From the NCBI GenBank assembly GCA_965601925.1, contig OZ271854.1, positions 4,288,001 through 4,352,000 on the forward strand: a stretch of 64,000 nucleotides of DNA, read 5' to 3'. Below, in pieces: positions 1 through 64,000 of this stretch. A program made the position numbers and the translations under genes. Each line of letters starts with the position of its first letter. The stretch's first letter is position 1. The notes under the pieces were generated by a model. That model saw only the letters and a program-made list of their open reading frames with translations. It was not told where the DNA came from and searched no databases. This DNA comes from Alkalispirochaeta sp. GTDB taxonomy: Bacteria; Spirochaetota; Spirochaetia; DSM-27196; Alkalispirochaetaceae.

Positions 1-274
1 CCTCGCGTCGATCGACGATCACCAAGTCGTACGGTCCAGACGGTCGATCGATCCAGCGCACCGGAATAGCGGGATCACCGATCAACTGCAACGCCTCGGC
101 GCGATCGTAGTGTCCCGGCGCGGACGCGGCGGGAAGAAGCCACTCTATCGTGCCGCCGAGTTCCCGTGCGACGCGTGCGCAACGGTGGAGGTGCCCGCTT
201 CCGTGGCCCACGCGATGCTCGGCTACGATGAGCGAGGTTCTATGCGCTGCTGCGTTGCTGTTGGTGGTGACCAT
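1..274 (-). CDS. N-terminal part of a PseG/SpsG-like sugar-nucleotide hydrolase/glycosyltransferase-fold protein (runs off the left edge)
   Basis: My translation from the ATG at 274 gives MVTTNSNAAAHRTSLIVAEHRVGHGSGHLHRCARVARELGG...YDLVIVDRR, open to base 1. GxGHxxRC is the PseG/SpsG N-terminal motif. It overlaps the end of the spsF-like gene. Confidence 0.6.
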   Translation of the reverse strand, partial: MVTTNSNAAAHRTSLIVAEHRVGHGSGHLHRCARVARELGGTIEWLLPAASAPGHYDRAEALQLIGDPAIPVRWIDRPSGPYDLVIVDRRE

Positions 275-929
275 ACGCTACGAGTTCGGGCAACTCTATG
301 GGGCGGCCCTTATAGAGAGCGCGAAAGATATCGGCAATGTATTGGTAATCATCGGCGGTATCAAGGGTGACCCGCATCTCGGGGAACCGCGTGCGGGGGG
401 AAGTCCGGCGCACGACCACCTTGTACCGTTCGGGACGGCGATAGACGCCCGGCGTAACGTGTTCCCGCTCGTAGCGATCGGGACCGCGGGAGAGCACGCC
501 TTCAAGGGCCCGGGTGAGCACTACCTCGACGCCGGTACCGTAGGGCGTATCGGTGATTCCCGCGTAGTCGGCGTGCGAGGTCTCCTGCAGGCGCAACGCC
601 TCACGGGCGGCGGAGGCCGAAACGAGCGGGTTGTCACCGGTCGCACGAATCACGCGATCCACGGAGTAGCGCTCGGCAGCGTCGCAGAATCGCTTCAGGA
701 CGTTATCCCGATCGCCGGAGAATACGCCGTAACCGCATCGATCGGCGAGCGGCGCCAGCCGCGGGGCGCTCGCCTCGTCGGTGACTAAGATATACTCATC
801 GACGGGAAGGGGGGCGAGCGCCTCCATCGCGTGTACGATGGCCTCTTTTCCTTCCAACGGAAGCAGCGCCTTCTCGGGTAACCGAGTGGAGGCGAGTCGC
901 ACCTGGAGAAATACCGCCGTCCTATACAT
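240..929 (-). CDS. spsF: SpsF-like cytidylyltransferase family protein
   Basis: Motifs LQVRLASTRLPEKALLPL, DNVLKRF, VIRATGDNPLV, GTGVEV, REHVTP and TLDTADDY. Confidence 0.8.
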   Translation of the reverse strand: MYRTAVFLQVRLASTRLPEKALLPLEGKEAIVHAMEALAPLPVDEYILVTDEASAPRLAPLADRCGYGVFSGDRDNVLKRFCDAAERYSVDRVIRATGDNPLVSASAAREALRLQETSHADYAGITDTPYGTGVEVVLTRALEGVLSRGPDRYEREHVTPGVYRRPERYKVVVRRTSPRTRFPEMRVTLDTADDYQYIADIFRALYKGRPIELPELVAYGHHQQQRSSA

Positions 930-1854
930 AGTCTACGCTCCATTCTTCTACGACCGAGCGGGGGTCGCGCATGAATCGGTCGCGGTTCGTGCGGACCCAG
1001 TCGCCGGCCCCGCGAAAAAGACGCACAGTTCGAGAGAATCCCATACCCGAACGGAGGGCAAATCCGAACGCCTGGATGGGAGGAATCCGCCCCACCCCGT
1101 CGGCGAGACGAACCGCGAGATTCTTGGCGTAGAAGCGCGCATATCCGCGATCGCCCGTCTGATCTTCCGGTTCCGGCATGCTACGGTAGTTCATTCTAAA
1201 CGATGAAAGGGCGTAGATGCGCCCGCCCCACAGGTAGGTGCGAAATCCGAAATCGAGCTTCTGCCAGAATGCGTTCTCGATCTCCTCGTCAAACCCGCCG
1301 TGAGCAAGAAATCGTCTACGATCGTAGAGCGCTACGAAGTCGAACGGGGTGAGCGTCTCGACCCGATCGCCTCTGAGGGGCAGCGCCAGCACGCGCAGGG
1401 CCTTTCGTTGGAGCGCCGGGGCCTGTACGGTCGGCAACGCCTCGCCCCGCTCCCCGCGCAACAACGGCGCAACGCACGGCACGTGATCGGCGGCCAGCTC
1501 CCGACGTGCTCGATCGAGTCCGCCGGGCGGATCCATCGTCGACCACATAACCAGCACCGTTTTCGCCGTGGCGTGCTCCATCGCCAAATTAATACGAGCG
1601 CCGATATTGAGCTCTCGATTGAGAAGGATGAACCGCACCTGGGGAAACTCTCGCGTCAGCGACTCGACGGTGTAGGAGTGTTGTTGAGCCTCGACGGAGA
1701 CTACCTCGCGAAACCCGGCGGCGACGATGTCGCGAATGAGTTCGCGCCGCAGCAGCCGGGAGCTTCGACTTAAAAGTATAATCCCGTCCCCCTCCGCGGG
1801 AGACTCCGGCCTTGCCGGGCCGACGATTGTGTACCGCTCGTCGGGATCACGCAT
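922..1854 (-). CDS. Glycosyltransferase family 2-like (GT-A fold) protein
   Basis: Motifs FPQVRFILL, GARINLAM and GGFDEEI...DFGFR. The ATG at 1854 overlaps the stop of the upstream gene (start trimmed from 1935). Confidence 0.55.
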   Translation of the reverse strand: MRDPDERYTIVGPARPESPAEGDGIILLSRSSRLLRRELIRDIVAAGFREVVSVEAQQHSYTVESLTREFPQVRFILLNRELNIGARINLAMEHATAKTVLVMWSTMDPPGGLDRARRELAADHVPCVAPLLRGERGEALPTVQAPALQRKALRVLALPLRGDRVETLTPFDFVALYDRRRFLAHGGFDEEIENAFWQKLDFGFRTYLWGGRIYALSSFRMNYRSMPEPEDQTGDRGYARFYAKNLAVRLADGVGRIPPIQAFGFALRSGMGFSRTVRLFRGAGDWVRTNRDRFMRDPRSVVEEWSVDYV

Positions 1855-3421
1855 TGAACGTATAGAACTCATCGCATCTCTTACACATTTCCGGCAAGAC
1901 ACCGCCGACGTGGTCGAGATATTCGGCGGCCGCACGATCCCACACCTCGTCCGGTGCCTCCCGGAGAATCGAACCGCGGCGCGCCTCTTTATCCAAGTCC
2001 TGAAAGCATCGCGGCACGACGCCGTCGACCAAAATCACCATGTCGCGTTGGAGGTGGCGACAGGCGTTACGCTCGAGGGGCGAAAAATCGGCGACTTTCC
2101 GGTCCGGTAGACGCCCCGCCCACGAGTTGTACTTCTGTATGAGCGGCTCGACACCCTCGGTCGCGTCCCATCGCTTGAAGAAATCCTGCAACTCCCACTC
2201 GTTCTCCACCATACGCGTTCCCTGGACGTAGACGCGACCCGGCATGGTAACGGCAAGCCGTTCAATGGTCGCGAGCGCCTCCTCGTACCCCACTCCCCGT
2301 AATGCCCGATAGCGGGTCTCGTCAATGGCATCGAGCTCGACGATTACCGCCTCGACCGGACTTTCGGCAAGCGCCGCGAGCGCGTCCGCAGTCCAGCCGA
2401 CGCCGGCGGTCTCTACGTACAGCGTCAATCCCGGGTAACGTGCGACCTCGGCGATGCACTCCGCTATGGCGGGATGGAGGGCCGGCTCGCCGCGATATCC
2501 GATGGCGATCGTCGCCTCCGGCGTCCACTCGGCAAGGCGCGCAAGGACGGCTTTCCACGTATCGAGGTCCATATGAGTTCCCTCACCGGGAGGATCGGGA
2601 GCCCACCGCGCGTCGCTCCACGGCGTATAAGACGGACGTTGCACCATCTCGGTGGTAATCTGCACATAATAATAGTATGGAAGTGTCCGCCCTACGTCGG
2701 GTGCCCGCATGAGTTCGGCCAAAAGCGGAATGCCGCGGTCGTGATAGCGCTCGCGTGTCGGGTCGGGCTCCTTTCCCGACTCACCCGTATCGGCCGCCCC
2801 ACGCTCGACCAACCGCCGGCAAAGAAGATAGTTCTGACGCGTATCGACGGTGAGAGATAGGCGTAGAAGTGCATAGTCTTCCGTCGCCGCCTCCGTCTCG
2901 ACATCGAATGCATTAATATCGCGGCTCAAGGCGTCGAAGAGAATTGTGCGGGTCCATTCGAGCGCGCCGGACGCGGCCAAAGACGAGAGCGCCGCCAGCG
3001 CGTCGCGGCGGAGAACCTCCGGTGCATATCCGGTCGGAAAGCCGTCGGCAAAGGTGTAGTCGCACCACGACTGTTCGTGGAGACGTACCAGGTAGCGCGT
3101 CAACTCAACATCGAAAAAGGGAGCGTCGAGGGCCACCCATATGACCGCGGCGTCGCCGGTCGGAAGATGTGCATCGAGACGTGCCAGTGCGGCCGTCGCC
3201 GACGCCTCACGCGGCACCGCAAGACGTGTCCATTCCGCCGGTATATCGGGCAGCGCCGTCTCGTCGTCCTCGCGATACAACAACGAGATTGATTCGAGCG
3301 CGCAGACCGCCCGCAGGCGTTCTATGCGGAGCATAAGAGTGTCCAGAGGCGTACGGCCGTCGGGAAACGCGACGGTAAGATACGGGCTTACGCGCGGGGC
3401 AGCAACGACAAGATGATACAT
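1847..3421 (-). CDS. Spiro-SPASM protein (cytidylyltransferase-like N-terminus, degenerate radical SAM core, SPASM domain)
   Basis: DAPFFD and DYTFADGFPTGYAPEV at the N-terminus, GEPALHP in the radical-SAM-like core, and C-terminal CRHLQRD...VPRCFQD...CKRCDEFY. The start at ATG 3421 is supported by an upstream promoter. Confidence 0.85.
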   Translation of the reverse strand: MYHLVVAAPRVSPYLTVAFPDGRTPLDTLMLRIERLRAVCALESISLLYREDDETALPDIPAEWTRLAVPREASATAALARLDAHLPTGDAAVIWVALDAPFFDVELTRYLVRLHEQSWCDYTFADGFPTGYAPEVLRRDALAALSSLAASGALEWTRTILFDALSRDINAFDVETEAATEDYALLRLSLTVDTRQNYLLCRRLVERGAADTGESGKEPDPTRERYHDRGIPLLAELMRAPDVGRTLPYYYYVQITTEMVQRPSYTPWSDARWAPDPPGEGTHMDLDTWKAVLARLAEWTPEATIAIGYRGEPALHPAIAECIAEVARYPGLTLYVETAGVGWTADALAALAESPVEAVIVELDAIDETRYRALRGVGYEEALATIERLAVTMPGRVYVQGTRMVENEWELQDFFKRWDATEGVEPLIQKYNSWAGRLPDRKVADFSPLERNACRHLQRDMVILVDGVVPRCFQDLDKEARRGSILREAPDEVWDRAAAEYLDHVGGVLPEMCKRCDEFYTFNA

Positions 3422-3480
3422 CTCAATAACTGTATCGACAGGGCTTGAGCGTGTCATGAGCCTCGGGTTAGCCTCTCGCA

Positions 3481-4674
3481 ATGCAGACCGAGGCGGTGTT
3501 ACAGGTATCGGAGCTCACCCGCGCCATCAAATCGATTCTGGAGCAGGGCTTTCCGCGCGTCGTCGTGGAGGGCGAGGTCTCCAACTTTCGTCCGTCGTCG
3601 ACGGGGCACTGGTACTTCACGCTGAAAGACGCCGAGACGGCGATTCAATGCGTCATGTTCAAGAGCGGCACCTCGTCGGTGAGCGTTCGTCCCGCCGACG
3701 GTGATCTGCTGCGCGTTCACGCGTCGGTAAGCGTCTACGCCCGCCGGGGAGCGTACCAGCTCGTCGTGCGGTCCATGGAACACGCCGGAACGGGTCGCAT
3801 CCTGGAGCTGTTGGAGGAGCGCAAACGCGTCTTGGCGGCCGAGGGTCTGTTCGACCGCGAGCGACCGCTCCCGAAGTTTCCCCGCACCGTGGCGATCGTC
3901 ACCTCCCCGACCGGCGCGGCGATCCGCGACGTGCTCCAGGTACTCGAACGGCGGGGCGCGCCGGTGACCGTCCGCGTCATTCCGGTACCCGTCCAGGGAT
4001 CGGAAGCGGCTCCTCGCATCGCCCGCGCGGTCCGATACGCCGGTACACACCGTCTCGGAGAGGTGATCGTGCTGACTCGGGGCGGCGGTTCGCTCGAGGA
4101 TCTCCTCCCCTTCAGCGACGAAGAGGTCGTCCGCGCCGTGGCGGAAAGCGCGGTTCCGACTATCTCGGCGATCGGCCACGAGGTGGATTGGGCGCTCACC
4201 GACTATGCGGCGGACCGGCGCGCTCCTACGCCGTCGGCCGCAGCGGAGGTCGTGTCGGCTCGGGGATCGGAGGTCGCCGAACGCATCGCTCGCGCAGGAT
4301 CGGAGGTCGTTGAGACCTACCTGCACCGCGTACGGAATCTTACCCTTCGCGCCGAACGGTGCGGCGAGGACGAGATCAGATATCGATTCAGAAATCTGAT
4401 GCAACCGTGGTATCAACGGTTTGACGAGGCGACGCAGGTCGTCCGCGACGCCATGAAAGGGCGTCTCATGACGCTGCGTTCCACCCTGGATATCGCACAC
4501 GAAGGCATTCGGGGCGCGTCGCCTTTTCTGGCGTTGGAGCGCGGTTACGTCATCGTGCGCGACGAGGAGGGTCAGGGGATCGTGACGAGAGCCGGTGATA
4601 CGCGCTCCGGACAACGCCTGAGCGCGCAATTCTTCGACGGGACGATTCGTGTAGAAAGGACGACCGATGAGTGA
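3481..4674 (+). CDS. xseA: Exodeoxyribonuclease VII large subunit
   Basis: Motifs VEGEVSNF, GHWYFTLKD, TSPTGAAIRD, RGGGSLEDL, SAIGHEVD and APTPSAAAE. Confidence 0.97.
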   Translation: MQTEAVLQVSELTRAIKSILEQGFPRVVVEGEVSNFRPSSTGHWYFTLKDAETAIQCVMFKSGTSSVSVRPADGDLLRVHASVSVYARRGAYQLVVRSMEHAGTGRILELLEERKRVLAAEGLFDRERPLPKFPRTVAIVTSPTGAAIRDVLQVLERRGAPVTVRVIPVPVQGSEAAPRIARAVRYAGTHRLGEVIVLTRGGGSLEDLLPFSDEEVVRAVAESAVPTISAIGHEVDWALTDYAADRRAPTPSAAAEVVSARGSEVAERIARAGSEVVETYLHRVRNLTLRAERCGEDEIRYRFRNLMQPWYQRFDEATQVVRDAMKGRLMTLRSTLDIAHEGIRGASPFLALERGYVIVRDEEGQGIVTRAGDTRSGQRLSAQFFDGTIRVERTTDE

Positions 4675-4909
4675 TTTCGAGACGCGCCTGGAGCGCTTGG
4701 AGGAGATCGCGGAACGACTTCGCGACGGTACGGTGAAAATCGATGAGGCTTCAACACTCTTTGAGGAGGGCGTTCGTCTCGCAAAACGGCTCGACGGAGA
4801 GCTGCGTAAGCTGGAACGCCGCGTCGAGATTCTCGCCAATGAACCGACCGAAGAGAATGAGACTCCCGTATTGGAACTCTTTCCCGAACTCGGCGGCGGC
4901 GACGAGTAA
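4667..4909 (+). CDS. xseB: Exodeoxyribonuclease VII small subunit
   Basis: FETRLERLEEIAERL...FEEGVRL; overlaps the end of xseA. Confidence 0.95.
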   Translation: MSDFETRLERLEEIAERLRDGTVKIDEASTLFEEGVRLAKRLDGELRKLERRVEILANEPTEENETPVLELFPELGGGDE

Positions 4910-4922
4910 GCGTCTCCGCGGA

Positions 4923-5360
4923 CTACCGGAACGACGAGACGTCGATACGATCTCCCGGAACGATGCCGAGCTCGTCGAAGCGACCGCGATTGACCTCAAG
5001 CGCGTAGCGCGCCGGAGAGCGCGACCGTACCGGTTCCAGTGAAAACGGCTCCATGTCGTGAATTTCGAGAATACGACCGTCGGCGTCGATATAGGCGATA
5101 CTCAGCGGAATGCGGGTATCCCTCATCCAAAAGCTCCGCGGTCGTGAGTCGGGAAAGACGAACAGCATTCCCTCGTCCGCGCCGAGCGTCTCGCGAAACA
5201 TAAGCCCCCGCTGCCACTCCTCTTCGGTACGCGCCAACTCGACGAAGAACGGGTGTTCCCCTACGATGAGCTCTACGCGCCGTTCGTCGGCGTCGCAACC
5301 GGCAATCGCAATCGCGGACGCAATCACGAGAGACAACGCCATCATCACGGATCGCCTCAT
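4923..5360 (-). CDS. DUF192 family lipoprotein
   Basis: VELARTEEEWQRGLMFR, GMLFVF, FWMRDTRIPLSIAYID and YALEVNRG. Lipobox-like IAGC. The ATG at 5360 is coupled to the upstream TAA (TAATG). Confidence 0.85.
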   Translation of the reverse strand: MRRSVMMALSLVIASAIAIAGCDADERRVELIVGEHPFFVELARTEEEWQRGLMFRETLGADEGMLFVFPDSRPRSFWMRDTRIPLSIAYIDADGRILEIHDMEPFSLEPVRSRSPARYALEVNRGRFDELGIVPGDRIDVSSFR

Positions 5361-5911
5361 TAAAACTCCTCGAGAAACTGCTCGCGCGCGATATCGTCGG
5401 CCGCTTCCAGAGCCCTCTCGGCTCCGCGGCGCGTCTCGAATACGGCGAGATCGAGGTATCGTACCGTAAGAGGCCGCTCCAACTCTATCCGGGTCGTCTC
5501 GTCCTCCCAGAAGGCGCGTTGCGGATCCAGGTCGATCGGATCGCCGTAGCGCGCGCGCAGCTGCTCGAAGAGCTGAAAATAGTCGAGCCGATCGCGATTG
5601 ATGTACAGCGCCATCGTATACAGTCGACCGTCGGCGAATTGAAAGAGTCCACGATCGACGAACACGCGTCCCCGGGAGTCGATCACCGTCTGCCCGTCGG
5701 ACAAACGAAGAGAGACGTCGGCCGGTCCGCGATACGCGAAGGCGGTATCGGCGAGCAGTCGCTCTTCTACCTCTTCGAAGGGCGCACCCAATCGTATCTC
5801 GCGGAACCCCCTCCGCAGCGCCGCCTCGCGATCCTGCGCCACAACCCGGCCGACCGGTATTACGGCAAGACCGATGAGACATAGACAGATTACGATTCGA
5901 CTTCCTCTCAT
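5360..5911 (-). CDS. Hypothetical exported protein
   Basis: Signal-peptide-like MRGSRIVICLCLIGLAVIPVGRVVAQ and coding-like composition. An alternative GTG start lies at 5929. Confidence 0.7.
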   Translation of the reverse strand: MRGSRIVICLCLIGLAVIPVGRVVAQDREAALRRGFREIRLGAPFEEVEERLLADTAFAYRGPADVSLRLSDGQTVIDSRGRVFVDRGLFQFADGRLYTMALYINRDRLDYFQLFEQLRARYGDPIDLDPQRAFWEDETTRIELERPLTVRYLDLAVFETRRGAERALEAADDIAREQFLEEF

Positions 5912-5955
5912 GGTATCTGGTATCGGCACGACGCAACTTCCACTATACTCCTCCC

Positions 5956-7551
5956 ATGGGGAGATACCGCCCGATCGGGAGAGCTACGCGCGGAGACGCA
6001 CCGACGATCGCAGACGCGGTGATCACCCGGCACGGCGCCGGTCGTTGGCGCGCTCTCGCGATCGCCCTCTGGGTATGCACGACGACGCCGGTATGGGCAC
6101 AAGACGGTGCCGCCCTTCCCCTTCCTGCCGCCCTGCGTATAGAGAGCCGGCCGTCGGGTGCGGACGTATTCTTGGATAACAGGCTCGTAGGAACCACGCC
6201 GCTCTATATAGACGACCTTTACCCGGGGCGGCGTCGGATACGCGTCGAGTACCGCGGATACGAGTCGTACGACGAATGGATATCCCTTTCGGCGGGAGAG
6301 ACGACCGAGATAGAGGCGGAGCTCGTTCTGTCGACCGGCCTCATGGAGATCGAAAGCGAACACGAACGGTTGGAAATGAATCTCGGGAGCGACTGGGAGC
6401 CGGCGCGAGCAACCGCACTGCCGGCAGGCACGTACCGAGTCGCATTCCGCGCGTTCGGATACCACATCGGCGAGAGACTCGTCTCGATCGGTACGGACGC
6501 CCCGACGGTCGTTCCGGTGCGCTTGGAGGCGGCACCATTCTCCGTCGCCTACGCGGTCCCGGGGGCGCGGCGTTTCCACCCCGAAAATCTCGGCATCGCC
6601 GGTGTCGCCGATTTGTCGATATCGGCAACGGGGCCGGGCTGGTACCGCATCGAGGTCCATGACGCCGACGGACAAGTCGTCTTCGCTCGCCGAGGCACGA
6701 TCGACGATTGGCTCGAGCCGCTCTCCTGGGACGGACGCGGAGAGGAGGGCTCGTCGGTACCCAACGGGATCTACCGCGTCGTTATCGAGGCCGGCGACGG
6801 CGCGCATCAACTCCGTCTTACCCGCTCGGTCGACGTAACACGCGCGGCGCGCGTCTACCCCCGCCTCATTACGCCCTACGGCAGCGGCTCATCGTTGATC
6901 GCCTTTCCCGGTGGCCGCGGCAACACGACGGCATCCTTTTCCGCAGGCGGCGGGTACCACTATCGCGAAACGGATACCGGTAATGAGCGCACCGTTCCCA
7001 TCACGATTGCGGCGCGTTTCGCGCCGCTCCCGCTCCTCTCGGTCGCGGCCGGCTCTCTCCTTACCGCCAGTCCAGAGGAGGCCGAGGTTCGCCACCTGTC
7101 ATACGGCCATCTGGAGATCGGCCCGTGGCACCTGCTTCCCGGGAACGTCGGTATATCGCTTTACGGAAACGGAGGGACGGGCTCGGCCGGCCCGTGGCGC
7201 GCAAACCGCATCGGCGCCGCGGCTAATGCGGGGCTCGGTTCAGCGTGGCGCGGGATCGGGATCGTCGCCTCGCCGGGCGTGGAGGTCGCGGTATCGTTCG
7301 ACACGCCGGATCTCTACGCCGTAGCGGGCCTCGCCGCAGTCCGCGATCGGCCCCGCTCGATGGTTGCGGTCTCATCAAGGCTTACGGCGGATGTCAGTCG
7401 GTGGCGTATCCTCGATACGGCGCTAGACGCCGCGCTGCGCCCCGGTGACGGAGGAATCCGGTGGACGTTTTCGTTCGGCGTGTCGATCCTGGAGGAGTCG
7501 GTGGACGAGCCGGCGTTCTGGTCGCTCGTTTCGGTCGGGACGCCCCATTGA
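5956..7551 (+). CDS. PEGA domain protein with FlgD-like Ig domain and probable C-terminal beta-rich domain
   Basis: PEGA motif LRIESRPSGADVFLDNRLVGTTPL...GYESY, FlgD-like WDGRGEEGSSVPNGIYRV, and an N-terminal signal region. Confidence 0.8.
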   Translation: MGRYRPIGRATRGDAPTIADAVITRHGAGRWRALAIALWVCTTTPVWAQDGAALPLPAALRIESRPSGADVFLDNRLVGTTPLYIDDLYPGRRRIRVEYRGYESYDEWISLSAGETTEIEAELVLSTGLMEIESEHERLEMNLGSDWEPARATALPAGTYRVAFRAFGYHIGERLVSIGTDAPTVVPVRLEAAPFSVAYAVPGARRFHPENLGIAGVADLSISATGPGWYRIEVHDADGQVVFARRGTIDDWLEPLSWDGRGEEGSSVPNGIYRVVIEAGDGAHQLRLTRSVDVTRAARVYPRLITPYGSGSSLIAFPGGRGNTTASFSAGGGYHYRETDTGNERTVPITIAARFAPLPLLSVAAGSLLTASPEEAEVRHLSYGHLEIGPWHLLPGNVGISLYGNGGTGSAGPWRANRIGAAANAGLGSAWRGIGIVASPGVEVAVSFDTPDLYAVAGLAAVRDRPRSMVAVSSRLTADVSRWRILDTALDAALRPGDGGIRWTFSFGVSILEESVDEPAFWSLVSVGTPH

Positions 7552-7570
7552 TGTGCGCACCGCGCCTCTC

Positions 7571-7981
7571 TCATGCGAGGCCGGTGTACACCCACGCCAA
7601 AACGCCGAAACTGGCGGCAAGAAGGGCGAGGATCAACCAAAAAATCCACGAGGGCATCGATTTCGTTTGAGGGGCGACGCGACGCGCCCGTGGAACCCCT
7701 CCGGTAGCGCGGTTCGGGGACACCTCGTCGCGACTCTTCACCTTTGAAGGGGGGGTGCGTCCCGTCGCCGGAACGACGCCACGGCCGACGCCCGGCCTCG
7801 TGGTGCGCGCCTCCTGAGACAAATATCCGCAGGCCGGACATCCGCGGGTGAACTGGTGCTGCTTCCCGCGAAATCCGCACCGCGGGCACTTGATCGCGAC
7901 GAAGAAGGCGCCGCACTCGGTACAGACCTCGTCGCCTTCGCGCACTTCCGCGCCGCAGTTCTCGCAGAAAAAGAGCTGCAT
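7571..7981 (-). CDS. Double zinc-ribbon protein with C-terminal transmembrane helix
   Basis: CENC, CTEC, CPRC and CPAC pairs, plus C-terminal WIFWLILALLAASFGVLAW. Coupled to the upstream gene by TAATG. Confidence 0.8.
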   Translation of the reverse strand: MQLFFCENCGAEVREGDEVCTECGAFFVAIKCPRCGFRGKQHQFTRGCPACGYLSQEARTTRPGVGRGVVPATGRTPPSKVKSRDEVSPNRATGGVPRARRVAPQTKSMPSWIFWLILALLAASFGVLAWVYTGLA

Positions 7982-8943
7982 TACCGAGTCAACACCTCCG
8001 GTGCATCCACCGTGCCGAAGGTGAAGCGTTCCGTTCCCCGGGGGCCGCGTCGGGAGGAGGCTATGTCGAATGAGAGATCCGCGTCCTCGGCGGCCAGCCG
8101 ATCCAGGAAGTCGCGAGCGATGGAAAACTCCACAAACCGATTACGCCTGACGTACTGCCCCGCCAACTCGACCGTCCCGCCCTCGCTCCGATACACGACC
8201 GGTCCCGATTCGCCGGCGATTACGACCGAAAACTCACCGCGCGAGGCGCCGTCATCGCGATCCGGAAAGGCGCGGAGGTGGTAGGCCGTTCCATCCGCGA
8301 TGCTCCCTCCGGCCTCGATTGCCGTAAACCACCACTCGTTCCCGACGGTAGACCGCACGGTTCTGACCGCCGTGCCGCCGCGCTGCCAAAACACGGTGTC
8401 ACCGACCTCTATCGTGCTCCCGTCGATCGCGTTTTCGATCCGCGGCGGCACGAAAAAGGCGGCGTAGCGCACCGCGGGAGCGATGGTCTCCCAATCCGAA
8501 TCCATACCGTCGAGCGCCACCGGCTCCAGCGTTGCCGGCAGATCCCACGGTGCGATGGCGACCGGCGAACCGCCCTCGGTGATGACGGCGTCGCGGTGGA
8601 CGAGAATCGGATTCCGCCCCGGTCCTACGCTCATGCGCACAAGATGAAACGAGACGGCGGAGGGCCCGCCGGCAAAGTAGCCGACCACCAACCCGCTCGA
8701 CTGCGGTATCCGCCACATACCGTGCGGCGCGAGCTCATTCAAATGGCGGCTGCGCCGGCGCAAAAGTTCGACTAACGATTGGGAGTCGGCCGTCGTCTCA
8801 CCCTGCACCTCGGACCGGGAAAGAAAGAGATATACAAACGGCGATCCCTCGCCGTTGACCAGCGTTCGACCCTCGTTCGTCTGGGCGGTGACGTCGACGG
8901 CCAGTAGGGCGACCAGTATCGCCGGTATGTATTGAACCTTCAT
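7981..8943 (-). CDS. Hypothetical secreted protein (possible carbohydrate-binding-like domain, LDGxDxDW)
   Basis: Signal peptide MKVQYIPAILVALLAVDVTAQ and the motif VALDGMDSDWE. Confidence 0.65.
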   Translation of the reverse strand: MKVQYIPAILVALLAVDVTAQTNEGRTLVNGEGSPFVYLFLSRSEVQGETTADSQSLVELLRRRSRHLNELAPHGMWRIPQSSGLVVGYFAGGPSAVSFHLVRMSVGPGRNPILVHRDAVITEGGSPVAIAPWDLPATLEPVALDGMDSDWETIAPAVRYAAFFVPPRIENAIDGSTIEVGDTVFWQRGGTAVRTVRSTVGNEWWFTAIEAGGSIADGTAYHLRAFPDRDDGASRGEFSVVIAGESGPVVYRSEGGTVELAGQYVRRNRFVEFSIARDFLDRLAAEDADLSFDIASSRRGPRGTERFTFGTVDAPEVLTR

Positions 8944-8983
8944 GCTCTGATTATCGACAGAAACGGGAGCGCCCTTTCGGTTG

Positions 8984-9790
8984 CTATGCTACCGACCCGT
9001 CGGCCTCCGTCTCCTCGAGCCACGCGCGCATCTCGGCCGCAACGCGAGAGCGCTCCTGTCCGTCGGTGATGACGTGCGCCGACTCCTCCAATATCACGGT
9101 CCGACACTCCGGAGAACCGATCTGTCGTTCAACAAACGGCGCCACTGAGACCGGCACCGTTCGATCGGCCTGCGAGACGATAAGCAGGGAGCGACACGAA
9201 ACCGCCGGAAGCGCTTTGCGCGCCTTTCGAATGAGATAATAGAGGGAAGCCGTCTGATGGGGCCAGCGCCAATTCCAATATTCGTCCGCCATGTGCCGGC
9301 GTTCCGGATCGTCGTAGGTCTCGGAGGTTTGCGCCTTTACCGGAGGCACGATGAAGCGCAGCAAGGGCGTGAGGGGCACGAGTCGATTAGAGACGAGAAA
9401 CGCCGGCGCCAGCAATATCGCTCCCGCGACCGGATAGTGCGCAGCCAAAAGCGTCGCGATGAGACCGCCCATCGATAACCCCGCAACAATTACCCTATCG
9501 TGCCGACTCCTGAGTTCCAGATACGCATCCAGTGCGCGGCGCCACCAATCGCGCCACGAAGTGGAACGAAAGTCTCTATTGTCCGTCCCGTGGCCGGGAT
9601 AGCGCGGAACGACGACCGTGTATCCGGCGGCATTCAACTCCTCGGCGACGAAACGCAGCTCTCCCGGATAGCCGGTGAAGCCGTGTAAGAGCAGAACCGC
9701 CGGACGCGAGGGATCGCCGTCCAGCGAGAGCGGATGGGCGCCGGAGAGCATCGCCGTGTCCCGGGACCCGTCGTGTCGAAGTCTCGCCAT
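8984..9790 (-). CDS. Alpha/beta hydrolase (carboxylesterase)
   Basis: LLLHGFTG, PGHG, nucleophile motif GLSMGG, D in DRTVP and H in SAHVI. The ATG at 9790 follows a -10 box. Confidence 0.9.
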   Translation of the reverse strand: MARLRHDGSRDTAMLSGAHPLSLDGDPSRPAVLLLHGFTGYPGELRFVAEELNAAGYTVVVPRYPGHGTDNRDFRSTSWRDWWRRALDAYLELRSRHDRVIVAGLSMGGLIATLLAAHYPVAGAILLAPAFLVSNRLVPLTPLLRFIVPPVKAQTSETYDDPERRHMADEYWNWRWPHQTASLYYLIRKARKALPAVSCRSLLIVSQADRTVPVSVAPFVERQIGSPECRTVILEESAHVITDGQERSRVAAEMRAWLEETEADGSVA

Positions 9791-9876
9791 CGCCGCATCA
9801 TATCCGCTATCGCCCGGCCGCCACAAGTTGAGTCTTTTTCTTGACACGTACCGGAGGGTCGCGTACTTTTTGCGCT

Positions 9877-10632
9877 ATGCAACCCGGAATCGCGATTACG
9901 ATCTATCACATCAGCCTCCGCGACGGAACTGCGTTGTTCCTCCATCCTTTCGTGAAATCGGGCGATATGATTGAACTCGGCAGCTCCGTCGAGCTGGTCG
10001 GTCGATACGGCCGCGAGCCGCGTGTGGAGTCGGTGACGATGCTGCGGAACGATCTCTACCGGCGCATCGAAAACGACGTTCGCGACTGGATTAACGAACG
10101 TCGCTTCATTCCCCGCTTTCTTCTGGCGGCCGCCGCGTTCCTGGTGGTCTATCTCTTTTTGTCGGTGGTAATCCGCGACCCCCTTCCCGTGTTGGACGAG
10201 ATGCTGATCGGACTCGGGGTGGCGGTCGTTACGTTTATCGTGGTGGGGCGACGATTCGAACAGTCTCGTGCCGCCGCACGGCGCCGCGTGACCCTTCGTT
10301 CAAAGGTGGACGCCGTCGTCTTCTCCGAGGACCCGTTCGTGTACGCGTTGGAAGGGCTCGTGCAGAAGCTCGAAGAACGTGATCCGCTGGAGTCCGAGAC
10401 GTCGGAGGAGATACGCTCCGCCGCAGAGGAGCTGTATCGCACCTACCCGGCCGAGACATCCGATGTCATCCACCATCTACGTTCGACGGTCGCGGCAAAA
10501 CCGTATCGGAGTCTGGCCCGACAGATAAAACACGGCCGTATCGGTATGACCACCCGCGAACAGATCGAACAGGGCATCCTGGTGCCTTCGGTCGTTCGAC
10601 TTCTGAAGATTTTGGTGGAGACGCAGCGCTGA
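9877..10632 (+). CDS. Hypothetical membrane protein (two TM helices)
   Basis: Hydrophobic hairpin FLLAAAAFLVVYLFLSVV-RDPLPVLDE-MLIGLGVAVVTFIVV. Promoter TTGACA-17-TACTTT lies directly before ATG 9877. Confidence 0.75.
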   Translation: MQPGIAITIYHISLRDGTALFLHPFVKSGDMIELGSSVELVGRYGREPRVESVTMLRNDLYRRIENDVRDWINERRFIPRFLLAAAAFLVVYLFLSVVIRDPLPVLDEMLIGLGVAVVTFIVVGRRFEQSRAAARRRVTLRSKVDAVVFSEDPFVYALEGLVQKLEERDPLESETSEEIRSAAEELYRTYPAETSDVIHHLRSTVAAKPYRSLARQIKHGRIGMTTREQIEQGILVPSVVRLLKILVETQR

Positions 10633-13600
10633 CTACTTCCGCCGTACGACCAGCATCGTGATATCGTCGAACTGCTCGTCCTCCCCGAGGTGGGAGAAGA
10701 TCATGTACTGCCCGGTGTCCGAGGACTCACGCTCCGTCTGAGGCGCGTCGCGAGAGACCCCGTCCGAGGTCTCTTCGGTAGTCGCCTCATCGCTTCGTCC
10801 GGTGACCGGATGCGAGAAGTAAGCGTCGAACTGGCGGAAATGCTTTCGGAGAAAATCGACGACGACGCGGTCGATTGAGATACGGCTCTCCGGTCCCATA
10901 GAAGGATCGGGAACGAGGCGAAAGACACGCTCGGCGGCGACGACCGCCAACGCGGCATCGCGAGTCGCGTTATCACACGTCGAAAAATCAAAGATGAGCT
11001 CATCCTCGTGACCGGGATCCAACAACTTGGTAAGTCGATACGTCCCGCGCTCCTGCACCGCCGATACGATCCGGTGAATGCGCTCAATCCCGAACTCTTC
11101 GCCGTCTTGATTTTCGACGACGCCTTCCGGCACGTCGCCCGAGTCGATCATCTCCTTGGTTACCCGAAAGGCCCGCCAGTCCGCCCTGCGTAGAAGACGT
11201 TTCGCCTCCTCGACACCGTCGGTGAAGAGGAGCAAAATATCATCGCGTGCTATCATCTGCATCTGTTGGGGAAAGGTCACGGGAATGTCCGCGCTGGAAA
11301 ACGTGCCCGCCGCCGGGCCTCCGGCGATCGTCAGCTGTTCTACCGCGCGCTGGGACGCTCTGTAGATGTGCAACTGGTTATCGCCGGCGTTCGCGAGATA
11401 GAACGCTCCCTTTTCCACGTCCAGAATGCCCACCGTAAGCGCCGCGAAGCGTCCCTTGAACTGTCGCTCAGCGACGATATCGTTGATCCGGAGGACTAAC
11501 GACGAGAGGTCGAGTCCCGGAGCCTTGATCGTCCAGTTGCGAAAGTAGTCCTGAAAGACCGTCGCGACCTGGACCATGATGAGCGCGGCCGGGATTCCCT
11601 TTCCGGCTACGTCGCACTTTATCATCGCATAGTAACGGTCGCTCAGTTTTTGGTACGTAAAGTAGTCGCCCGAAACACCCTTTGCGCCTTCGTAGTACCC
11701 GAAGAAATAGATGCCGTCCTCATCCAACTCGCCGAACGTACGCTTGGTATCGTCGCTGATGGGCTCCAGTGGAATGAACGCCTTCTGCGTCTCCTTACCG
11801 AACTTGAGGTCTTTGTCGGCCTCGGCCGCTTTTACCAGTCCCGCAACCATATCGTTGATCGAATCGGCCAGCACGTTCAGCTCGTCGCGACTCTTCAGGT
11901 GCAACTCCCGACCCTTGAGGCGCGTCTTATCGTCGGTCGAGCCGATCTCCTCCACCAGCGCCACCAGACGATTGATGGGCCGCACGACGATCGTCGCCAA
12001 GATGTAGGCTCCGAAAACGCCGGCGGCAACGGCCAGGGCGGCGATAACCATCGTCGCCAACACGAGGTCACGTTGCGTCGAATCGATCTCATCGAGGATC
12101 AGTTGCGTCGATATCGCGACGCGTACGGTTCCGCGATAATAGTCCTCGAAACCGGCGTCCGCTCCAGGTACGATATCCAACACCGGCCGAAAAAAAAGAT
12201 AGCTCGTTACGTCGCGCCGTAGACGTGTGAAGTCGAACTCGGGCACGCTGCGAATGGGGCCCGCGATCTCGTCGAGTCGTCGGCGACCGCGGCGGAGTAA
12301 CTCGAGGCGCACTTGATCGATGCGCGCGATATCCTCCTCGCCGGCACCGCGCAGAATCAAGCCCTGCGCCTCCTGCGAGAGCCGTTCGAGCTCGATGGGT
12401 ATCTCCCCCAGATCGGCGGCGGCCTGCGCATTGATCTCCCGAGCGAGCCGGTCGACCACGGGCGTCACCTCGTCGGTCAGCCTCGAGACGCCCACGGTGT
12501 ACGCGTCGGTCGTGATGCGTCCCTCGGCGCCGTCGATGACCGCCGGGTCGATCGTTCCGTAAATCGTCTGGAGCTCTCCCAACCCGTTGAGCCCCGTAAT
12601 GGTCACGTAGGCCGCCTCGGCCATCGCCTCGCCTTGACTCGCGATCGTCTGTAGTTGATCGAGGTTGAGCTCGGGATTTTGTAGCGCCGGCCGCGCGCCG
12701 GTGACCTGCCCGTCGACCAATAGCTCGATTCGCTCCTGGAGTCCGCTCACCAGAATACGCTCCTGCCGCTGGAGCACGTTGCGCCCCAACACCACCGCGA
12801 CGAGTACGACCACGCCGATCACCAGAAGCACCACGAAGAAGGTAAATTTGATTCTGAGGCTGATTCCCTGAACTCTCATGCGTCGGGTCCTTTCCGCGCT
12901 TGCGCGCAGCGTCTCGGGGTCGGCGCCCAGTACCAACGCCCGTGCTTCGATGTTTAAGCGTTGAATCTCCCCGCCGATCCGCACCAGTCGCGCCGTCGAA
13001 ATGAGCATCAGCGCAGCTGCGGCGGCGACGGTAAGGTAGAAGGCGATATCCCGCGTGTCGACGGTACGCGAGCCTTCTACGAAGCGATATCTCGGAGCAA
13101 AGGAGCTTCGAAAATCGCCGTACACGATGACGCCCCGCGCCTGAATGGTAATCGGTGTCGGCGCGATATACATACCCCGCTCCGAGTGGAGAAGCCCTAT
13201 GCGGTACACGCCCGTTTCGAAATCGTCGATGAGGAGTCCGGACAACTCGCCGTCACTCTCCACGGAGAAATCATTCTGCCAATCGTTGAACTCGTGGTCG
13301 TAGGGCGGCACGCCGTCTCGATCCAGCACCACCCGCCTAATGGTGCCGTTGCTATCGAATCCGCGCCCCAGGACGGTCATTCGGTAGCGTCCCAACAGGT
13401 CGCGCGTTACCGGCGCGGCGAACACGCGCGTCACGGGGATGTACTTGTCGAGGCGGAGAGGCAGTGAGCGCGCCTCGCCGATATTCCCGACACTGTCGAC
13501 CGCTGCGACGGTCAGTACCCATAACCCGTTGTCCACGTTGGTACGCCCGATACTTTCCGACGTCGTCGTCACGCGGGGCGGGACCGCGACGCGGGGAAGG

Positions 13601-15285
13601 GCGTCTACTGCGACACCGGTATCCTCACCGAAAAAGTCGAGGCGTGTGCTGTAACCGGCGATAAGCCCCTCTTCGCCCGCCGGTGGGTTCCATCCGATTT
13701 GGAAGGTGTTCGACGCGAGAAAGCCGTTCTCGTCCACCGACGGAGGGGGGAACGACACCGGGGGCGGCGGTGTCGTATCGAGCTCGAAGCGCATCGTCGC
13801 CGGCTCCGACCAGTTGCCGGCAAAATCGGTCGAGCGCACCCTGAGATACCACGGCCCATCCTCCTCGGCTCGGACCACGACCGTGCGCTCGGGCACGCGC
13901 TGCACGATTTGTCGCGGTACAGGCGATTCTGGGTCGCGCGACCACGTCCACGCATAGGCTCGTATCCCCGACGCGTCGGGAGGGTCGCGAACCTCGAATC
14001 GCGCAACGGGACTTCCACTCCGCGCTCCGGCGCGAAAGTTGGCCGCCAGTATCTCCGGTTCCCGTACCGATTGATCGGGTTCCACGTACACGATATCGGA
14101 TCCCGCCGCCCCGCTGCGTCGCTGCCAGATGAGGTGCAATCGCTCGTTGAATATGACGCCCTCCGCGAAGGTCGCCTCGCCCACCGGCGGACTCAGGTTC
14201 TCCGTCTCCCAACGAAAAACGCCGCGCCGTCCGATGACGGTCCGACTGTTCCCTTGGGGATTGGTGAACCACACCAAAACCGGTCGGTCGCCCTCAAAAA
14301 TGATACGGGGAGAGCGTGCCAGATCGAACCGCCCGGTAACCTCTTCCAATAATCCGTCGGGGAGGCCGTCACGGTTCAGGCCGAGAAGATACACCTGTTG
14401 GCTCCCCGTTTGAAAACGGCGTTCCCACGTAAGAACGAATGAATCGCCGCCGGGAACTGAAGCTACATAGGGGCGCTGATTGTCGTAGAGATCGGGGTTA
14501 TCGGTCTGCGTCGGATCCACGAAAGTAGTAACGCGGCGCGCCTCGGACCAGCTGCGACCGCCGTCGTCGCTCGTCTTGAGATAGAGCTGATACGTACTTC
14601 GGGCGGTGATGTTGAGTCCCTGGTACACGACGTAGTCGCGCTCACCCACCGACGTGTGGCTGGGCAGAAAGGTCAGCCCGACATCTTCGTCGGGCTCCAA
14701 CTGTTCGGGATCGCTCCACGTCTCGCCGTCTTCCGATACGAGGTAGACGATCTGTTGCCGACCACCCAAGTTTTGGTTGACGAACAGGAGCATCGATCCG
14801 TCGGAGGTCACGAATAGTCGCGGCGCGACGTTGGCACGCTCGGTTGAAACGCGGTGGACGATTCCGAAACCCTCGCCGCCGTCGACACTTCGCAAGATGA
14901 TCGTCTCCTCCGCCGATGCGGTTACCGCGATGTAGATAGCCCCGGCGGCGTCGACCGCGGCGGAAAAGATATACGGCTCCGCGCGCCCGGCGTAGGAAAA
15001 CGGGCCGACTCGCCGCGATAAGGTACGCCACTGTCTCCCATCCGCCGAGGTTTGCAGCGAGAGGAAGACCTCGCCCTCCTCATCGCCGGTCGCTGCGCTA
15101 TCCTGATGGATAATCACGAGGGCGTCGGGGAGCGCCAAAAAGTGAGGAAAGCGCGCCTGATCGGTCGCGAGAAGGCGCGGTTCTTCGAAGTATATCGTGC
15201 CGTCGGAAGAACCCCCGGGTACGGTCGATGCACTCGCCGCCTCTTGGGTCGCCACGGACCGTGCCGTGATAAGAATGAGTCCCAC
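10633..15285 (-). CDS. Large membrane sensor: BNR/Asp-box (sialidase-like) and FN3-like extracytoplasmic domains, HAMP, and SpoIIE/PP2C phosphatase
   Basis: Asp-boxes SADGRQW, SEDGETWS and SDDGGRSWS; HAMP motif RDELNVLADSINDM; PP2C motifs GVSGDYF, CDVAGKG, FTDG and DDITMLV. The true start may be upstream (see findings). Confidence 0.9.
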   Translation of the reverse strand: MGLILITARSVATQEAASASTVPGGSSDGTIYFEEPRLLATDQARFPHFLALPDALVIIHQDSAATGDEEGEVFLSLQTSADGRQWRTLSRRVGPFSYAGRAEPYIFSAAVDAAGAIYIAVTASAEETIILRSVDGGEGFGIVHRVSTERANVAPRLFVTSDGSMLLFVNQNLGGRQQIVYLVSEDGETWSDPEQLEPDEDVGLTFLPSHTSVGERDYVVYQGLNITARSTYQLYLKTSDDGGRSWSEARRVTTFVDPTQTDNPDLYDNQRPYVASVPGGDSFVLTWERRFQTGSQQVYLLGLNRDGLPDGLLEEVTGRFDLARSPRIIFEGDRPVLVWFTNPQGNSRTVIGRRGVFRWETENLSPPVGEATFAEGVIFNERLHLIWQRRSGAAGSDIVYVEPDQSVREPEILAANFRAGARSGSPVARFEVRDPPDASGIRAYAWTWSRDPESPVPRQIVQRVPERTVVVRAEEDGPWYLRVRSTDFAGNWSEPATMRFELDTTPPPPVSFPPPSVDENGFLASNTFQIGWNPPAGEEGLIAGYSTRLDFFGEDTGVAVDALPRVAVPPRVTTTSESIGRTNVDNGLWVLTVAAVDSVGNIGEARSLPLRLDKYIPVTRVFAAPVTRDLLGRYRMTVLGRGFDSNGTIRRVVLDRDGVPPYDHEFNDWQNDFSVESDGELSGLLIDDFETGVYRIGLLHSERGMYIAPTPITIQARGVIVYGDFRSSFAPRYRFVEGSRTVDTRDIAFYLTVAAAAALMLISTARLVRIGGEIQRLNIEARALVLGADPETLRASAERTRRMRVQGISLRIKFTFFVVLLVIGVVVLVAVVLGRNVLQRQERILVSGLQERIELLVDGQVTGARPALQNPELNLDQLQTIASQGEAMAEAAYVTITGLNGLGELQTIYGTIDPAVIDGAEGRITTDAYTVGVSRLTDEVTPVVDRLAREINAQAAADLGEIPIELERLSQEAQGLILRGAGEEDIARIDQVRLELLRRGRRRLDEIAGPIRSVPEFDFTRLRRDVTSYLFFRPVLDIVPGADAGFEDYYRGTVRVAISTQLILDEIDSTQRDLVLATMVIAALAVAAGVFGAYILATIVVRPINRLVALVEEIGSTDDKTRLKGRELHLKSRDELNVLADSINDMVAGLVKAAEADKDLKFGKETQKAFIPLEPISDDTKRTFGELDEDGIYFFGYYEGAKGVSGDYFTYQKLSDRYYAMIKCDVAGKGIPAALIMVQVATVFQDYFRNWTIKAPGLDLSSLVLRINDIVAERQFKGRFAALTVGILDVEKGAFYLANAGDNQLHIYRASQRAVEQLTIAGGPAAGTFSSADIPVTFPQQMQMIARDDILLLFTDGVEEAKRLLRRADWRAFRVTKEMIDSGDVPEGVVENQDGEEFGIERIHRIVSAVQERGTYRLTKLLDPGHEDELIFDFSTCDNATRDAALAVVAAERVFRLVPDPSMGPESRISIDRVVVDFLRKHFRQFDAYFSHPVTGRSDEATTEETSDGVSRDAPQTERESSDTGQYMIFSHLGEDEQFDDITMLVVRRK

Positions 15286-15299
15286 CGCGATGCAATATC

Positions 15300-18296
15300 T
15301 CAGATGCCGAGCCGTAGAGCGATCCTCCTGCGAAGTTCCACCAGAGGCGGATACCCCTGATTGTCGGCATGTTCCAACAGGCGTTCGACGATCGCTAAGG
15401 CCTGCAGCACGCCGCCTTGGCTGAATAGGGTCTCCGCGCGGCGATACTGCTGCTCGTCGGTCGTGGAGAGGGCGACGGTCGCCTGCCCGCCCAACTGGAT
15501 GCGTAGTTGATCCAGCAAAAACTTCGCGTCGTTGTTGTTCGGATTGAGATCGACCGCCTCTTCCAGGAGCGATACCGCGACGACGACCTGGTCGCGGCTG
15601 CCACCCGAGAGACCGCTCGCGCGCTGAAAGAGTTGCGACGCTTGGCCGACGCGCGCCTGATCGATGGGGTTCGGCCGTAGGTTAAGGGCTATCTCCAGCT
15701 GCCGAATACGCTCCTGTATGCCCGGGAAGTCGGGATTAATCTCCGCCAACACCTCAAGTTCGCCGTACACCTCAAGAGGTCCCTCCTGATCGAGACGCGC
15801 AATCGCCGCCTCGTAACGCGCCGTGAAGACGGCGTCAAAATCGTCGGTGTTTTGAATCTGTGCGATCCGGAGCTCCAGGATACGCGCGTCCCAGTTGAGG
15901 GGCCTTACGTCGCGCACGTTCCGGAGATTCTCGATCGCCCGTTCGAAGAACGCGTTTGCCCGCCGATTCTCTCCTCGCTCGAGCAATCGCTCCGCCTCGT
16001 TGAAGTCCTCACGCGCGATGCTGAGATAGTTGCTCAAAATGGGATAGAGGGGATCGGTAATGGCGAGCTCGCGCCCCTCTTCCAGACTTAACGCGGCGGT
16101 CACAAGGCGGAGAAGGCGATCGATCTCGGTATTGGCCGCGACATTGGTCTGCTCCCACGATTGTTGGGCGGCGAGGAGCGTGTCGCGTGCGCCGATGTAC
16201 TCGTCTTGGTTATACAAGTTTTCGGCTTGGATCAACAGTTCTCGTACTCGGCGGACGACGACGACATTCTCCAGCTCTTGGAGTTCCAAACCGACCTCGC
16301 GAATCGCCGTATCGGCGGCACGTCGCAGCACGGGATCCTCGCGTAACGTAAGGGCGGTCAAAAAGGCCTCCTGCGCGGCATTGTAGTTGTTGCGCGCCGC
16401 ATTTACCTGAAAGGCGGCGATCGCCGTTCTCGCGTCGACGACGCGTTGTGTCGCCTCCTGTTGGAGTGCCGCAGCGCGGTCGATGAGCGACTGCGCCTCT
16501 TCCACGCCCGCCGCCGTGCGCTCCCGAAGCTCGGTAATACGCGTCCCCAACGCATCGAGTCTCTCTATCTCACGCCGAACCGTACTCGAATCGACGATAT
16601 AGTCCGCGTCACCCGCGAGCTCTTCGCGTGCGCTCTGTTGCTCAGCGCTCAACCGTTCGACGATCCGGGAGACCGCCCGATATCCCTCCAAGGCGCGGTC
16701 GGGATAGCGTACGGTACGTATCGAGCCCTCCTCCCCCGGGACTTCCTCCTCGATACCCGCGGTAAGGGGCGCAAATTCGATCAACTCCATCTCCTGAGCC
16801 GCGGCGATATCGTCCAAGTCCTCCGTCTGAGCGGAGGAGATCGCAACGGCGAGCGACTGCTCGCCGGCTATCGTCCGATCGAGTCCGTCGGCCCATTGGA
16901 GGTGGCCTCCATCGACGAGTTCGTCGATCGTCTCGTTGCGATACGCGTCGGGAAGCCCGATGATAGTCGCAAGCGTCTCCTCGTATTCATCGCCCCCGCG
17001 ACGCAGTGATGTGACGGTCGCGCGCGTTGCTTCCTTCCGCTCTCGAAGGACGGCGAGCTCTACGGTACGATCGAGCGATTGCTCGGTGACGCTCGCCATG
17101 ACGGCGCTGTAGGCGGCAAGACTCTCAGCCACCGCGGCGACGGCGCGTGGGTGAATGATAACGTGCGCCTCCTCAGGATCGAGTCGTTCGAGAATCGTCT
17201 CGAGAGTGGGTTGCGGTTCAAATACGCCGGCGAGAGCCGCCGCCGCCTGTTCCCAAAGTGCCGCCGCCGCGATCGCCGTCCGGTAGCTCTCGCCCGCCGC
17301 ATCGAACCGCTCTGCCGCGACCGCATCGTCGGCGATCCGCAAAAGATCGGCCGTGCGAGTACGGCCGGCGTCGGCCAACGGACCGATCGTGCCTCGATAC
17401 GCGCCCTCGATCGCGCTCACGATCCCCTCGTCTCCCCGATACTCGTTGCGACCCCGGGCAATAAAGTCCTGAAAGTTGAGATACCAGTCGACCGGATCGT
17501 CGGGAAATTGAAGCGGCACTTGCGACTTGATGACGGCAATACCCCGGGCTACCTCGTCGGCGGATGCGAGAATGCCGATGATACGACGCGCCTCATCGAA
17601 CAGGGGTGCGAGATCCCCCCGATTCAGAGACAACACGTCATCCCCCGCCGAGGCGAGGACGGCGCCGCCGGCCGCCTCGTAGGAGGGAAGCGCCTCAAAA
17701 AACTCCTCCGTTACCGCAGAAAGGTTCGCTACAGCCTGATTCACGGAGTTGACGAAGATATCGCCGTAGCCGCGCGCATCGAAGCGATCGCGCTGGAGAT
17801 CGCGTAGCTGAAGATACAAAGCGACGGCTCCGGTATAGTCGCCGCCGTCCAACAAGAGCCGCGCCTCGTCCATTTGCTCCTGGACGACGCTGCGGTCGAA
17901 GGCGAGTTGGGCCACGATACGCGCGTCCTGTACCTGCTCGACGACGCGTTCGTTGGGAAACTCATCGAGCGCTTCCATACGGTCGATAATCTCCAGCGTG
18001 CGTTCGATATCGTCGGGATTGTTCACGAGATTGTCGATCAGCTCTTCAAAGAGTACGTTGTACTCACCGCGAATCTGACGAATCGTACGCATGAGCGCCT
18101 CGGACTCCTGGATACGTTCCGGGTCCTCGCGCACCGTCTGCTCAAGGAGGAGAATCGCTTCGTTTATTCGGTTTTCCGAGATCAACTCTCGCGCCTGTCG
18201 AATCGGGTCCTCTTGCCGACCGGCCGCGGCAAGTGGTAGCGCGAGTGAGAGGAATATGATGCAAGTAAAAAGGTACGAGCGAAACGTTTTTTTCAT
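15300..18296 (-). CDS. Large exported helical/TPR-like protein
   Basis: Signal peptide MKKTFRSYLFTCIIFLSLALPLAA and TPR-like segments (AVDLNPNNNDAKFLL). About 1000 aa, predicted by eye to be all-alpha. Confidence 0.8.
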   Translation of the reverse strand: MKKTFRSYLFTCIIFLSLALPLAAAGRQEDPIRQARELISENRINEAILLLEQTVREDPERIQESEALMRTIRQIRGEYNVLFEELIDNLVNNPDDIERTLEIIDRMEALDEFPNERVVEQVQDARIVAQLAFDRSVVQEQMDEARLLLDGGDYTGAVALYLQLRDLQRDRFDARGYGDIFVNSVNQAVANLSAVTEEFFEALPSYEAAGGAVLASAGDDVLSLNRGDLAPLFDEARRIIGILASADEVARGIAVIKSQVPLQFPDDPVDWYLNFQDFIARGRNEYRGDEGIVSAIEGAYRGTIGPLADAGRTRTADLLRIADDAVAAERFDAAGESYRTAIAAAALWEQAAAALAGVFEPQPTLETILERLDPEEAHVIIHPRAVAAVAESLAAYSAVMASVTEQSLDRTVELAVLRERKEATRATVTSLRRGGDEYEETLATIIGLPDAYRNETIDELVDGGHLQWADGLDRTIAGEQSLAVAISSAQTEDLDDIAAAQEMELIEFAPLTAGIEEEVPGEEGSIRTVRYPDRALEGYRAVSRIVERLSAEQQSAREELAGDADYIVDSSTVRREIERLDALGTRITELRERTAAGVEEAQSLIDRAAALQQEATQRVVDARTAIAAFQVNAARNNYNAAQEAFLTALTLREDPVLRRAADTAIREVGLELQELENVVVVRRVRELLIQAENLYNQDEYIGARDTLLAAQQSWEQTNVAANTEIDRLLRLVTAALSLEEGRELAITDPLYPILSNYLSIAREDFNEAERLLERGENRRANAFFERAIENLRNVRDVRPLNWDARILELRIAQIQNTDDFDAVFTARYEAAIARLDQEGPLEVYGELEVLAEINPDFPGIQERIRQLEIALNLRPNPIDQARVGQASQLFQRASGLSGGSRDQVVVAVSLLEEAVDLNPNNNDAKFLLDQLRIQLGGQATVALSTTDEQQYRRAETLFSQGGVLQALAIVERLLEHADNQGYPPLVELRRRIALRLGI

Positions 18297-18390
18297 CCCT
18301 TCCCGACTCCAATGTATCACGGAGAGCGATACGACAGCTACTCGCGCAAAACGATGCTATATATAGAATAATCGGCATAGAAGCGATAGA

Positions 18391-19668
18391 ATGAAATCAG
18401 GAGACCGATTGAAACGGCGACTTCTTTCGACCATTGTCATCGCGATACTCGCCGTGGAATTCAGCGTAGCCGCCGGTCTGTCGGAAGACTCCTTCAGCGA
18501 TTGGTATGGAGACATTGCAGATATTACCTCGTCGGAGGATATCGAGAATACCGGTCTTACCGTGTTTCCCACCCTCACCATTCCCATGGGTGGTGAATAT
18601 GAGGCGTTGGGCAGCGCCTATACCGCCGGCGCCCGGGACGTCACCTTTCTCGAAGCCAATCCGGCGGCGAGCGCCAATCTTACCGATACCGAACTGGCCT
18701 TTTTTCACAACAACTTGATCGCCGATACAAATATGGAGGGCGTCGCCTACACGACGCGTATCGAGGACTTCGGAGTCGGGGCGGGAGGTAAGTTCCTGCA
18801 CGTCCCGTTTACCGAGTACGGCGACTTCGGCGAGCAACTCGGTACCGCGCGCTATATCGAAGCGGTCATCGCGGCCAACGCGTCCTACAACTTCTTCGAC
18901 AGTTTCTATTTCGACGGGGTTTCGGCGGGGGCGAATCTCAAGGTTGCCTACCGCAGCATTCCCGAGACGATTGCGCCGAACCAGTCGGCCGCAGGCGTCA
19001 TGGTCGATCTGGGTCTCCTGCATCGCTTTAATTTTCTCAAGTTCTATCCGTCCAGATCGCGAAACGTCTCCGTCGGAACGACCCTACGTAACTTCGGACC
19101 AACCGTGTTGGACGAGCCGCTGCCGGCGAGTTGGACCACCGGTCTGGGATACTCGCCGTTGCGCCCGTTGTTACTCACCTTCGACGTGAGCGTGCCGATG
19201 ACACCCTTTTCGTCGGTTCCGACCGAACCGGTAAGCTACGCCTCGGGTATGGCGGTCACCGTGACGGAGTTTTTTATCATGCGAGGCGGTTTTCAGCTGC
19301 GCGGCGGCAATCCCCGAATCACCATGGGCGGCGGCGTCGACATTCAAAATATGACTATCACGGTGAATTACACCCTGGATATGACGACTCAGCTCAGCGC
19401 GTTCGACCGTTTCAGTCTCCAGTTGGGCTTTGCGTTCGGCGACCGCGGGCGCGGGCAGCGTCAAGACCAGGTGCGCAACCTGTATCTCGATGCCCTGCAG
19501 GCATTTGCAAACGGCGATCTGGAACGAACGATCGAACTCACCGCCCAGGCGTTGGAACTCGATCCGTCGTTTCAGCCCGCCTCGGAAACGCTACAGATGG
19601 CGCGGCGCATGCTCGACCTGCAACGGCAAATGGACGCGATCCAAACGGGCGAGGATCTCGAAAACTGA
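18391..19668 (+). CDS. UPF0164 family (FadL-like outer-membrane beta-barrel) protein with C-terminal TPR
   Basis: NTGLTVFPTLTIPMGGEYEALGSAYTA...EANPAASA is the UPF0164/FadL NPA-type signature, followed by alternating beta-strand pattern and C-terminal ALELDPSFQPA. Confidence 0.8.
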   Translation: MKSGDRLKRRLLSTIVIAILAVEFSVAAGLSEDSFSDWYGDIADITSSEDIENTGLTVFPTLTIPMGGEYEALGSAYTAGARDVTFLEANPAASANLTDTELAFFHNNLIADTNMEGVAYTTRIEDFGVGAGGKFLHVPFTEYGDFGEQLGTARYIEAVIAANASYNFFDSFYFDGVSAGANLKVAYRSIPETIAPNQSAAGVMVDLGLLHRFNFLKFYPSRSRNVSVGTTLRNFGPTVLDEPLPASWTTGLGYSPLRPLLLTFDVSVPMTPFSSVPTEPVSYASGMAVTVTEFFIMRGGFQLRGGNPRITMGGGVDIQNMTITVNYTLDMTTQLSAFDRFSLQLGFAFGDRGRGQRQDQVRNLYLDALQAFANGDLERTIELTAQALELDPSFQPASETLQMARRMLDLQRQMDAIQTGEDLEN

Positions 19669-19681
19669 CGTTCTGCAGCGG

Positions 19682-20476
19682 TTATCGATCTTTTCGGCGT
19701 CCGAACGACCGCAGCCACCCGGTGAAAGTACGGTTTATTGGAGAGTTCGCTATCGGACCGCGACCGGGCACCCTCTCACCGCGCGCAGTTCCCGTTAGCT
19801 CACGATCCGATAAGACGATGTAGGCCAACGCGTCGGTCGCCTCCAAAGCCGTGGTATCGCGCGAAACGCGGCGCAGAATGACCGGTCCGAACACTCCGTA
19901 ACAGTAGTACTGCGCCCCGTTGAGGATCACCGGCCCCGGGTCACCGCCCGTTACCAGCGTGGTCGCTATCGACCGGATCGACGGAACGCACCGTGTCGCC
20001 AACGAGTCGGTTTCATCGTCGGCGTCGTCGGCCGCCTCACGGCTGCGATAATGGAGGCGTCCTTGAGCGCCCAGTACAATAATTTTGTGATCGGAGAGAT
20101 CGATAAGATGTTCAATGAGCGCCGCTTGCGCCTCAATGCGGCCCTTCTTCAGAAGCGTCGAACGGCGCAGGAGGCGGTAGTACTCCTGGATCGCCGTTCC
20201 CAACGATCCGAGATTTCCCTCTTCGAGCGCATCTTTGTCCGACGCCAGCCGTAACAGTTCGCGTTCCACGGCTCGGTTGAGCCGCGTAAGCCTCGCCGGA
20301 AGGACAATGAGTGCAACGACCGTACCGATGAGTATCGCGGCGGCGGCCTCCAGTGCGATCGAGCGGTTGGCATCGGCGAATATGACAAGCGCCGACGCCG
20401 CAGCGACCGCAAGGATGAACAGGACTTGCGCCACCCGGATCATGCGTCGGGAGATAAGCAAGGTGCGTCGGCTCAT
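19682..20476 (-). CDS. Hypothetical membrane protein (2 TM, possible HAMP/PAS-like region)
   Basis: Two N-terminal hydrophobic helices; last gene of the ktr operon. Confidence 0.65.
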   Translation of the reverse strand: MSRRTLLISRRMIRVAQVLFILAVAAASALVIFADANRSIALEAAAAILIGTVVALIVLPARLTRLNRAVERELLRLASDKDALEEGNLGSLGTAIQEYYRLLRRSTLLKKGRIEAQAALIEHLIDLSDHKIIVLGAQGRLHYRSREAADDADDETDSLATRCVPSIRSIATTLVTGGDPGPVILNGAQYYCYGVFGPVILRRVSRDTTALEATDALAYIVLSDRELTGTARGERVPGRGPIANSPINRTFTGWLRSFGRRKDR

Positions 20477-20477
20477 C

Positions 20478-21191
20478 TCATCCACCCTCGACGATGCGGT
20501 GAATATCCTCCGACCGTCCTATGACCAACAGTCGATCTCCCTCCTCAATGATCGTTCCGCCGTCGGGCAGGATAAACCGTGCATACGCGACGTCCAGACC
20601 GCCCTCGGAAACGCCCTCCTCGACGCGCCGAACGCCGACGATGTTGATACCGTAGCGTCGACGGACGTCAAGCTGTTGCAACGAATGACCCGGAAACGAG
20701 TGCGGTGCATCGACGACGACGAACGAAAACCCGTCGTCGAGCTCCGCAAGACGCTCTATGCCGCTGTGGGCGATCGTCGCCGCCAACCGCACCGCCGCGT
20801 CTTGCTCGGGGTTGATCATCATCGTTACGCCCAACTTCTCCAAGATTCGTCGGTGCGTTCGCGACATGGCGCGAGCGTAGATGCTCTCGATGCCCATGTC
20901 TTGGACGTTGAGTGTCGCGATCACATTGCTCTCGGTGTTCTCGCCTATCGCGATTACCACGCACTCGCACGATTGTAGTCCCGCCTCGTCGAGCACGGCC
21001 GGGTCGGTCACGTCTCCGATGACGGCGCGATCTACGACGTCCCGTATCGCATTGACGTGCTCCTCGACGTGGTCGACGGCGATAACCTCGACGTCGGCCC
21101 GCCTGAACGCACGGCATAACGACTGGCCGAACGTACCCAGGCCGAGCACGCCGACGGTCTGTAATTCGCTCACCTTCGTATCTCCCCCCAC
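20478..21191 (-). CDS. ktrA: Potassium uptake regulatory subunit KtrA/TrkA
   Basis: GLGTFG Rossmann motif, VVIAIGE, INPEQD and C-terminal TrkA_C domain. The start may be the GTG at 21173. Confidence 0.9.
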   Translation of the reverse strand: MGGDTKVSELQTVGVLGLGTFGQSLCRAFRRADVEVIAVDHVEEHVNAIRDVVDRAVIGDVTDPAVLDEAGLQSCECVVIAIGENTESNVIATLNVQDMGIESIYARAMSRTHRRILEKLGVTMMINPEQDAAVRLAATIAHSGIERLAELDDGFSFVVVDAPHSFPGHSLQQLDVRRRYGINIVGVRRVEEGVSEGGLDVAYARFILPDGGTIIEEGDRLLVIGRSEDIHRIVEGG

Positions 21192-21201
21192 TTCATTCCG
21201 A

Positions 21202-22560
21202 TTATCCGATCGTCAGTACGCCTTCGGGCACGCGTATGTCGGCTCCGCCGCGCTCGGGACGAAATGCCGCGAGAAGTGTCAGCGGCCCGAGCCTACCGAC
21301 GAACATCAACAGTATCACAACTGCGCGCCCCGGATCGCTCAGGTGCGGCGTAAGTCCCGCGCTCAGCCCGACCGTTCCGAGGGCCGAGACCACCTCGAAC
21401 ATGATCGACTCCAACGGCGCATCTTCGGTAATGGAGAGGACGACGCTCGCTGCAAGCGCGACCAGCACACCCGAAACGACCAAGACCATCGCCTGCGTGA
21501 TGAGCCGTCCCGACAGGCGACGGTTGAATATCCAAGCGTCGTGGCGGCGGGAAAAAAAACGTCTGAAATCGGCAAAAAGCGCCGCCACGGTGCCGATCTT
21601 GACGCCCCCCGCCGTTCCGCCCGAGGCGGCGCCGATAAACATGAAGGGAATCATCACTAGCAAGGTCGCGCGATTGAGAGAGGCGAAGGGCACGGTGTTG
21701 AATCCGGCGGTACGCAACGTTACGGACTGGAAGATCGCAGCAAGATACTTCCGGGGAAGCGTCATGCCTACGAAACTTCGCTGTCCCTCGATGAGATAGA
21801 TAAGTATCGCTCCCGAGACGATCAAGGCGCCCGTGCCGTAGAGCGCTACCCGTGCCGAGAGCGAACGGGGAGGACGGAGCCGCCTGAGCCGGAAGGTTCG
21901 GTGTGCCTCGCCGCGGAGGACCGTAATCGTACCGAACCCGATGCCCCCGGCAACGATGAGCGCCATCACCGTCAAATTGACGACCGGTGCGTATACAAAC
22001 CGCTCTAGACTGTCGGAGAAGAGCGCAAAGCCGGCGTTACAGAAGGCCGATACGGCGTGAAAGAGCCCGTACCACGCCGCCTGGAAAACGCCGTCCGTGT
22101 GTGAGTACATTGCCGCGGCGAGCAGCGCCGTTCCGGCCAGCTCGAACCCCACCGTTACCACAAGCATACGCCGCAACTGTACGCCGAGTGAGCTGTAGTT
22201 GTTCTCGTTCAACATGAATGAGAGAAGCTCCGCCTCACCCAATGAGAAGCGTTTGCGCACCAAAAAGACGGTCGCCATGGTGAAGACCATGATCCCCAGT
22301 CCACCGATCTGAATCAAAAGCAAAATCACGCCGTGCCCGAAGGGCGAGAATACCGTCGCGGTGTCCACCACGATCAGCCCCGTGACGCACACCGCGGAGA
22401 CGGCCGTAAAGAGCGCGGCTCCGAACGGTAGTGGAACGCCGTCGGCGGCGGCAATAGGGAGCGACAGAAGTGCCGCGCCCACGAGCGCCACGGACACAAA
22501 TGAGAGACTGACCAACCGTGCCGGTCGTCGCCACAGGAGGCGTATAATGAGTGTTACCAT
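21202..22560 (-). CDS. ktrB: Potassium uptake membrane subunit KtrB/TrkH
   Basis: Pore motifs SAVCVTGL, SAFCNAGF, TLRTAGF and SALGTVGLS, plus GTAGGVK and MFVGRLG. Confidence 0.93.
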   Translation of the reverse strand: MVTLIIRLLWRRPARLVSLSFVSVALVGAALLSLPIAAADGVPLPFGAALFTAVSAVCVTGLIVVDTATVFSPFGHGVILLLIQIGGLGIMVFTMATVFLVRKRFSLGEAELLSFMLNENNYSSLGVQLRRMLVVTVGFELAGTALLAAAMYSHTDGVFQAAWYGLFHAVSAFCNAGFALFSDSLERFVYAPVVNLTVMALIVAGGIGFGTITVLRGEAHRTFRLRRLRPPRSLSARVALYGTGALIVSGAILIYLIEGQRSFVGMTLPRKYLAAIFQSVTLRTAGFNTVPFASLNRATLLVMIPFMFIGAASGGTAGGVKIGTVAALFADFRRFFSRRHDAWIFNRRLSGRLITQAMVLVVSGVLVALAASVVLSITEDAPLESIMFEVVSALGTVGLSAGLTPHLSDPGRAVVILLMFVGRLGPLTLLAAFRPERGGADIRVPEGVLTIG

Positions 22561-23540
22561 AATCGCCCCGCGCGGCGAATGACCGTCATCGTCGCGAGTC
22601 CGTCGTCGGCGCCCGAACGCGACTCGGCCGACGGATTGACGCGCAGCCGGACCGCCTCGGCCGCCATACCGGCAAAATAGCCGGTCGGCTCGGGCACCTG
22701 CACACCCATGCTTCGCAGCGAGCGGTATCCCGAATAGAACGGGCTCGGTCTACTCCGCCGCCACTCGCATATGCCGTTTCCTACCCTGATCTCTCCCGCC
22801 TGAAAACTGAGGGTGAGCTCGAGGTGCAGGTAATCTCGCTCGGCTCCGACCTCCAGCAGCACGGGAACGTCCCGTTCCGCGAGGCGGCCGTGCAAAAAGA
22901 CCGATGACGCGGCGGACCGATAGCGCCCTACTCGTCTCCGTAGCATAATCCGGTCGTCGGTCAGATAGTGGACGGCATCGACGAGGTGCGTCCCGTCGTG
23001 GAGAAAGACGCGATCGTGTCGCGCCGTACGTCCGAAAAAGAGGCGTGCCGCGACGGTAAGGAGGGTACCGAAGCGCTCCGAGGCGATCGCGTCACGCGCC
23101 GCGACGTAATCGCGTGAAAAGCGTCGCTCGTGGTTGACGACGATCCGCGTCGAGCCGTCGCGTTCCAGGCGGGCGATCCGACGCGCCGAGGCGACCGAAT
23201 GCGCCACCGGCTTCTCGCACACTACCACCGGTATATCCGCGCGAACCGCTTGGGTCACGTATCGCTCATGGCTGTCGGGATGGGTCGCCACCACGAGGAT
23301 ATCGGGCTCGACGGTACGGATCATCTCCTCGCAGGAGCCGAACCCGGGCGCGTTCCACCGCTCGGCGAACGCCGCCGTTCGGCTCTCCTCGATATCGAAG
23401 CCGCCGGCGATGACACAATCGGGGCGTGCGGCGAACGCACCGGCGTGACTCGCCGGTTTTTCGCGTCGCGGATCGTCTTCCAGCAGCGACGCGATGCGGC
23501 CGAGCCCGACTACGGCGACGCGATACGGCTCCATAGACAC
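22554..23540 (-). CDS. Gfo/Idh/MocA family oxidoreductase
   Basis: VAVVGLGRI, CEKP, VNHERRF and HDGTHLVD. Confidence 0.88.
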   Translation of the reverse strand: MSMEPYRVAVVGLGRIASLLEDDPRREKPASHAGAFAARPDCVIAGGFDIEESRTAAFAERWNAPGFGSCEEMIRTVEPDILVVATHPDSHERYVTQAVRADIPVVVCEKPVAHSVASARRIARLERDGSTRIVVNHERRFSRDYVAARDAIASERFGTLLTVAARLFFGRTARHDRVFLHDGTHLVDAVHYLTDDRIMLRRRVGRYRSAASSVFLHGRLAERDVPVLLEVGAERDYLHLELTLSFQAGEIRVGNGICEWRRSRPSPFYSGYRSLRSMGVQVPEPTGYFAGMAAEAVRLRVNPSAESRSGADDGLATMTVIRRAGRLW

Positions 23541-23548
23541 CGACGCCC

Positions 23549-24130
23549 CTACCGGAGGTCTCGCACGTCGGTCACCATCATTCCCGCCGCGTTCGCCGCC
23601 TCGATACCCCAGACGCTATCTTCGAATACCTGACAGTGCGCCGGCGGAACTTCCAGCCGCGCCGCGCATTCCAGAAAGACGTCCGGCGCCGGCTTCGGGC
23701 GTTCGACCTCATCGACGGTAACCAACGTCTGAAAGAGCGAGGAGAGGCCGGTCGAGCGTAGAACGATGTTCGAAATGCCGAAATGCTCGTTTGTGGCGAC
23801 TCCGATGGGGAGTGTTCCCAGGTACCGGTGTACGATATCCAGCACGGCGCCGATCGGTTGAATCAAGGGGGTGTGTCGCACGAAGGCTTGATCTTTGGCC
23901 GTGGCGATCTCGTCTCCCGGGAGCGATCTCCCGAACTCATGTTCCAAAAACGCGACGATATCGGGACTGGTTCGCCCGCCGACGCGGTCGAAGAGCTCAC
24001 GGGTCATGTCGATATCGTACGGCTCCATGGTCTCGCGCCAAGCCTGCCAGTGGACCTCCATCGTATCGACCAACGTCCCGTCCATATCGAAAATAAGCGC
24101 CCTGGCCTCATCCGATACGACGGCGTTCAT
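23549..24130 (-). CDS. HAD-superfamily phosphatase (beta-phosphoglucomutase/YqaB-like)
   Basis: IFDMDGTLVDT, KPAPD and FEDS..GIEAA. Confidence 0.9.
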   Translation of the reverse strand: MNAVVSDEARALIFDMDGTLVDTMEVHWQAWRETMEPYDIDMTRELFDRVGGRTSPDIVAFLEHEFGRSLPGDEIATAKDQAFVRHTPLIQPIGAVLDIVHRYLGTLPIGVATNEHFGISNIVLRSTGLSSLFQTLVTVDEVERPKPAPDVFLECAARLEVPPAHCQVFEDSVWGIEAANAAGMMVTDVRDLR

Positions 24131-25356
24131 ACCTTCAATCTCCCGTTCTCCATGATCACCCGTGTCGATCCGTCGGCGAGCGTCGCCTCGACACGCATCG
24201 CGTCGCTTCCGATCATCACATCGGTATGCTGTTGACTCCGACTCGCGCCGACTGCGTCGAGTTCGTCCTCACTCATCGACGAGCCGCCCTCAATGCAGGT
24301 CGGATAGGCAAACCCGAGAGCAAAGTGTGAGGCTGCGTTTTCATCCAGGAGGATGGTCTCAAAGACGCGATTGGACCGTGCGATCGGCGAGGCTACGTCG
24401 ACCAGCGCGATTTCGCCCATCCGGCGACTTCCGGCGTCAACGGCGAAGTACGCCTCCAGTACATCGCGACCGCGCTCGGCGCCGAACTCGACCACCTCAC
24501 CGTTTTTGAACACGAACCACGCACCCTCGACGAGAGCCTCAAAAATACGCACCGGCTTGGTGATCGTCGCACGTCCCTCGACGCCGGGCGCGTACGGTGT
24601 CGTGTAGACCTCCTCGGTGGGAACGTTGGGCAGAAAGGGAATACCGCTCTGCGTTACCGAACCGCCGCCGTGCCATCGCGCCTTCTCGTGCAGAGGGACG
24701 CGGAGGTCGGTCCCGTCGGCGAGGAAGTGCAGCTCTCGCACCCGGAGCCCGTCCAACGTGCGGCAACGCGCCTTTAGGGTCTCGCCGTGGCTCTCCCAAT
24801 AGTGCGCCGGATCGTCCTCGTGTAGGCGCAGAATCGGAGTCAGCACCTTCCATAGCGCGAGTAGCGCCTCGTCACCGACGGGCATGTCGAGTACCCGCGC
24901 CGCCCACGCCGGAGTGGGCGCCGCCATCACGGTCCACTGCGACTCGTCGTTGGCGAGTGCCCGGCGAAGGGGGAGGTCCACCTTTCCGAAGGCGGCGGAA
25001 ACGCGACTTGAGCGCGTCGGATCGATGCCGTCGAGAGCCGCCGGATCGGCCGGACTCTTGATCGCCAAAAGCGCCCACGTGTCGCCGACCATCTCCTCGT
25101 TGCGCGCGGCGCGGTATGTGGGGGTGAAGTCGAGAAACTCTTCCCGGCTGTGATCGACGCGAGCGCGCAACAGGCGCGACGACTCGAGCCGTATGTCGAC
25201 GTAACCGGCGCCCCTACGATACGCCTCCTCGGCAACGGCGACGGCGGCGTCGATGTGCTCCGGCTCCATCTTGATACCGAGTCGCTGGCCGGGCTGTAGA
25301 TTGAGCGCGGTCATAGCGATCCGCGCAAAGTGTTGCAGGTAGTCTGTGAGCGTCAT
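24127..25356 (-). CDS. Aminopeptidase, peptidase M29 (AmpS/aminopeptidase T) family
   Basis: PNVPTEEVYTTP, GEIALV, LDENAASHFALG.AY and HTDVMIG. Confidence 0.92.
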   Translation of the reverse strand: MTLTDYLQHFARIAMTALNLQPGQRLGIKMEPEHIDAAVAVAEEAYRRGAGYVDIRLESSRLLRARVDHSREEFLDFTPTYRAARNEEMVGDTWALLAIKSPADPAALDGIDPTRSSRVSAAFGKVDLPLRRALANDESQWTVMAAPTPAWAARVLDMPVGDEALLALWKVLTPILRLHEDDPAHYWESHGETLKARCRTLDGLRVRELHFLADGTDLRVPLHEKARWHGGGSVTQSGIPFLPNVPTEEVYTTPYAPGVEGRATITKPVRIFEALVEGAWFVFKNGEVVEFGAERGRDVLEAYFAVDAGSRRMGEIALVDVASPIARSNRVFETILLDENAASHFALGFAYPTCIEGGSSMSEDELDAVGASRSQQHTDVMIGSDAMRVEATLADGSTRVIMENGRLKV

Positions 25357-25466
25357 GGCGCCATCTTAGCACGGGCGTGGAAGACCTTGCATAGCGCTCG
25401 CATGCGCCTTCCCGGGGTTCTAGTAGTCGGGACCGGCCGTCGGTGTCGATCACTCAGCAGGCCCTA

Positions 25467-25657
25467 CGGATGCGTTCCTCGTACCTGCGGTACGCATCCG
25501 CCGGGCCAGAAGTCGTGCTCGCCACCGTCGCCCGATCCCGGCGGGTTTTAGCCGGGGAGGCGTGTCCTCAGGGGAACGTTGTAGAGACGGATCGTCAAAT
25601 TCGGTCACTCAACAGGAGGAAGGTTGCGTTCCTCGCCAACGGCTCCGGTACGCAACC
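25467..25657. repeat. Two REP-like imperfect palindromes (25467-25500 and 25622-25657)
   Basis: GGATGCGTTCCTCG-N6-CGGTACGCATCC and GGTTGCGTTCCTCG-N10-CGGTACGCAACC, with a compensatory A-T/T-A swap in the stem. Confidence 0.65.
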
Positions 25658-26092
25658 GACATGGAGTCGCGACCGTCACTGACGACCGGTACCGGCACGG
25701 TGTTGCTGGGATGGCTCGGCCTCAGTCGATGTTGGGGAGATGAATCCATACCGGACGGATACCCACACTACACGGACGAGATGGTGGTGGCTAAGCCTCC
25801 GCCTTTTTCGGGTTGCATCGTCAGTATGGGCGCGCCGTTGTGCAGCCGGCCCATCAACAAATCAATCGTCTCACGAGCGCATTCCGGGATTGGTGTGGAT
25901 CAACTATCGACGGATCGGTCGAGCCGACACGCTTTGTGCGACATTTCTATGCGTGTCGATCCCGATTGAATCGTTGCATGTGCTCGGGTGTCTCTCCATG
26001 ACCGACTCATCGATGCCTCTGCGTTCGGTTTCTCATCGCTTCGTCGCTCCGATGAGGTTTTGGATAACACTAAGTCTCGGCACTTAGGGACG

Positions 26093-27355
26093 CTACGATA
26101 CCCAAAGATCCGAGTCGTACTTCGCGCGGTCGTCACGCAGCAACTTAATGACTTCGTCACCGCGGCCAAGCTCCTCGAATCGGTCATAGAACCCACCGTT
26201 CACGACAAACCAATACAGAACGTATGCGTTGGGCCGGCGAAACGGGGGCATGCTGGACGGGTTCGTCGGGTTAAACTCGCTCATCGGACGGCGCGTCGCC
26301 GCATCCAGCGCATCTTGCAGGGTCGCCAGCGCTCTGTCGTACTGTTCCAGCCCTAAATACGCCATCGCCAACCAATAGTTTCCGCCAACATATTTCGCCG
26401 TCTGAACCATGAGGTACTCGTTATCTCGCTGCTCCGAAGTGAGGTCGACGATCTCCTCGTACTCACCAGTCCGGTACAGTACTTCGAGAATCCGTGAATA
26501 GTAAGACAATCGCCCAATCGAAAGGCGCTCGACATCGATGGTCCGGCTTACCTCGAGCGCTCTATCATAGGCGGCATGCTGAACATAACCGCTGAACACA
26601 TAGAGCCGCGTGTCGTAATCGTTCGCGGCGGCTACCTCTTCTGCCGCAAGCAACGCCCTTATGTGGTAGAAACCAGAGTCAAGATCACCGGCCCGCACAC
26701 TTATGATTTGATCAGCTTCAACCACCGATCGGGCGTCGGGATCAAGAATCGATAGATCATCCGGGTCGACTTGATCCAAGTACGGCGTGTAGTATTCGAT
26801 GGGCGCGATCGACAAGACGTAACGAGGTGATAAGAAACCGGCGAGCGTAAACTCGCGTTCCGTCAACGGTGGCGACGTAGCCATTATGTGCTCTAAGTAG
26901 ATGTTAACAAAGTCTCGAACAGGGTGTGTGTGATGCCAACTCGCCTCGTATAAGTAACTGTAGGTACCTTCAAACGGTCGCCCAGTGACACGACCATACT
27001 CGCGCAAGTACAGCAAACTGTCGATGTCTCGGTCCGCAAGAAGCATTCCGATTCCCATCGTCCGCAGGTATCGTGCATGGTCGTCCTCGAAGACTTCATC
27101 ACGATGATACGAGACAAAGTCCATGAGTTGTGATACGCGTTGTGGCGCATCGAACCGACCCCTGGGAACGACGACCGATCCACGCTCGATACGCTCGAGA
27201 TCGGCTTGCCAATCGTATGGGTATTGCGGCGCGTCGGGGTCATTGCGAACACCGAGCCGCGAAGAACGCGCTGGGCCGCTACACGCGACGAGGCCAATAG
27301 TTACAACCACGATCGCGAGCGCCGCCGGGAGTCGTTTAGTTTTCCAGAAGGCCAC
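26093..27355 (-). CDS. Lipoprotein with TPR-like C-terminus; candidate immunity protein
   Basis: Signal MAFWKTKRLPAALAIVVVTIGLVA-C (lipobox LVAC) and TPR-like YWLAMAYLGLEQYDRALATLQDAL. The start overlaps the giant gene's stop by 20 nt. Visibly lower GC than the flanking genes. Confidence 0.8.
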   Translation of the reverse strand: MAFWKTKRLPAALAIVVVTIGLVACSGPARSSRLGVRNDPDAPQYPYDWQADLERIERGSVVVPRGRFDAPQRVSQLMDFVSYHRDEVFEDDHARYLRTMGIGMLLADRDIDSLLYLREYGRVTGRPFEGTYSYLYEASWHHTHPVRDFVNIYLEHIMATSPPLTEREFTLAGFLSPRYVLSIAPIEYYTPYLDQVDPDDLSILDPDARSVVEADQIISVRAGDLDSGFYHIRALLAAEEVAAANDYDTRLYVFSGYVQHAAYDRALEVSRTIDVERLSIGRLSYYSRILEVLYRTGEYEEIVDLTSEQRDNEYLMVQTAKYVGGNYWLAMAYLGLEQYDRALATLQDALDAATRRPMSEFNPTNPSSMPPFRRPNAYVLYWFVVNGGFYDRFEELGRGDEVIKLLRDDRAKYDSDLWVS

Positions 27356-30300
27356 TGATTAGTTCCTCGTAGTCTCGCACCCATTGATCTGCATCCGCGA
27401 TATCCTGATACGTCGGTCGAGTAAGCGGATCATTGTTGATTCGATACAAATCTTCCAGGTAATCAGGACTCATCAACGAACTGTATCGATAACCGCTTTG
27501 TACCTTTAAGTTTGCCATATTCATGGTTTCAGTATACTCCCGTAGCCAACTCGACGAAGTCAGGCCGGTTAGTGCCTGTGTCCCGGCGTTGAGGCTTTCG
27601 AAGTCAACGTAGCCGGGGACTTCGATGTACTGATCCATCTCGACGCCGGGATATGTCGGAAGAAGGGTATCGGGATCGTATTCTTCTCCCACGATGTCCG
27701 TATCCTTCATGTGACCTCCGTGGAACAGAAGGTTCAACTCGTCGGGGTCGGTGATGCCGTCCTCGTAGATCCGGTCGCCGAGCCACCGATATCGTGAACT
27801 CCCGACTTCGCCGAGCTCCTCGATGTGGGCGTCCCGCATTCCCGGTTCTATTGCAAACGCCAGGTCGATCTCCGCTTCTTCGGCGAGGCCGAAGATTGTG
27901 TTGTCGCGGCCACTCTCGTGGTGCCAAGACGTCTCACCTTCCGGCAACGTAAACAGGTCGAAGATCTCGTTGGCGGCGGTATAGCTTGTCGCGAACGCGC
28001 TGGTCACCCGCGCCGCTTGCGCGGTGATTGCGGCGGTGCTGGCTGTGGTGGCCAGTGCCGTCGCGGTCGTGAGCGTTCTGCTCAATCCGGCAGTTACCAG
28101 TGTTGCCGCAATGGAAACCCCGGATACCAACGCGTTATGCGCAATCTGCTCATCGGAAAGCGGCGCGGCCGACACGTGTCGATGGTGTTCTCGGCCCCTT
28201 ATGTTGGCAAACCACGTTGATACGTTGCGGGCGTCGCCACCGAGCGTGACGTTAAAGAAATTCTCGATCGGCTCGGGCACCGCGTCGAGGGTGGGATACA
28301 CTCCGGCGTATCCGGTCTCCCGCGCTTGCTCCGCGGTAAACGGTCGTGCGTACTGCGGTTGACTTTGGTCGTTTATCTGCCAGTTCTCCGTTGTCCCTAC
28401 CTGCATGTACGTCTCGGCGAGAAACTCCGTGTCGTTCGCGAGTCCATGGGCCACCAGCTGGCTGTAGGTCTCCGCCTGGAAGACGTACGCGACTCCTTCG
28501 ATGGCATTGCCGGCGACGTGCGTTCCTTCGTGGGACATCACTGCCGCGAGTTTTGAGGCGGTATCGGTGTCGTTTGCAAGGAAGCTTTCATCGAACACCA
28601 CGCGGTCGGAGCCGCTCCCGGCGTCGTACATCCCGAGTGCGTCGCCTTCCAGATCACGGAAATCGGCTTGGAGCTCGCGGTTCCACAATGCATCAGCCGT
28701 CAGGTGGTTGTTCTCGATGTTGGTGTACCCGAGACGGTTGACACCATTCAGGATCGCCCGGTTCTCCCGTCCCCGCTGCGTCCCCAACGCTCCACCGACC
28801 TTCGCACCCGTCACTCGTGCGATGTCGCCGATACCCGCAAGACTCTGTCCCACAAGGTCCACACCGACATCGTAGCTCCCACCGCCAACGCCAAATAGTG
28901 CCCCGTTTCCCCCGAGTTGCAGGTTGATCAATCCGCCGGAGAGTCCCTTTCGTTCGAGACCGGTGACAAACGTCCCGTCCGTCGCCGCAGGCACCTCACC
29001 GGGCGCACGTCGGTTGAAGATCCGCGCGTCCAAAATACTCAAGCTCGTACTGCCGTCGATCAGATAATCCGTGGCCGCTCCGATCCCACTCGCCGTCAAC
29101 CTCGCCGCGCTTGAGAGGGCTCGGAGATCGAAGGTGTTGCCCGCCAGCTTGTCACCGATACCGTCGGTCGTCAGGAAGTTCTCCAGCGTGCCGTTCACAA
29201 ACCCCTGCGCCGCGCCGCCGGCGTAGCCCGCTACCGCACTCTCGCCGAACGTCGCGCGGCGAAAACCTCGTTCGTCAAAGTCCACGTCCCAGTCGCCGTC
29301 GATTGAGAAAGAGTTGATGGCGCTGCTCACCGCCGTCGTCGTCACCGCTTGCGCCGTGCTCATCCCCACGTTCACCGCCGTCTGCGTGATCGCCTTGCTG
29401 CCTTCCACGGCCGCCGTCGCCGCCGTTCCCAGTTTGTCGAATCCATAACCTACACCCGCCGTCGCCAAGCTCACCGCCGTGCTCTTCGCGAAGCTGCCAA
29501 AGGCGTCGTCCGCGTCCGCGTATCCGGTCGCCACGTCCGCCATCGTGAAGACCGCATTCGTCGCTACCGATGCGAGAACGGCGCCGAATCCCGCGCCCCC
29601 TGTGGCGATACCCACCGCCACGCTGGTCACCGTCGTGATGTTCGGCGCGCCGAAGAGCCCGTCCGGGTTCCCGTCGTTGTCCGCGTCGTCGTCCCACATC
29701 CGCATCCGGTGCAGTGGTACGTCAATCATCGCCAACCCGCGCCCCACCCGCGCCTCGTTCCGGTAGAAGTCCTCCATGATCCGGCCCATCTCGCCGTAAC
29801 CCGCTTCCCGCACCTCTTCCGGTTTGTTCGTCTTCATTACCGGTGCGTAGCCCACGTGGTAGTTGAACAGTCCCTCCGTATCGTGGTGCAGGTACTCCTC
29901 CTCGCCGCTCTCCTCGTTCTCGCGCGTTCGGTTGTAACCGGCGGCCCGCGTCCAGCTCGCCTCCACCGCTGCAAATCGGTCCGCCAGCGCCCCGTTCAGC
30001 TCCTCGATACTCATCACCGCGGCTCCGTCGGTCTTCTGCGCCTCGCTCCGTCCGAAGATCAGGATCTGGTACCGCTCCATCTCCTCGTACGCCGCGTCGA
30101 TCATTGCCCGTATACCCCGACTCGACAAGCCGTCCAGCGCCTCCTCGGAAAGGTCCACCGTCGCTTCAAACACCGGTACGGTGAAGTCGCGGTAGTCTTC
30201 CACGCGGTGCGTCTCCCGCTCGATCCCGCCGAACAGCGTCTCGTCGATGATTACCCTTCTGTTCCACTCGCGTCCCGATAGCCGGTACCCCGCTCGTTCC

Positions 30301-33300
30301 ATGGTGGTGTCGATGTTCTCCGAGACCGACCGGTTCGCCTCGTCGATTCCGTCATCGACCGCTACGATGCTCTCGCGGATCTGTTCGTTCATCTGCAGCG
30401 CCGTGACCCGCATCGCGTGTTGTTGAATCTCCTCGCCCAGTGCGTCCGCCACGCCGCGAGCGCTCTCGGCGCTGTCGGTGGTCGACCGTACGCCGGGGAG
30501 GTAGGCCGCTATCACCACCGTCTCTCCGGCTCGCCCCGCCATCGCACCCGCGGCGCTGATCATATCGGTCAGGAGCGTATCGTCGGTCGCCTGCCGCACG
30601 GCGAGCTCGAGGTCGCCCGTTTCAATCGTCAGGTCCGGTACGGCGATCGCTTCGCTCCGCGCGATGAGGTACTCGGCGTCTAACCCCATTTGACGCGCCG
30701 CGGCCTCGCTTCCGGCGCGTACCGCGTGGTGCGTCGCGCCGTCGATCCATTCATCTCGGGATACGATGAGCGCTTCGTAACGCAGGTCCCACACCGCCGC
30801 CGCCTCGGCGTACTCTTCGGCGGTCTCTTCTTGAAAGCGTTTGCGCTGGCCCGCCAGACGGATGTATCCGTGATCCCACTCCTCGGCACCCGCGGCGACG
30901 AGGCTCTCCATCCTGTTGCTCCAGCTGTCGTGGCGCCGCGTCAGCGCCTCGTACTCGACGGTGAACTGGTGCACGTACTCCGTCTGTACGCTCGTCATGC
31001 GGGCTGCGGCGGCGTCGTAAATGTGGTTGGAAATAATCGAGAGTTGCACGGCGCGCGCCTCGTCGTTGGTGTTCGCCGGGTCGTCCGCAACGCTCTGGAG
31101 CGACGTAAGGCGGTATGCCATGTGGTCTGCGGTGTCGTAGGTTTGGCCGGCGAAGCGCGCGCGGGCGGCCACCTCCAGGTCCGCCTCGCTTACATCCTCG
31201 CCGCGCAGATAGCGGCCCAACACCTCTTCGTAGTTCACCTGATCGGTGTGTTGCTCGGTCTGCAGTTCGACGACGCGCACGTTCACCGCTTCGCCCGCTG
31301 CAACCATGTCGCGTGCCAGACGCTCCTGCGCCGCGGCCATGACCGAGAGGCTCGTCGCCGTTTCCGAGGCGTTGCCGGTCGCCACCACGTCGCGGATCGC
31401 CTGTTGGAGCCGCGCGGAGGTGCCCGCCACACCCGCCGCGGTCAGCGATGCAATGACCTCGTTTGCGTCGGGACGGTTTCCGGTAATGCGTGCTACATCG
31501 GCGGCCAATGTGTTCTGCTCACCGATGGTTCGACTCCCGTCGGCAAACAGCTGCATCGTGATCGATCTCTGATCCTTGCCCGACAGATCGGGGTCCTGGC
31601 GGCGCAGCTGCTTGATGCGCCGTCCCTCGCGCTTCTTTCCGGGTGAGCGGTACCACTTCGTCAAGCTCCGTTGCCGATCGCGCGCCTCGTCATCGACGAA
31701 GTCGTGCGCAATTTTTGACACGTCGTTGTTTATCGCCCTGACCTGTCTCTGGTCCAACTCGACCGGCCCGCCGCCCTCGGTCAGCATCGCAAAGAAGCGA
31801 TACGCGCCGCGACTCAAACTGGTCGCTCGGACTCGGTTGTAGGCGGCGCGCGTCCGCTGTTCCAGCTCCCAGTTCAACGTTCCCTCCCTGATCGTCAAAC
31901 CGGTATATCTATGAGTGTACGGATCCATTCGCACATTGGCCTTGTCCATCAACTTGACGAAGGTCTGATTGGTCAGAATCGACGCCTCACCCACGCGATG
32001 GTCGTCACCGCCGTACGATCCGGCGTAGTGGATCTCGTAATAGAGCGCCAAGCCCATGTCGTACAACGCGTTGCCGCCCAGTTGATTCATGGCGACCATC
32101 CACGAAGCCATATCGGTCGACAGATTCTCATCCCACTCTCCGGTGAAGTAGGTGTCGGCATCGAAACGGTCTGAATCGGAACTGATGCGCGCGGTGGAGA
32201 CGGAGTCGTAGTCCGGTGAGAAGGAGTACGCGCCGGTGACGAGTTGCGAGGCGGTACGTGCAATCGATGCACGGCTGGCCTGAAGCGCGCCTTCGGCCTC
32301 GGCGGTTTGCCGACCCAACGTCTCGCTCGCCACCGCTCCCTCTTGGTAGGCGTTCATGGTCTCCGCTTCGGTGCTCACCAGATCGACGTACTCGTCGTCG
32401 CGAGTGGCGTCGGTCACCTCATCGGCGTTCGCCACCACCAGCGCCAGCGCGGTGCGGGTGCGTTCCAGCTCGGCTGTGCGTTCGGCCACCACCGCTGCAG
32501 GGTCGATTTCGGCGGTCATGTACCCGGTACGCGCGTAGTCCATGATCTCCTCGGCTTCCTGCATCGCGCGACGCGTATCGGTGTAGGCCAGCTGCGCGGC
32601 GTCGACGTCCGCCGCTCTCTCCTCGTAGGTAGTCACGGCGGCTTCGAACGCTGCGATCGCACCATCGTACTCTCGGCGCGCACCATTCACCGCCTGTCGT
32701 TGGCGTTCCACGTCGTCGCGCAACGGCTCGACCACGTCGATCACGTATTGCTCGATATTGCTCTGGAATGCGTTCTTCACCTCGTAGGTGTCAGCCAAAT
32801 CGACCAACGCCCCCAAATACGTCGCTTCGGCACCGAGAAACATACGGCGTTCCTCCGCCCGCCGCTCGTATGCCGACTCCTCGGCGACCACCGTGGTGAC
32901 ATCATCGGCGTCTTCGGCATCGAGCGTCGCGACTGCGTCGTCGATGACATCGATTACCGACGAGCTGTCTATGCCGCCGATGACTTCCGATGCGGTCGTT
33001 AAGTGGTGATAGGTACTCTGCGCCGAGTCGTCCAACAATCCCCGAAGCCATACCGCGCCGGCGTTCCGCACCGCCAGCACGTCGTACTCCGCGCGAAGCG
33101 TCGCGACGCTCGCCGGGTCGTGACTCCCGCCGACAGCGGCGGCGGCCGCCTCGCGTTCCATCTCGGTCGCCTCGGGACTCTCAAGCGTATACAGCGCCCC
33201 CTCCAACGCCTCGAGACGCACGCCGTTCTCGGCCGCGCCGACGAATGCAACGTTCGCACTCCCACCGGCCTCGGCGATACGCGCCTGAGTGTAGACGCCT

Positions 33301-36300
33301 AATAGGTCAACTACCGCCGTCGGTACGTGGTCCAGTGCGATCAGTTCCTCGTACATCGCGCGTAGCTCGCCGATCGTGGGTTCGGGTGTATCGGGTGTGT
33401 CGATGTTCACCAGAGGCGCGACGATCAGCTCAACCTGGAGCTGGTAGGCCACGGTATACGAACGCAGCGTGCTGATAGATACATCTTCAAAGGCGTTCCA
33501 CGCCTCCTGAGCCTCCTGCATATACGTTAGACGAACACGCTCTGGTCTTATGAGATCGTCAATCAAGACCGAGTAGTCCGTTGCAAAGTCGACGTCGCGC
33601 TCTCCGGTTCGAAACACCAGAATCGCGGTCCGCGCCTCTTCGGAATCACCGACGATTGTCGCCTCATCGATCGCCACCGCACCGGGGTCGAACACGATGT
33701 ACGCCACGCCGGGGGGCGGCTCGCCGAGCCCCGTCCCGTCTCCGACGATATAGACCGTGCCGATCGTCGGGTCCGCCGGGATCCCGCCGGCGTCCGCGAC
33801 CTCCACCACCACCGGATCGTCCGGCGCCGGCGGAAGCCCCGCATCGATCGCCGCCGCGCGTGCCTCGTCGTACGCCGTAGCGATCGCATCCTGCCTCGCC
33901 GTCGCGATAGCTTCGCTCTCAGCGGTCACCAGTGCCTCATAGTGCTCCTGAATCGCCAGCCGTGCGGCGTCCTCCGCGCTGTGCAACGCCGTCTGCGCGT
34001 CGGCAATATCCTCGCCGTGGAACGTTTCTAAGGCGTCGATCTCTTCCTGGTACAACCACGTTTGCTCTTCGGTGTATACGCGCCCTTCCAGCACATCGAT
34101 CGCGTACTCCGTGCGCGCCACATCCAGTCGCGCCCGATCGGCGAGATCGGCCAGCATGCGCTCGGCCGACAACTCGCGCAGACGACGCTCCGCGCTGCCT
34201 TCGCCTACCGCCAAGGCAGAATCGATCGCCGCCACAAGGTCGAGATACGCCGGCGCACCGGCATCCAGCCCCGCGTCGGTGACGGACTGGGTGAATCCAT
34301 CCGCCGTTACCGTCGTCCAATCGATCGACAAGCTCTCCAACGCTTCCACCGCGGTCGTCAACTCGGTCAAATCGGTGTATTCGTCGGTCTCCGCCTCTTC
34401 GTGCCCCGCCAGGTCGGCGGCGATCTCCATCGCCGTCTGCCACCGATCGGCGGCCAACGCGTCTGCGTCCGCTTGGGCGTACGTCTCGGCCCCGGCATCG
34501 CGCCCTTCACCGGCATGCCCTACTGCAGCGTCTTCCAGCGCCTCGATCAGGTTGTCGTAGACCCCGGCGTCCTGGAGCCGCCGCGCCTCCTCGGCCGCCG
34601 CCAACTCGGCGGTCAACCGGTCCAACTCCGCCTCCGCGATGTTCAACGCATTTTGCTTCTCCGCCAAGGCGGTTTGGACGCTCGGCAGCACCGTGTTGGT
34701 TATCGCCTCAAGTTCCCCGATCGCCGCCAAAAACGCCGCTTCGGCATCCTCGAACGCCGCCACCTCCGCGGCGTAGCGCGCCTCGGTCTCGGCCAATGTG
34801 GCGCGGTCCGAGGAGGTATCCGCCGCGTATGCGGCCACCGCCTCGGCGATCGCGAGCTGGCTCTCTAATGACTCGACCATACCGTTCAGACGAGCGATCT
34901 CCACCTCGCCGGAGCTCAACGCCGCCCCGTAGGTGTCCAGCGCGCCGAACATCCCGTGTAGATCGGCCTGCGCCTCGTCGCGCATCAGCTCGAAATCCGC
35001 GAGCACTCCGCCTGCTCCATCGGGTCCACGCCAGTACGCCAACTCCCGATTCACCGACGCCAGATTCTCGTCGATCATCCCGAGCTGCACGTCGATCAGA
35101 TTGATATCCATCACGATGCCGGCGATCGGCGCTTGGCGATCGTGCCGGGTCACTCCCAATCGCCCCTGCAGCCATGCGACCCACGCTCCCTGATGTGCGG
35201 CGCCCTGCACATAGTTTTTCAGCCGCCTATTCCGCTCGAAGGCGGTTTCGTTGCGAGTACGCTCGTCGGTGTCGCCGTTACTCTGTTTGTAGGTGTATTC
35301 GATTACGCGCGCCGGAAGCACCGACGGGTTGTATCCTTGGAGAAAGTCCTCTACGAGACCGTCGTTCTCCTCGTGCCCTCCGTCGGCAAAGGCGTGGTAC
35401 CGCGCGTTCGCAATCGCGCGCTCTCTATTTGTGCGTTGATCACGGTAGGTCGTCCGGTCCCCTTCCAGGACCTCCTTCATTCCTTCCAGCGCGGCGATGT
35501 TCTCTTCCGCCATCGCCACCACGTCGGCCGCTTGGCGATACACCGCCAGATAGGCGTCCGACTCGGCGCGTACTTTGGCCAGCTCCTCTTCCGACGCACG
35601 CGCAAGTTCAATCATCGTCTCACTGAACGCGGCGTCAAACGATGCCGTCGTCCGTGCCCACGCGTCCTCACCCTCGCGCCAGACCGACTCCATCTCCGCG
35701 ATCCAGCCCGAACGTGCCACGGTGAACTCGTCCAACGCCTCGTCCCACGCCGCCTCCGCCTCGCGATACTGCTCCTGCGCCTCCGACTCCCACGCCATCC
35801 GTTCGGCGATAAATCGCTCCTCGGCACCGTTCCACGCACTCAATCCCCGCGCAAACTCCGCCTCAAAGCTCTCCTGCCACGCCTCCGCCTCTATCCGCGC
35901 CTCGCCCACATCCGCGTCACCCTCCGGTACCAACGCCGCCAGATGCGCGCTCACCTCGTCCAACCTCACCTGCGTGTCGCGAATCAACCGCCCCGCCGTC
36001 GACCGCGCCGTCTCCTCCTCCGCCTGCCGCCGCATGCTGTAGCTGTCCTGCAACCGCCCCTGCGCCAGCCGCCGGCTCGATCGTATCACCTGCGACCGAA
36101 ACTCCCGCTCGATATGCGCCTTGTACTCGCCCACCGATACCGCCAGCTCGCTCGCCACCCTCTCCCGCACCGCGCCCTCAAACGTTCCCAACACCTCCGT
36201 CGCCGTCGCCTCCGCGCTCGCTTCCCACGCCGTGTACAACGCCGCAAACGCATCCTCGACCTCCGCCTCCCACGCCGCCGCGGCCGCCTCGTATCCCTCC

Positions 36301-36689
36301 GCACCCTGCAGGATCACATCCCCCGCCTCGTCGAAGGTGTACTCACCCCCGCCGTCGGTCTCGTACAGATATCGCCGATTCGCCGCATCGATCGCGCGCC
36401 GCAGCCCCGCCGCGTCGAACCGCGCCACCGACCGCTCCCATTCCGCCTCGACCACCCGGCCCAGACTCGCCGCCCACCGGTCGCCCAAGGCCGCCGTCTC
36501 CCACTCGTCCAGTCCCCCCAGGCCGATCCCCGTCACCGCCTGCCACTCCGCGATGCTCCCGCTGCGACTCGCCCGCTCGTACACCCCTTCGCCGACGACG
36601 TGATCGCCCGTCTCAACGTCGTCCGGCATCTGTCCGACGACCGTTCCCGTGCATGCCGCGATCAGTACTGCGATTCCTATTCGTCTCAT
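27336..36689 (-). CDS. Giant (3117 aa) exported coiled-coil protein with HExxH metallopeptidase motif; candidate polymorphic toxin
   Basis: Uninterrupted 9.35-kb ORF with RBS (GAGAGGA), N-terminal signal peptide, long Ala/Glu helical body, hydrophobic Gly/Ala helices and HEGTH at aa 2720-2724. The CDS is secure but the function is inferred. Confidence 0.85.
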   Translation of the reverse strand: MRRIGIAVLIAACTGTVVGQMPDDVETGDHVVGEGVYERASRSGSIAEWQAVTGIGLGGLDEWETAALGDRWAASLGRVVEAEWERSVARFDAAGLRRAIDAANRRYLYETDGGGEYTFDEAGDVILQGAEGYEAAAAAWEAEVEDAFAALYTAWEASAEATATEVLGTFEGAVRERVASELAVSVGEYKAHIEREFRSQVIRSSRRLAQGRLQDSYSMRRQAEEETARSTAGRLIRDTQVRLDEVSAHLAALVPEGDADVGEARIEAEAWQESFEAEFARGLSAWNGAEERFIAERMAWESEAQEQYREAEAAWDEALDEFTVARSGWIAEMESVWREGEDAWARTTASFDAAFSETMIELARASEEELAKVRAESDAYLAVYRQAADVVAMAEENIAALEGMKEVLEGDRTTYRDQRTNRERAIANARYHAFADGGHEENDGLVEDFLQGYNPSVLPARVIEYTYKQSNGDTDERTRNETAFERNRRLKNYVQGAAHQGAWVAWLQGRLGVTRHDRQAPIAGIVMDINLIDVQLGMIDENLASVNRELAYWRGPDGAGGVLADFELMRDEAQADLHGMFGALDTYGAALSSGEVEIARLNGMVESLESQLAIAEAVAAYAADTSSDRATLAETEARYAAEVAAFEDAEAAFLAAIGELEAITNTVLPSVQTALAEKQNALNIAEAELDRLTAELAAAEEARRLQDAGVYDNLIEALEDAAVGHAGEGRDAGAETYAQADADALAADRWQTAMEIAADLAGHEEAETDEYTDLTELTTAVEALESLSIDWTTVTADGFTQSVTDAGLDAGAPAYLDLVAAIDSALAVGEGSAERRLRELSAERMLADLADRARLDVARTEYAIDVLEGRVYTEEQTWLYQEEIDALETFHGEDIADAQTALHSAEDAARLAIQEHYEALVTAESEAIATARQDAIATAYDEARAAAIDAGLPPAPDDPVVVEVADAGGIPADPTIGTVYIVGDGTGLGEPPPGVAYIVFDPGAVAIDEATIVGDSEEARTAILVFRTGERDVDFATDYSVLIDDLIRPERVRLTYMQEAQEAWNAFEDVSISTLRSYTVAYQLQVELIVAPLVNIDTPDTPEPTIGELRAMYEELIALDHVPTAVVDLLGVYTQARIAEAGGSANVAFVGAAENGVRLEALEGALYTLESPEATEMEREAAAAAVGGSHDPASVATLRAEYDVLAVRNAGAVWLRGLLDDSAQSTYHHLTTASEVIGGIDSSSVIDVIDDAVATLDAEDADDVTTVVAEESAYERRAEERRMFLGAEATYLGALVDLADTYEVKNAFQSNIEQYVIDVVEPLRDDVERQRQAVNGARREYDGAIAAFEAAVTTYEERAADVDAAQLAYTDTRRAMQEAEEIMDYARTGYMTAEIDPAAVVAERTAELERTRTALALVVANADEVTDATRDDEYVDLVSTEAETMNAYQEGAVASETLGRQTAEAEGALQASRASIARTASQLVTGAYSFSPDYDSVSTARISSDSDRFDADTYFTGEWDENLSTDMASWMVAMNQLGGNALYDMGLALYYEIHYAGSYGGDDHRVGEASILTNQTFVKLMDKANVRMDPYTHRYTGLTIREGTLNWELEQRTRAAYNRVRATSLSRGAYRFFAMLTEGGGPVELDQRQVRAINNDVSKIAHDFVDDEARDRQRSLTKWYRSPGKKREGRRIKQLRRQDPDLSGKDQRSITMQLFADGSRTIGEQNTLAADVARITGNRPDANEVIASLTAAGVAGTSARLQQAIRDVVATGNASETATSLSVMAAAQERLARDMVAAGEAVNVRVVELQTEQHTDQVNYEEVLGRYLRGEDVSEADLEVAARARFAGQTYDTADHMAYRLTSLQSVADDPANTNDEARAVQLSIISNHIYDAAAARMTSVQTEYVHQFTVEYEALTRRHDSWSNRMESLVAAGAEEWDHGYIRLAGQRKRFQEETAEEYAEAAAVWDLRYEALIVSRDEWIDGATHHAVRAGSEAAARQMGLDAEYLIARSEAIAVPDLTIETGDLELAVRQATDDTLLTDMISAAGAMAGRAGETVVIAAYLPGVRSTTDSAESARGVADALGEEIQQHAMRVTALQMNEQIRESIVAVDDGIDEANRSVSENIDTTMERAGYRLSGREWNRRVIIDETLFGGIERETHRVEDYRDFTVPVFEATVDLSEEALDGLSSRGIRAMIDAAYEEMERYQILIFGRSEAQKTDGAAVMSIEELNGALADRFAAVEASWTRAAGYNRTRENEESGEEEYLHHDTEGLFNYHVGYAPVMKTNKPEEVREAGYGEMGRIMEDFYRNEARVGRGLAMIDVPLHRMRMWDDDADNDGNPDGLFGAPNITTVTSVAVGIATGGAGFGAVLASVATNAVFTMADVATGYADADDAFGSFAKSTAVSLATAGVGYGFDKLGTAATAAVEGSKAITQTAVNVGMSTAQAVTTTAVSSAINSFSIDGDWDVDFDERGFRRATFGESAVAGYAGGAAQGFVNGTLENFLTTDGIGDKLAGNTFDLRALSSAARLTASGIGAATDYLIDGSTSLSILDARIFNRRAPGEVPAATDGTFVTGLERKGLSGGLINLQLGGNGALFGVGGGSYDVGVDLVGQSLAGIGDIARVTGAKVGGALGTQRGRENRAILNGVNRLGYTNIENNHLTADALWNRELQADFRDLEGDALGMYDAGSGSDRVVFDESFLANDTDTASKLAAVMSHEGTHVAGNAIEGVAYVFQAETYSQLVAHGLANDTEFLAETYMQVGTTENWQINDQSQPQYARPFTAEQARETGYAGVYPTLDAVPEPIENFFNVTLGGDARNVSTWFANIRGREHHRHVSAAPLSDEQIAHNALVSGVSIAATLVTAGLSRTLTTATALATTASTAAITAQAARVTSAFATSYTAANEIFDLFTLPEGETSWHHESGRDNTIFGLAEEAEIDLAFAIEPGMRDAHIEELGEVGSSRYRWLGDRIYEDGITDPDELNLLFHGGHMKDTDIVGEEYDPDTLLPTYPGVEMDQYIEVPGYVDFESLNAGTQALTGLTSSSWLREYTETMNMANLKVQSGYRYSSLMSPDYLEDLYRINNDPLTRPTYQDIADADQWVRDYEELISGLLEN

Positions 36690-36925
36690 CTTCGTCCTCT
36701 CTCTATCGCTCGTCGTCGTCTCGGCCGACCGGCCTTCCCGCGTGCGTCCGTCGCACTACGATCGAACGCACCCTCCGCCCACGCCGCACCGGCGTCGCGC
36801 GGAGCATGCGCCCGTCGAAATCCTGGGATCACTCGAGATGGTCCTATCGCCTCCACGCGCACCACACGCTCACCGAGCCCGTGCCGCACCGTATACGGAG
36901 ATTTCACTGTGTTTGACTTGCTTTC

Positions 36926-36934
36926 ACTATATCA
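36926..36934 (-). promoter_or_regulatory. Extended -10 promoter element for the giant gene
   Basis: TGaTATAGT on the minus strand inside an AT-rich intergenic patch (36900-37050), about 230 nt upstream of the ATG. Confidence 0.5.
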
Positions 36935-37374
36935 CATCGCGCGTCTGAATAAAAGGAATACCAACACAATAACTGCTGATCACTCGTTATGTATCCAATA
37001 ATGTAATTCATGGCGCCAAACAATCATTCTCTATTGGATGCGGCGAACCTACTCTTTCGCTTCTCGATAATGCAGGTTGATGAGGGGGTGCCCGGTCGTC
37101 GGTGAGCGCTGCCGTTCGATCGCGGGGGAGTGTCGCAGAGGATGCCTTGTCCTATCACGGATGGGTGGCGATCGGGGCGTCAATGAATCGTGCCCGTTCC
37201 GTTCGCGATGCAACCGCCGCCGTCGGAGAGATGAAAAGAGAGCGTGAGTCGGACCGCTCCCGACGAAAATATTCTTGACGCGTAGGTGAATAAATATCGA
37301 AACCATCGCCTCGCGGGTTGATTTTCGCACGCCTTTTGCGCACTTTAAGAGCAAGAACATACAAGGAGGAAGGT

Positions 37375-38382
37375 ATGCGCAAGATTTTGCTGGCAGGAGT
37401 CATATTCTGTCTCGTTACCGGTTTCGTCATGGCCGGGGGCCAAGGGGAGGCCGACGACGGACCGCGTTTCGTGACGATTGGAACCGGCGGTGTAACCGGC
37501 GTCTACTACCCGACCGGCGGCGCGATTAGCCGCATGGTAAACGCCAGAAGCGACGAGTACGGTATTCGCGCGTCGGTAGAGTCCACCGGAGGAAGCGTAT
37601 TCAATATCAATGCGGTGCTCGCCGGAGATCTCGAGTTCGGCATCGCACAATCCGACAGGCAGTACCAGGCACTCAACGGCATGGCCGAATGGGACGGCAA
37701 TCCCCAGGACAGACTGCGATCGGTCTTCACCATTCATCCTGAGGCGATCACGTTGATTGCATCGGTCGACAGCGGTATCGAGACGGTCGCGGACCTCGAA
37801 GGTATGCGTGTGAACATCGGCAACCCCGGTTCGGGACAGCTGCAGAACTCCCTCGATGTGCTCGGCGCCTTCGGGCTCTCCCAGGATGATGTTCAGGCGG
37901 AGCAGGTCGGCGCGGTTGAGGCTCCGAGTCTCCTGCAGGACGGCCGAATCGACGCGTTTTTCTACACCGTCGGTCACCCGAACGGAAACATCACCGAAGC
38001 GACCAGCGGCCGTATCGGCGTACGAATCGTAGACATCACCGGCGGCGACATCGACGCTCTTTTGGCGCGTCTGCCGTACTACGCCGTCGCCCAGATTCCG
38101 GCGCGGTTCTATCCCCAGGCGGCCAACACGGGGGATGCAACGACCGTCGGTGTTAAGGCGACCTTCGTTACCTCCGCCGACGTTCCCGACGATGTGGTGT
38201 ATGCGATCACCAAGGAGGTCTTCGACAACCTGGAAGACTTCAAGTCGCTGCATCCGGCCTACGCGGTACTCACTGCGGAGAATATGCTGGAAGGTATGTC
38301 GGCACCGCTTCATCCCGGAGCCGTCCGGTACTACGAAGAGGCGGGCATGATCGATATGATAAATCCCGACCTTCTCAACTAG
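37375..38382 (+). CDS. TAXI-family TRAP transporter solute-binding protein
   Basis: Strong RBS AAGGAGG, IGTGGVTGVYYPTGG, STGGSVFN and PLHPGAVRYY. Confidence 0.93.
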   Translation: MRKILLAGVIFCLVTGFVMAGGQGEADDGPRFVTIGTGGVTGVYYPTGGAISRMVNARSDEYGIRASVESTGGSVFNINAVLAGDLEFGIAQSDRQYQALNGMAEWDGNPQDRLRSVFTIHPEAITLIASVDSGIETVADLEGMRVNIGNPGSGQLQNSLDVLGAFGLSQDDVQAEQVGAVEAPSLLQDGRIDAFFYTVGHPNGNITEATSGRIGVRIVDITGGDIDALLARLPYYAVAQIPARFYPQAANTGDATTVGVKATFVTSADVPDDVVYAITKEVFDNLEDFKSLHPAYAVLTAENMLEGMSAPLHPGAVRYYEEAGMIDMINPDLLN

Positions 38383-38410
38383 AAATTCGGACACCGTTCG
38401 CTTTTCCAAG

Positions 38411-38451
38411 AGCGGGCGCGCGACGCCACGTCCGGTGTCACGCGCCCGTTT
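38411..38451 (+). terminator. Stem-loop after the TAXI binding-protein gene (terminator or mRNA-stabilising hairpin)
   Basis: AGCGGGCGCGCGACGCC / GGTGTCACGCGCCCGTTT inverted repeat with only a short T run. Confidence 0.55.
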
Positions 38452-38577
38452 GTCACATTAAACGGGGGGAGGCACCTCGCGACGCTCCTCCGGAGTCATC
38501 GAACATGCACCGTAACGCTTTACCAAGAGAAAGACTCAGCGTGACCTCGAGGGTTTTGAGAGGTGCCGGAGGGATTC

Positions 38578-40623
38578 ATGGCGGAGAATAGGGATCTCGA
38601 ACGTATTTTGCAGCAAGAGACGGGAATCACTCGCGTATATCGCCGCTTCGATCGCATACTCATTACCGCGGTCAGCCTCGCGTGGGCGCTCTTTCAGCTC
38701 GCCCTACCGCGATTATTGATTCTCGACAGCATCACGGTGCGTTCGATGCACCTGGCGTTTGCTATGATGCTCGTATTTCTCGGCGTCCCGATAACACGAA
38801 AGCGCGCCCGGGACATTCCGGGATTACACTCCCTCAAACACACGCCGCTCATCGACTTTTTCGTAGCTGCGATTGCGGTCGTCGCGGCGTTGTACATCGT
38901 ACTCGACTGGGACGGCATTACCACCCGTATGGGTATTCCGACGACGCGCGACCTGGTCATGAGCGTGGCGCTCATTCTCCTACTCTTCGAGGCATCCCGG
39001 CGCGGTATCGGTATGCCCATGGTCATCATCGCCATCGTGTTCACCCTCTACGCCTTTTTCGGTCGCCGCATGCCGGGTATCCTCGCATGGCGCGGCGTGA
39101 GTCTCACTCGCTACACGAGTCAGATCGTCCTCTCCACGGAGGGTATTTTCGGCATCCCCCTCGACGTATCGGCACGCACGGTGTACCTCTTCGTCCTCTT
39201 CGGTGCCCTTCTGGAACAGTTCGGCGCGGGACACTTTTTCAACGACCTCTCCATCTCGCTCTTGGGGAAATACAAGGGCGGACCGGCAAAGGCGGCGGTC
39301 GTCTCAAGCGGCTTCACCGGTCTCGTATCGGGTTCGAGCATCGCTAACGTCGTGACAACCGGTACCTTTACCATTCCGCTCATGCGTAAGGTCGGCTATC
39401 CGGCTAAAACGGCCGCGGCCACCGAGGTGGCGGCGAGCACCAACGGACAACTCATGCCGCCGATTATGGGTGCCGCAGCGTTCATCATCGCCGAATACCT
39501 CGCGATGTCATACTTCGAGGTGATACGTGCGGCGTTCATACCGGCATTCGTGAGCTACATTGCGCTGTTTTACATCACCCATCTCGAGGCGTCCAAACTG
39601 GGTTTGCGCGGTCTTGCCGAGGAGGATGTTCCGCGCTTTTTTTCGGTGCTGAAACGGGGATATCACCATCTCATTCCCCTTTTTGTCTTGATCTACGAGC
39701 TCGCGGTACTGCGCCGCAGTCCCAACCTTGCGGTCTTTAACGCGATCGCGATTCTAGTGGCGATATATATCGTGCGCGAGGTGTTTTCCGCCGTGCGAGC
39801 CAAGACGGGCGCATGGTCGACGGCACGCACAATTGTAGCGTCTATCGGAAACGGCCTGGTAACGGGCAGTAAGAACATGCTTCCTGTAGCACTCGCCACC
39901 GCCACGGCGGGTATCATCGTCGGCATCGTCAATATGGGCATCGGCAGCCGCATCGTGCAAATGGTCGAGGTGCTGTCGATGGGGAACATCTTCCTGTTGT
40001 TATTCATCACCGCGGTAGTGAGCCTCATCATCGGCATGGGTCTGCCGACCACGGCGACCTATATCGTTATGGCGTCCATCACGGTCCCGGTCATCACGAC
40101 CCTCGGCGCCGATATCGGGCTCATTATCCCGGCAATCGCGGCGCATCTGTTCTGCTTCTATTTCGGGATTCTCGCCGACGACACGCCGCCGGTAGGTCTC
40201 GCGGCGTACGCCGCCGCGGCGATCGCAAAGTCTGACCCCATTCCCACCGGTATCAAAGGGTTTATCTACGACTTACGCACGGCGGTTATTCCCTTTATGT
40301 TCGTATTCAACCCGATGCTCCTGCTTATCGGATCGGAGGGATGGCTCCAGGGCATCATGGTCTTCATCTCCGCCGCCGGGGGAATGCTCGCCTTCACCAA
40401 TGCGGTGCAGGGATGGGCCCTCACGTCCAATAAGTGGTTCGAAGTGCCGGTGTTTCTCCTCGCCGCGGGATTGTTCTTTCTACCCAACGTCTTTGTCTCC
40501 GTAACGGGCATCGACCCATCGCGCTATTATCTGGCCTATCCCCTCGCGATCGTCGCCTACGCCCTCGCCTTCGGAAGCCAAAAGCTGCGGCTGCGTCTAC
40601 AGGCCCGTGAGGTACCGGCGTAG
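38578..40623 (+). CDS. TRAP transporter fused permease (4TM/12TM, TAXI-type)
   Basis: GGPAKAAVV, SGSSIANVVTTGTFTIPLM, GMGLPTTATYI and ADDTPPVGLAAYAAA. Confidence 0.93.
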   Translation: MAENRDLERILQQETGITRVYRRFDRILITAVSLAWALFQLALPRLLILDSITVRSMHLAFAMMLVFLGVPITRKRARDIPGLHSLKHTPLIDFFVAAIAVVAALYIVLDWDGITTRMGIPTTRDLVMSVALILLLFEASRRGIGMPMVIIAIVFTLYAFFGRRMPGILAWRGVSLTRYTSQIVLSTEGIFGIPLDVSARTVYLFVLFGALLEQFGAGHFFNDLSISLLGKYKGGPAKAAVVSSGFTGLVSGSSIANVVTTGTFTIPLMRKVGYPAKTAAATEVAASTNGQLMPPIMGAAAFIIAEYLAMSYFEVIRAAFIPAFVSYIALFYITHLEASKLGLRGLAEEDVPRFFSVLKRGYHHLIPLFVLIYELAVLRRSPNLAVFNAIAILVAIYIVREVFSAVRAKTGAWSTARTIVASIGNGLVTGSKNMLPVALATATAGIIVGIVNMGIGSRIVQMVEVLSMGNIFLLLFITAVVSLIIGMGLPTTATYIVMASITVPVITTLGADIGLIIPAIAAHLFCFYFGILADDTPPVGLAAYAAAAIAKSDPIPTGIKGFIYDLRTAVIPFMFVFNPMLLLIGSEGWLQGIMVFISAAGGMLAFTNAVQGWALTSNKWFEVPVFLLAAGLFFLPNVFVSVTGIDPSRYYLAYPLAIVAYALAFGSQKLRLRLQAREVPA

Positions 40624-43187
40624 TGGCGGAACATCGCGTCTACCGCGAAGAGGTGGACCTTAAATACCAAATCTTCAACGGCCTCTTTCTAAGCTTGCCC
40701 TTTCAGCACGTCCGACGGGCCGGCATTCTTCTGCCCGTCTTCGTCGAGCGTGCCAAGCGCCTCCTCGCCGACGGGGTCGATCCGGTGCGGATCGTCGACA
40801 GCTTTTTCGACGATCAACTCGTCGAGTACTCGCCTGCAGACCGCATGGCGATTCTCTTTCGATTCGTCCAACTCGTGGAGCGCCAAGTCGTGTTGTTCGA
40901 CGCGTTGGAGGACGCCGCCTTTTCTCACGTGCACGATATGGAGGGCGTCGGCACCTTAAACGAGACGCTCGCCCGCATCATCCAGGCGGAACGCCGTCCC
41001 GAGCTCGCGCAAATCGTCTCTGACTTTCGCGTGCGTATCGTTCTGACGGCTCATCCCACGCAGTTTTATCCCAGTCGCGTGTTGGGCATCATTACCGACC
41101 TCATCGACGCGTTGGCGAAAAACGACATATCGCGGATCTACAACTATCTGTTACAACTCGGCAAAACGCGCTTCGGCAATCGACGCAAGCCGAGCCCCAT
41201 GGACGAGGCACGAAGCCTCCTGTGGTATCTGGAGAATGTGTTCTACCACACCTTTCCCGGCGTCCACGCCCGCATTGCGACCGAGTCCCGCCCCACTATG
41301 GGCGAGGCGCTCGATCTGAAACCGATCGTAGAAGTCGGATTCTGGCCCGGAGGAGACCGCGACGGCAACCCCTTCGTCGACGCCAAAACGACGTGGGAAG
41401 TCGCCACCACCCTGCGAAGAAGCATTCTCTCCCTGTACCTCGCCGACGTGGAGATCTTGGCGCGTCGCCTCACTTTCGACGGTGCGATCGACCGCATACG
41501 ATCCATTCGCGCGCGGCTGCGCGCGACCCTCCGCGGTCACTGCGAGGACTCGGACGCGCCCCCCTTCGAGAGGCCCTCGGAACTCAAAGAGGCGCTCGTG
41601 GAGCTGTGGCAACACCTTCACGAAAAACACGACGGACTGTTCGTGGAACCCCTCGAGTCGCTCATTTGGCGCGTACAGGTATTCGGATTTCACTTCGCGA
41701 CCCTCGATATCCGCCAGGATAGCCGCATCCACGGACGTATCGTCGCAGCGGCGATCGGAGACGGGGAGACACTCACACTAGCCGGTGTGACGCGAGCTCT
41801 CGCCGACGGAGTGATCCCCGCGTATGCTGCGGTGGAGAAGATGGTCGCCGACGATGCGGTTCTTTTGGACACCATTCAATCGATACGCGTCGCCCGGGAG
41901 ATCCAGGGCGAGGGAGGCGAACGTGCGCTCCATCGCTACATCATCTCCAACACCCGCGGCGCCGCCGATGTTATAGCCGTGTACCTCCTTGCGCGCATTG
42001 CCGGCTACCCCGAGGGCGGGGTGGACCTCGATATCGTGCCGCTCTTCGAGACGGTAGACGACCTTCGTTCCGCTCCCGAGATCATGCGGACGCTCTATGA
42101 GATGCCGTTGTATCGCGGCCACTTGAAACGGCGCGGCGAGACGCAACAGATCATGCTCGGCTTCTCCGACGGTACGAAGGACGGCGGCTACGTCACGGCC
42201 AACTGGCTCATCTATCGCGCCCGCGAGGATCTTACGGCGTGTGCGGCGCGCTACGGCATCAACGTGGTCTTCTTCGAAGGGCGCGGCGGTCCTCCGGCCC
42301 GGGGAGGCGGTAAGACGCACCAATTCTATCGTGCCATGAGCCGTCTGATGGCGCGTAATCAGATTCACCTCACGATCCAGGGGCAAACGATCAGTTCCAA
42401 CTTCGGAACCGTCGACGCGGCGCGTTTCAACCTCGAGCAGCTGGTAACCGCGGGGCTGGAGAATCTTATCCTGTCGGATGACTACCAGGATCTCACCGAC
42501 GAGCAGCGCACACTCATCGACACCATGAGCGCGCACAGTCTCGAAGCGTATCGTACGCTGAAGCGTCATCCCCAGTTCATGCCGTATCTCGAGCGGATGA
42601 CGCCGTTGATCTACTACGGTCAGGCGAACAACGCGTCACGCCCCACCAGCCGCGGAAGGCGGGATTCGCTGCGCTTGGAGGATCTCAGAGCGATCCCCTT
42701 TGTCGGGGCGTGGAGTCAGATGAAACAGAACGTACCGGGCTATTTCGGATTCGGAAGCGCTCTACAGCACCTCATCGCAGAGGGTCATCTCGAGGATCTG
42801 CGTCGGTTGTACCGCTCTCACCTCTTCTTTCGGACGCTGGTAGAAAACAGCATGCAGAGCCTCAGTAAGGTAAGTTTCGATCTTACGCGCTTCATCTCGA
42901 ACGATCGGCAGTTCTCGCAAATATGGGGCATTCTCGAAGAGGAGACGACGAGAACGCGGGATATGTTGCTCCGGATCGCCGACGCCGAGCGGCTGCTCCC
43001 GAACGACCCGTCGCTCCAGGCGTCAATCGCCCTGCGGGAGTCCATTATTCTGCCCGTTCTGGTGATTCAGCAATACGCTCTTGCGAGAATCCGCGGCGAT
43101 ACGGCGGAGGACGAGGCCGCAAGCCTCAAAAAACTCGTGGTCAAATCGATGGCCGCGATCGTAAACGCCGGGCGCAACTCGGTGTGA
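40623..43187 (+). CDS. ppc: Phosphoenolpyruvate carboxylase
   Basis: VLTAHPT, GGDRDGNP, LDIRQDS, VPLFET, MLGFSDGTKDGG, GRGGPPARGGG, LRAIP and C-terminal GRNSV. Confidence 0.95.
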   Translation: MAEHRVYREEVDLKYQIFNGLFLSLPFQHVRRAGILLPVFVERAKRLLADGVDPVRIVDSFFDDQLVEYSPADRMAILFRFVQLVERQVVLFDALEDAAFSHVHDMEGVGTLNETLARIIQAERRPELAQIVSDFRVRIVLTAHPTQFYPSRVLGIITDLIDALAKNDISRIYNYLLQLGKTRFGNRRKPSPMDEARSLLWYLENVFYHTFPGVHARIATESRPTMGEALDLKPIVEVGFWPGGDRDGNPFVDAKTTWEVATTLRRSILSLYLADVEILARRLTFDGAIDRIRSIRARLRATLRGHCEDSDAPPFERPSELKEALVELWQHLHEKHDGLFVEPLESLIWRVQVFGFHFATLDIRQDSRIHGRIVAAAIGDGETLTLAGVTRALADGVIPAYAAVEKMVADDAVLLDTIQSIRVAREIQGEGGERALHRYIISNTRGAADVIAVYLLARIAGYPEGGVDLDIVPLFETVDDLRSAPEIMRTLYEMPLYRGHLKRRGETQQIMLGFSDGTKDGGYVTANWLIYRAREDLTACAARYGINVVFFEGRGGPPARGGGKTHQFYRAMSRLMARNQIHLTIQGQTISSNFGTVDAARFNLEQLVTAGLENLILSDDYQDLTDEQRTLIDTMSAHSLEAYRTLKRHPQFMPYLERMTPLIYYGQANNASRPTSRGRRDSLRLEDLRAIPFVGAWSQMKQNVPGYFGFGSALQHLIAEGHLEDLRRLYRSHLFFRTLVENSMQSLSKVSFDLTRFISNDRQFSQIWGILEEETTRTRDMLLRIADAERLLPNDPSLQASIALRESIILPVLVIQQYALARIRGDTAEDEAASLKKLVVKSMAAIVNAGRNSV

Positions 43188-43223
43188 GTAGAGCCCGGCT
43201 CGCCAGCATCTATATCGTGGAGC

Positions 43224-43865
43224 TTACGATGCGCGCTTTCCCGCAGTCTGAGCGACGTCCGGTTCAAGCTTTCCTGCGATCTGAGCGACGTGACGCCCCT
43301 GAAAGCGCGCGCCGTCGAGTTCCACTTCACTCGGCAGCCGGCTGCCGTCCCCACCGGTGATCGTGGAGGCGCCGTAGGGCGATCCGCCGTTTACCGCGTC
43401 GATGGACATCTGTCCCTGGAACGCGTAGGGAAGCCCGACAATCACCATTCCGTGGTGGAGCAGCGTAATCTGCGTCGAAAGAATCGTCGACTCCTGTCCG
43501 CCGTGTTGCGTCGCCGAAGAGGACATGACGCTGCCGACCTTGCCGACTAACGCCCCGCTCATCCACAGGGGGCCGGTCGAGTCGAGGAACATCCGCATCT
43601 GCCCCACCATATTGCCGAAACGCGTCGGTACACCGAAGATGACCGCGTCGGCCGCGGCAAGATCATCGGCGGTCGCAACCGGAACGTCGGCAAACGCCTT
43701 CTGCGCCTCAAGCGCGCCCATCGCCTTCAGAATATCGTCCGACAAGAGCTCGGGAACGCGCTTGATCTCAACCTCGGCACCGGCCTCGCGCGCGCCCTCG
43801 GCCGCTGCCTGCGCCATTTGATACATATGTCCGTACGTTGAATGAAAGACAACGAGTACCTTCAC
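43224..43865 (-). CDS. wrbA: NAD(P)H:quinone oxidoreductase, type IV flavodoxin-like
   Basis: [31 protein letters not shown] and ARFQGRHVA. Confidence 0.95.
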
Positions 43866-44338
43866 TGTTCTTCTCCTAATACTGTGTTCTGAACGCCCAG
43901 TCCGAGCTTTTTACACAACCCGGTCAGCGTTTTCTGTTCCTCGTCCGTCAGAACTGCGGCACTACGCGCGAACGCCTCCGCGATCTCGGGAAAATAGCGC
44001 CCTATCAGCGCCTTCCCGTCGTCGGTGAGCTCGAGAATCACCTGTCGTCGATCTTCGGGGAGACTCCCGCGTCGCACCAGTTTCTGACCTTCCAGATGGC
44101 CGACTACCACGCTGATATTGCCCTTCGTTTTGAGTATTTTCTTTGCCACGGTCGTCTGACAGAGCGGTCCCAGATGGAACAGCGCCTCCAAAACACCGAA
44201 CTGTGTCGGCGTCAGCCCGTCGGGGAGCGGTGCGTGCCGAAACGCGCCCCTCTGATAGGTGTCGGTCGCCCGCGACAGGGCTATAAACAGATCGAGAGCG
44301 GTCCGCTCAGCGTCGCTCCCTCGATGATGTGTCGCCAT
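43862..44338 (-). CDS. MarR family transcriptional regulator
   Basis: [19 protein letters not shown]...[14 protein letters not shown]; overlaps the start of wrbA. Confidence 0.93.
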
Positions 44339-44377
44339 ATCCCTTCCCTCGAAACGTGTTGTGATTGCGCAATCTCA

Positions 44378-44403
44378 TTCAACATTGAACATTCAATGTT
44401 GAA
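44378..44403. promoter_or_regulatory. Palindromic operator upstream of marR-wrbA
   Basis: TTCAACATTGAA-CA-TTCAATGTTGAA lies just downstream of a minus-strand TTGACG(44441-44436)-16-GATACT(44419-44414) promoter. Confidence 0.75.
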
Positions 44404-44482
44404 CTGAATAGAGAGTATCGCTCGCCCGTACGGATCGTCAACTTCTTTTTAAAGAAAATCGCGGCGCGGAAATGGGTGTTCT

Positions 44483-45151
44483 CTATCGCTGGACCGATTC
44501 GACGGCTCCCAGACCGTCTATGTCGATATCCTCTCGCGAGACCGTCCCGCCGTATACGACGCGGCCCACGCCGTCGATGGACCCCATCAACACGCCGCCG
44601 GCCATGGTGAGGTCGACGCTTCCGGCGCCGTCGATATCGATGGTCGCGTGTACCACTTGTGACGCCGACAGGTCCACGCGTGCCGCGCCGTCGGTCTCGA
44701 TCGTGAGCGCGTCGACATGCAGCTCCACCCCATAGACGTTTGCGGCGCCGTCGATGTCAATTTCCAAGGTGTCAAGGTCGAAATCGTCGACGGTGATATG
44801 GGAGGCGCCGTCGATCGCGATTGTCCGCAGCGTCGGGAGGGTGACCAGCGCCTCGGCGTTCCGCACACCCGACAGACCGCGCAGCGTCAACTCGTCTCCG
44901 TCTACCTCTATATAGCGGTCGATAGAACCCGGGGCGGACGAATCCAAGGATACCGAAGGGCTCTCGCCGTAGCGTACCGAGACGGTCCATCGACCCTCGA
45001 TGTGCAACTCGTCGACAGTGGAGGGTAACGGAGAATCGGCGGTTGGGCTCGCCTCTCGGCGCGGGAAAAGCCGATTCCCGAATAGACCGATGCCGACCAA
45101 CACACCGATAAACAGCAGTATCAGAACCGTAGTGCGTCGCGTACGTTGCAT
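44483..45151 (-). CDS. DUF2807/GIN (head GIN) domain protein
   Basis: N-terminal TM/signal and repeated (I/T)DGAxx(I/V) beta-helix turns. Confidence 0.8.
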   Translation of the reverse strand: MQRTRRTTVLILLFIGVLVGIGLFGNRLFPRREASPTADSPLPSTVDELHIEGRWTVSVRYGESPSVSLDSSAPGSIDRYIEVDGDELTLRGLSGVRNAEALVTLPTLRTIAIDGASHITVDDFDLDTLEIDIDGAANVYGVELHVDALTIETDGAARVDLSASQVVHATIDIDGAGSVDLTMAGGVLMGSIDGVGRVVYGGTVSREDIDIDGLGAVESVQR

Positions 45152-45187
45152 ATCGTCATCGTATCACGATCGATCCGCCTGCGTCCC

Positions 45188-46288
45188 TCACGCGAGGAGA
45201 CGAATTCGGCTGAAGATGTACTCAAGCGTATCTTCCTTTATCACGATTCGGTGGTAGGTCGAGTCGGGCAACGTCTCGACATTCTTGGCCCGGTATTGCA
45301 AGTATTTTTGCTTGCGACGACCGTCGTACCAATAGACGAGGCGTATCGTGTCTCCCAGTATCTCCAAGCACGTCATGCCCCGCTTCCCCAGCACGCACCC
45401 GGAATTAAACATACTCGGTACGAGCAGGTGCTCGCGATAGAGGCTCGCCTGATCCGACTCGCTTCGCGCCTCCTCCCGTACCTCCAACAACTCCCGTTTA
45501 AGAACTGCGATGCGATTCTCGATCTTACCGGGCTTATGACTCTTGGGATACTTTCTGCAGAGCTGCTCGATCTCGAATTGGATCGAGTCGGTCTTGGACA
45601 TCGACTCGAAGAGCGGGCGATGCGTGTGCCCGATAACGGCGAGTATCTTACGTTCCGTGGCAAAATCATAGACTCGCCGTTCGATCCGAAATCGCTTGCG
45701 ACTCCCGGCGGCAATCGTGTAGTTCCCGATGAAGAGCGGGTTGGCCAGATAACGCAGGGCGATGCGAACGAGGTTGTTATGTTTCTCGTACCATCGCGAG
45801 GTCTGGTGACCGTGGAAGAGAAACAACTCGCCGCTCGTATGACGCAGTCGCAGCCCTTCGAGCACGGGGTCGGTGTATGTCTCGGGCCACTGCTCGTTGG
45901 CGTCCGTCTCCGGCGCTTGCGTCCACGGCCTGCCGTCGAGCAAATCGAGGTCGTGATTACCGACGATACGCGTGAGGCCGCCTCGCTCTACGATCTCGTT
46001 GAATGCGCGGTACACCTGCGGCCAACGTCGTACCACCGACCGCATGGAGAACCGCTGGAGGTCCTCCACGTCGCCGTTGAGAATGAGATGATACCGATGG
46101 TCGGCGTAATAACGCGATAGCACGGTAGCGAACAGATCGCCGTTGTGAATGAAGTCGTCGGTACGCGACCCGTTTCCCATGTGCAGATCGCTGAACACGA
46201 CGAGACGATGGTCACGTTCCAAGGGCCTGACCGGCACCCGATCATATAACTGCGTAAGACTTTGAATGCTGAACCGATCTCCGCTCAC
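45188..46288 (-). CDS. Calcineurin-like metallophosphoesterase
   Basis: SDLHMG, NGDVED, GNHD, FHGH, GHTH and NSG. Start set at GTG 46288, which follows a -10 box (the ORF track starts at 46348). Confidence 0.88.
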   Translation of the reverse strand: MSGDRFSIQSLTQLYDRVPVRPLERDHRLVVFSDLHMGNGSRTDDFIHNGDLFATVLSRYYADHRYHLILNGDVEDLQRFSMRSVVRRWPQVYRAFNEIVERGGLTRIVGNHDLDLLDGRPWTQAPETDANEQWPETYTDPVLEGLRLRHTSGELFLFHGHQTSRWYEKHNNLVRIALRYLANPLFIGNYTIAAGSRKRFRIERRVYDFATERKILAVIGHTHRPLFESMSKTDSIQFEIEQLCRKYPKSHKPGKIENRIAVLKRELLEVREEARSESDQASLYREHLLVPSMFNSGCVLGKRGMTCLEILGDTIRLVYWYDGRRKQKYLQYRAKNVETLPDSTYHRIVIKEDTLEYIFSRIRLLA

Positions 46289-46311
46289 AGCGAGACCGTA
46301 TGAGGATGGTG

Positions 46312-47184
46312 TTAGTTTTTGGTTACCGCGGAGTCGCCGAGGGTCCAAATCTGCACCTCGCCGGACCGAAATCCCAACGCCATCCGTCGCCTGGACGGAT
46401 CCAACGCCGCCGCGGAGACCCTCGGAATGGAGAGATCGCGGAGGTGCATCATACTCTTAAGATCGACGGCGACGAGGTGTCGACTATCTCGAAGCCAAAG
46501 CACATGATCCCGCTGACCGACGATACGCCCCTGCCCCTCCAATCGAACCTCCATGGACGAGAGCTTCACCCAACCGTCGGCGAGCCACATGGTGAGGCGA
46601 GAATCGTAGTCGAGGGTGAAAACCAGGCCGCCGTGAGCCGGCAGGAGGTCGTGAACGAGTAGTGACGGAATCGTCGTAGTGTGAACCACCTCGAGATTGG
46701 CCGGAGAGCGTATCTCGATGCGGTTTCCCGAGCCCCACGTCAAGAGCGCCGCTTCGTCCCGAGAAAGGCGCGCAAAGACGGGCCCCGCGACGTCACGCTT
46801 GTCGCGCAGAAAGAACGGGCCCTCGTCGGCAATGGCGATCGTTCCGTCGAACCCGGTGGCGATCGTTCGCGTTCGTTCGGCATCGTAACACAACGACGCG
46901 ACGCCGCGCCGAAAGCGGTCGAGACGGCGGGAGTTTGCCGGATTTCCCGTGAGCGCTACGATGCTACCGTCGAAACAGCCTGCACGAACCTCGCCGTTGC
47001 GCCCCGTGGACAGGGCGGTAATACTGCGTTTTCCCGCCTGTAGACGCCATGAACAGCCGAACTCGTCCCAACACGCCAGCCATCCCCGCGTATCGCCGGT
47101 GTATAGCACCCCTCGGTCGTCGAAGCATAGCGACGTTACGGCGCGGCGGTGCGCTTTTACGGAGAATTCGAGCAACCCGAGCAT
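46312..47184 (-). CDS. WD40-repeat (beta-propeller) protein
   Basis: AHRRAVTSLCF, LYTGDTRGWLACWD, ATGFDGTI and GFRSGEVQIW. The ATG at 47184 follows TTGCCG-17-TACCCT. Confidence 0.75.
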   Translation of the reverse strand: MLGLLEFSVKAHRRAVTSLCFDDRGVLYTGDTRGWLACWDEFGCSWRLQAGKRSITALSTGRNGEVRAGCFDGSIVALTGNPANSRRLDRFRRGVASLCYDAERTRTIATGFDGTIAIADEGPFFLRDKRDVAGPVFARLSRDEAALLTWGSGNRIEIRSPANLEVVHTTTIPSLLVHDLLPAHGGLVFTLDYDSRLTMWLADGWVKLSSMEVRLEGQGRIVGQRDHVLWLRDSRHLVAVDLKSMMHLRDLSIPRVSAAALDPSRRRMALGFRSGEVQIWTLGDSAVTKN

Positions 47185-47288
47185 CTGTGATAAGGGTATC
47201 GACCCGGTTCGTCGTCGGCAAGTAGAGGCGAGCGTCGATTTGGTTTGGCTCAGAACAGTATTGTAGTATATTATCCGATAAGTAGTGT

Positions 47289-49079
47289 ATGCAGCCCGAT
47301 TACGTAGGTTTCGAAACCAAACAGCGCGAAGAGCTGCTCTCCCAGTTTGGAACGTTCTCACCCGGTGAGAGGGATCTGTTTCATGCGCTGTGTCAAAACT
47401 GGCAGGAGCGGATTCCGTACGGCCGTTTCTCGGCCTTCTTGAATAGAGAAAACGGCGGCACCACATCGGATTTGCTCTCTCTCATGGATAAGCTGCGCCG
47501 TAATCGCATGGGTTTGCTGCGTACCGCGATGCAGGACGGTCGGCGTTCCCGCGAAGCGATCATCCTCACCGGTCAGGGCAGTTCGCGCTTTTACGCGGAG
47601 CTCTTTGACGAGTACTTTACCGACATGCTCGAGTCGATCGTCAATCCCCTTCCGCTGGCAAGCTACATCGAGAAGGATTTCGGCGAGATACCGCGCGACG
47701 CACTACAGACGGTGTCGGCCGCCAAGGCCGCAACCTATTTCGGCGGTAAAGCGACCGCGGAGCTCCCCCTGGCGATAGAGAGCTTCGGGGACGATGCACT
47801 GCTCATTACCCAGAAGAACCTGCGCGCCTTTATCAACGTGTCGATTCTCAAGATGCGCTACTTTCTCAACAACACGACCCTCCTCGGCGTACTCGCCAAG
47901 CTGCAGGATACCAGTCTCCTCAACATCAAGCAGCGCTGCGGCGGAAAGGAGCCGATGTTCTGGCTCGGCCTTACCAAGACGATCGTGGAACGCGCGAGGG
48001 ATATCGAGGCGATGCGAGCCGTAAACGTCGATTCGAACTTTTTCCACGTCGCCTGCCTCCTCAGGGGACTGATTGAATCGCAAATCGCCGAGGCGGAGCA
48101 GAAAAAGCAAGAGGCGGAAAACCGCCGCCTCGACTTGGAGGCGATCGCCTTGTCGGTCAAAGAGGCGCCCGACGGACTGATCGATCAATCGCAACTGTCG
48201 CGCATGCTGGAGGCGCAGAAGGAGAAGTATGCGGATCGGTTCGACCAATTTCGCGACGAGTTCTACGAGCGGTACGTCCACGCCCGATCCCGTACCGCGC
48301 TTCCCAAAATCGTGTTATTGAACCGGCGCTACATTCATCGCGACAACGTGTTCCCTCTGTTCATGCAGAACTTTCGCGTCCTCGAGGAGGAGTTGACCGC
48401 ATATTTCACCCATCTAATGGAGACACAACTCAAGACGGGTAACCGTGAAAAAGATGCCAGTTTCTATAGTCTCGACAACTTCAACGAATCGATTCGCCAG
48501 GAAATACGAGAGCGCAACGACTACATAGCGGCAATAGTGGACAAGCCCTCGGTGCTGGGCGAGGCGATGATACTCCACGCCAAGCAGAACAAACTGGCGC
48601 GCAACGTAGACGAAATCAAACAACGGCTAAGTCTCTACTTCGATCCTTCGACAATGAAATTTCTCCCGTTCAACGAGTGGTTTAACCTTCGGCCCCTGGA
48701 ACTGTTCGGTCGAGCGTTCGAGAAACTCCCGATACTGAAGCGCATATGGATACGTCTAACCGGTAAATACGAAAGTTTCCGCGGCCACTTTCTCGGTCAA
48801 ACCACGAGCCGCGATACCACCCGTATCGAGACGCCCGGGGAGAGCCGCGCCGACGGATTCTCCACGACGGGGCCCCGGGCGGCGGGCGTAGACGAGGGGC
48901 GCCGAGCCGAACGGGTTCGCGGCGCCCGTCATCGCGCGGCCGCTCCCCAGAAATCGAGCTCCGGTTCCTCCGACAAGCAGCCGGCAAAGGGTACTGCCAA
49001 GGTTCCCAAGTCGTATACCAAAAAACAGGTCGACAGCGCTTGGGCCGAGTTCGGCAGCACGATCCGCAAAAAGGATTGA
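47289..49079 (+). CDS. Hypothetical protein (596 aa, largely helical, low-complexity C-terminal tail)
   Basis: Long ORF with natural composition, divergent from the WD40 gene. I recognised no motif. Confidence 0.8.
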   Translation: MQPDYVGFETKQREELLSQFGTFSPGERDLFHALCQNWQERIPYGRFSAFLNRENGGTTSDLLSLMDKLRRNRMGLLRTAMQDGRRSREAIILTGQGSSRFYAELFDEYFTDMLESIVNPLPLASYIEKDFGEIPRDALQTVSAAKAATYFGGKATAELPLAIESFGDDALLITQKNLRAFINVSILKMRYFLNNTTLLGVLAKLQDTSLLNIKQRCGGKEPMFWLGLTKTIVERARDIEAMRAVNVDSNFFHVACLLRGLIESQIAEAEQKKQEAENRRLDLEAIALSVKEAPDGLIDQSQLSRMLEAQKEKYADRFDQFRDEFYERYVHARSRTALPKIVLLNRRYIHRDNVFPLFMQNFRVLEEELTAYFTHLMETQLKTGNREKDASFYSLDNFNESIRQEIRERNDYIAAIVDKPSVLGEAMILHAKQNKLARNVDEIKQRLSLYFDPSTMKFLPFNEWFNLRPLELFGRAFEKLPILKRIWIRLTGKYESFRGHFLGQTTSRDTTRIETPGESRADGFSTTGPRAAGVDEGRRAERVRGARHRAAAPQKSSSGSSDKQPAKGTAKVPKSYTKKQVDSAWAEFGSTIRKKD

Positions 49080-49083
49080 CCCC

Positions 49084-49596
49084 CTACACGGTACGCGGAC
49101 CGTCGCCGGGACCGGCGCTGACGGTGACGACCGCCTCGACCATCCAACAGTTGCGGTACGGCTCGGCGCTCTGCCTGCGAAGATAGAAGTCGTACACGAC
49201 GACATGCCCTTGGGTGTATACCGAGACGCGCTGTACCGCGACCTCGCCGCGCGTGACGGTGGGCGCCAACTCAAAGCGATCGTACTCCAACATGGCGCCG
49301 TACTCACCACCTTTTATCATAGCGGCAAACCGTTCGAGCGGGCCGGTGGAAAGACGGTTCGCGGGACTCGCAAAGCGGAAGGCTATCGCAATGCCCTCAT
49401 CGAGTTCGTTATTGTTTCCGAGGGCTCGAAGTTGTATATCGACCACATCGAGCGGCGAAAACGCAGGATCCGGAGTCAGCTCTCTCACCGGCGAAAGCCC
49501 GTCGGCGTTCGTGGTGCACGAGAGAAGCGCCGCCATAGCGGCCAAGACGAGAAGAAATCGTAAAAAAATGCCATACTGGCGGCGTGACGATACCAT
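49084..49596 (-). CDS. DUF4864-like lipoprotein
   Basis: Lipobox LLSC, PDPAFSPLDVVDIQLRAL, AFRFASPANR..TGPLERFAAMI and CWMVEAV. Confidence 0.75.
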   Translation of the reverse strand: MVSSRRQYGIFLRFLLVLAAMAALLSCTTNADGLSPVRELTPDPAFSPLDVVDIQLRALGNNNELDEGIAIAFRFASPANRLSTGPLERFAAMIKGGEYGAMLEYDRFELAPTVTRGEVAVQRVSVYTQGHVVVYDFYLRRQSAEPYRNCWMVEAVVTVSAGPGDGPRTV

Positions 49597-50933
49597 ATGT
49601 ACACGGTACGGCCGGCGAGAGGGCCTCGACAAGTCCACAGAAGCGTATCATCGATCTTGCGATAGTCGGGGCCGGTCCGCACGGCGTTCACCTGATGAGC
49701 CGGATCGTGGGTGAAGGAGTACTCGAGTCGGGGAGGTGCCTCCTCATCGATCCGGCCGACGCGCCTTTTGCACAATGGAATCGTCGCGCCGCGAATTGCA
49801 CGATGCCGTTTCTGCGCTCACCGGCGAGCCACGGTATCGACCCGGACTTTCGAGCCGTGAGACGGTCGGCTCCCGCAGACGGGGACGATCACTTTACCGC
49901 GCCCTACCATCGTCCTTCGGCAGCGCTGTTTGAGCGCCATCTCGCCGATCGCGCTCACCGCACCCTCGGTGGGGTATCGTTTCTCCGGGGTCGCGTCACC
50001 GACATTCGACCGAGCGCGGCAGCACGCTTTCGCCTACTCGTAGAACCCGCCATCGATACGGATCGCGCGGGAGAGGCGCTCGACTATCGTCCGGTACGTA
50101 TTGACGCGCGAGTGGTGATTCTCGCTCCTGGGCAACCGGAACCGCTACGTCCCACGCCGTTCGACACCCTCCCGTCCACCGCTCCGGTGTACCATGTTCA
50201 CGATCGAGATTTTGACCCCGCCGCGCTTCGGAGCGGTATGCGTGTCGCGCTGGTCGGCGGCGGCATTGCGGCCGCTCATCTCGCCGTAAGCCTCACGGCG
50301 CGCGGAGTGGGTTGCGAAATATGGAATAGAGATCGCATGACTTCATGGCAGTTCGATAGTGATCCGTGCTTCATCGGTCCCCGATGCGCGGCACTCTTCG
50401 CCGCGATCGAGGATTACGGACATCGGCGGGAGCTCATCAGAAGGAGCCGTCGCCCCGGAAGCCTGCCCCCGGACCTTTTTGAACAGCTCGCGCATCTGGT
50501 CGCCCACCGCCGCGTACTCGTCCGACGCGCGGAGGTAGAGTCCGCACGAGCCTCGGGGCGCACCGTCTCACTCGCCGGGCGGGCACCGGCATCGATACCG
50601 CGCCAAGCGATACCGCGTCAAGCGATACCGCGCCAAGCGATACTACGAAAGACGCCCCCGCACCGTGCCGAGTACGACGCAACCGTCCTATGTACCGGAT
50701 TCTCGTCAAGGCCGCCGATGGAGGAAACGATACGCGCTATCGCGGGGCGGTGGGACGTGCCGGTCACCGACGACACCTATCCCATATTGAGACGAGACCT
50801 CTCCTGGACGCCCGGCCTCTACGTCACCGGCGCATTGGCGGAGCTGGAGTTGGGACCGCCGGCTCGCAATCTCATCGGCGCCCATCTGGCCGGTAGACGC
50901 ATCGTTCCGTCCGTGCGACGCGACGTCTCATAG
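49584..50933 (+). CDS. FAD/NAD(P)-binding oxidoreductase
   Basis: IVGAGPHG, MPFLRSP, VGGGIAAAHL, LCTGF and GALAELELGP.ARNL.GA. Confidence 0.85.
   Translation: MTIPYVHGTAGERASTSPQKRIIDLAIVGAGPHGVHLMSRIVGEGVLESGRCLLIDPADAPFAQWNRRAANCTMPFLRSPASHGIDPDFRAVRRSAPADGDDHFTAPYHRPSAALFERHLADRAHRTLGGVSFLRGRVTDIRPSAAARFRLLVEPAIDTDRAGEALDYRPVRIDARVVILAPGQPEPLRPTPFDTLPSTAPVYHVHDRDFDPAALRSGMRVALVGGGIAAAHLAVSLTARGVGCEIWNRDRMTSWQFDSDPCFIGPRCAALFAAIEDYGHRRELIRRSRRPGSLPPDLFEQLAHLVAHRRVLVRRAEVESARASGRTVSLAGRAPASIPRQAIPRQAIPRQAILRKTPPHRAEYDATVLCTGFSSRPPMEETIRAIAGRWDVPVTDDTYPILRRDLSWTPGLYVTGALAELELGPPARNLIGAHLAGRRIVPSVRRDVS
50593..50643 (+). repeat. In-frame 15-bp tandem repeat (about 3.4 copies)
   Basis: CGATACCGCG(C/T)CAAG x3 plus CGATAC, encoding IPRQA repeats. 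Confidence 0.9.
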
Positions 50934-51647
50934 TCCGGAGATGCTGCCGAGGCCGCCGTCCACTCCGAGCACTTGCCCGGTGATCCAGTCGTTCCGTCCG
51001 TCGAGGAGAAAGACGGCCGCCCGCGCACTATCTTCCGGCGTACCGACGCGACCCAGGGGATGGCGCTCGGCGGACGCGTGCCGTTTTTTGTCGTTCGACA
51101 AGAGGCGTGCCGCGAGAGGCGTATCGGTGAGCGACGGAGCGACCACGTTAAACCGCACCCTCTTCGAGGCGTACTCGGCGGCCAAGCTGATCGCCAGTCC
51201 ACCCAACGCCGCCTTTGCACTCGCTATTGAGGCGTGAAACTGCATACCGATCCGCGCAGCCACCGTGCCGAACAACACCACCGACGCCCCGGAATGGATA
51301 AGCGCGTCGTGCGCGGCGGCGATGACGCGGACCGCGCCCACGACATTAACGGTGTAGTCCTCCACGTACGTCTCGGGTTTGAGACGTTGAAACGCCCCGA
51401 GACTGATCGTCCCCGGCGCATAGACGAGTCCGTCGAGGCGCTCGGGAAGCGCATAGGACTGTTCGGCAAGATCGCGCGTTACATCGATCCGTGCGTGTAT
51501 CGCGTCCGGTATCTCCGCCGTGTCCATCTCACGCCTGCTCCACAGGTATAGGCGCGCGCCCTCTTCTGCGAGGAGCCGGGCGGTGCTCAATCCGATACCG
51601 GAGGAGCCGCCTACTATCAGTATGTTCCGATTTTCAAACTGTCTCAT
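50928..51647 (-). CDS. Short-chain dehydrogenase/reductase
   Basis: VGGSSGIG, NVVAPSLTDTPL, HPLGRVG and ITGQVLGVDGG. Confidence 0.9.
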   Translation of the reverse strand: MRQFENRNILIVGGSSGIGLSTARLLAEEGARLYLWSRREMDTAEIPDAIHARIDVTRDLAEQSYALPERLDGLVYAPGTISLGAFQRLKPETYVEDYTVNVVGAVRVIAAAHDALIHSGASVVLFGTVAARIGMQFHASIASAKAALGGLAISLAAEYASKRVRFNVVAPSLTDTPLAARLLSNDKKRHASAERHPLGRVGTPEDSARAAVFLLDGRNDWITGQVLGVDGGLGSISGL

Positions 51648-51736
51648 GGAGAGTGAATATACGAACGAGAGGGGGCCAACGTCCGATCTCACGTCTCGCC
51701 GATATGCACGAACGAGATGCCCTCAGATGCCTCGTA

Positions 51737-52770
51737 TCACCGGCGTATGACGACTCCCGCCTCGCGCAACACCGTCTCTATGGCCCCGATAACGTACCGA
51801 TTCCCGCGGTAGTACCGAATTAGGCTCACGATCCGGTCGGCCCCATAGCGACCCCGATCGGGTAACGACTCGACCTGGTGCGCAATGTGCTCCGGTAAAC
51901 CGGGATTTACCTGAATGCTGCACGTGTCGTAGACCGCATTGGCCTTCTCCCGTACGACCACGGGGTGTATCGCAAACAACTCCTCCCGTGTGATCGCGGC
52001 GTAGCGACTCCCGAGGAGCTCCGCCTCCCGCATGAAGCGTGTAAAATACTCGTCGACGATCCCCTTCTCCGCCAGGATTTCGTAGTAACTCCGCGAGATA
52101 CGCAAGCCTCCCACCGGCGCGGTGGACTCCATCCTCTTGGCGTCGATGACGGGCATACCGATTACATCCCATTGCCGAGCGCCCTCGGGACCGAAGTTTC
52201 CGATGGTGACCTCACCGAGATTGGCCCCGATCCGAATGCGGATCCGGAACATCGCCGAGAGAGAGCTCGAAATCTCGGTGTCGTTGCGCAATCGCGTGAT
52301 GATCGCAAACGCGCTCTAAGACGATGCGCTCCTCTTCACCGGTCGTATCGCTCAAAACGCGCGTGTCGGCGCTGTTGAACAAGACGCATACGCGATGAAT
52401 CTCCACGCAGGTAAAAAAGAGCTCTCCGGCGATGTAGACTCGCAACTCGACCCGATCGTTGATTTTCCGCGCCCGCGAGTCGATGAGTCCGCCGTGGTGA
52501 AACATCAACGAGTCGCCCTCAATTTTGTTGAGCTACCCCCATGACGACGGAGCACGCTGTTGAACGCGGTATAGGGGCCGTTGAGAACTTCCTGATTCTC
52601 CTTCGGCGTCAAAAATTTAGAGAGGAACGTATCGTTCGCTATGTCGATAAATCCAATACCGACCTTCGCCTCCTCGCTCTCTCGCGGAATGCCTCCGACT
52701 TTGAGAATTGCGTCGACACGTTGTCGTAGGGGTAGAAGTCTTCGATTTGTTCGCGAAGTTGGGCCGACAT
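51737..52770 (-). pseudogene. Frameshifted class III adenylate/guanylate cyclase
   Basis: Joining frames gives IGFIDIA...RRHGG/LNKIEGDSLMF...IRIGANLGEVTIGNFG...WDVIG.PVIDAKRMES. Frame changes are needed near 52720, 52535 and 52312. Confidence 0.8.
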
Positions 52771-52814
52771 ATCTCTATGCCAATAGTCAGTGTAGGGCCG
52801 GGACGATGGCCGAG

Positions 52815-54701
52815 CTATACCGGAATGCGAGAAAAAAAGTCTTCCTCGCTAATGATCGGAATCTCCAACTCCCGCGCCTTCTTTGCCTTGGCCGAACGCG
52901 ATTCGGGGTCATTGGTGACGAGATAACTTAACTCCGCCGATACGCTGCTGCGCGCCTGCCCTCCGTATCGCCGCACAAGCTTCTCCGCTTCCGATCGCGT
53001 GGTGCGCGTGAGGGTACCGGTAAAGCAGAACGTGAGGCCCGCCAGCGGTTGTTCTTCGACCGTCGTCGGCGAAGCGGGAGCCTCGATAGAGACGGCTCCT
53101 CCCGCCAGAAGACGATCCATCGCCTCGCGCACCGACTGAAGTCCCTCGGCTACCTGTACCGCCGTCGCTTCGGCGATCCCCTCTGCAGTAGCCAGTTCCG
53201 CCGGCGAAGCGGCCCGCAAAGACTCGAGCGTGTCGAATCCGCCGTCCGCCAGTTTTTGAATTTTCAGCTCCGCGATCCCCGCGATATCGAAGCCGGCGAC
53301 AAAACGGGCAAGGGGAATGACGGCGACCGCTCGGAGATTACCCAGAGCCTTGCGAGCGCTTAGCTCTCCCATACCCTCGAACTCGGCGATCGTCTCCCAC
53401 GACACGGTGTAGAGATCGGCGATCTCCCGTACGATGCCGTCGTCGAAAAGACGTTTGAGGAGCACGTCGCCGAAATCCCGTACATCCAAAACGCGAATCC
53501 ATTTCTGGAGCCGATGAAAATCGCGGCGGGGACACGCCACGTTGGGGCAGTAGAGTCGCTTGCCCTCATTTACCAACTCGGTCCCACAGGTGGAACAACG
53601 CTCCGGTATTTCGATACTTCGCGAATCGTCGCCGTGGCGAATCAGCCGTTCGATTTTAGGAATGATGTCACCGCGCTTGGTGACCATGACTTCGCTGTTG
53701 ATGCGCAAATCCATCTCCGCGATGAGTTCGGGATGCACCAAACTGGCGCGCCGCACCGTCGTGCCGGCGAGTTGGACCGGATCGATGATGCCCACCGGCG
53801 TGTAGAGATGCCCCGATTCGCTCCACTCGACCGCTCTCAACACGCTCGCAGCCTCCTCGGTGGAGAACTTGAACGCGACCTGCTTTTGGGGGCGCGAGCG
53901 TTGCATGTCGGCGATATCGATCTCCGGCCCCTTCACGACCAGCCCGTCGATATCGTATCCCAACTCGCTCCGCGCTTCACTCACGACGTCGCGATGGTGG
54001 ATGACCTCATCGGGTGTGTCGAGAACGACGTACGGGACGATTGCGAAGCCCTGCGCCTCTATCCAGGAGATCTTTTCAATCTCGTCGGCGAACGGACGCT
54101 CGCCTTCGGTGAAGGCGTCGTAGGCGAGGATTCGAAGATGCTCGCTCCCCTTGCCGTCCTTACGTTTCATGAGTCCGTTGGCGGCGTTGCGACAGTTTGC
54201 TTTGTCGGAGTAATGCAGACGGTGAACTTCGTGCGTCATGATCACCTCGCCGCGGACCGCTCCGCTGAACGGCGACGGTAGTTGTTTCGGTACGCCCGCC
54301 ATGCGGCTGACGTTGTCGGTGATATCGTCTCCGACGCGCCCGTCGCCTCTGGTCACGCCGTGAACGAAGCGTCCCTCGTGATACTGAAGCTCAATGCTCG
54401 CACCGTCCAGTTTGTGTTGGACGATATACCGCTCATGCCCGGCCCGTTCCGTCCACTTGCGAAACTGTTCGGGAGTACTCGCCTTATCTTGACTGTTCAT
54501 CGGCATGAGATGTTCGCGCTTTGTCGCTCCACCCGCGCCGTCGGCGCCGACGCGCGAGAAGATCGGATGGTCCGGTGCGCGATCGACCAGCTCGTCCCAT
54601 AACGCATCGAATTGTGCGTCGGTGATCTCCGGTTGGTCGTTGTAATACTTGTCTTGGTGGTACTCAATCAAACGAGCCAGGTTTTCTATCGATAGCGCCA
54701 T
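52815..54701 (-). CDS. ligA: NAD-dependent DNA ligase
   Basis: YYNDQPEITDAQFD, KLDG, TRGDG, RNAANG, DGLVVK, Zn finger CSTC...CPNVAC, and a BRCT tail. Real start is ATG 54701. Confidence 0.96.
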   Translation of the reverse strand: MALSIENLARLIEYHQDKYYNDQPEITDAQFDALWDELVDRAPDHPIFSRVGADGAGGATKREHLMPMNSQDKASTPEQFRKWTERAGHERYIVQHKLDGASIELQYHEGRFVHGVTRGDGRVGDDITDNVSRMAGVPKQLPSPFSGAVRGEVIMTHEVHRLHYSDKANCRNAANGLMKRKDGKGSEHLRILAYDAFTEGERPFADEIEKISWIEAQGFAIVPYVVLDTPDEVIHHRDVVSEARSELGYDIDGLVVKGPEIDIADMQRSRPQKQVAFKFSTEEAASVLRAVEWSESGHLYTPVGIIDPVQLAGTTVRRASLVHPELIAEMDLRINSEVMVTKRGDIIPKIERLIRHGDDSRSIEIPERCSTCGTELVNEGKRLYCPNVACPRRDFHRLQKWIRVLDVRDFGDVLLKRLFDDGIVREIADLYTVSWETIAEFEGMGELSARKALGNLRAVAVIPLARFVAGFDIAGIAELKIQKLADGGFDTLESLRAASPAELATAEGIAEATAVQVAEGLQSVREAMDRLLAGGAVSIEAPASPTTVEEQPLAGLTFCFTGTLTRTTRSEAEKLVRRYGGQARSSVSAELSYLVTNDPESRSAKAKKARELEIPIISEEDFFSRIPV

Positions 54702-54721
54702 TTTATCTACCAATATACGAC

Positions 54722-54762
54722 AAAAAAAGGCCTGCGAGGAAAGGAGGTGAACCCCGCAGGCC
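54722..54762 (-). terminator. Intrinsic terminator downstream of lipA with an anti-SD sequence in its loop
   Basis: Minus strand GGCCTGCGGGG-TTCACCTCCTTT-CCTCGCAGGCC-TTTTTTT. Confidence 0.8.
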
Positions 54763-54868
54763 AAACACTGCTGACTCACCCTCACAAACAACGTATGCCG
54801 AAAAAGGTAACAGCAAGAACACAAAAAAAGATGTTCTGCGATGGGACGCGTATCGCCACGCGCCGTCG

Positions 54869-55768
54869 CTACGCCTCTTTGTAGAGCGGGTGGACTCGCC
54901 TTCGGTACGCCTCGTATCCCTCGCCGGCGTGGTACGATGAGCGTACGAGGGGGCCGGCGTCGCAATGGACAAATCCCTTCTCCAGGGCCCGGTGGCGCAA
55001 CTCGTCGAACTCCTCCGGCATCCAGTACCGCTGGACCGGCAGATGCGTGCGCGAAGGCTGGAGATACTGCCCCACGTTGAGGATCTGAATGTCGTGGCTC
55101 CGTAGATCGTCCATCGCCTCCAACACCTCGTCGCGGCTCTCTCCCAAACCGAGCATCAAACTGGACTTGGTTACCGCCTCCGGAGCGATCTCCCGCGCCG
55201 TCTTCAAGACCCGCAATGATCGGTCGTAGTCGCTGCGGGAGCGCACTTGGGGCGTCAATCGACGTACCGTCTCCAGGTTGTGACTCATAATCTCGGGCTC
55301 GGCGGCCATAACGGTCTCGACCGCCGTACGATTACCCATGAAGTCACTGGTCAGGACCTCCACCGTACACTCGTCCGTCGCGCCGTGAATCGCGCGCACC
55401 GTGTTGGCCATTACCTCCGCGCCGCCGTCTTTGAGGTCGTCGCGATTGACCATGGTAATCACCACGTGACGCAGATCCATGGCCGCCACCGAATCGGCAA
55501 CCCGCTTGGGCTCGCCGAGGTCGAGCATACTGGGGAGGCCGGTTTTCACGGCGCAGAAGCGACAGCGTCTCGTACACGTGTCGCCCAGGATCATGAATGT
55601 TGCGGTGCGATGCTGTCCCCAACACTCGTGAATATTGGGGCACCGAGCCTCTTCGCACACCGTATTGAGACGCTCCTCCCGCATGAGCTTCTTGAGGTAG
55701 CGAAAGTTATCGTTCGTGTTCAACTGTATCTTGAGCCAGTCCGGCTTCCTCGTTATCTGCGTTGCCAT
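54869..55768 (-). CDS. lipA: Lipoyl synthase
   Basis: [38 protein letters not shown] and VRSSY. Confidence 0.97.
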
Positions 55769-55951
55769 TGCATTAACCTATCCACATTATGAGCGGTTGG
55801 TAAAGTCGCCGCAACGATACCGCCGTCTCCGTGGCTCCGGGCGGATACGGTTCGACCGTGGGAACGGCGACTTCAGGCTCCGCCTGCCGAGTCGTTCGCC
55901 CCGTCGGCCCGGCTCGATGCGGGTAGCAACATACGACCGAGAACGCGCCGC

Positions 55952-55980
55952 TTGACAGCCGCCGATCGCATCCATACTGT
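55952..55980 (+). promoter_or_regulatory. Sigma70-type promoter of the rhomboid-prfA-prmC-rel operon (leaderless geometry)
   Basis: TTGACA-17-TACTGT, followed by 6 nt and then ATG 55987. Confidence 0.7.
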
Positions 55981-55986
55981 GACGCA

Positions 55987-56544
55987 ATGAGAGTCAGATA
56001 CAACGCCCCGGTGACGCTTACCTTCGCGCTCGTATCGTCGCTGGTGCTCATGCTCGATCAGACGATCATGCCGACCCTCTTGGAACGTCTGTTCGTCGTC
56101 GGACCGAGGATGAATCCCGTTAACCCTATTGATTACGTGCGCCTGTTCACCCACGTCGTCGGACACTCGAGCTGGGCGCACCTCATGGGAAACTTCGCTT
56201 TCATTTTACTTCTGGGTCCCATTTTAGAAGAGAAGTACGATTCAGGCGGCCTGTTGGTGATGATCGCCGTAACCGCGTTGGTAACCGGACTATTGAACGT
56301 ACTCTTCTTACCCAGCGGCCTTCTCGGCGCCAGTGGTGTAGTGTTCATGATGATCCTGCTGGTGTCGTTTACCAACATTAGGCAAGGCGAAATTCCTCTG
56401 ACATTTATCCTGATCGTCATCCTCTATCTCATACAGGAGATCGTCGACTCCCTTCGAGCCGACTCGGTGGCGCAGTTCGCGCATATTGCCGGCGGGGTGA
56501 TCGGCAGCCTCTTCGGCTTTCTACGCCCCCACAAACGAGATTAA
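55987..56544 (+). CDS. Rhomboid family intramembrane serine protease
   Basis: HSSWAHLMGN, GASG and AHIAGG. Confidence 0.9.
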   Translation: MRVRYNAPVTLTFALVSSLVLMLDQTIMPTLLERLFVVGPRMNPVNPIDYVRLFTHVVGHSSWAHLMGNFAFILLLGPILEEKYDSGGLLVMIAVTALVTGLLNVLFLPSGLLGASGVVFMMILLVSFTNIRQGEIPLTFILIVILYLIQEIVDSLRADSVAQFAHIAGGVIGSLFGFLRPHKRD

Positions 56545-56559
56545 AAGAGAGATATATCG

Positions 56560-57617
<1,058 letters not shown>

Positions 57618-57621
<4 letters not shown>

Positions 57622-58559
57622 CGCGCCCTCGCTCCGTCCCCGACCTCGGGACGTTCGTAACCGAGGCGGTGCAGCGTCTCTCGGACAGCGCCACGCCGCG
57701 CCTCGACGTACTCATGCTGATAGAGAATATCAGCGGACTCGGTCGCGCCGATGTGTTGGCCGAGCTACGACAACCGGTCGACGCCGTTCTCTCTCCCGAT
57801 GGACGCGCACGCTTCGTCTCGGACCTTGCGCGGCGCGCTCGCGGGATACCCATGGCCTACATCGTCGGGCGCAAAGAGTTCTACGGCCGTGACTTCGCCG
57901 TCGGTCCCGGCGCGCTCGTTCCCCGCCCCGAGACGGAGCATCTCGTGGACCGCGCCTTGGAGCTCATCGACGGCCAATCGGCTCCTTCGATCCACGATTG
58001 TTGCACGGGAACGGGGTGCATCGGCATAACGATCGCGAGAGAGTGTTTTGAGCGGGGACAGAGCGTGCGGGTCGTTTTGAGCGACCTTCACGAGGATGCT
58101 CTCGCATGGGCGCGCCGCAACGCTCGCTCGATACTGGGGCCGATGGACCGAGGGTGTTATCGCATCGAGATCCGCGATCTTCTGGAGTGGCCCGCAGCGG
58201 ACGGCGCGCAACACGACGTATGGCCCGCCCCGACGATAATCACCGCCAATCCACCCTATTTGACCACCGCCGAACGCACGGCCGCCTTGGCGCAGGGCTG
58301 GGGCGAACCTGTGGACGCGTTGGACGGCGGGGAAGACGGGCTTGCCCTCTATCCACGCCTGGCTCGCGAAGCGTTTGAAAGGTTGGCGTGGGATGGGTAC
58401 TTTTTGGTCGAACACGGTGCCGGTCAATCGGAACGCGTCGTCGAGATGGTGGCTCGAGCGGGCTTCACCTCCCCGACCGTCGGCCACGATTTAGCAGGAA
58501 TCGAGCGATTTGTCGTGGGTAGAAAGATCGGAACCGGGACGACCGACAAGAGCGTATGA
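57618..58559 (+). CDS. prmC: Release factor glutamine methyltransferase
   Basis: [19 protein letters not shown] and ALDGGEDGL; follows prfA with an ATGA overlap. Confidence 0.93.
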
Positions 58560-60583
58560 TCAAAACGATCGCCGAGTTACAGCATATCACCTCTTCGTAC
58601 GGCGCCGCGGACCAAGAAAAGATGTCCGCCGCCGCGCGCCTCTCCGAGAAGCTTCACGAGGGGCAGCTGCGCGACTCGGGCGAGCCGTACTTCATCCACC
58701 CGTTGCAGGTCGCCGAGATCCTGATTGAAATGAAGCTCGACGCGGCGACGATCGCGGCGGCGCTCCTGCACGATGTGTTGGAGGACACGATCGTGACGAG
58801 AGCCGAGCTGAAGCGTCAATTCGGTCGCGAGGTAGACAACCTGGTCAACGGTGTGACCAAAATCAACGCCGTCAAAGCGCAAAACAAGAGCGTCCAAGAG
58901 TCCGAGACGATCCGCAAGATGCTCATTGCAATGGTCAAGGACGTGCGCGTCATACTCATCAAGCTCGCCGACAAGCTGCATAATATGCGCACCCTCAAGT
59001 ACAAAGCGGGTCCGCGGCGCCGCGAGATAGCGCAAGAGACGCTTGATATCTACGCTCCCCTTGCCGGACGACTGGGGATCAGCTGGCTCAAGGACGAACT
59101 CGAGGATCTGTCGCTCAAACATCTGCACCCGGATGTCTATCGCACGATCAAGGAGCAGGTATCCGACAAGCGGCAGGGACGTTCGAACTACCTCACTCGC
59201 GTCCAGGCGGCTATCCGCAAGGCTGCGCGCGAGGAGGGTGTCGCGGTCGTCGTGGAGAGCCGCGCCAAGCACTTCTACAGCATCTATCTGAAAATGAAGC
59301 GCTACGGCAAGGAACTCAACGAGATCTACGATCTCCTCGGTATTCGTATTCTGTGCGACACGACCAACGAGTGCTATCAGATTCTGGGGTTGGTACACCG
59401 ATTGTGGCCGCCGATCGAAGGGCGCTTCAAAGACTACATCGCCATGCCCAAGGCCAACCAATATCAGAGCCTTCACACCTCGGTTCTGGGGTTCGGGGGC
59501 AAGATCATCGAGATTCAGATCCGGACGCACGGTATGCACCGGACCGCAGAGTTCGGCGTCGCGGCCCACTGGCTGTACAAGCGGGGACTCACGCAGAATC
59601 AGGTGAAGCCGGGCGATCTGACGATTATGCATCGCGTCCGCGATCTCAAGGATGCGCGTATCACCTCCGACGAGTTTTTGGAGGAGATCAAGCGTGAGAT
59701 ATTGCGCGACTCGATCTACGTTTTTACGCCGAAGGGCGACGCCATCCAGCTCCCGAAGGGCGCGACGGCGATCGACTTTTCCTATCACATTCACACCGAG
59801 GTCGGTCACCACACCGTGGGCGCCAAAGCGGACGGAGCGATCATCCCTCTTAAGGAACCGCTTAAGAATACGCAGGTCATCGAGATCCTGACCAATCCCA
59901 ATTCGCATCCGCATCTCAACTGGCTACGATACGCCCATACGTCGCGGGCGCGCTCGAAGATCCGCGCGTGGCTCAACAAACACGACGAGACGCTCATCAT
60001 CAATCAGAACATCGTCGCGCGGAAGACCGAACGCCCGCCCCACGGCGGTACCCACGGCCGTTCATCGACGGGACGCCCCGATACGAAGCGCCGACCTTCC
60101 AAAGAAACATCGGCCATCCTGGATCAGCACAAGGTCGAAATTCGCGTCGGCAAAGAGCGCAATCTCATGATCCGTTTCGCTCAGTGCTGCAAACCGCGCA
60201 CGGGCGACGATATCGTCGGATATGTGTCTCGCGGCCGGGGAATCATCATTCACAAGCGCGACTGCCGCAGCTTGCAGAGTATCTCCGACGTGGATGAGCG
60301 GCTCATCGACGTCGAATGGGAGACGGTCTCTCCCAAGGCGACGCATCGGTTCCGTGTCGTGGCGCGGCGCACGAATGATCTGTTCAGCGAAATTGAGGGG
60401 GCTGTGCGTAAGATTCACGGACACTTGATAGAGGGGCGTATCGACGAGACGGGGCCGGACACCCTGGACGCCAGTTTCACACTCGAGGTGGAACGTCGCC
60501 AGGATCTTCGCAAAATCACCAAGTGCATACGCGCGATTCCGGCGGTGATGAGCCTCCACAACGTACCGCGCGACAGACATTGA
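58556..60583 (+). CDS. rel: Bifunctional (p)ppGpp synthetase/hydrolase (long RSH)
   Basis: RDSGEPYFIHP, HD motif LLHDVLED, RFKDYI, YQSLHT, TGS domain (FTPKG), CC motif and ACT-like tail. Confidence 0.96.
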   Translation: MIKTIAELQHITSSYGAADQEKMSAAARLSEKLHEGQLRDSGEPYFIHPLQVAEILIEMKLDAATIAAALLHDVLEDTIVTRAELKRQFGREVDNLVNGVTKINAVKAQNKSVQESETIRKMLIAMVKDVRVILIKLADKLHNMRTLKYKAGPRRREIAQETLDIYAPLAGRLGISWLKDELEDLSLKHLHPDVYRTIKEQVSDKRQGRSNYLTRVQAAIRKAAREEGVAVVVESRAKHFYSIYLKMKRYGKELNEIYDLLGIRILCDTTNECYQILGLVHRLWPPIEGRFKDYIAMPKANQYQSLHTSVLGFGGKIIEIQIRTHGMHRTAEFGVAAHWLYKRGLTQNQVKPGDLTIMHRVRDLKDARITSDEFLEEIKREILRDSIYVFTPKGDAIQLPKGATAIDFSYHIHTEVGHHTVGAKADGAIIPLKEPLKNTQVIEILTNPNSHPHLNWLRYAHTSRARSKIRAWLNKHDETLIINQNIVARKTERPPHGGTHGRSSTGRPDTKRRPSKETSAILDQHKVEIRVGKERNLMIRFAQCCKPRTGDDIVGYVSRGRGIIIHKRDCRSLQSISDVDERLIDVEWETVSPKATHRFRVVARRTNDLFSEIEGAVRKIHGHLIEGRIDETGPDTLDASFTLEVERRQDLRKITKCIRAIPAVMSLHNVPRDRH

Positions 60584-60672
60584 CCGTCGCCTCGACGCAT
60601 CACCGTCCGGTGAATCGTACCGAGGTTCCGTTTCAAGGCGTTGCCGTCCGCGACGATTATTACACTTTTTTG

Positions 60673-60723
60673 TTGACAACCAATCATATCCGCCTCATGA
60701 TAACGATTGTGCAAAGGTTTGCA
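60673..60723 (+). promoter_or_regulatory. Promoter and LacI-type operator upstream of the LacI gene
   Basis: TTGACA(60673)-17-CATGAT, overlapped and followed by GATAACGATTGT-GCAAAGGTTTGCA. Confidence 0.7.
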
Positions 60724-60737
60724 AGGATAAGCAGTCT

Positions 60738-61736
60738 ATGGCGTCGATGAAAGATGTGGCGCGACTTGCCGGCGTATCGGTGTCTACCGTCTCCAGGGCT
60801 ATCAGCGGCAACATCACCGTTGATCCCTCTACAAAGCGTCGCGTGTTACAAGCTATTGAGAAGACGGACTATCGCCCCAACCTCCTCGCACAGGGGTTGC
60901 GGCTGCGAAACAGCAACACCATCGGACTTGTTCTACCCGCTCTGGTGCACGAAGCCTTCGCGACGTTTCTGAAGTATGTCGAAGCGGAATGCGCACACCA
61001 TGGATACTTGCTTGCCGTCGGTAACACGCACAGCGATGCGGGGCGCGAAGAAGAGTTCATTCAACAGCTCCTACAACGCAATGTAGACGGCATCGTGTTG
61101 TCCCGCGTTTCCGACTATAGCCGCGTGTTCAAAATGATTGAGCGGCAGAGCGTGAAGGCCGTTCTCCTAGACCGGCGGTGTGAAAACGATCAACTTCCGT
61201 CGGTCGAGGTAGATAACGTCGACGCGGGCCGCGTCGCGGCGGAACACCTCATCGAGAGGGGACACCGCGCAATCGCGATGATTACGGGGCCTCAATCGGT
61301 ATGGTTATCGCGCGAGAGAACGACGGGATTTACCGATCGACTTCTCGACGAGGGAATCGCCATAGACCCAAGAAACATCGTCGAAGGCGACTTCGATTTT
61401 CCCTCCGGTGTCGAGGCTGCACGATTGCTTCTGGAAAAAGGGGCCCCGTTCACGGCGGTGTGGGCGCAGTCGGACCTCATGGCGATCGGCTTTCTTCACG
61501 AGATGCAGCGCCGCAAGATCTCCGTTCCGGCGGACATCTCCGTTATAGGAATGGACGACATTGCCCCGGCGCATATGTCGTGGCCACCCCTTACAACGAT
61601 CGCGCAGCCCTTCGAAGAAATGGGCCGTAGGGCGGTCGACCTTATCACCAGCATGATAGAAGCGGACGAAGTGATCTATAAACGCTCGATTCTCGATACG
61701 CGCCTCGTCGAGCGCGAGAGTGTGCGGAGCGTCTGA
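60738..61736 (+). CDS. LacI family transcriptional regulator
   Basis: MKDVARLAGVSVSTVSR, YRPNLLAQGL and PPLTTIAQP. Confidence 0.96.
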   Translation: MASMKDVARLAGVSVSTVSRAISGNITVDPSTKRRVLQAIEKTDYRPNLLAQGLRLRNSNTIGLVLPALVHEAFATFLKYVEAECAHHGYLLAVGNTHSDAGREEEFIQQLLQRNVDGIVLSRVSDYSRVFKMIERQSVKAVLLDRRCENDQLPSVEVDNVDAGRVAAEHLIERGHRAIAMITGPQSVWLSRERTTGFTDRLLDEGIAIDPRNIVEGDFDFPSGVEAARLLLEKGAPFTAVWAQSDLMAIGFLHEMQRRKISVPADISVIGMDDIAPAHMSWPPLTTIAQPFEEMGRRAVDLITSMIEADEVIYKRSILDTRLVERESVRSV

Positions 61737-61757
61737 TGATGTATTGTAGGTCACATA

Positions 61758-61783
61758 TGCAAACGATTGTGCAAACGATTGCG
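61758..61783 (+). promoter_or_regulatory. Tandem LacI-type operator before the ABC ATPase
   Basis: TGCAAACGATTGT-GCAAACGATTGCG, two 12-bp-spaced copies of the A-A-A-C-G-A-T-T core. Confidence 0.7.
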
Positions 61784-61800
61784 AACGAAGGACGGCGGCG

Positions 61801-63354
61801 TTGACCACACAATACGCTTTGAGGATGAACGGTATAACCAAACGCTTCCCCGGCGTGCTGGCTTTGGACAAAGTCAGCATTGCCGTCCGCGTCGGTACGG
61901 TTCACGCCCTCATGGGAGAGAACGGCGCGGGAAAGTCAACGTTGATGAAGGTACTTTCCGGGTTGTACCAGCCCGACGAGGGCGAGATTCGTCTTCACGG
62001 TCGCCCCGTACGCGTGGGCGAGGCGAGAGCCGCTCTGGGGCTCGGTATCGCGATGGTCCATCAAGAGCTCAGCCCGATACCGGATATGACCGTTGGGGAG
62101 AACATCTTCTTGCAACGAGAGCCGCTCCATACCTTCCTTCGGATCGTGGATCGGAAGACCATGAATCGAAAGACCGATGAACTATTCCACCGTCTCGATG
62201 TGCGTATTGATCCCCGCAGGAAGATGCGACAACTGAGCGTCGCCGAGGCTCAAATGGTCGAGATCGCCAAGGCGCTCTCCTATGACGCAACGCTCATCAT
62301 TATGGATGAGCCCACCTCCGCAATTACCGATCAAGAAGTCGACAACCTTTTTCGCGTTATCCGTAGCTTCCGGAAAGACGGTATCAGCTTCGTCTACATC
62401 TCGCACAAGATGGATGAGGTATTTGAGATCGCCGACGAAATAACCGTCCTGCGGGACGGTCGCCTCATCGGCACAAATCCCGTGTCCGAGGTCGACCACG
62501 ACGCCTTGGTTCGCATGATGGTAGGTCGCGAGGTGTCCGACTACTTTCCGAAGGAGCCGACTGCGCTTGGCGACGAAGCGCTATCCGTTCGAGAGCTGAC
62601 GCGCGACGGCGAGTTTACCGACATATCGTTCTCCGTTTGCCGTGGCGAAATCTTCGGTATTGCGGGTCTCATGGGGGCGGGCAGAACCGAGCTTGCGGAG
62701 TGTATCTTCGGCGCTACAAGCGCCGATAGCGGTGAAATTAGGATGCACGGTCAAGAGCTCGCCATCACCTCCCCGTCCGACGCGATACAGCGGGGGATTG
62801 CCCTCGTAACGGAAGACCGCAAACTCAAAGGTCTCAATCTCAAGGCGTCCGTTCGAGATAATCTCACGCTCGTAAATCTCGACGAATATCTCCTGTTTGG
62901 CGGTGTCGTCAACAAAAGGCGGGAGGCTGCGGATGTAGGCCGTATGGTCGCATCGCTATCGATTAGAACTCCGTCGGCCCAACAGCTCGTGGATTTCTTG
63001 AGTGGAGGAAATCAACAGAAGGTCGTCATCGGTAAGTGGCTACTCAAGAACCCGGAGATACTCATTATGGACGAACCGACGCGGGGCATCGACGTCGGCG
63101 CAAAGACGGAAATCTACAAACTCATGAACAGCATCGTCGCGTCGGGCAAGGCAATCATCATGATTTCCTCCGAACTACCGGAGCTTTTGGGCATGTGTGA
63201 CCGGATTATGGTGATGTCCCAGGGTCGCGCGACCGCGATATACGAACGCAGGGAGTTCGATCAGGAGAAGATCTTGGCCAGTGCGATGAAACAACACCTT
63301 CGCGCTCCCGCCGAGGCCGATGATGTCGTACGCACAATAGAGGAATCACCATGA
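61801..63354 (+). CDS. Monosaccharide ABC transporter ATP-binding protein (RbsA/MglA-like, two ABC domains)
   Basis: GENGAGKST, IMDEPT, GLMGAGRTE, LSGGNQQKV and DEPTRGIDVGAK. Confidence 0.95.
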   Translation: MTTQYALRMNGITKRFPGVLALDKVSIAVRVGTVHALMGENGAGKSTLMKVLSGLYQPDEGEIRLHGRPVRVGEARAALGLGIAMVHQELSPIPDMTVGENIFLQREPLHTFLRIVDRKTMNRKTDELFHRLDVRIDPRRKMRQLSVAEAQMVEIAKALSYDATLIIMDEPTSAITDQEVDNLFRVIRSFRKDGISFVYISHKMDEVFEIADEITVLRDGRLIGTNPVSEVDHDALVRMMVGREVSDYFPKEPTALGDEALSVRELTRDGEFTDISFSVCRGEIFGIAGLMGAGRTELAECIFGATSADSGEIRMHGQELAITSPSDAIQRGIALVTEDRKLKGLNLKASVRDNLTLVNLDEYLLFGGVVNKRREAADVGRMVASLSIRTPSAQQLVDFLSGGNQQKVVIGKWLLKNPEILIMDEPTRGIDVGAKTEIYKLMNSIVASGKAIIMISSELPELLGMCDRIMVMSQGRATAIYERREFDQEKILASAMKQHLRAPAEADDVVRTIEESP

Positions 63355-64000
63355 CACCACGAGAGATGGCAAACACTGCCAAAAAATACGGAATCTATAT
63401 CGGTTTTTTTCTTTTATGTATCGTATTGGCGATTCTCTCACCGACCTTTCTCAATCCACGGAACATCGTCAATATCCTTCGTCAGACATCGATAAACGGC
63501 GTGCTTGCGATCGGGATGACCTTCGTCATTATTACCGGCGGCATCGATTTGTCGGTGGGCTCCGTCGTCGCCCTTTCGGCCGTTATCTCGGCGACATTTG
63601 CGCAAGAGGCCAACGGTCTTCCGTTGGTCGTCCCCGTGTTTATGGCTTTACTTGTTGGCTCGACCTGCGGCCTCACGAACGGCTTGTTGATCGCGAAGAC
63701 GCGAATAGCCCCGTTCGTCGCGACCCTTGGAATGATGACGATCGCCAGAGGGCTGGCTCTTGTTACCTCCGCCGGTAGGCCCGTCATCAGTCTTTCGGAG
63801 AGCTACCGAATCTTAGGACGAGGCACCTTCCTCGGCATGCCGGTCCCGGTACTGCTCTTTCTTCTCGCCCTCGGCACCGGTTACTTCGTATTAACCCAGA
63901 CCCGATTCGGCCGCCACGTCTACGCGCTCGGCGGTAATGAGCTGTCGGCCAAGTATTCCGGCGTCCGCATAACTCGCGTGCAAATACTCGTCTACGTTAT
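63351..64000 (+). CDS. Monosaccharide ABC transporter permease (RbsC-like), runs off the right edge
   Basis: My translation from ATG 63351 gives ...FLNPRNIVNILRQTSINGVLAIGMTFVIITGGIDLSVGS...PFVATLGMMTIARG...TRFGRHVYALGGN. Confidence 0.92.
   Translation, partial: MTPREMANTAKKYGIYIGFFLLCIVLAILSPTFLNPRNIVNILRQTSINGVLAIGMTFVIITGGIDLSVGSVVALSAVISATFAQEANGLPLVVPVFMALLVGSTCGLTNGLLIAKTRIAPFVATLGMMTIARGLALVTSAGRPVISLSESYRILGRGTFLGMPVPVLLFLLALGTGYFVLTQTRFGRHVYALGGNELSAKYSGVRITRVQILVYV

Follow-up and report, generated by a model that had tools for sequence, protein, structure and literature searches.

A giant carrier gene with a Sec signal and its coupled lipoprotein gene in Alkalispirochaeta: probable satellite of a spirochaete polymorphic effector-immunity system with a candidate RND/TolC exporter

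A stretch of 64,000 nucleotides from an Alkalispirochaeta genome (the window) contains a gene for a protein of 3117 residues and, overlapping its end, a gene for a lipoprotein, and the question raised by this locus is what so large a protein might do and by what means it could leave the cell. An earlier note had proposed a polymorphic toxin-immunity system with an undescribed delivery route. The reading favoured here on balance, while leaving real room for doubt, is that the two genes form a satellite pair of a spirochaete polymorphic effector-immunity system which possesses its own export machine. The features concerned are as follows.

36690..36999 (-): upstream region, probable common promoter/leader, from DNA likeness to the upstream regions of both paralogues
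27336..36689 (-): giant carrier-effector gene (P0001, 3117 aa), from ORF call, family match and two full paralogues in the same genome
36633..36689 (-): Sec signal peptide, from family N-termini; probable signal peptidase I cut near aa 19/20
35700..36632 (-): conserved N-terminal domain with Trp-rich helical repeat, from paralogue identity and matches in other-class giants
30240..35699 (-): acidic Ala/Glu-rich helical stalk, from composition, internal repeat and family consensus
28833..30239 (-): conserved core with GLF..HVGYAP, GEMGRIM and WDDD motifs, then Gly/Ala hydrophobic helices (~29526-29633), from family alignment
28356..28832 (-): zincin-like HExxH..E domain (HEGTH 28518-28532, E2731), candidate self-processing peptidase, from motif conservation
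28347..28355 (-): junction QYA (consensus DYW; D 83%, W 76%), end of conservation and candidate cleavage/exchange point
27336..28346 (-): variable tip, 336 aa, from clustering into a tip family of 12 proteins; a long hydrophobic helical stretch lies at about 28154-27951
26093..27355 (-): lipoprotein gene (420 aa, Cys25), helical/TPR-like, putative cognate immunity, with a 20-nt overlap with the giant gene
25430..25557 (no strand): degenerate hairpin-repeat copy, other copies of which lie at orphan-cassette boundaries in paralogue loci B and C

Both open reading frames proved to be real and coupled as the earlier note had described (36689-27336 and 27355-26093, reverse strand, overlap 20 nt). 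A contig assembled from the same sample, and hence not independent support, spans 25436-29235 with 0 differences, so that the link between tip and lipoprotein is no assembly join. Of the flanks, previously called AT-rich or structured, the second description holds by virtue of a downstream hairpin with 19-bp arms; the first does not overall, since GC is 0.60 downstream and 0.56 upstream, with a single 200-nt patch at 0.47. Copies of the hairpin repeat are present at unrelated genome sites too. The approximately 320 nt upstream of the giant gene share 94% DNA identity with paralogue C and 82% with paralogue B. The pair stands alone, as had been claimed, within the 64-kb window only: genome-wide, the remaining parts of the system sit elsewhere.

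A Pfam/NCBIfam scan placed neither the giant nor the lipoprotein in any family at its cut-off. The suggested N-terminal export signal is borne out by a signal-like hydrophobic stretch in 54 of 61 family N-termini; the possible lipobox (IAAC) is not, as Cys13, the only Cys in the giant, is unconserved across the same 61, and a signal-peptidase-I type signal therefore appears more likely than a lipobox. Residues 1-300 are 98-100% identical between the three paralogues of the genome (homogenised), the remainder being 24-82% identical, and the N-terminal domain is matched by giants of other classes (E 2e-12 to 2e-40) and weakly by TIGR04388-type proteins: it may serve as a docking domain for an export machine. 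Composition agrees with the acidic, Ala/Glu-rich helical region noted previously, presumably a rod, in which the Trp-rich repeat recurs near aa 1920-2000 (internal repeat E 6e-4). The hydrophobic helices of the core were likewise recovered, as 19-aa windows with KD of at least 1.3 starting at aa 2353-2370 (about 29633-29526); further such windows start at aa 2849-2853 of the giant. Core matches were found in 721 clusters at 50% identity, and the core profile matched an other-class giant with a match probability of 95.8%. Since orphan-cassette matches to the giant begin within the core (aa 2150, 2282, 2311 and 2506), this region is likely to be both a recombination handle and a membrane-crossing segment.

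The HEGTH..E motif is present as reported (HEGTH at aa 2720-2724, 28532-28518; conserved Glu at aa 2731) and is the only HExxH in the giant. Across 140 aligned members H2720, E2721 and E2731 are kept at 99-100%. By way of contrast, the second His is retained in only 50 of the 140 and replaced by Arg (HExxR) in 90, and HExxH is absent from the giants of genomes G343, G190 and G229, findings that count against the reading as a whole. The nearest named Atlas clusters (M48/Tox-MPTase4/M91) scored 0.79-0.83, below 0.9 and to be taken as leads only, and a single family member approached Peptidase_M48 (20.2 bits, where the cut-off is 20.3). At the junction the consensus is D at aa 2779 (83%) and W at aa 2781 (76%), beyond which the tips diverge.

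Such divergence is a property expected of a polymorphic system. The genome encodes two further full giant paralogues (B and C) with unrelated tips, and the three agree to about aa 2750-2780, falling to at most 20% identity after aa 2800; rather than C-termini and downstream genes being conserved, tips vary among the three paralogues and across 136 tips. Orphan tip/partner cassettes lie downstream of paralogues B and C, and arrays of them occur in G030, G356, G335, G350, G028 and G004; the window locus has none. Together with partner families that track tip families, these variable tips and orphan cassettes lend comparative support to the toxin-immunity reading proposed earlier.

For the delivery route previously described only as novel, gene neighbourhood now offers a concrete candidate: an operon coding for a TolC-family outer membrane factor, an adaptor, two RND subunits and Ig-like and TPR lipoproteins (Pfam matches OEP, HlyD, 2x Big_5, 2x ACR_tran and TPR). 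The RND pair adjoins the giant in 11 of 16 upstream regions, with a partial set in 1 and none in 4, and the operon adjoins giants in 4/4 other-class genomes and 9/15 Leptospira-type TIGR04388 loci. Of the 87 genomes surveyed in the window's class, 17 had both the operon marker and the giant core, 5 the core only, 0 the marker only and 65 neither, counts to be read with a marker profile trained on 8 of the 17 double-positive genomes, kin that are not independent, and an E cut-off (1e-25) of the author's choosing. With positions placed via a motif, the first TM4 Asp, a candidate proton-relay residue, was found in 13/13 RND1 and 7/7 RND2 subunits of the window's class, and, by the same placement, in 0/4 RND2 subunits, poorly aligned, of the family bearing TIGR04388. 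The genome's single operon copy (G000:C1:1348685-1361426) lies 3 Mb from the window, and the window giant gene is therefore a satellite.

The best surviving alternative accepts a toxin system and denies the operon the role of exit: the RND assembly would anchor, chaperone or energise the giant, or export a small co-factor, and the giant would leave by vesicles, lysis or surface export of the spirochaete lipoprotein type. No TolC channel is known to pass a folded protein of 3000 aa; the link to the operon is moreover one of neighbourhood and co-occurrence, and both RND subunits fall far below the cut-offs of the named NCBIfam RND families. Against this, the operon accompanies giants in several classes of the phylum, its marker was detected in 0 of the 65 giant-less genomes of the window's class, and a signal peptide combined with a pump capturing its cargo from the periplasm makes a coherent two-step route. 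This alternative is consequently regarded as unlikely and, granted a polymorphic antibacterial system, export by the RND operon as likely.

The nature of the tips and partners bears on a more radical alternative, according to which there is no weapon: a diversified envelope scaffold would carry tips that remodel the producer's own wall or digest environmental peptidoglycan as food, the lipoproteins being regulators. Both gene products are exported, and recognisable tips are indeed mostly wall peptidases: M23 (P0004, P0098) and NlpC/P60 (P0121) exceeded their Pfam cut-offs, as did M15_4 in a cassette tip of G004, and across the family members other than the window giant the tips are mostly M23, M15, NlpC/P60, LD-transpeptidase-like or Cys-His enzymes. 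Among hand-picked tips, the LD-transpeptidase-like set kept H/G/C in 25/25, and the Cys-protease-like set kept C in 28/29 and H in 29/29. The tip of P0014, however, is nuclease-like, with PT-TG above its Pfam cut-off. Partner folds are mutually unrelated (LRR, ankyrin, RCC1, Kelch, PQQ, FGE-sulfatase, SH3) yet matched to tip family: 23 of 37 similar-partner pairs were also tip-similar, compared with a maximum of 9 in 2000 shuffles and a baseline of 57 tip-similar pairs among 903. Family-wide, 41 of 43 partners carry an N-terminal hydrophobic stretch, a count to be read with a start picker biased to hydrophobic starts and with 1 of the 41 resembling an insertion-sequence gene, and 39 of 43 are lower in GC than their tip. 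At the 3' end of the window giant gene GC3 falls from 0.74 to 0.53. Because of the silent orphan arrays, the tip-matched partners, the GC drop at tips, the nuclease-like tips, the patchy presence (28 of 401 genomes) and the retention of orphans in G028, G030 and G362, genomes in which neither carrier nor machine was detected, an arms race is preferred to housekeeping; the scaffold explanation is improbable, and the system is very probably a polymorphic antibacterial one.

Clustering of the 136 tips placed that of the window giant in a family of 12 proteins, orphans included, in which KD19 reaches at least 1.3 in 6 of 12 tips as opposed to 8 of 115 other tips; few polar residues are invariant, searches of Pfam, PDB and folds gave no match, and the predicted model has a pLDDT of 51. 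The lipoprotein has a lipobox-like LVAC ending at Cys25 and weak, below cut-off TPR matches at aa 326-355, and no homologue was detected among about 8000 scored candidates. The want of a homologue for the one and of any match for the other weighs against the overall reading. Two homologous tips of known context (18% identity to the window tip, and from another branch of its family) are each followed by a lipoprotein, of 407 and 414 aa, of like size class and lipobox; a profile of these partners does not match the window lipoprotein, though the two match each other. On a further alternative, which grants that the family is a toxin system, the window tip itself would not be toxic, serving in adhesion or recognition or having decayed, and its neighbour would not be the matching immunity protein. 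This would suit the missing catalytic signature and fold, the missing partner homology and the locus without orphans, but is given a very slim chance in view of an intact ORF and HEGTH..E motif, a tip family recurring in 12 proteins with orphans among them, same-size-class lipoproteins behind both context-known tips, and the placing of those two tips in another branch. The window lipoprotein is treated as the putative cognate immunity protein of the tip, and a membrane-damaging activity, aimed from the periplasm at the inner membrane, is proposed for the tip tentatively, at slightly less than an even chance.

Under the satellite-pair reading, the carrier (~340 kDa), whose signal is evident, would cross the inner membrane by Sec. 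A complex of TolC channel, long adaptor, two AcrB-family subunits and Ig-like and TPR lipoproteins would then take the periplasmic carrier, gene linkage suggesting that it is caught via its N-terminal domain and moved through or onto the outer membrane, and the single operon copy would serve all three carriers of the genome. The helical stalk could reach a neighbouring cell, whose outer membrane the hydrophobic core would cross or enter, and the tip would be released at the DYW junction by the zincin-like domain. Motifs and Pfam matches suggest that most tips would act as peptidoglycan peptidases in the target periplasm; for the window tip, harm to the inner membrane from that side would be the likeliest outcome. 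The coupled exported protein, which co-varies with the tip, would shield producer and kin, and the cassette architecture suggests that tip and partner are swapped together by core recombination with downstream orphan cassettes.

No description of the carrier family, the cassette arrays or the linked machine, nor any experiment on a family member, was found in the literature searched; what is new here is the linkage of the giants to a conserved TolC/adaptor/two-RND/Ig-like/TPR operon. If correct, the reading would give spirochaetes a dedicated interbacterial weapon, widen the range of RND pumps from small-molecule efflux to giant-protein export, and account for those proteins of Leptospira-type genomes that are the longest without an assigned role. 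A large set of new candidate peptidoglycan-peptidase/inhibitor pairs and several unassigned tip families come with it.

Among known systems, the contact-dependent inhibition system CdiA/CdiB combines a Sec-exported giant stalk, a variable tip, a cognate immunity gene and orphan modules, all of which have counterparts in the giants. CdiA, however, is a beta-helical FHA filament with a TpsB partner and mostly cytoplasmic immunity proteins, whereas the giants have an acidic helical stalk, no TpsB partner and, it would seem, periplasmic partners. The absence of FHA, YD/RHS, LXG, PAAR and VgrG noted earlier was confirmed by Pfam/NCBIfam in the window giant and 16 relatives, MuF was likewise unmatched there, and HINT had no match in the giant carrier. 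As set out in the sections drawn on here of Zhang et al. 2012 (PMC3482391), polymorphic toxin systems comprise a constant carrier, a variable C-terminal domain, standalone toxin-immunity cassettes and a linked immunity gene, with a processing peptidase ahead of the tip and LD-peptidases among the tips listed, a plan common to the spirochaete giants, whose processing peptidase is a candidate one. The giants differ in tips skewed to wall peptidases, in exported partners, and in their candidate route, since those sections name no RND/TolC tripartite machine among their secretion routes.

For that route there is partial precedent in the portions of two pump papers used here. Enterotoxin STII is Sec-exported and then leaves the periplasm by the MacAB-TolC tripartite pump (PMC5985334), the same order of events as proposed for the giants, and MdtABC-TolC is a heteromeric RND pump with two different RND subunits (PMC8277102), as in the giants' operon. 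The energiser of the former is MacB and its cargo a small peptide, as opposed to RND subunits and carriers of 2500-4200 aa as the cargo proposed here, and in these portions neither pump has the extra Ig-like and TPR lipoproteins. The known pump-exported STII being small, passage of 3000 aa via the TolC channel is without explanation, a point against the reading as a whole.

A further likeness is to the Leptospira-type TIGR04388 (Lepto_longest) proteins, one of which, LA_3725, carries PT-HINT according to the part of PMC4751964 consulted. They share with the giants great length and a signal, the same OMF-Ig-TPR-MFP-RND-RND operon, with one Ig lipoprotein where the giants' has two, and weak stalk similarity: 5 of 11 proteins matched the stalk (E 6e-6 to 1.6e-4), the best control among the genome's other ORFs being 0.089 and the reversed control giving no match, although the reciprocal search was weak and no bridging giant directly linked the stalk to TIGR04388. 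At the curated 45-bit cut-off neither the window giant nor its genome matched TIGR04388; two giant-family members gave 28.7 and 22.4 bits in the genome search and nothing in hmmscan at E 0.01, and the giant core profile was found in 0/80 genomes of the TIGR04388-bearing family. Where the window giant has its HExxH domain, an intein-like HINT stands in many TIGR04388 proteins; before the window tip, neither intein nor HINT was matched by Pfam or NCBIfam. It is about an even chance that both belong to one phylum-wide, undescribed spirochaete secretion/antagonism system, in which TolC, a long adaptor, Ig-like lipoproteins and a pump of two different RND subunits would take Sec-exported helical carriers of 2500-4200 aa from the periplasm and display them to deliver interchangeable antibacterial tips, the TIGR04388 giants forming an intein-processed branch and the window family a zincin-processed, periplasm-targeting one.

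Open reading frames read on the reverse strand of the window placed the two genes as follows:

36689-27336, minus strand: giant ORF, 3117 aa
27355-26093, minus strand: lipoprotein ORF, 420 aa

The lipoprotein start had been said to overlap the giant's stop, and does so by 20 nt; the HEGTH motif was likewise located at aa 2720-2724 (window 28532-28518), and the hydrophobic segments were recovered as windows beginning at aa 2353-2370 and also 2849-2853. One same-sample contig covered window 25436-29235 with 0 differences. Neither protein matched a Pfam or NCBIfam family at cut-off, weak TPR matches being recorded in the 420-aa protein. The N-terminal export signal proposed in the earlier note was upheld and its lipobox (IAAC) was not: the giant's only Cys, residue 13, is not conserved among 61 family N-termini, and because 54 of these also carry a hydrophobic stretch, the signal looks, from its sequence, like a signal-peptidase-I type. 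Contrary to the same note, the flanks are not AT-rich in overall composition. Read by eye, other genes of the window coded for a 1006-aa exported, helical/TPR-like protein (15300-18320, minus strand), a divergent 425-aa protein of PorV/beta-barrel-type outer-membrane look with a C-terminal TPR (18391-19668, plus strand), and, divergent from the giant, TAXI-type TRAP transporter components and phosphoenolpyruvate carboxylase, ordinary housekeeping functions (37318-43187).

Two paralogues of the giant were located in the same genome:

C1:1348297: paralogue B, full-length, matching the giant to aa 2782, then diverging
C1:4161678: paralogue C, full-length, matching the giant to aa 2747, then diverging

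Identity across the three copies was 98-100% over aa 1-300, and at most 20% between the window tip (the variable part following the HExxH domain) and those of B and C, so that the expected variation of C-termini was evident within one genome as unrelated tips on agreeing carriers. Among the ORFs listed downstream of B and C were orphans, carrier-less cassettes that start within the conserved core preceding the HExxH domain and end in differing tips, each then followed by a signal-bearing gene; none occurred at the window locus. Orphans of B contained DNA blocks 86-99% identical to one another and to the full gene. The B locus (C1:1323000-1348300; L020, L021) held the paralogue with its M23-like tip and an array bearing two M23-like tips and one Cys-His tip, with an IS3-like transposase adjoining a duplicated tip fragment, then a diverged copy of that tip's partner gene. 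At the C locus (C1:4142500-4161700; L022), paralogue C (Pfam M23 tip) was accompanied by orphans with HExxH and LD-transpeptidase-like tips and by additional stand-alone partner genes. A hairpin repeat at window 25430-25557 is related to a 170-290-nt element present at orphan-cassette boundaries of both loci and, elsewhere, at some ten sites with no relation to them; a role in acquiring or marking cassettes is possible.

A word-based search yielded 22 long proteins, query counted, and the core profile matched 721 clusters at the 50% identity level (353 at E 1e-30), from the best 150 of which sequences were taken; all nine named records listed for the core were spirochaetes, and a profile search detected it in 28 of 401 phylum genomes (18 genera). 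The HE motif was present in 140 of 163 family proteins, with H2720, E2721 and E2731 conserved at 99-100% in the 140 aligned members, position +4 being occupied by His (50 members) or Arg (90); a DYW motif marks the end of the conserved part.

The 136 tips obtained formed at least 35 groups, some made up of truncated proteins. When 122 tips were sorted loosely by motif, 30 were classed as Cys-protease-like, 29 as LD-transpeptidase-like, 23 as M23-like, 3 as HExxH and 37 as other, these class names being presumptive. Most tips had no Pfam match; those above cut-off were M23 (P0004, P0098), NlpC/P60 (P0121), M15_4 (a G004 cassette) and PT-TG (P0014). Within hand-picked groups, H, G and C were kept in 25/25 LD-transpeptidase-like tips, and C in 28/29 and H in 29/29 Cys-protease-like tips. 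A minority appeared nuclease-like or cytoplasm-acting, and two partners, an ankyrin and a zinc ribbon protein, lacked a signal, which suggests that some tips may reach the cytoplasm (P0014, P0048, P0055; L035:12860-13708; L036:4798-5448).

Fetched loci provided 44 tips, 43 with a downstream ORF. An N-terminal hydrophobic stretch was present in 41/43 of these partners (start picking favoured this, and one resembles an insertion-sequence gene), a lipobox-like motif in 24/43, and a GC content below that of the tip in 39/43. That downstream genes vary with the tip was confirmed: 23 of 37 similar-partner pairs were also tip-similar, compared with 57/903 pairs overall and at most 9 in 2000 shuffles. 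Partner types included LRR, ankyrin, RCC1, Kelch, PQQ, FGE-sulfatase, SH3 and F5/8-like proteins. The following partners of LD-transpeptidase-like tips, a candidate new immunity family, have in common an F5/8-type domain (Pfam NADase_transloc, above cut-off):

L048:6931-8019: F5/8-type partner
L049:11300-12262: F5/8-type partner
L060:12808-13995: F5/8-type partner
L022:1567-2583: F5/8-type partner

A compact array in G004 (C72; L098:1-9800) contained at least five tip and lipoprotein pairs, the tips, several only fragments, being M23-like, of the window's family, Cys-His, and M15 with a Kelch partner.

The window tip clustered with 11 other proteins in a family having few invariant residues and greater hydrophobicity (KD19 >= 1.3 in 6/12 vs 8/115 other tips). 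Its structure model, poor at pLDDT 51, shows a long helical hairpin spanning aa 2846-2913, and a fold search using the model found no match; membrane damage is a tentative best guess at its activity. Homologous tips of known context, in G028 and G004, precede lipoproteins of 414 and 407 aa, respectively, which are similar to one another. Since the window lipoprotein matched neither these partners nor their profile, and a database search found no homologue, its putative immunity role rests on position and family pattern.

Sixteen regions upstream of full-length giants, as far as fetched DNA reached, included 11 with a linked operon (two AcrB-family genes plus adaptor, TolC-family, Ig-like and TPR genes), 1 partial and 4 with none; Pfam identified OEP, HlyD, Big_5 x2, ACR_tran x2 and TPR in the G000 (window genome) and G356 operons. 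In G000 the Ig pair occurs once, within the single TPR/TolC/adaptor/2 Ig-lipoprotein/2 RND operon divergent from paralogue B (C1:1348685-1361426; L075), beyond which the opposite strand codes for another TPR lipoprotein. The window copy would thus need the operon in trans, for which G314 and G457, with operons distant from their giant genes, offer parallels. Across 87 genomes taken as the window's class (families f8, f10, f12-f21 of the 401-genome sample), Ig marker and core were both present in 17, core only in 5, marker only in 0 and neither in 65, although 8 of the 17 trained the marker profile and kinship makes the genomes non-independent. In three of the five core-only genomes, the only ORFs seen are of orphan size. 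The whole operon abuts a giant in 4/4 other-class genomes, picked by marker, and matches of these giants to the N-domain profile range from E 2e-12 to 2e-40; one shares the hydrophobic core (probability 95.8%), and HExxH was absent from the three complete ones. This third branch (L103, L106, L108, L109, from G343, G190, G229, G325) also has orphan cassettes. The TM4 Asp of the second RND subunit is kept in 7/7 of the window's class and in 0/4, poorly aligned, of the TIGR04388-bearing family; an energy-dead second subunit is thus unsupported in that class, though it may exist in that family.

The architecture, the variable tips, the arrayed cassettes, the co-variation of partners with tips, and linkage and co-occurrence with the operon were observed; beyond these, the giant would be exported by Sec, captured in the periplasm by the RND/TolC complex and passed across the outer membrane, the stalk giving reach and the zincin releasing a tip that would be toxic in the periplasm, with the partner conferring immunity. 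A less likely alternative, favoured by the unexplained passage or holding of so large a cargo by TolC, is that the operon is not the giant's exit route. That the system represents a new secretion route is given an even chance; it was undescribed in the literature searched, most subscription papers and all supplements lying outside that search. Precedents are periplasmic capture and pump export of STII via MacAB-TolC (PMC5985334), and the two-subunit RND of heteromeric MdtBC (PMC8277102).

Tested against the model of TIGR04388, the Leptospira-type giants, the window giant was not a member, and within one genome family, probably the Leptospiraceae, the core profile matched 0/80 genomes and the TIGR04388 model 63/80. 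In two genomes that model weakly matched core-profile ORFs, below cut-off in the genome search and absent in hmmscan. The N-domain profile matched 5/11 TIGR04388 proteins (E 6e-6 to 1.6e-4; best unrelated ORF 0.089), reversed controls giving no match. The operon adjoins 9/15 TIGR04388 loci, a sixteenth stretch, a 539-nt contig end, being excluded, and this sharing is a stronger link than the sequence matches. One such protein, LA_3725, is described with a pre-toxin HINT domain (PMC4751964). The criteria stated by Zhang et al. 2012 (PMC3482391) for polymorphic toxin systems, a constant body, a variable tip and cassettes as toxin-immunity pairs, all describe the spirochaete giant family, and the giant system is a variant of that kind.
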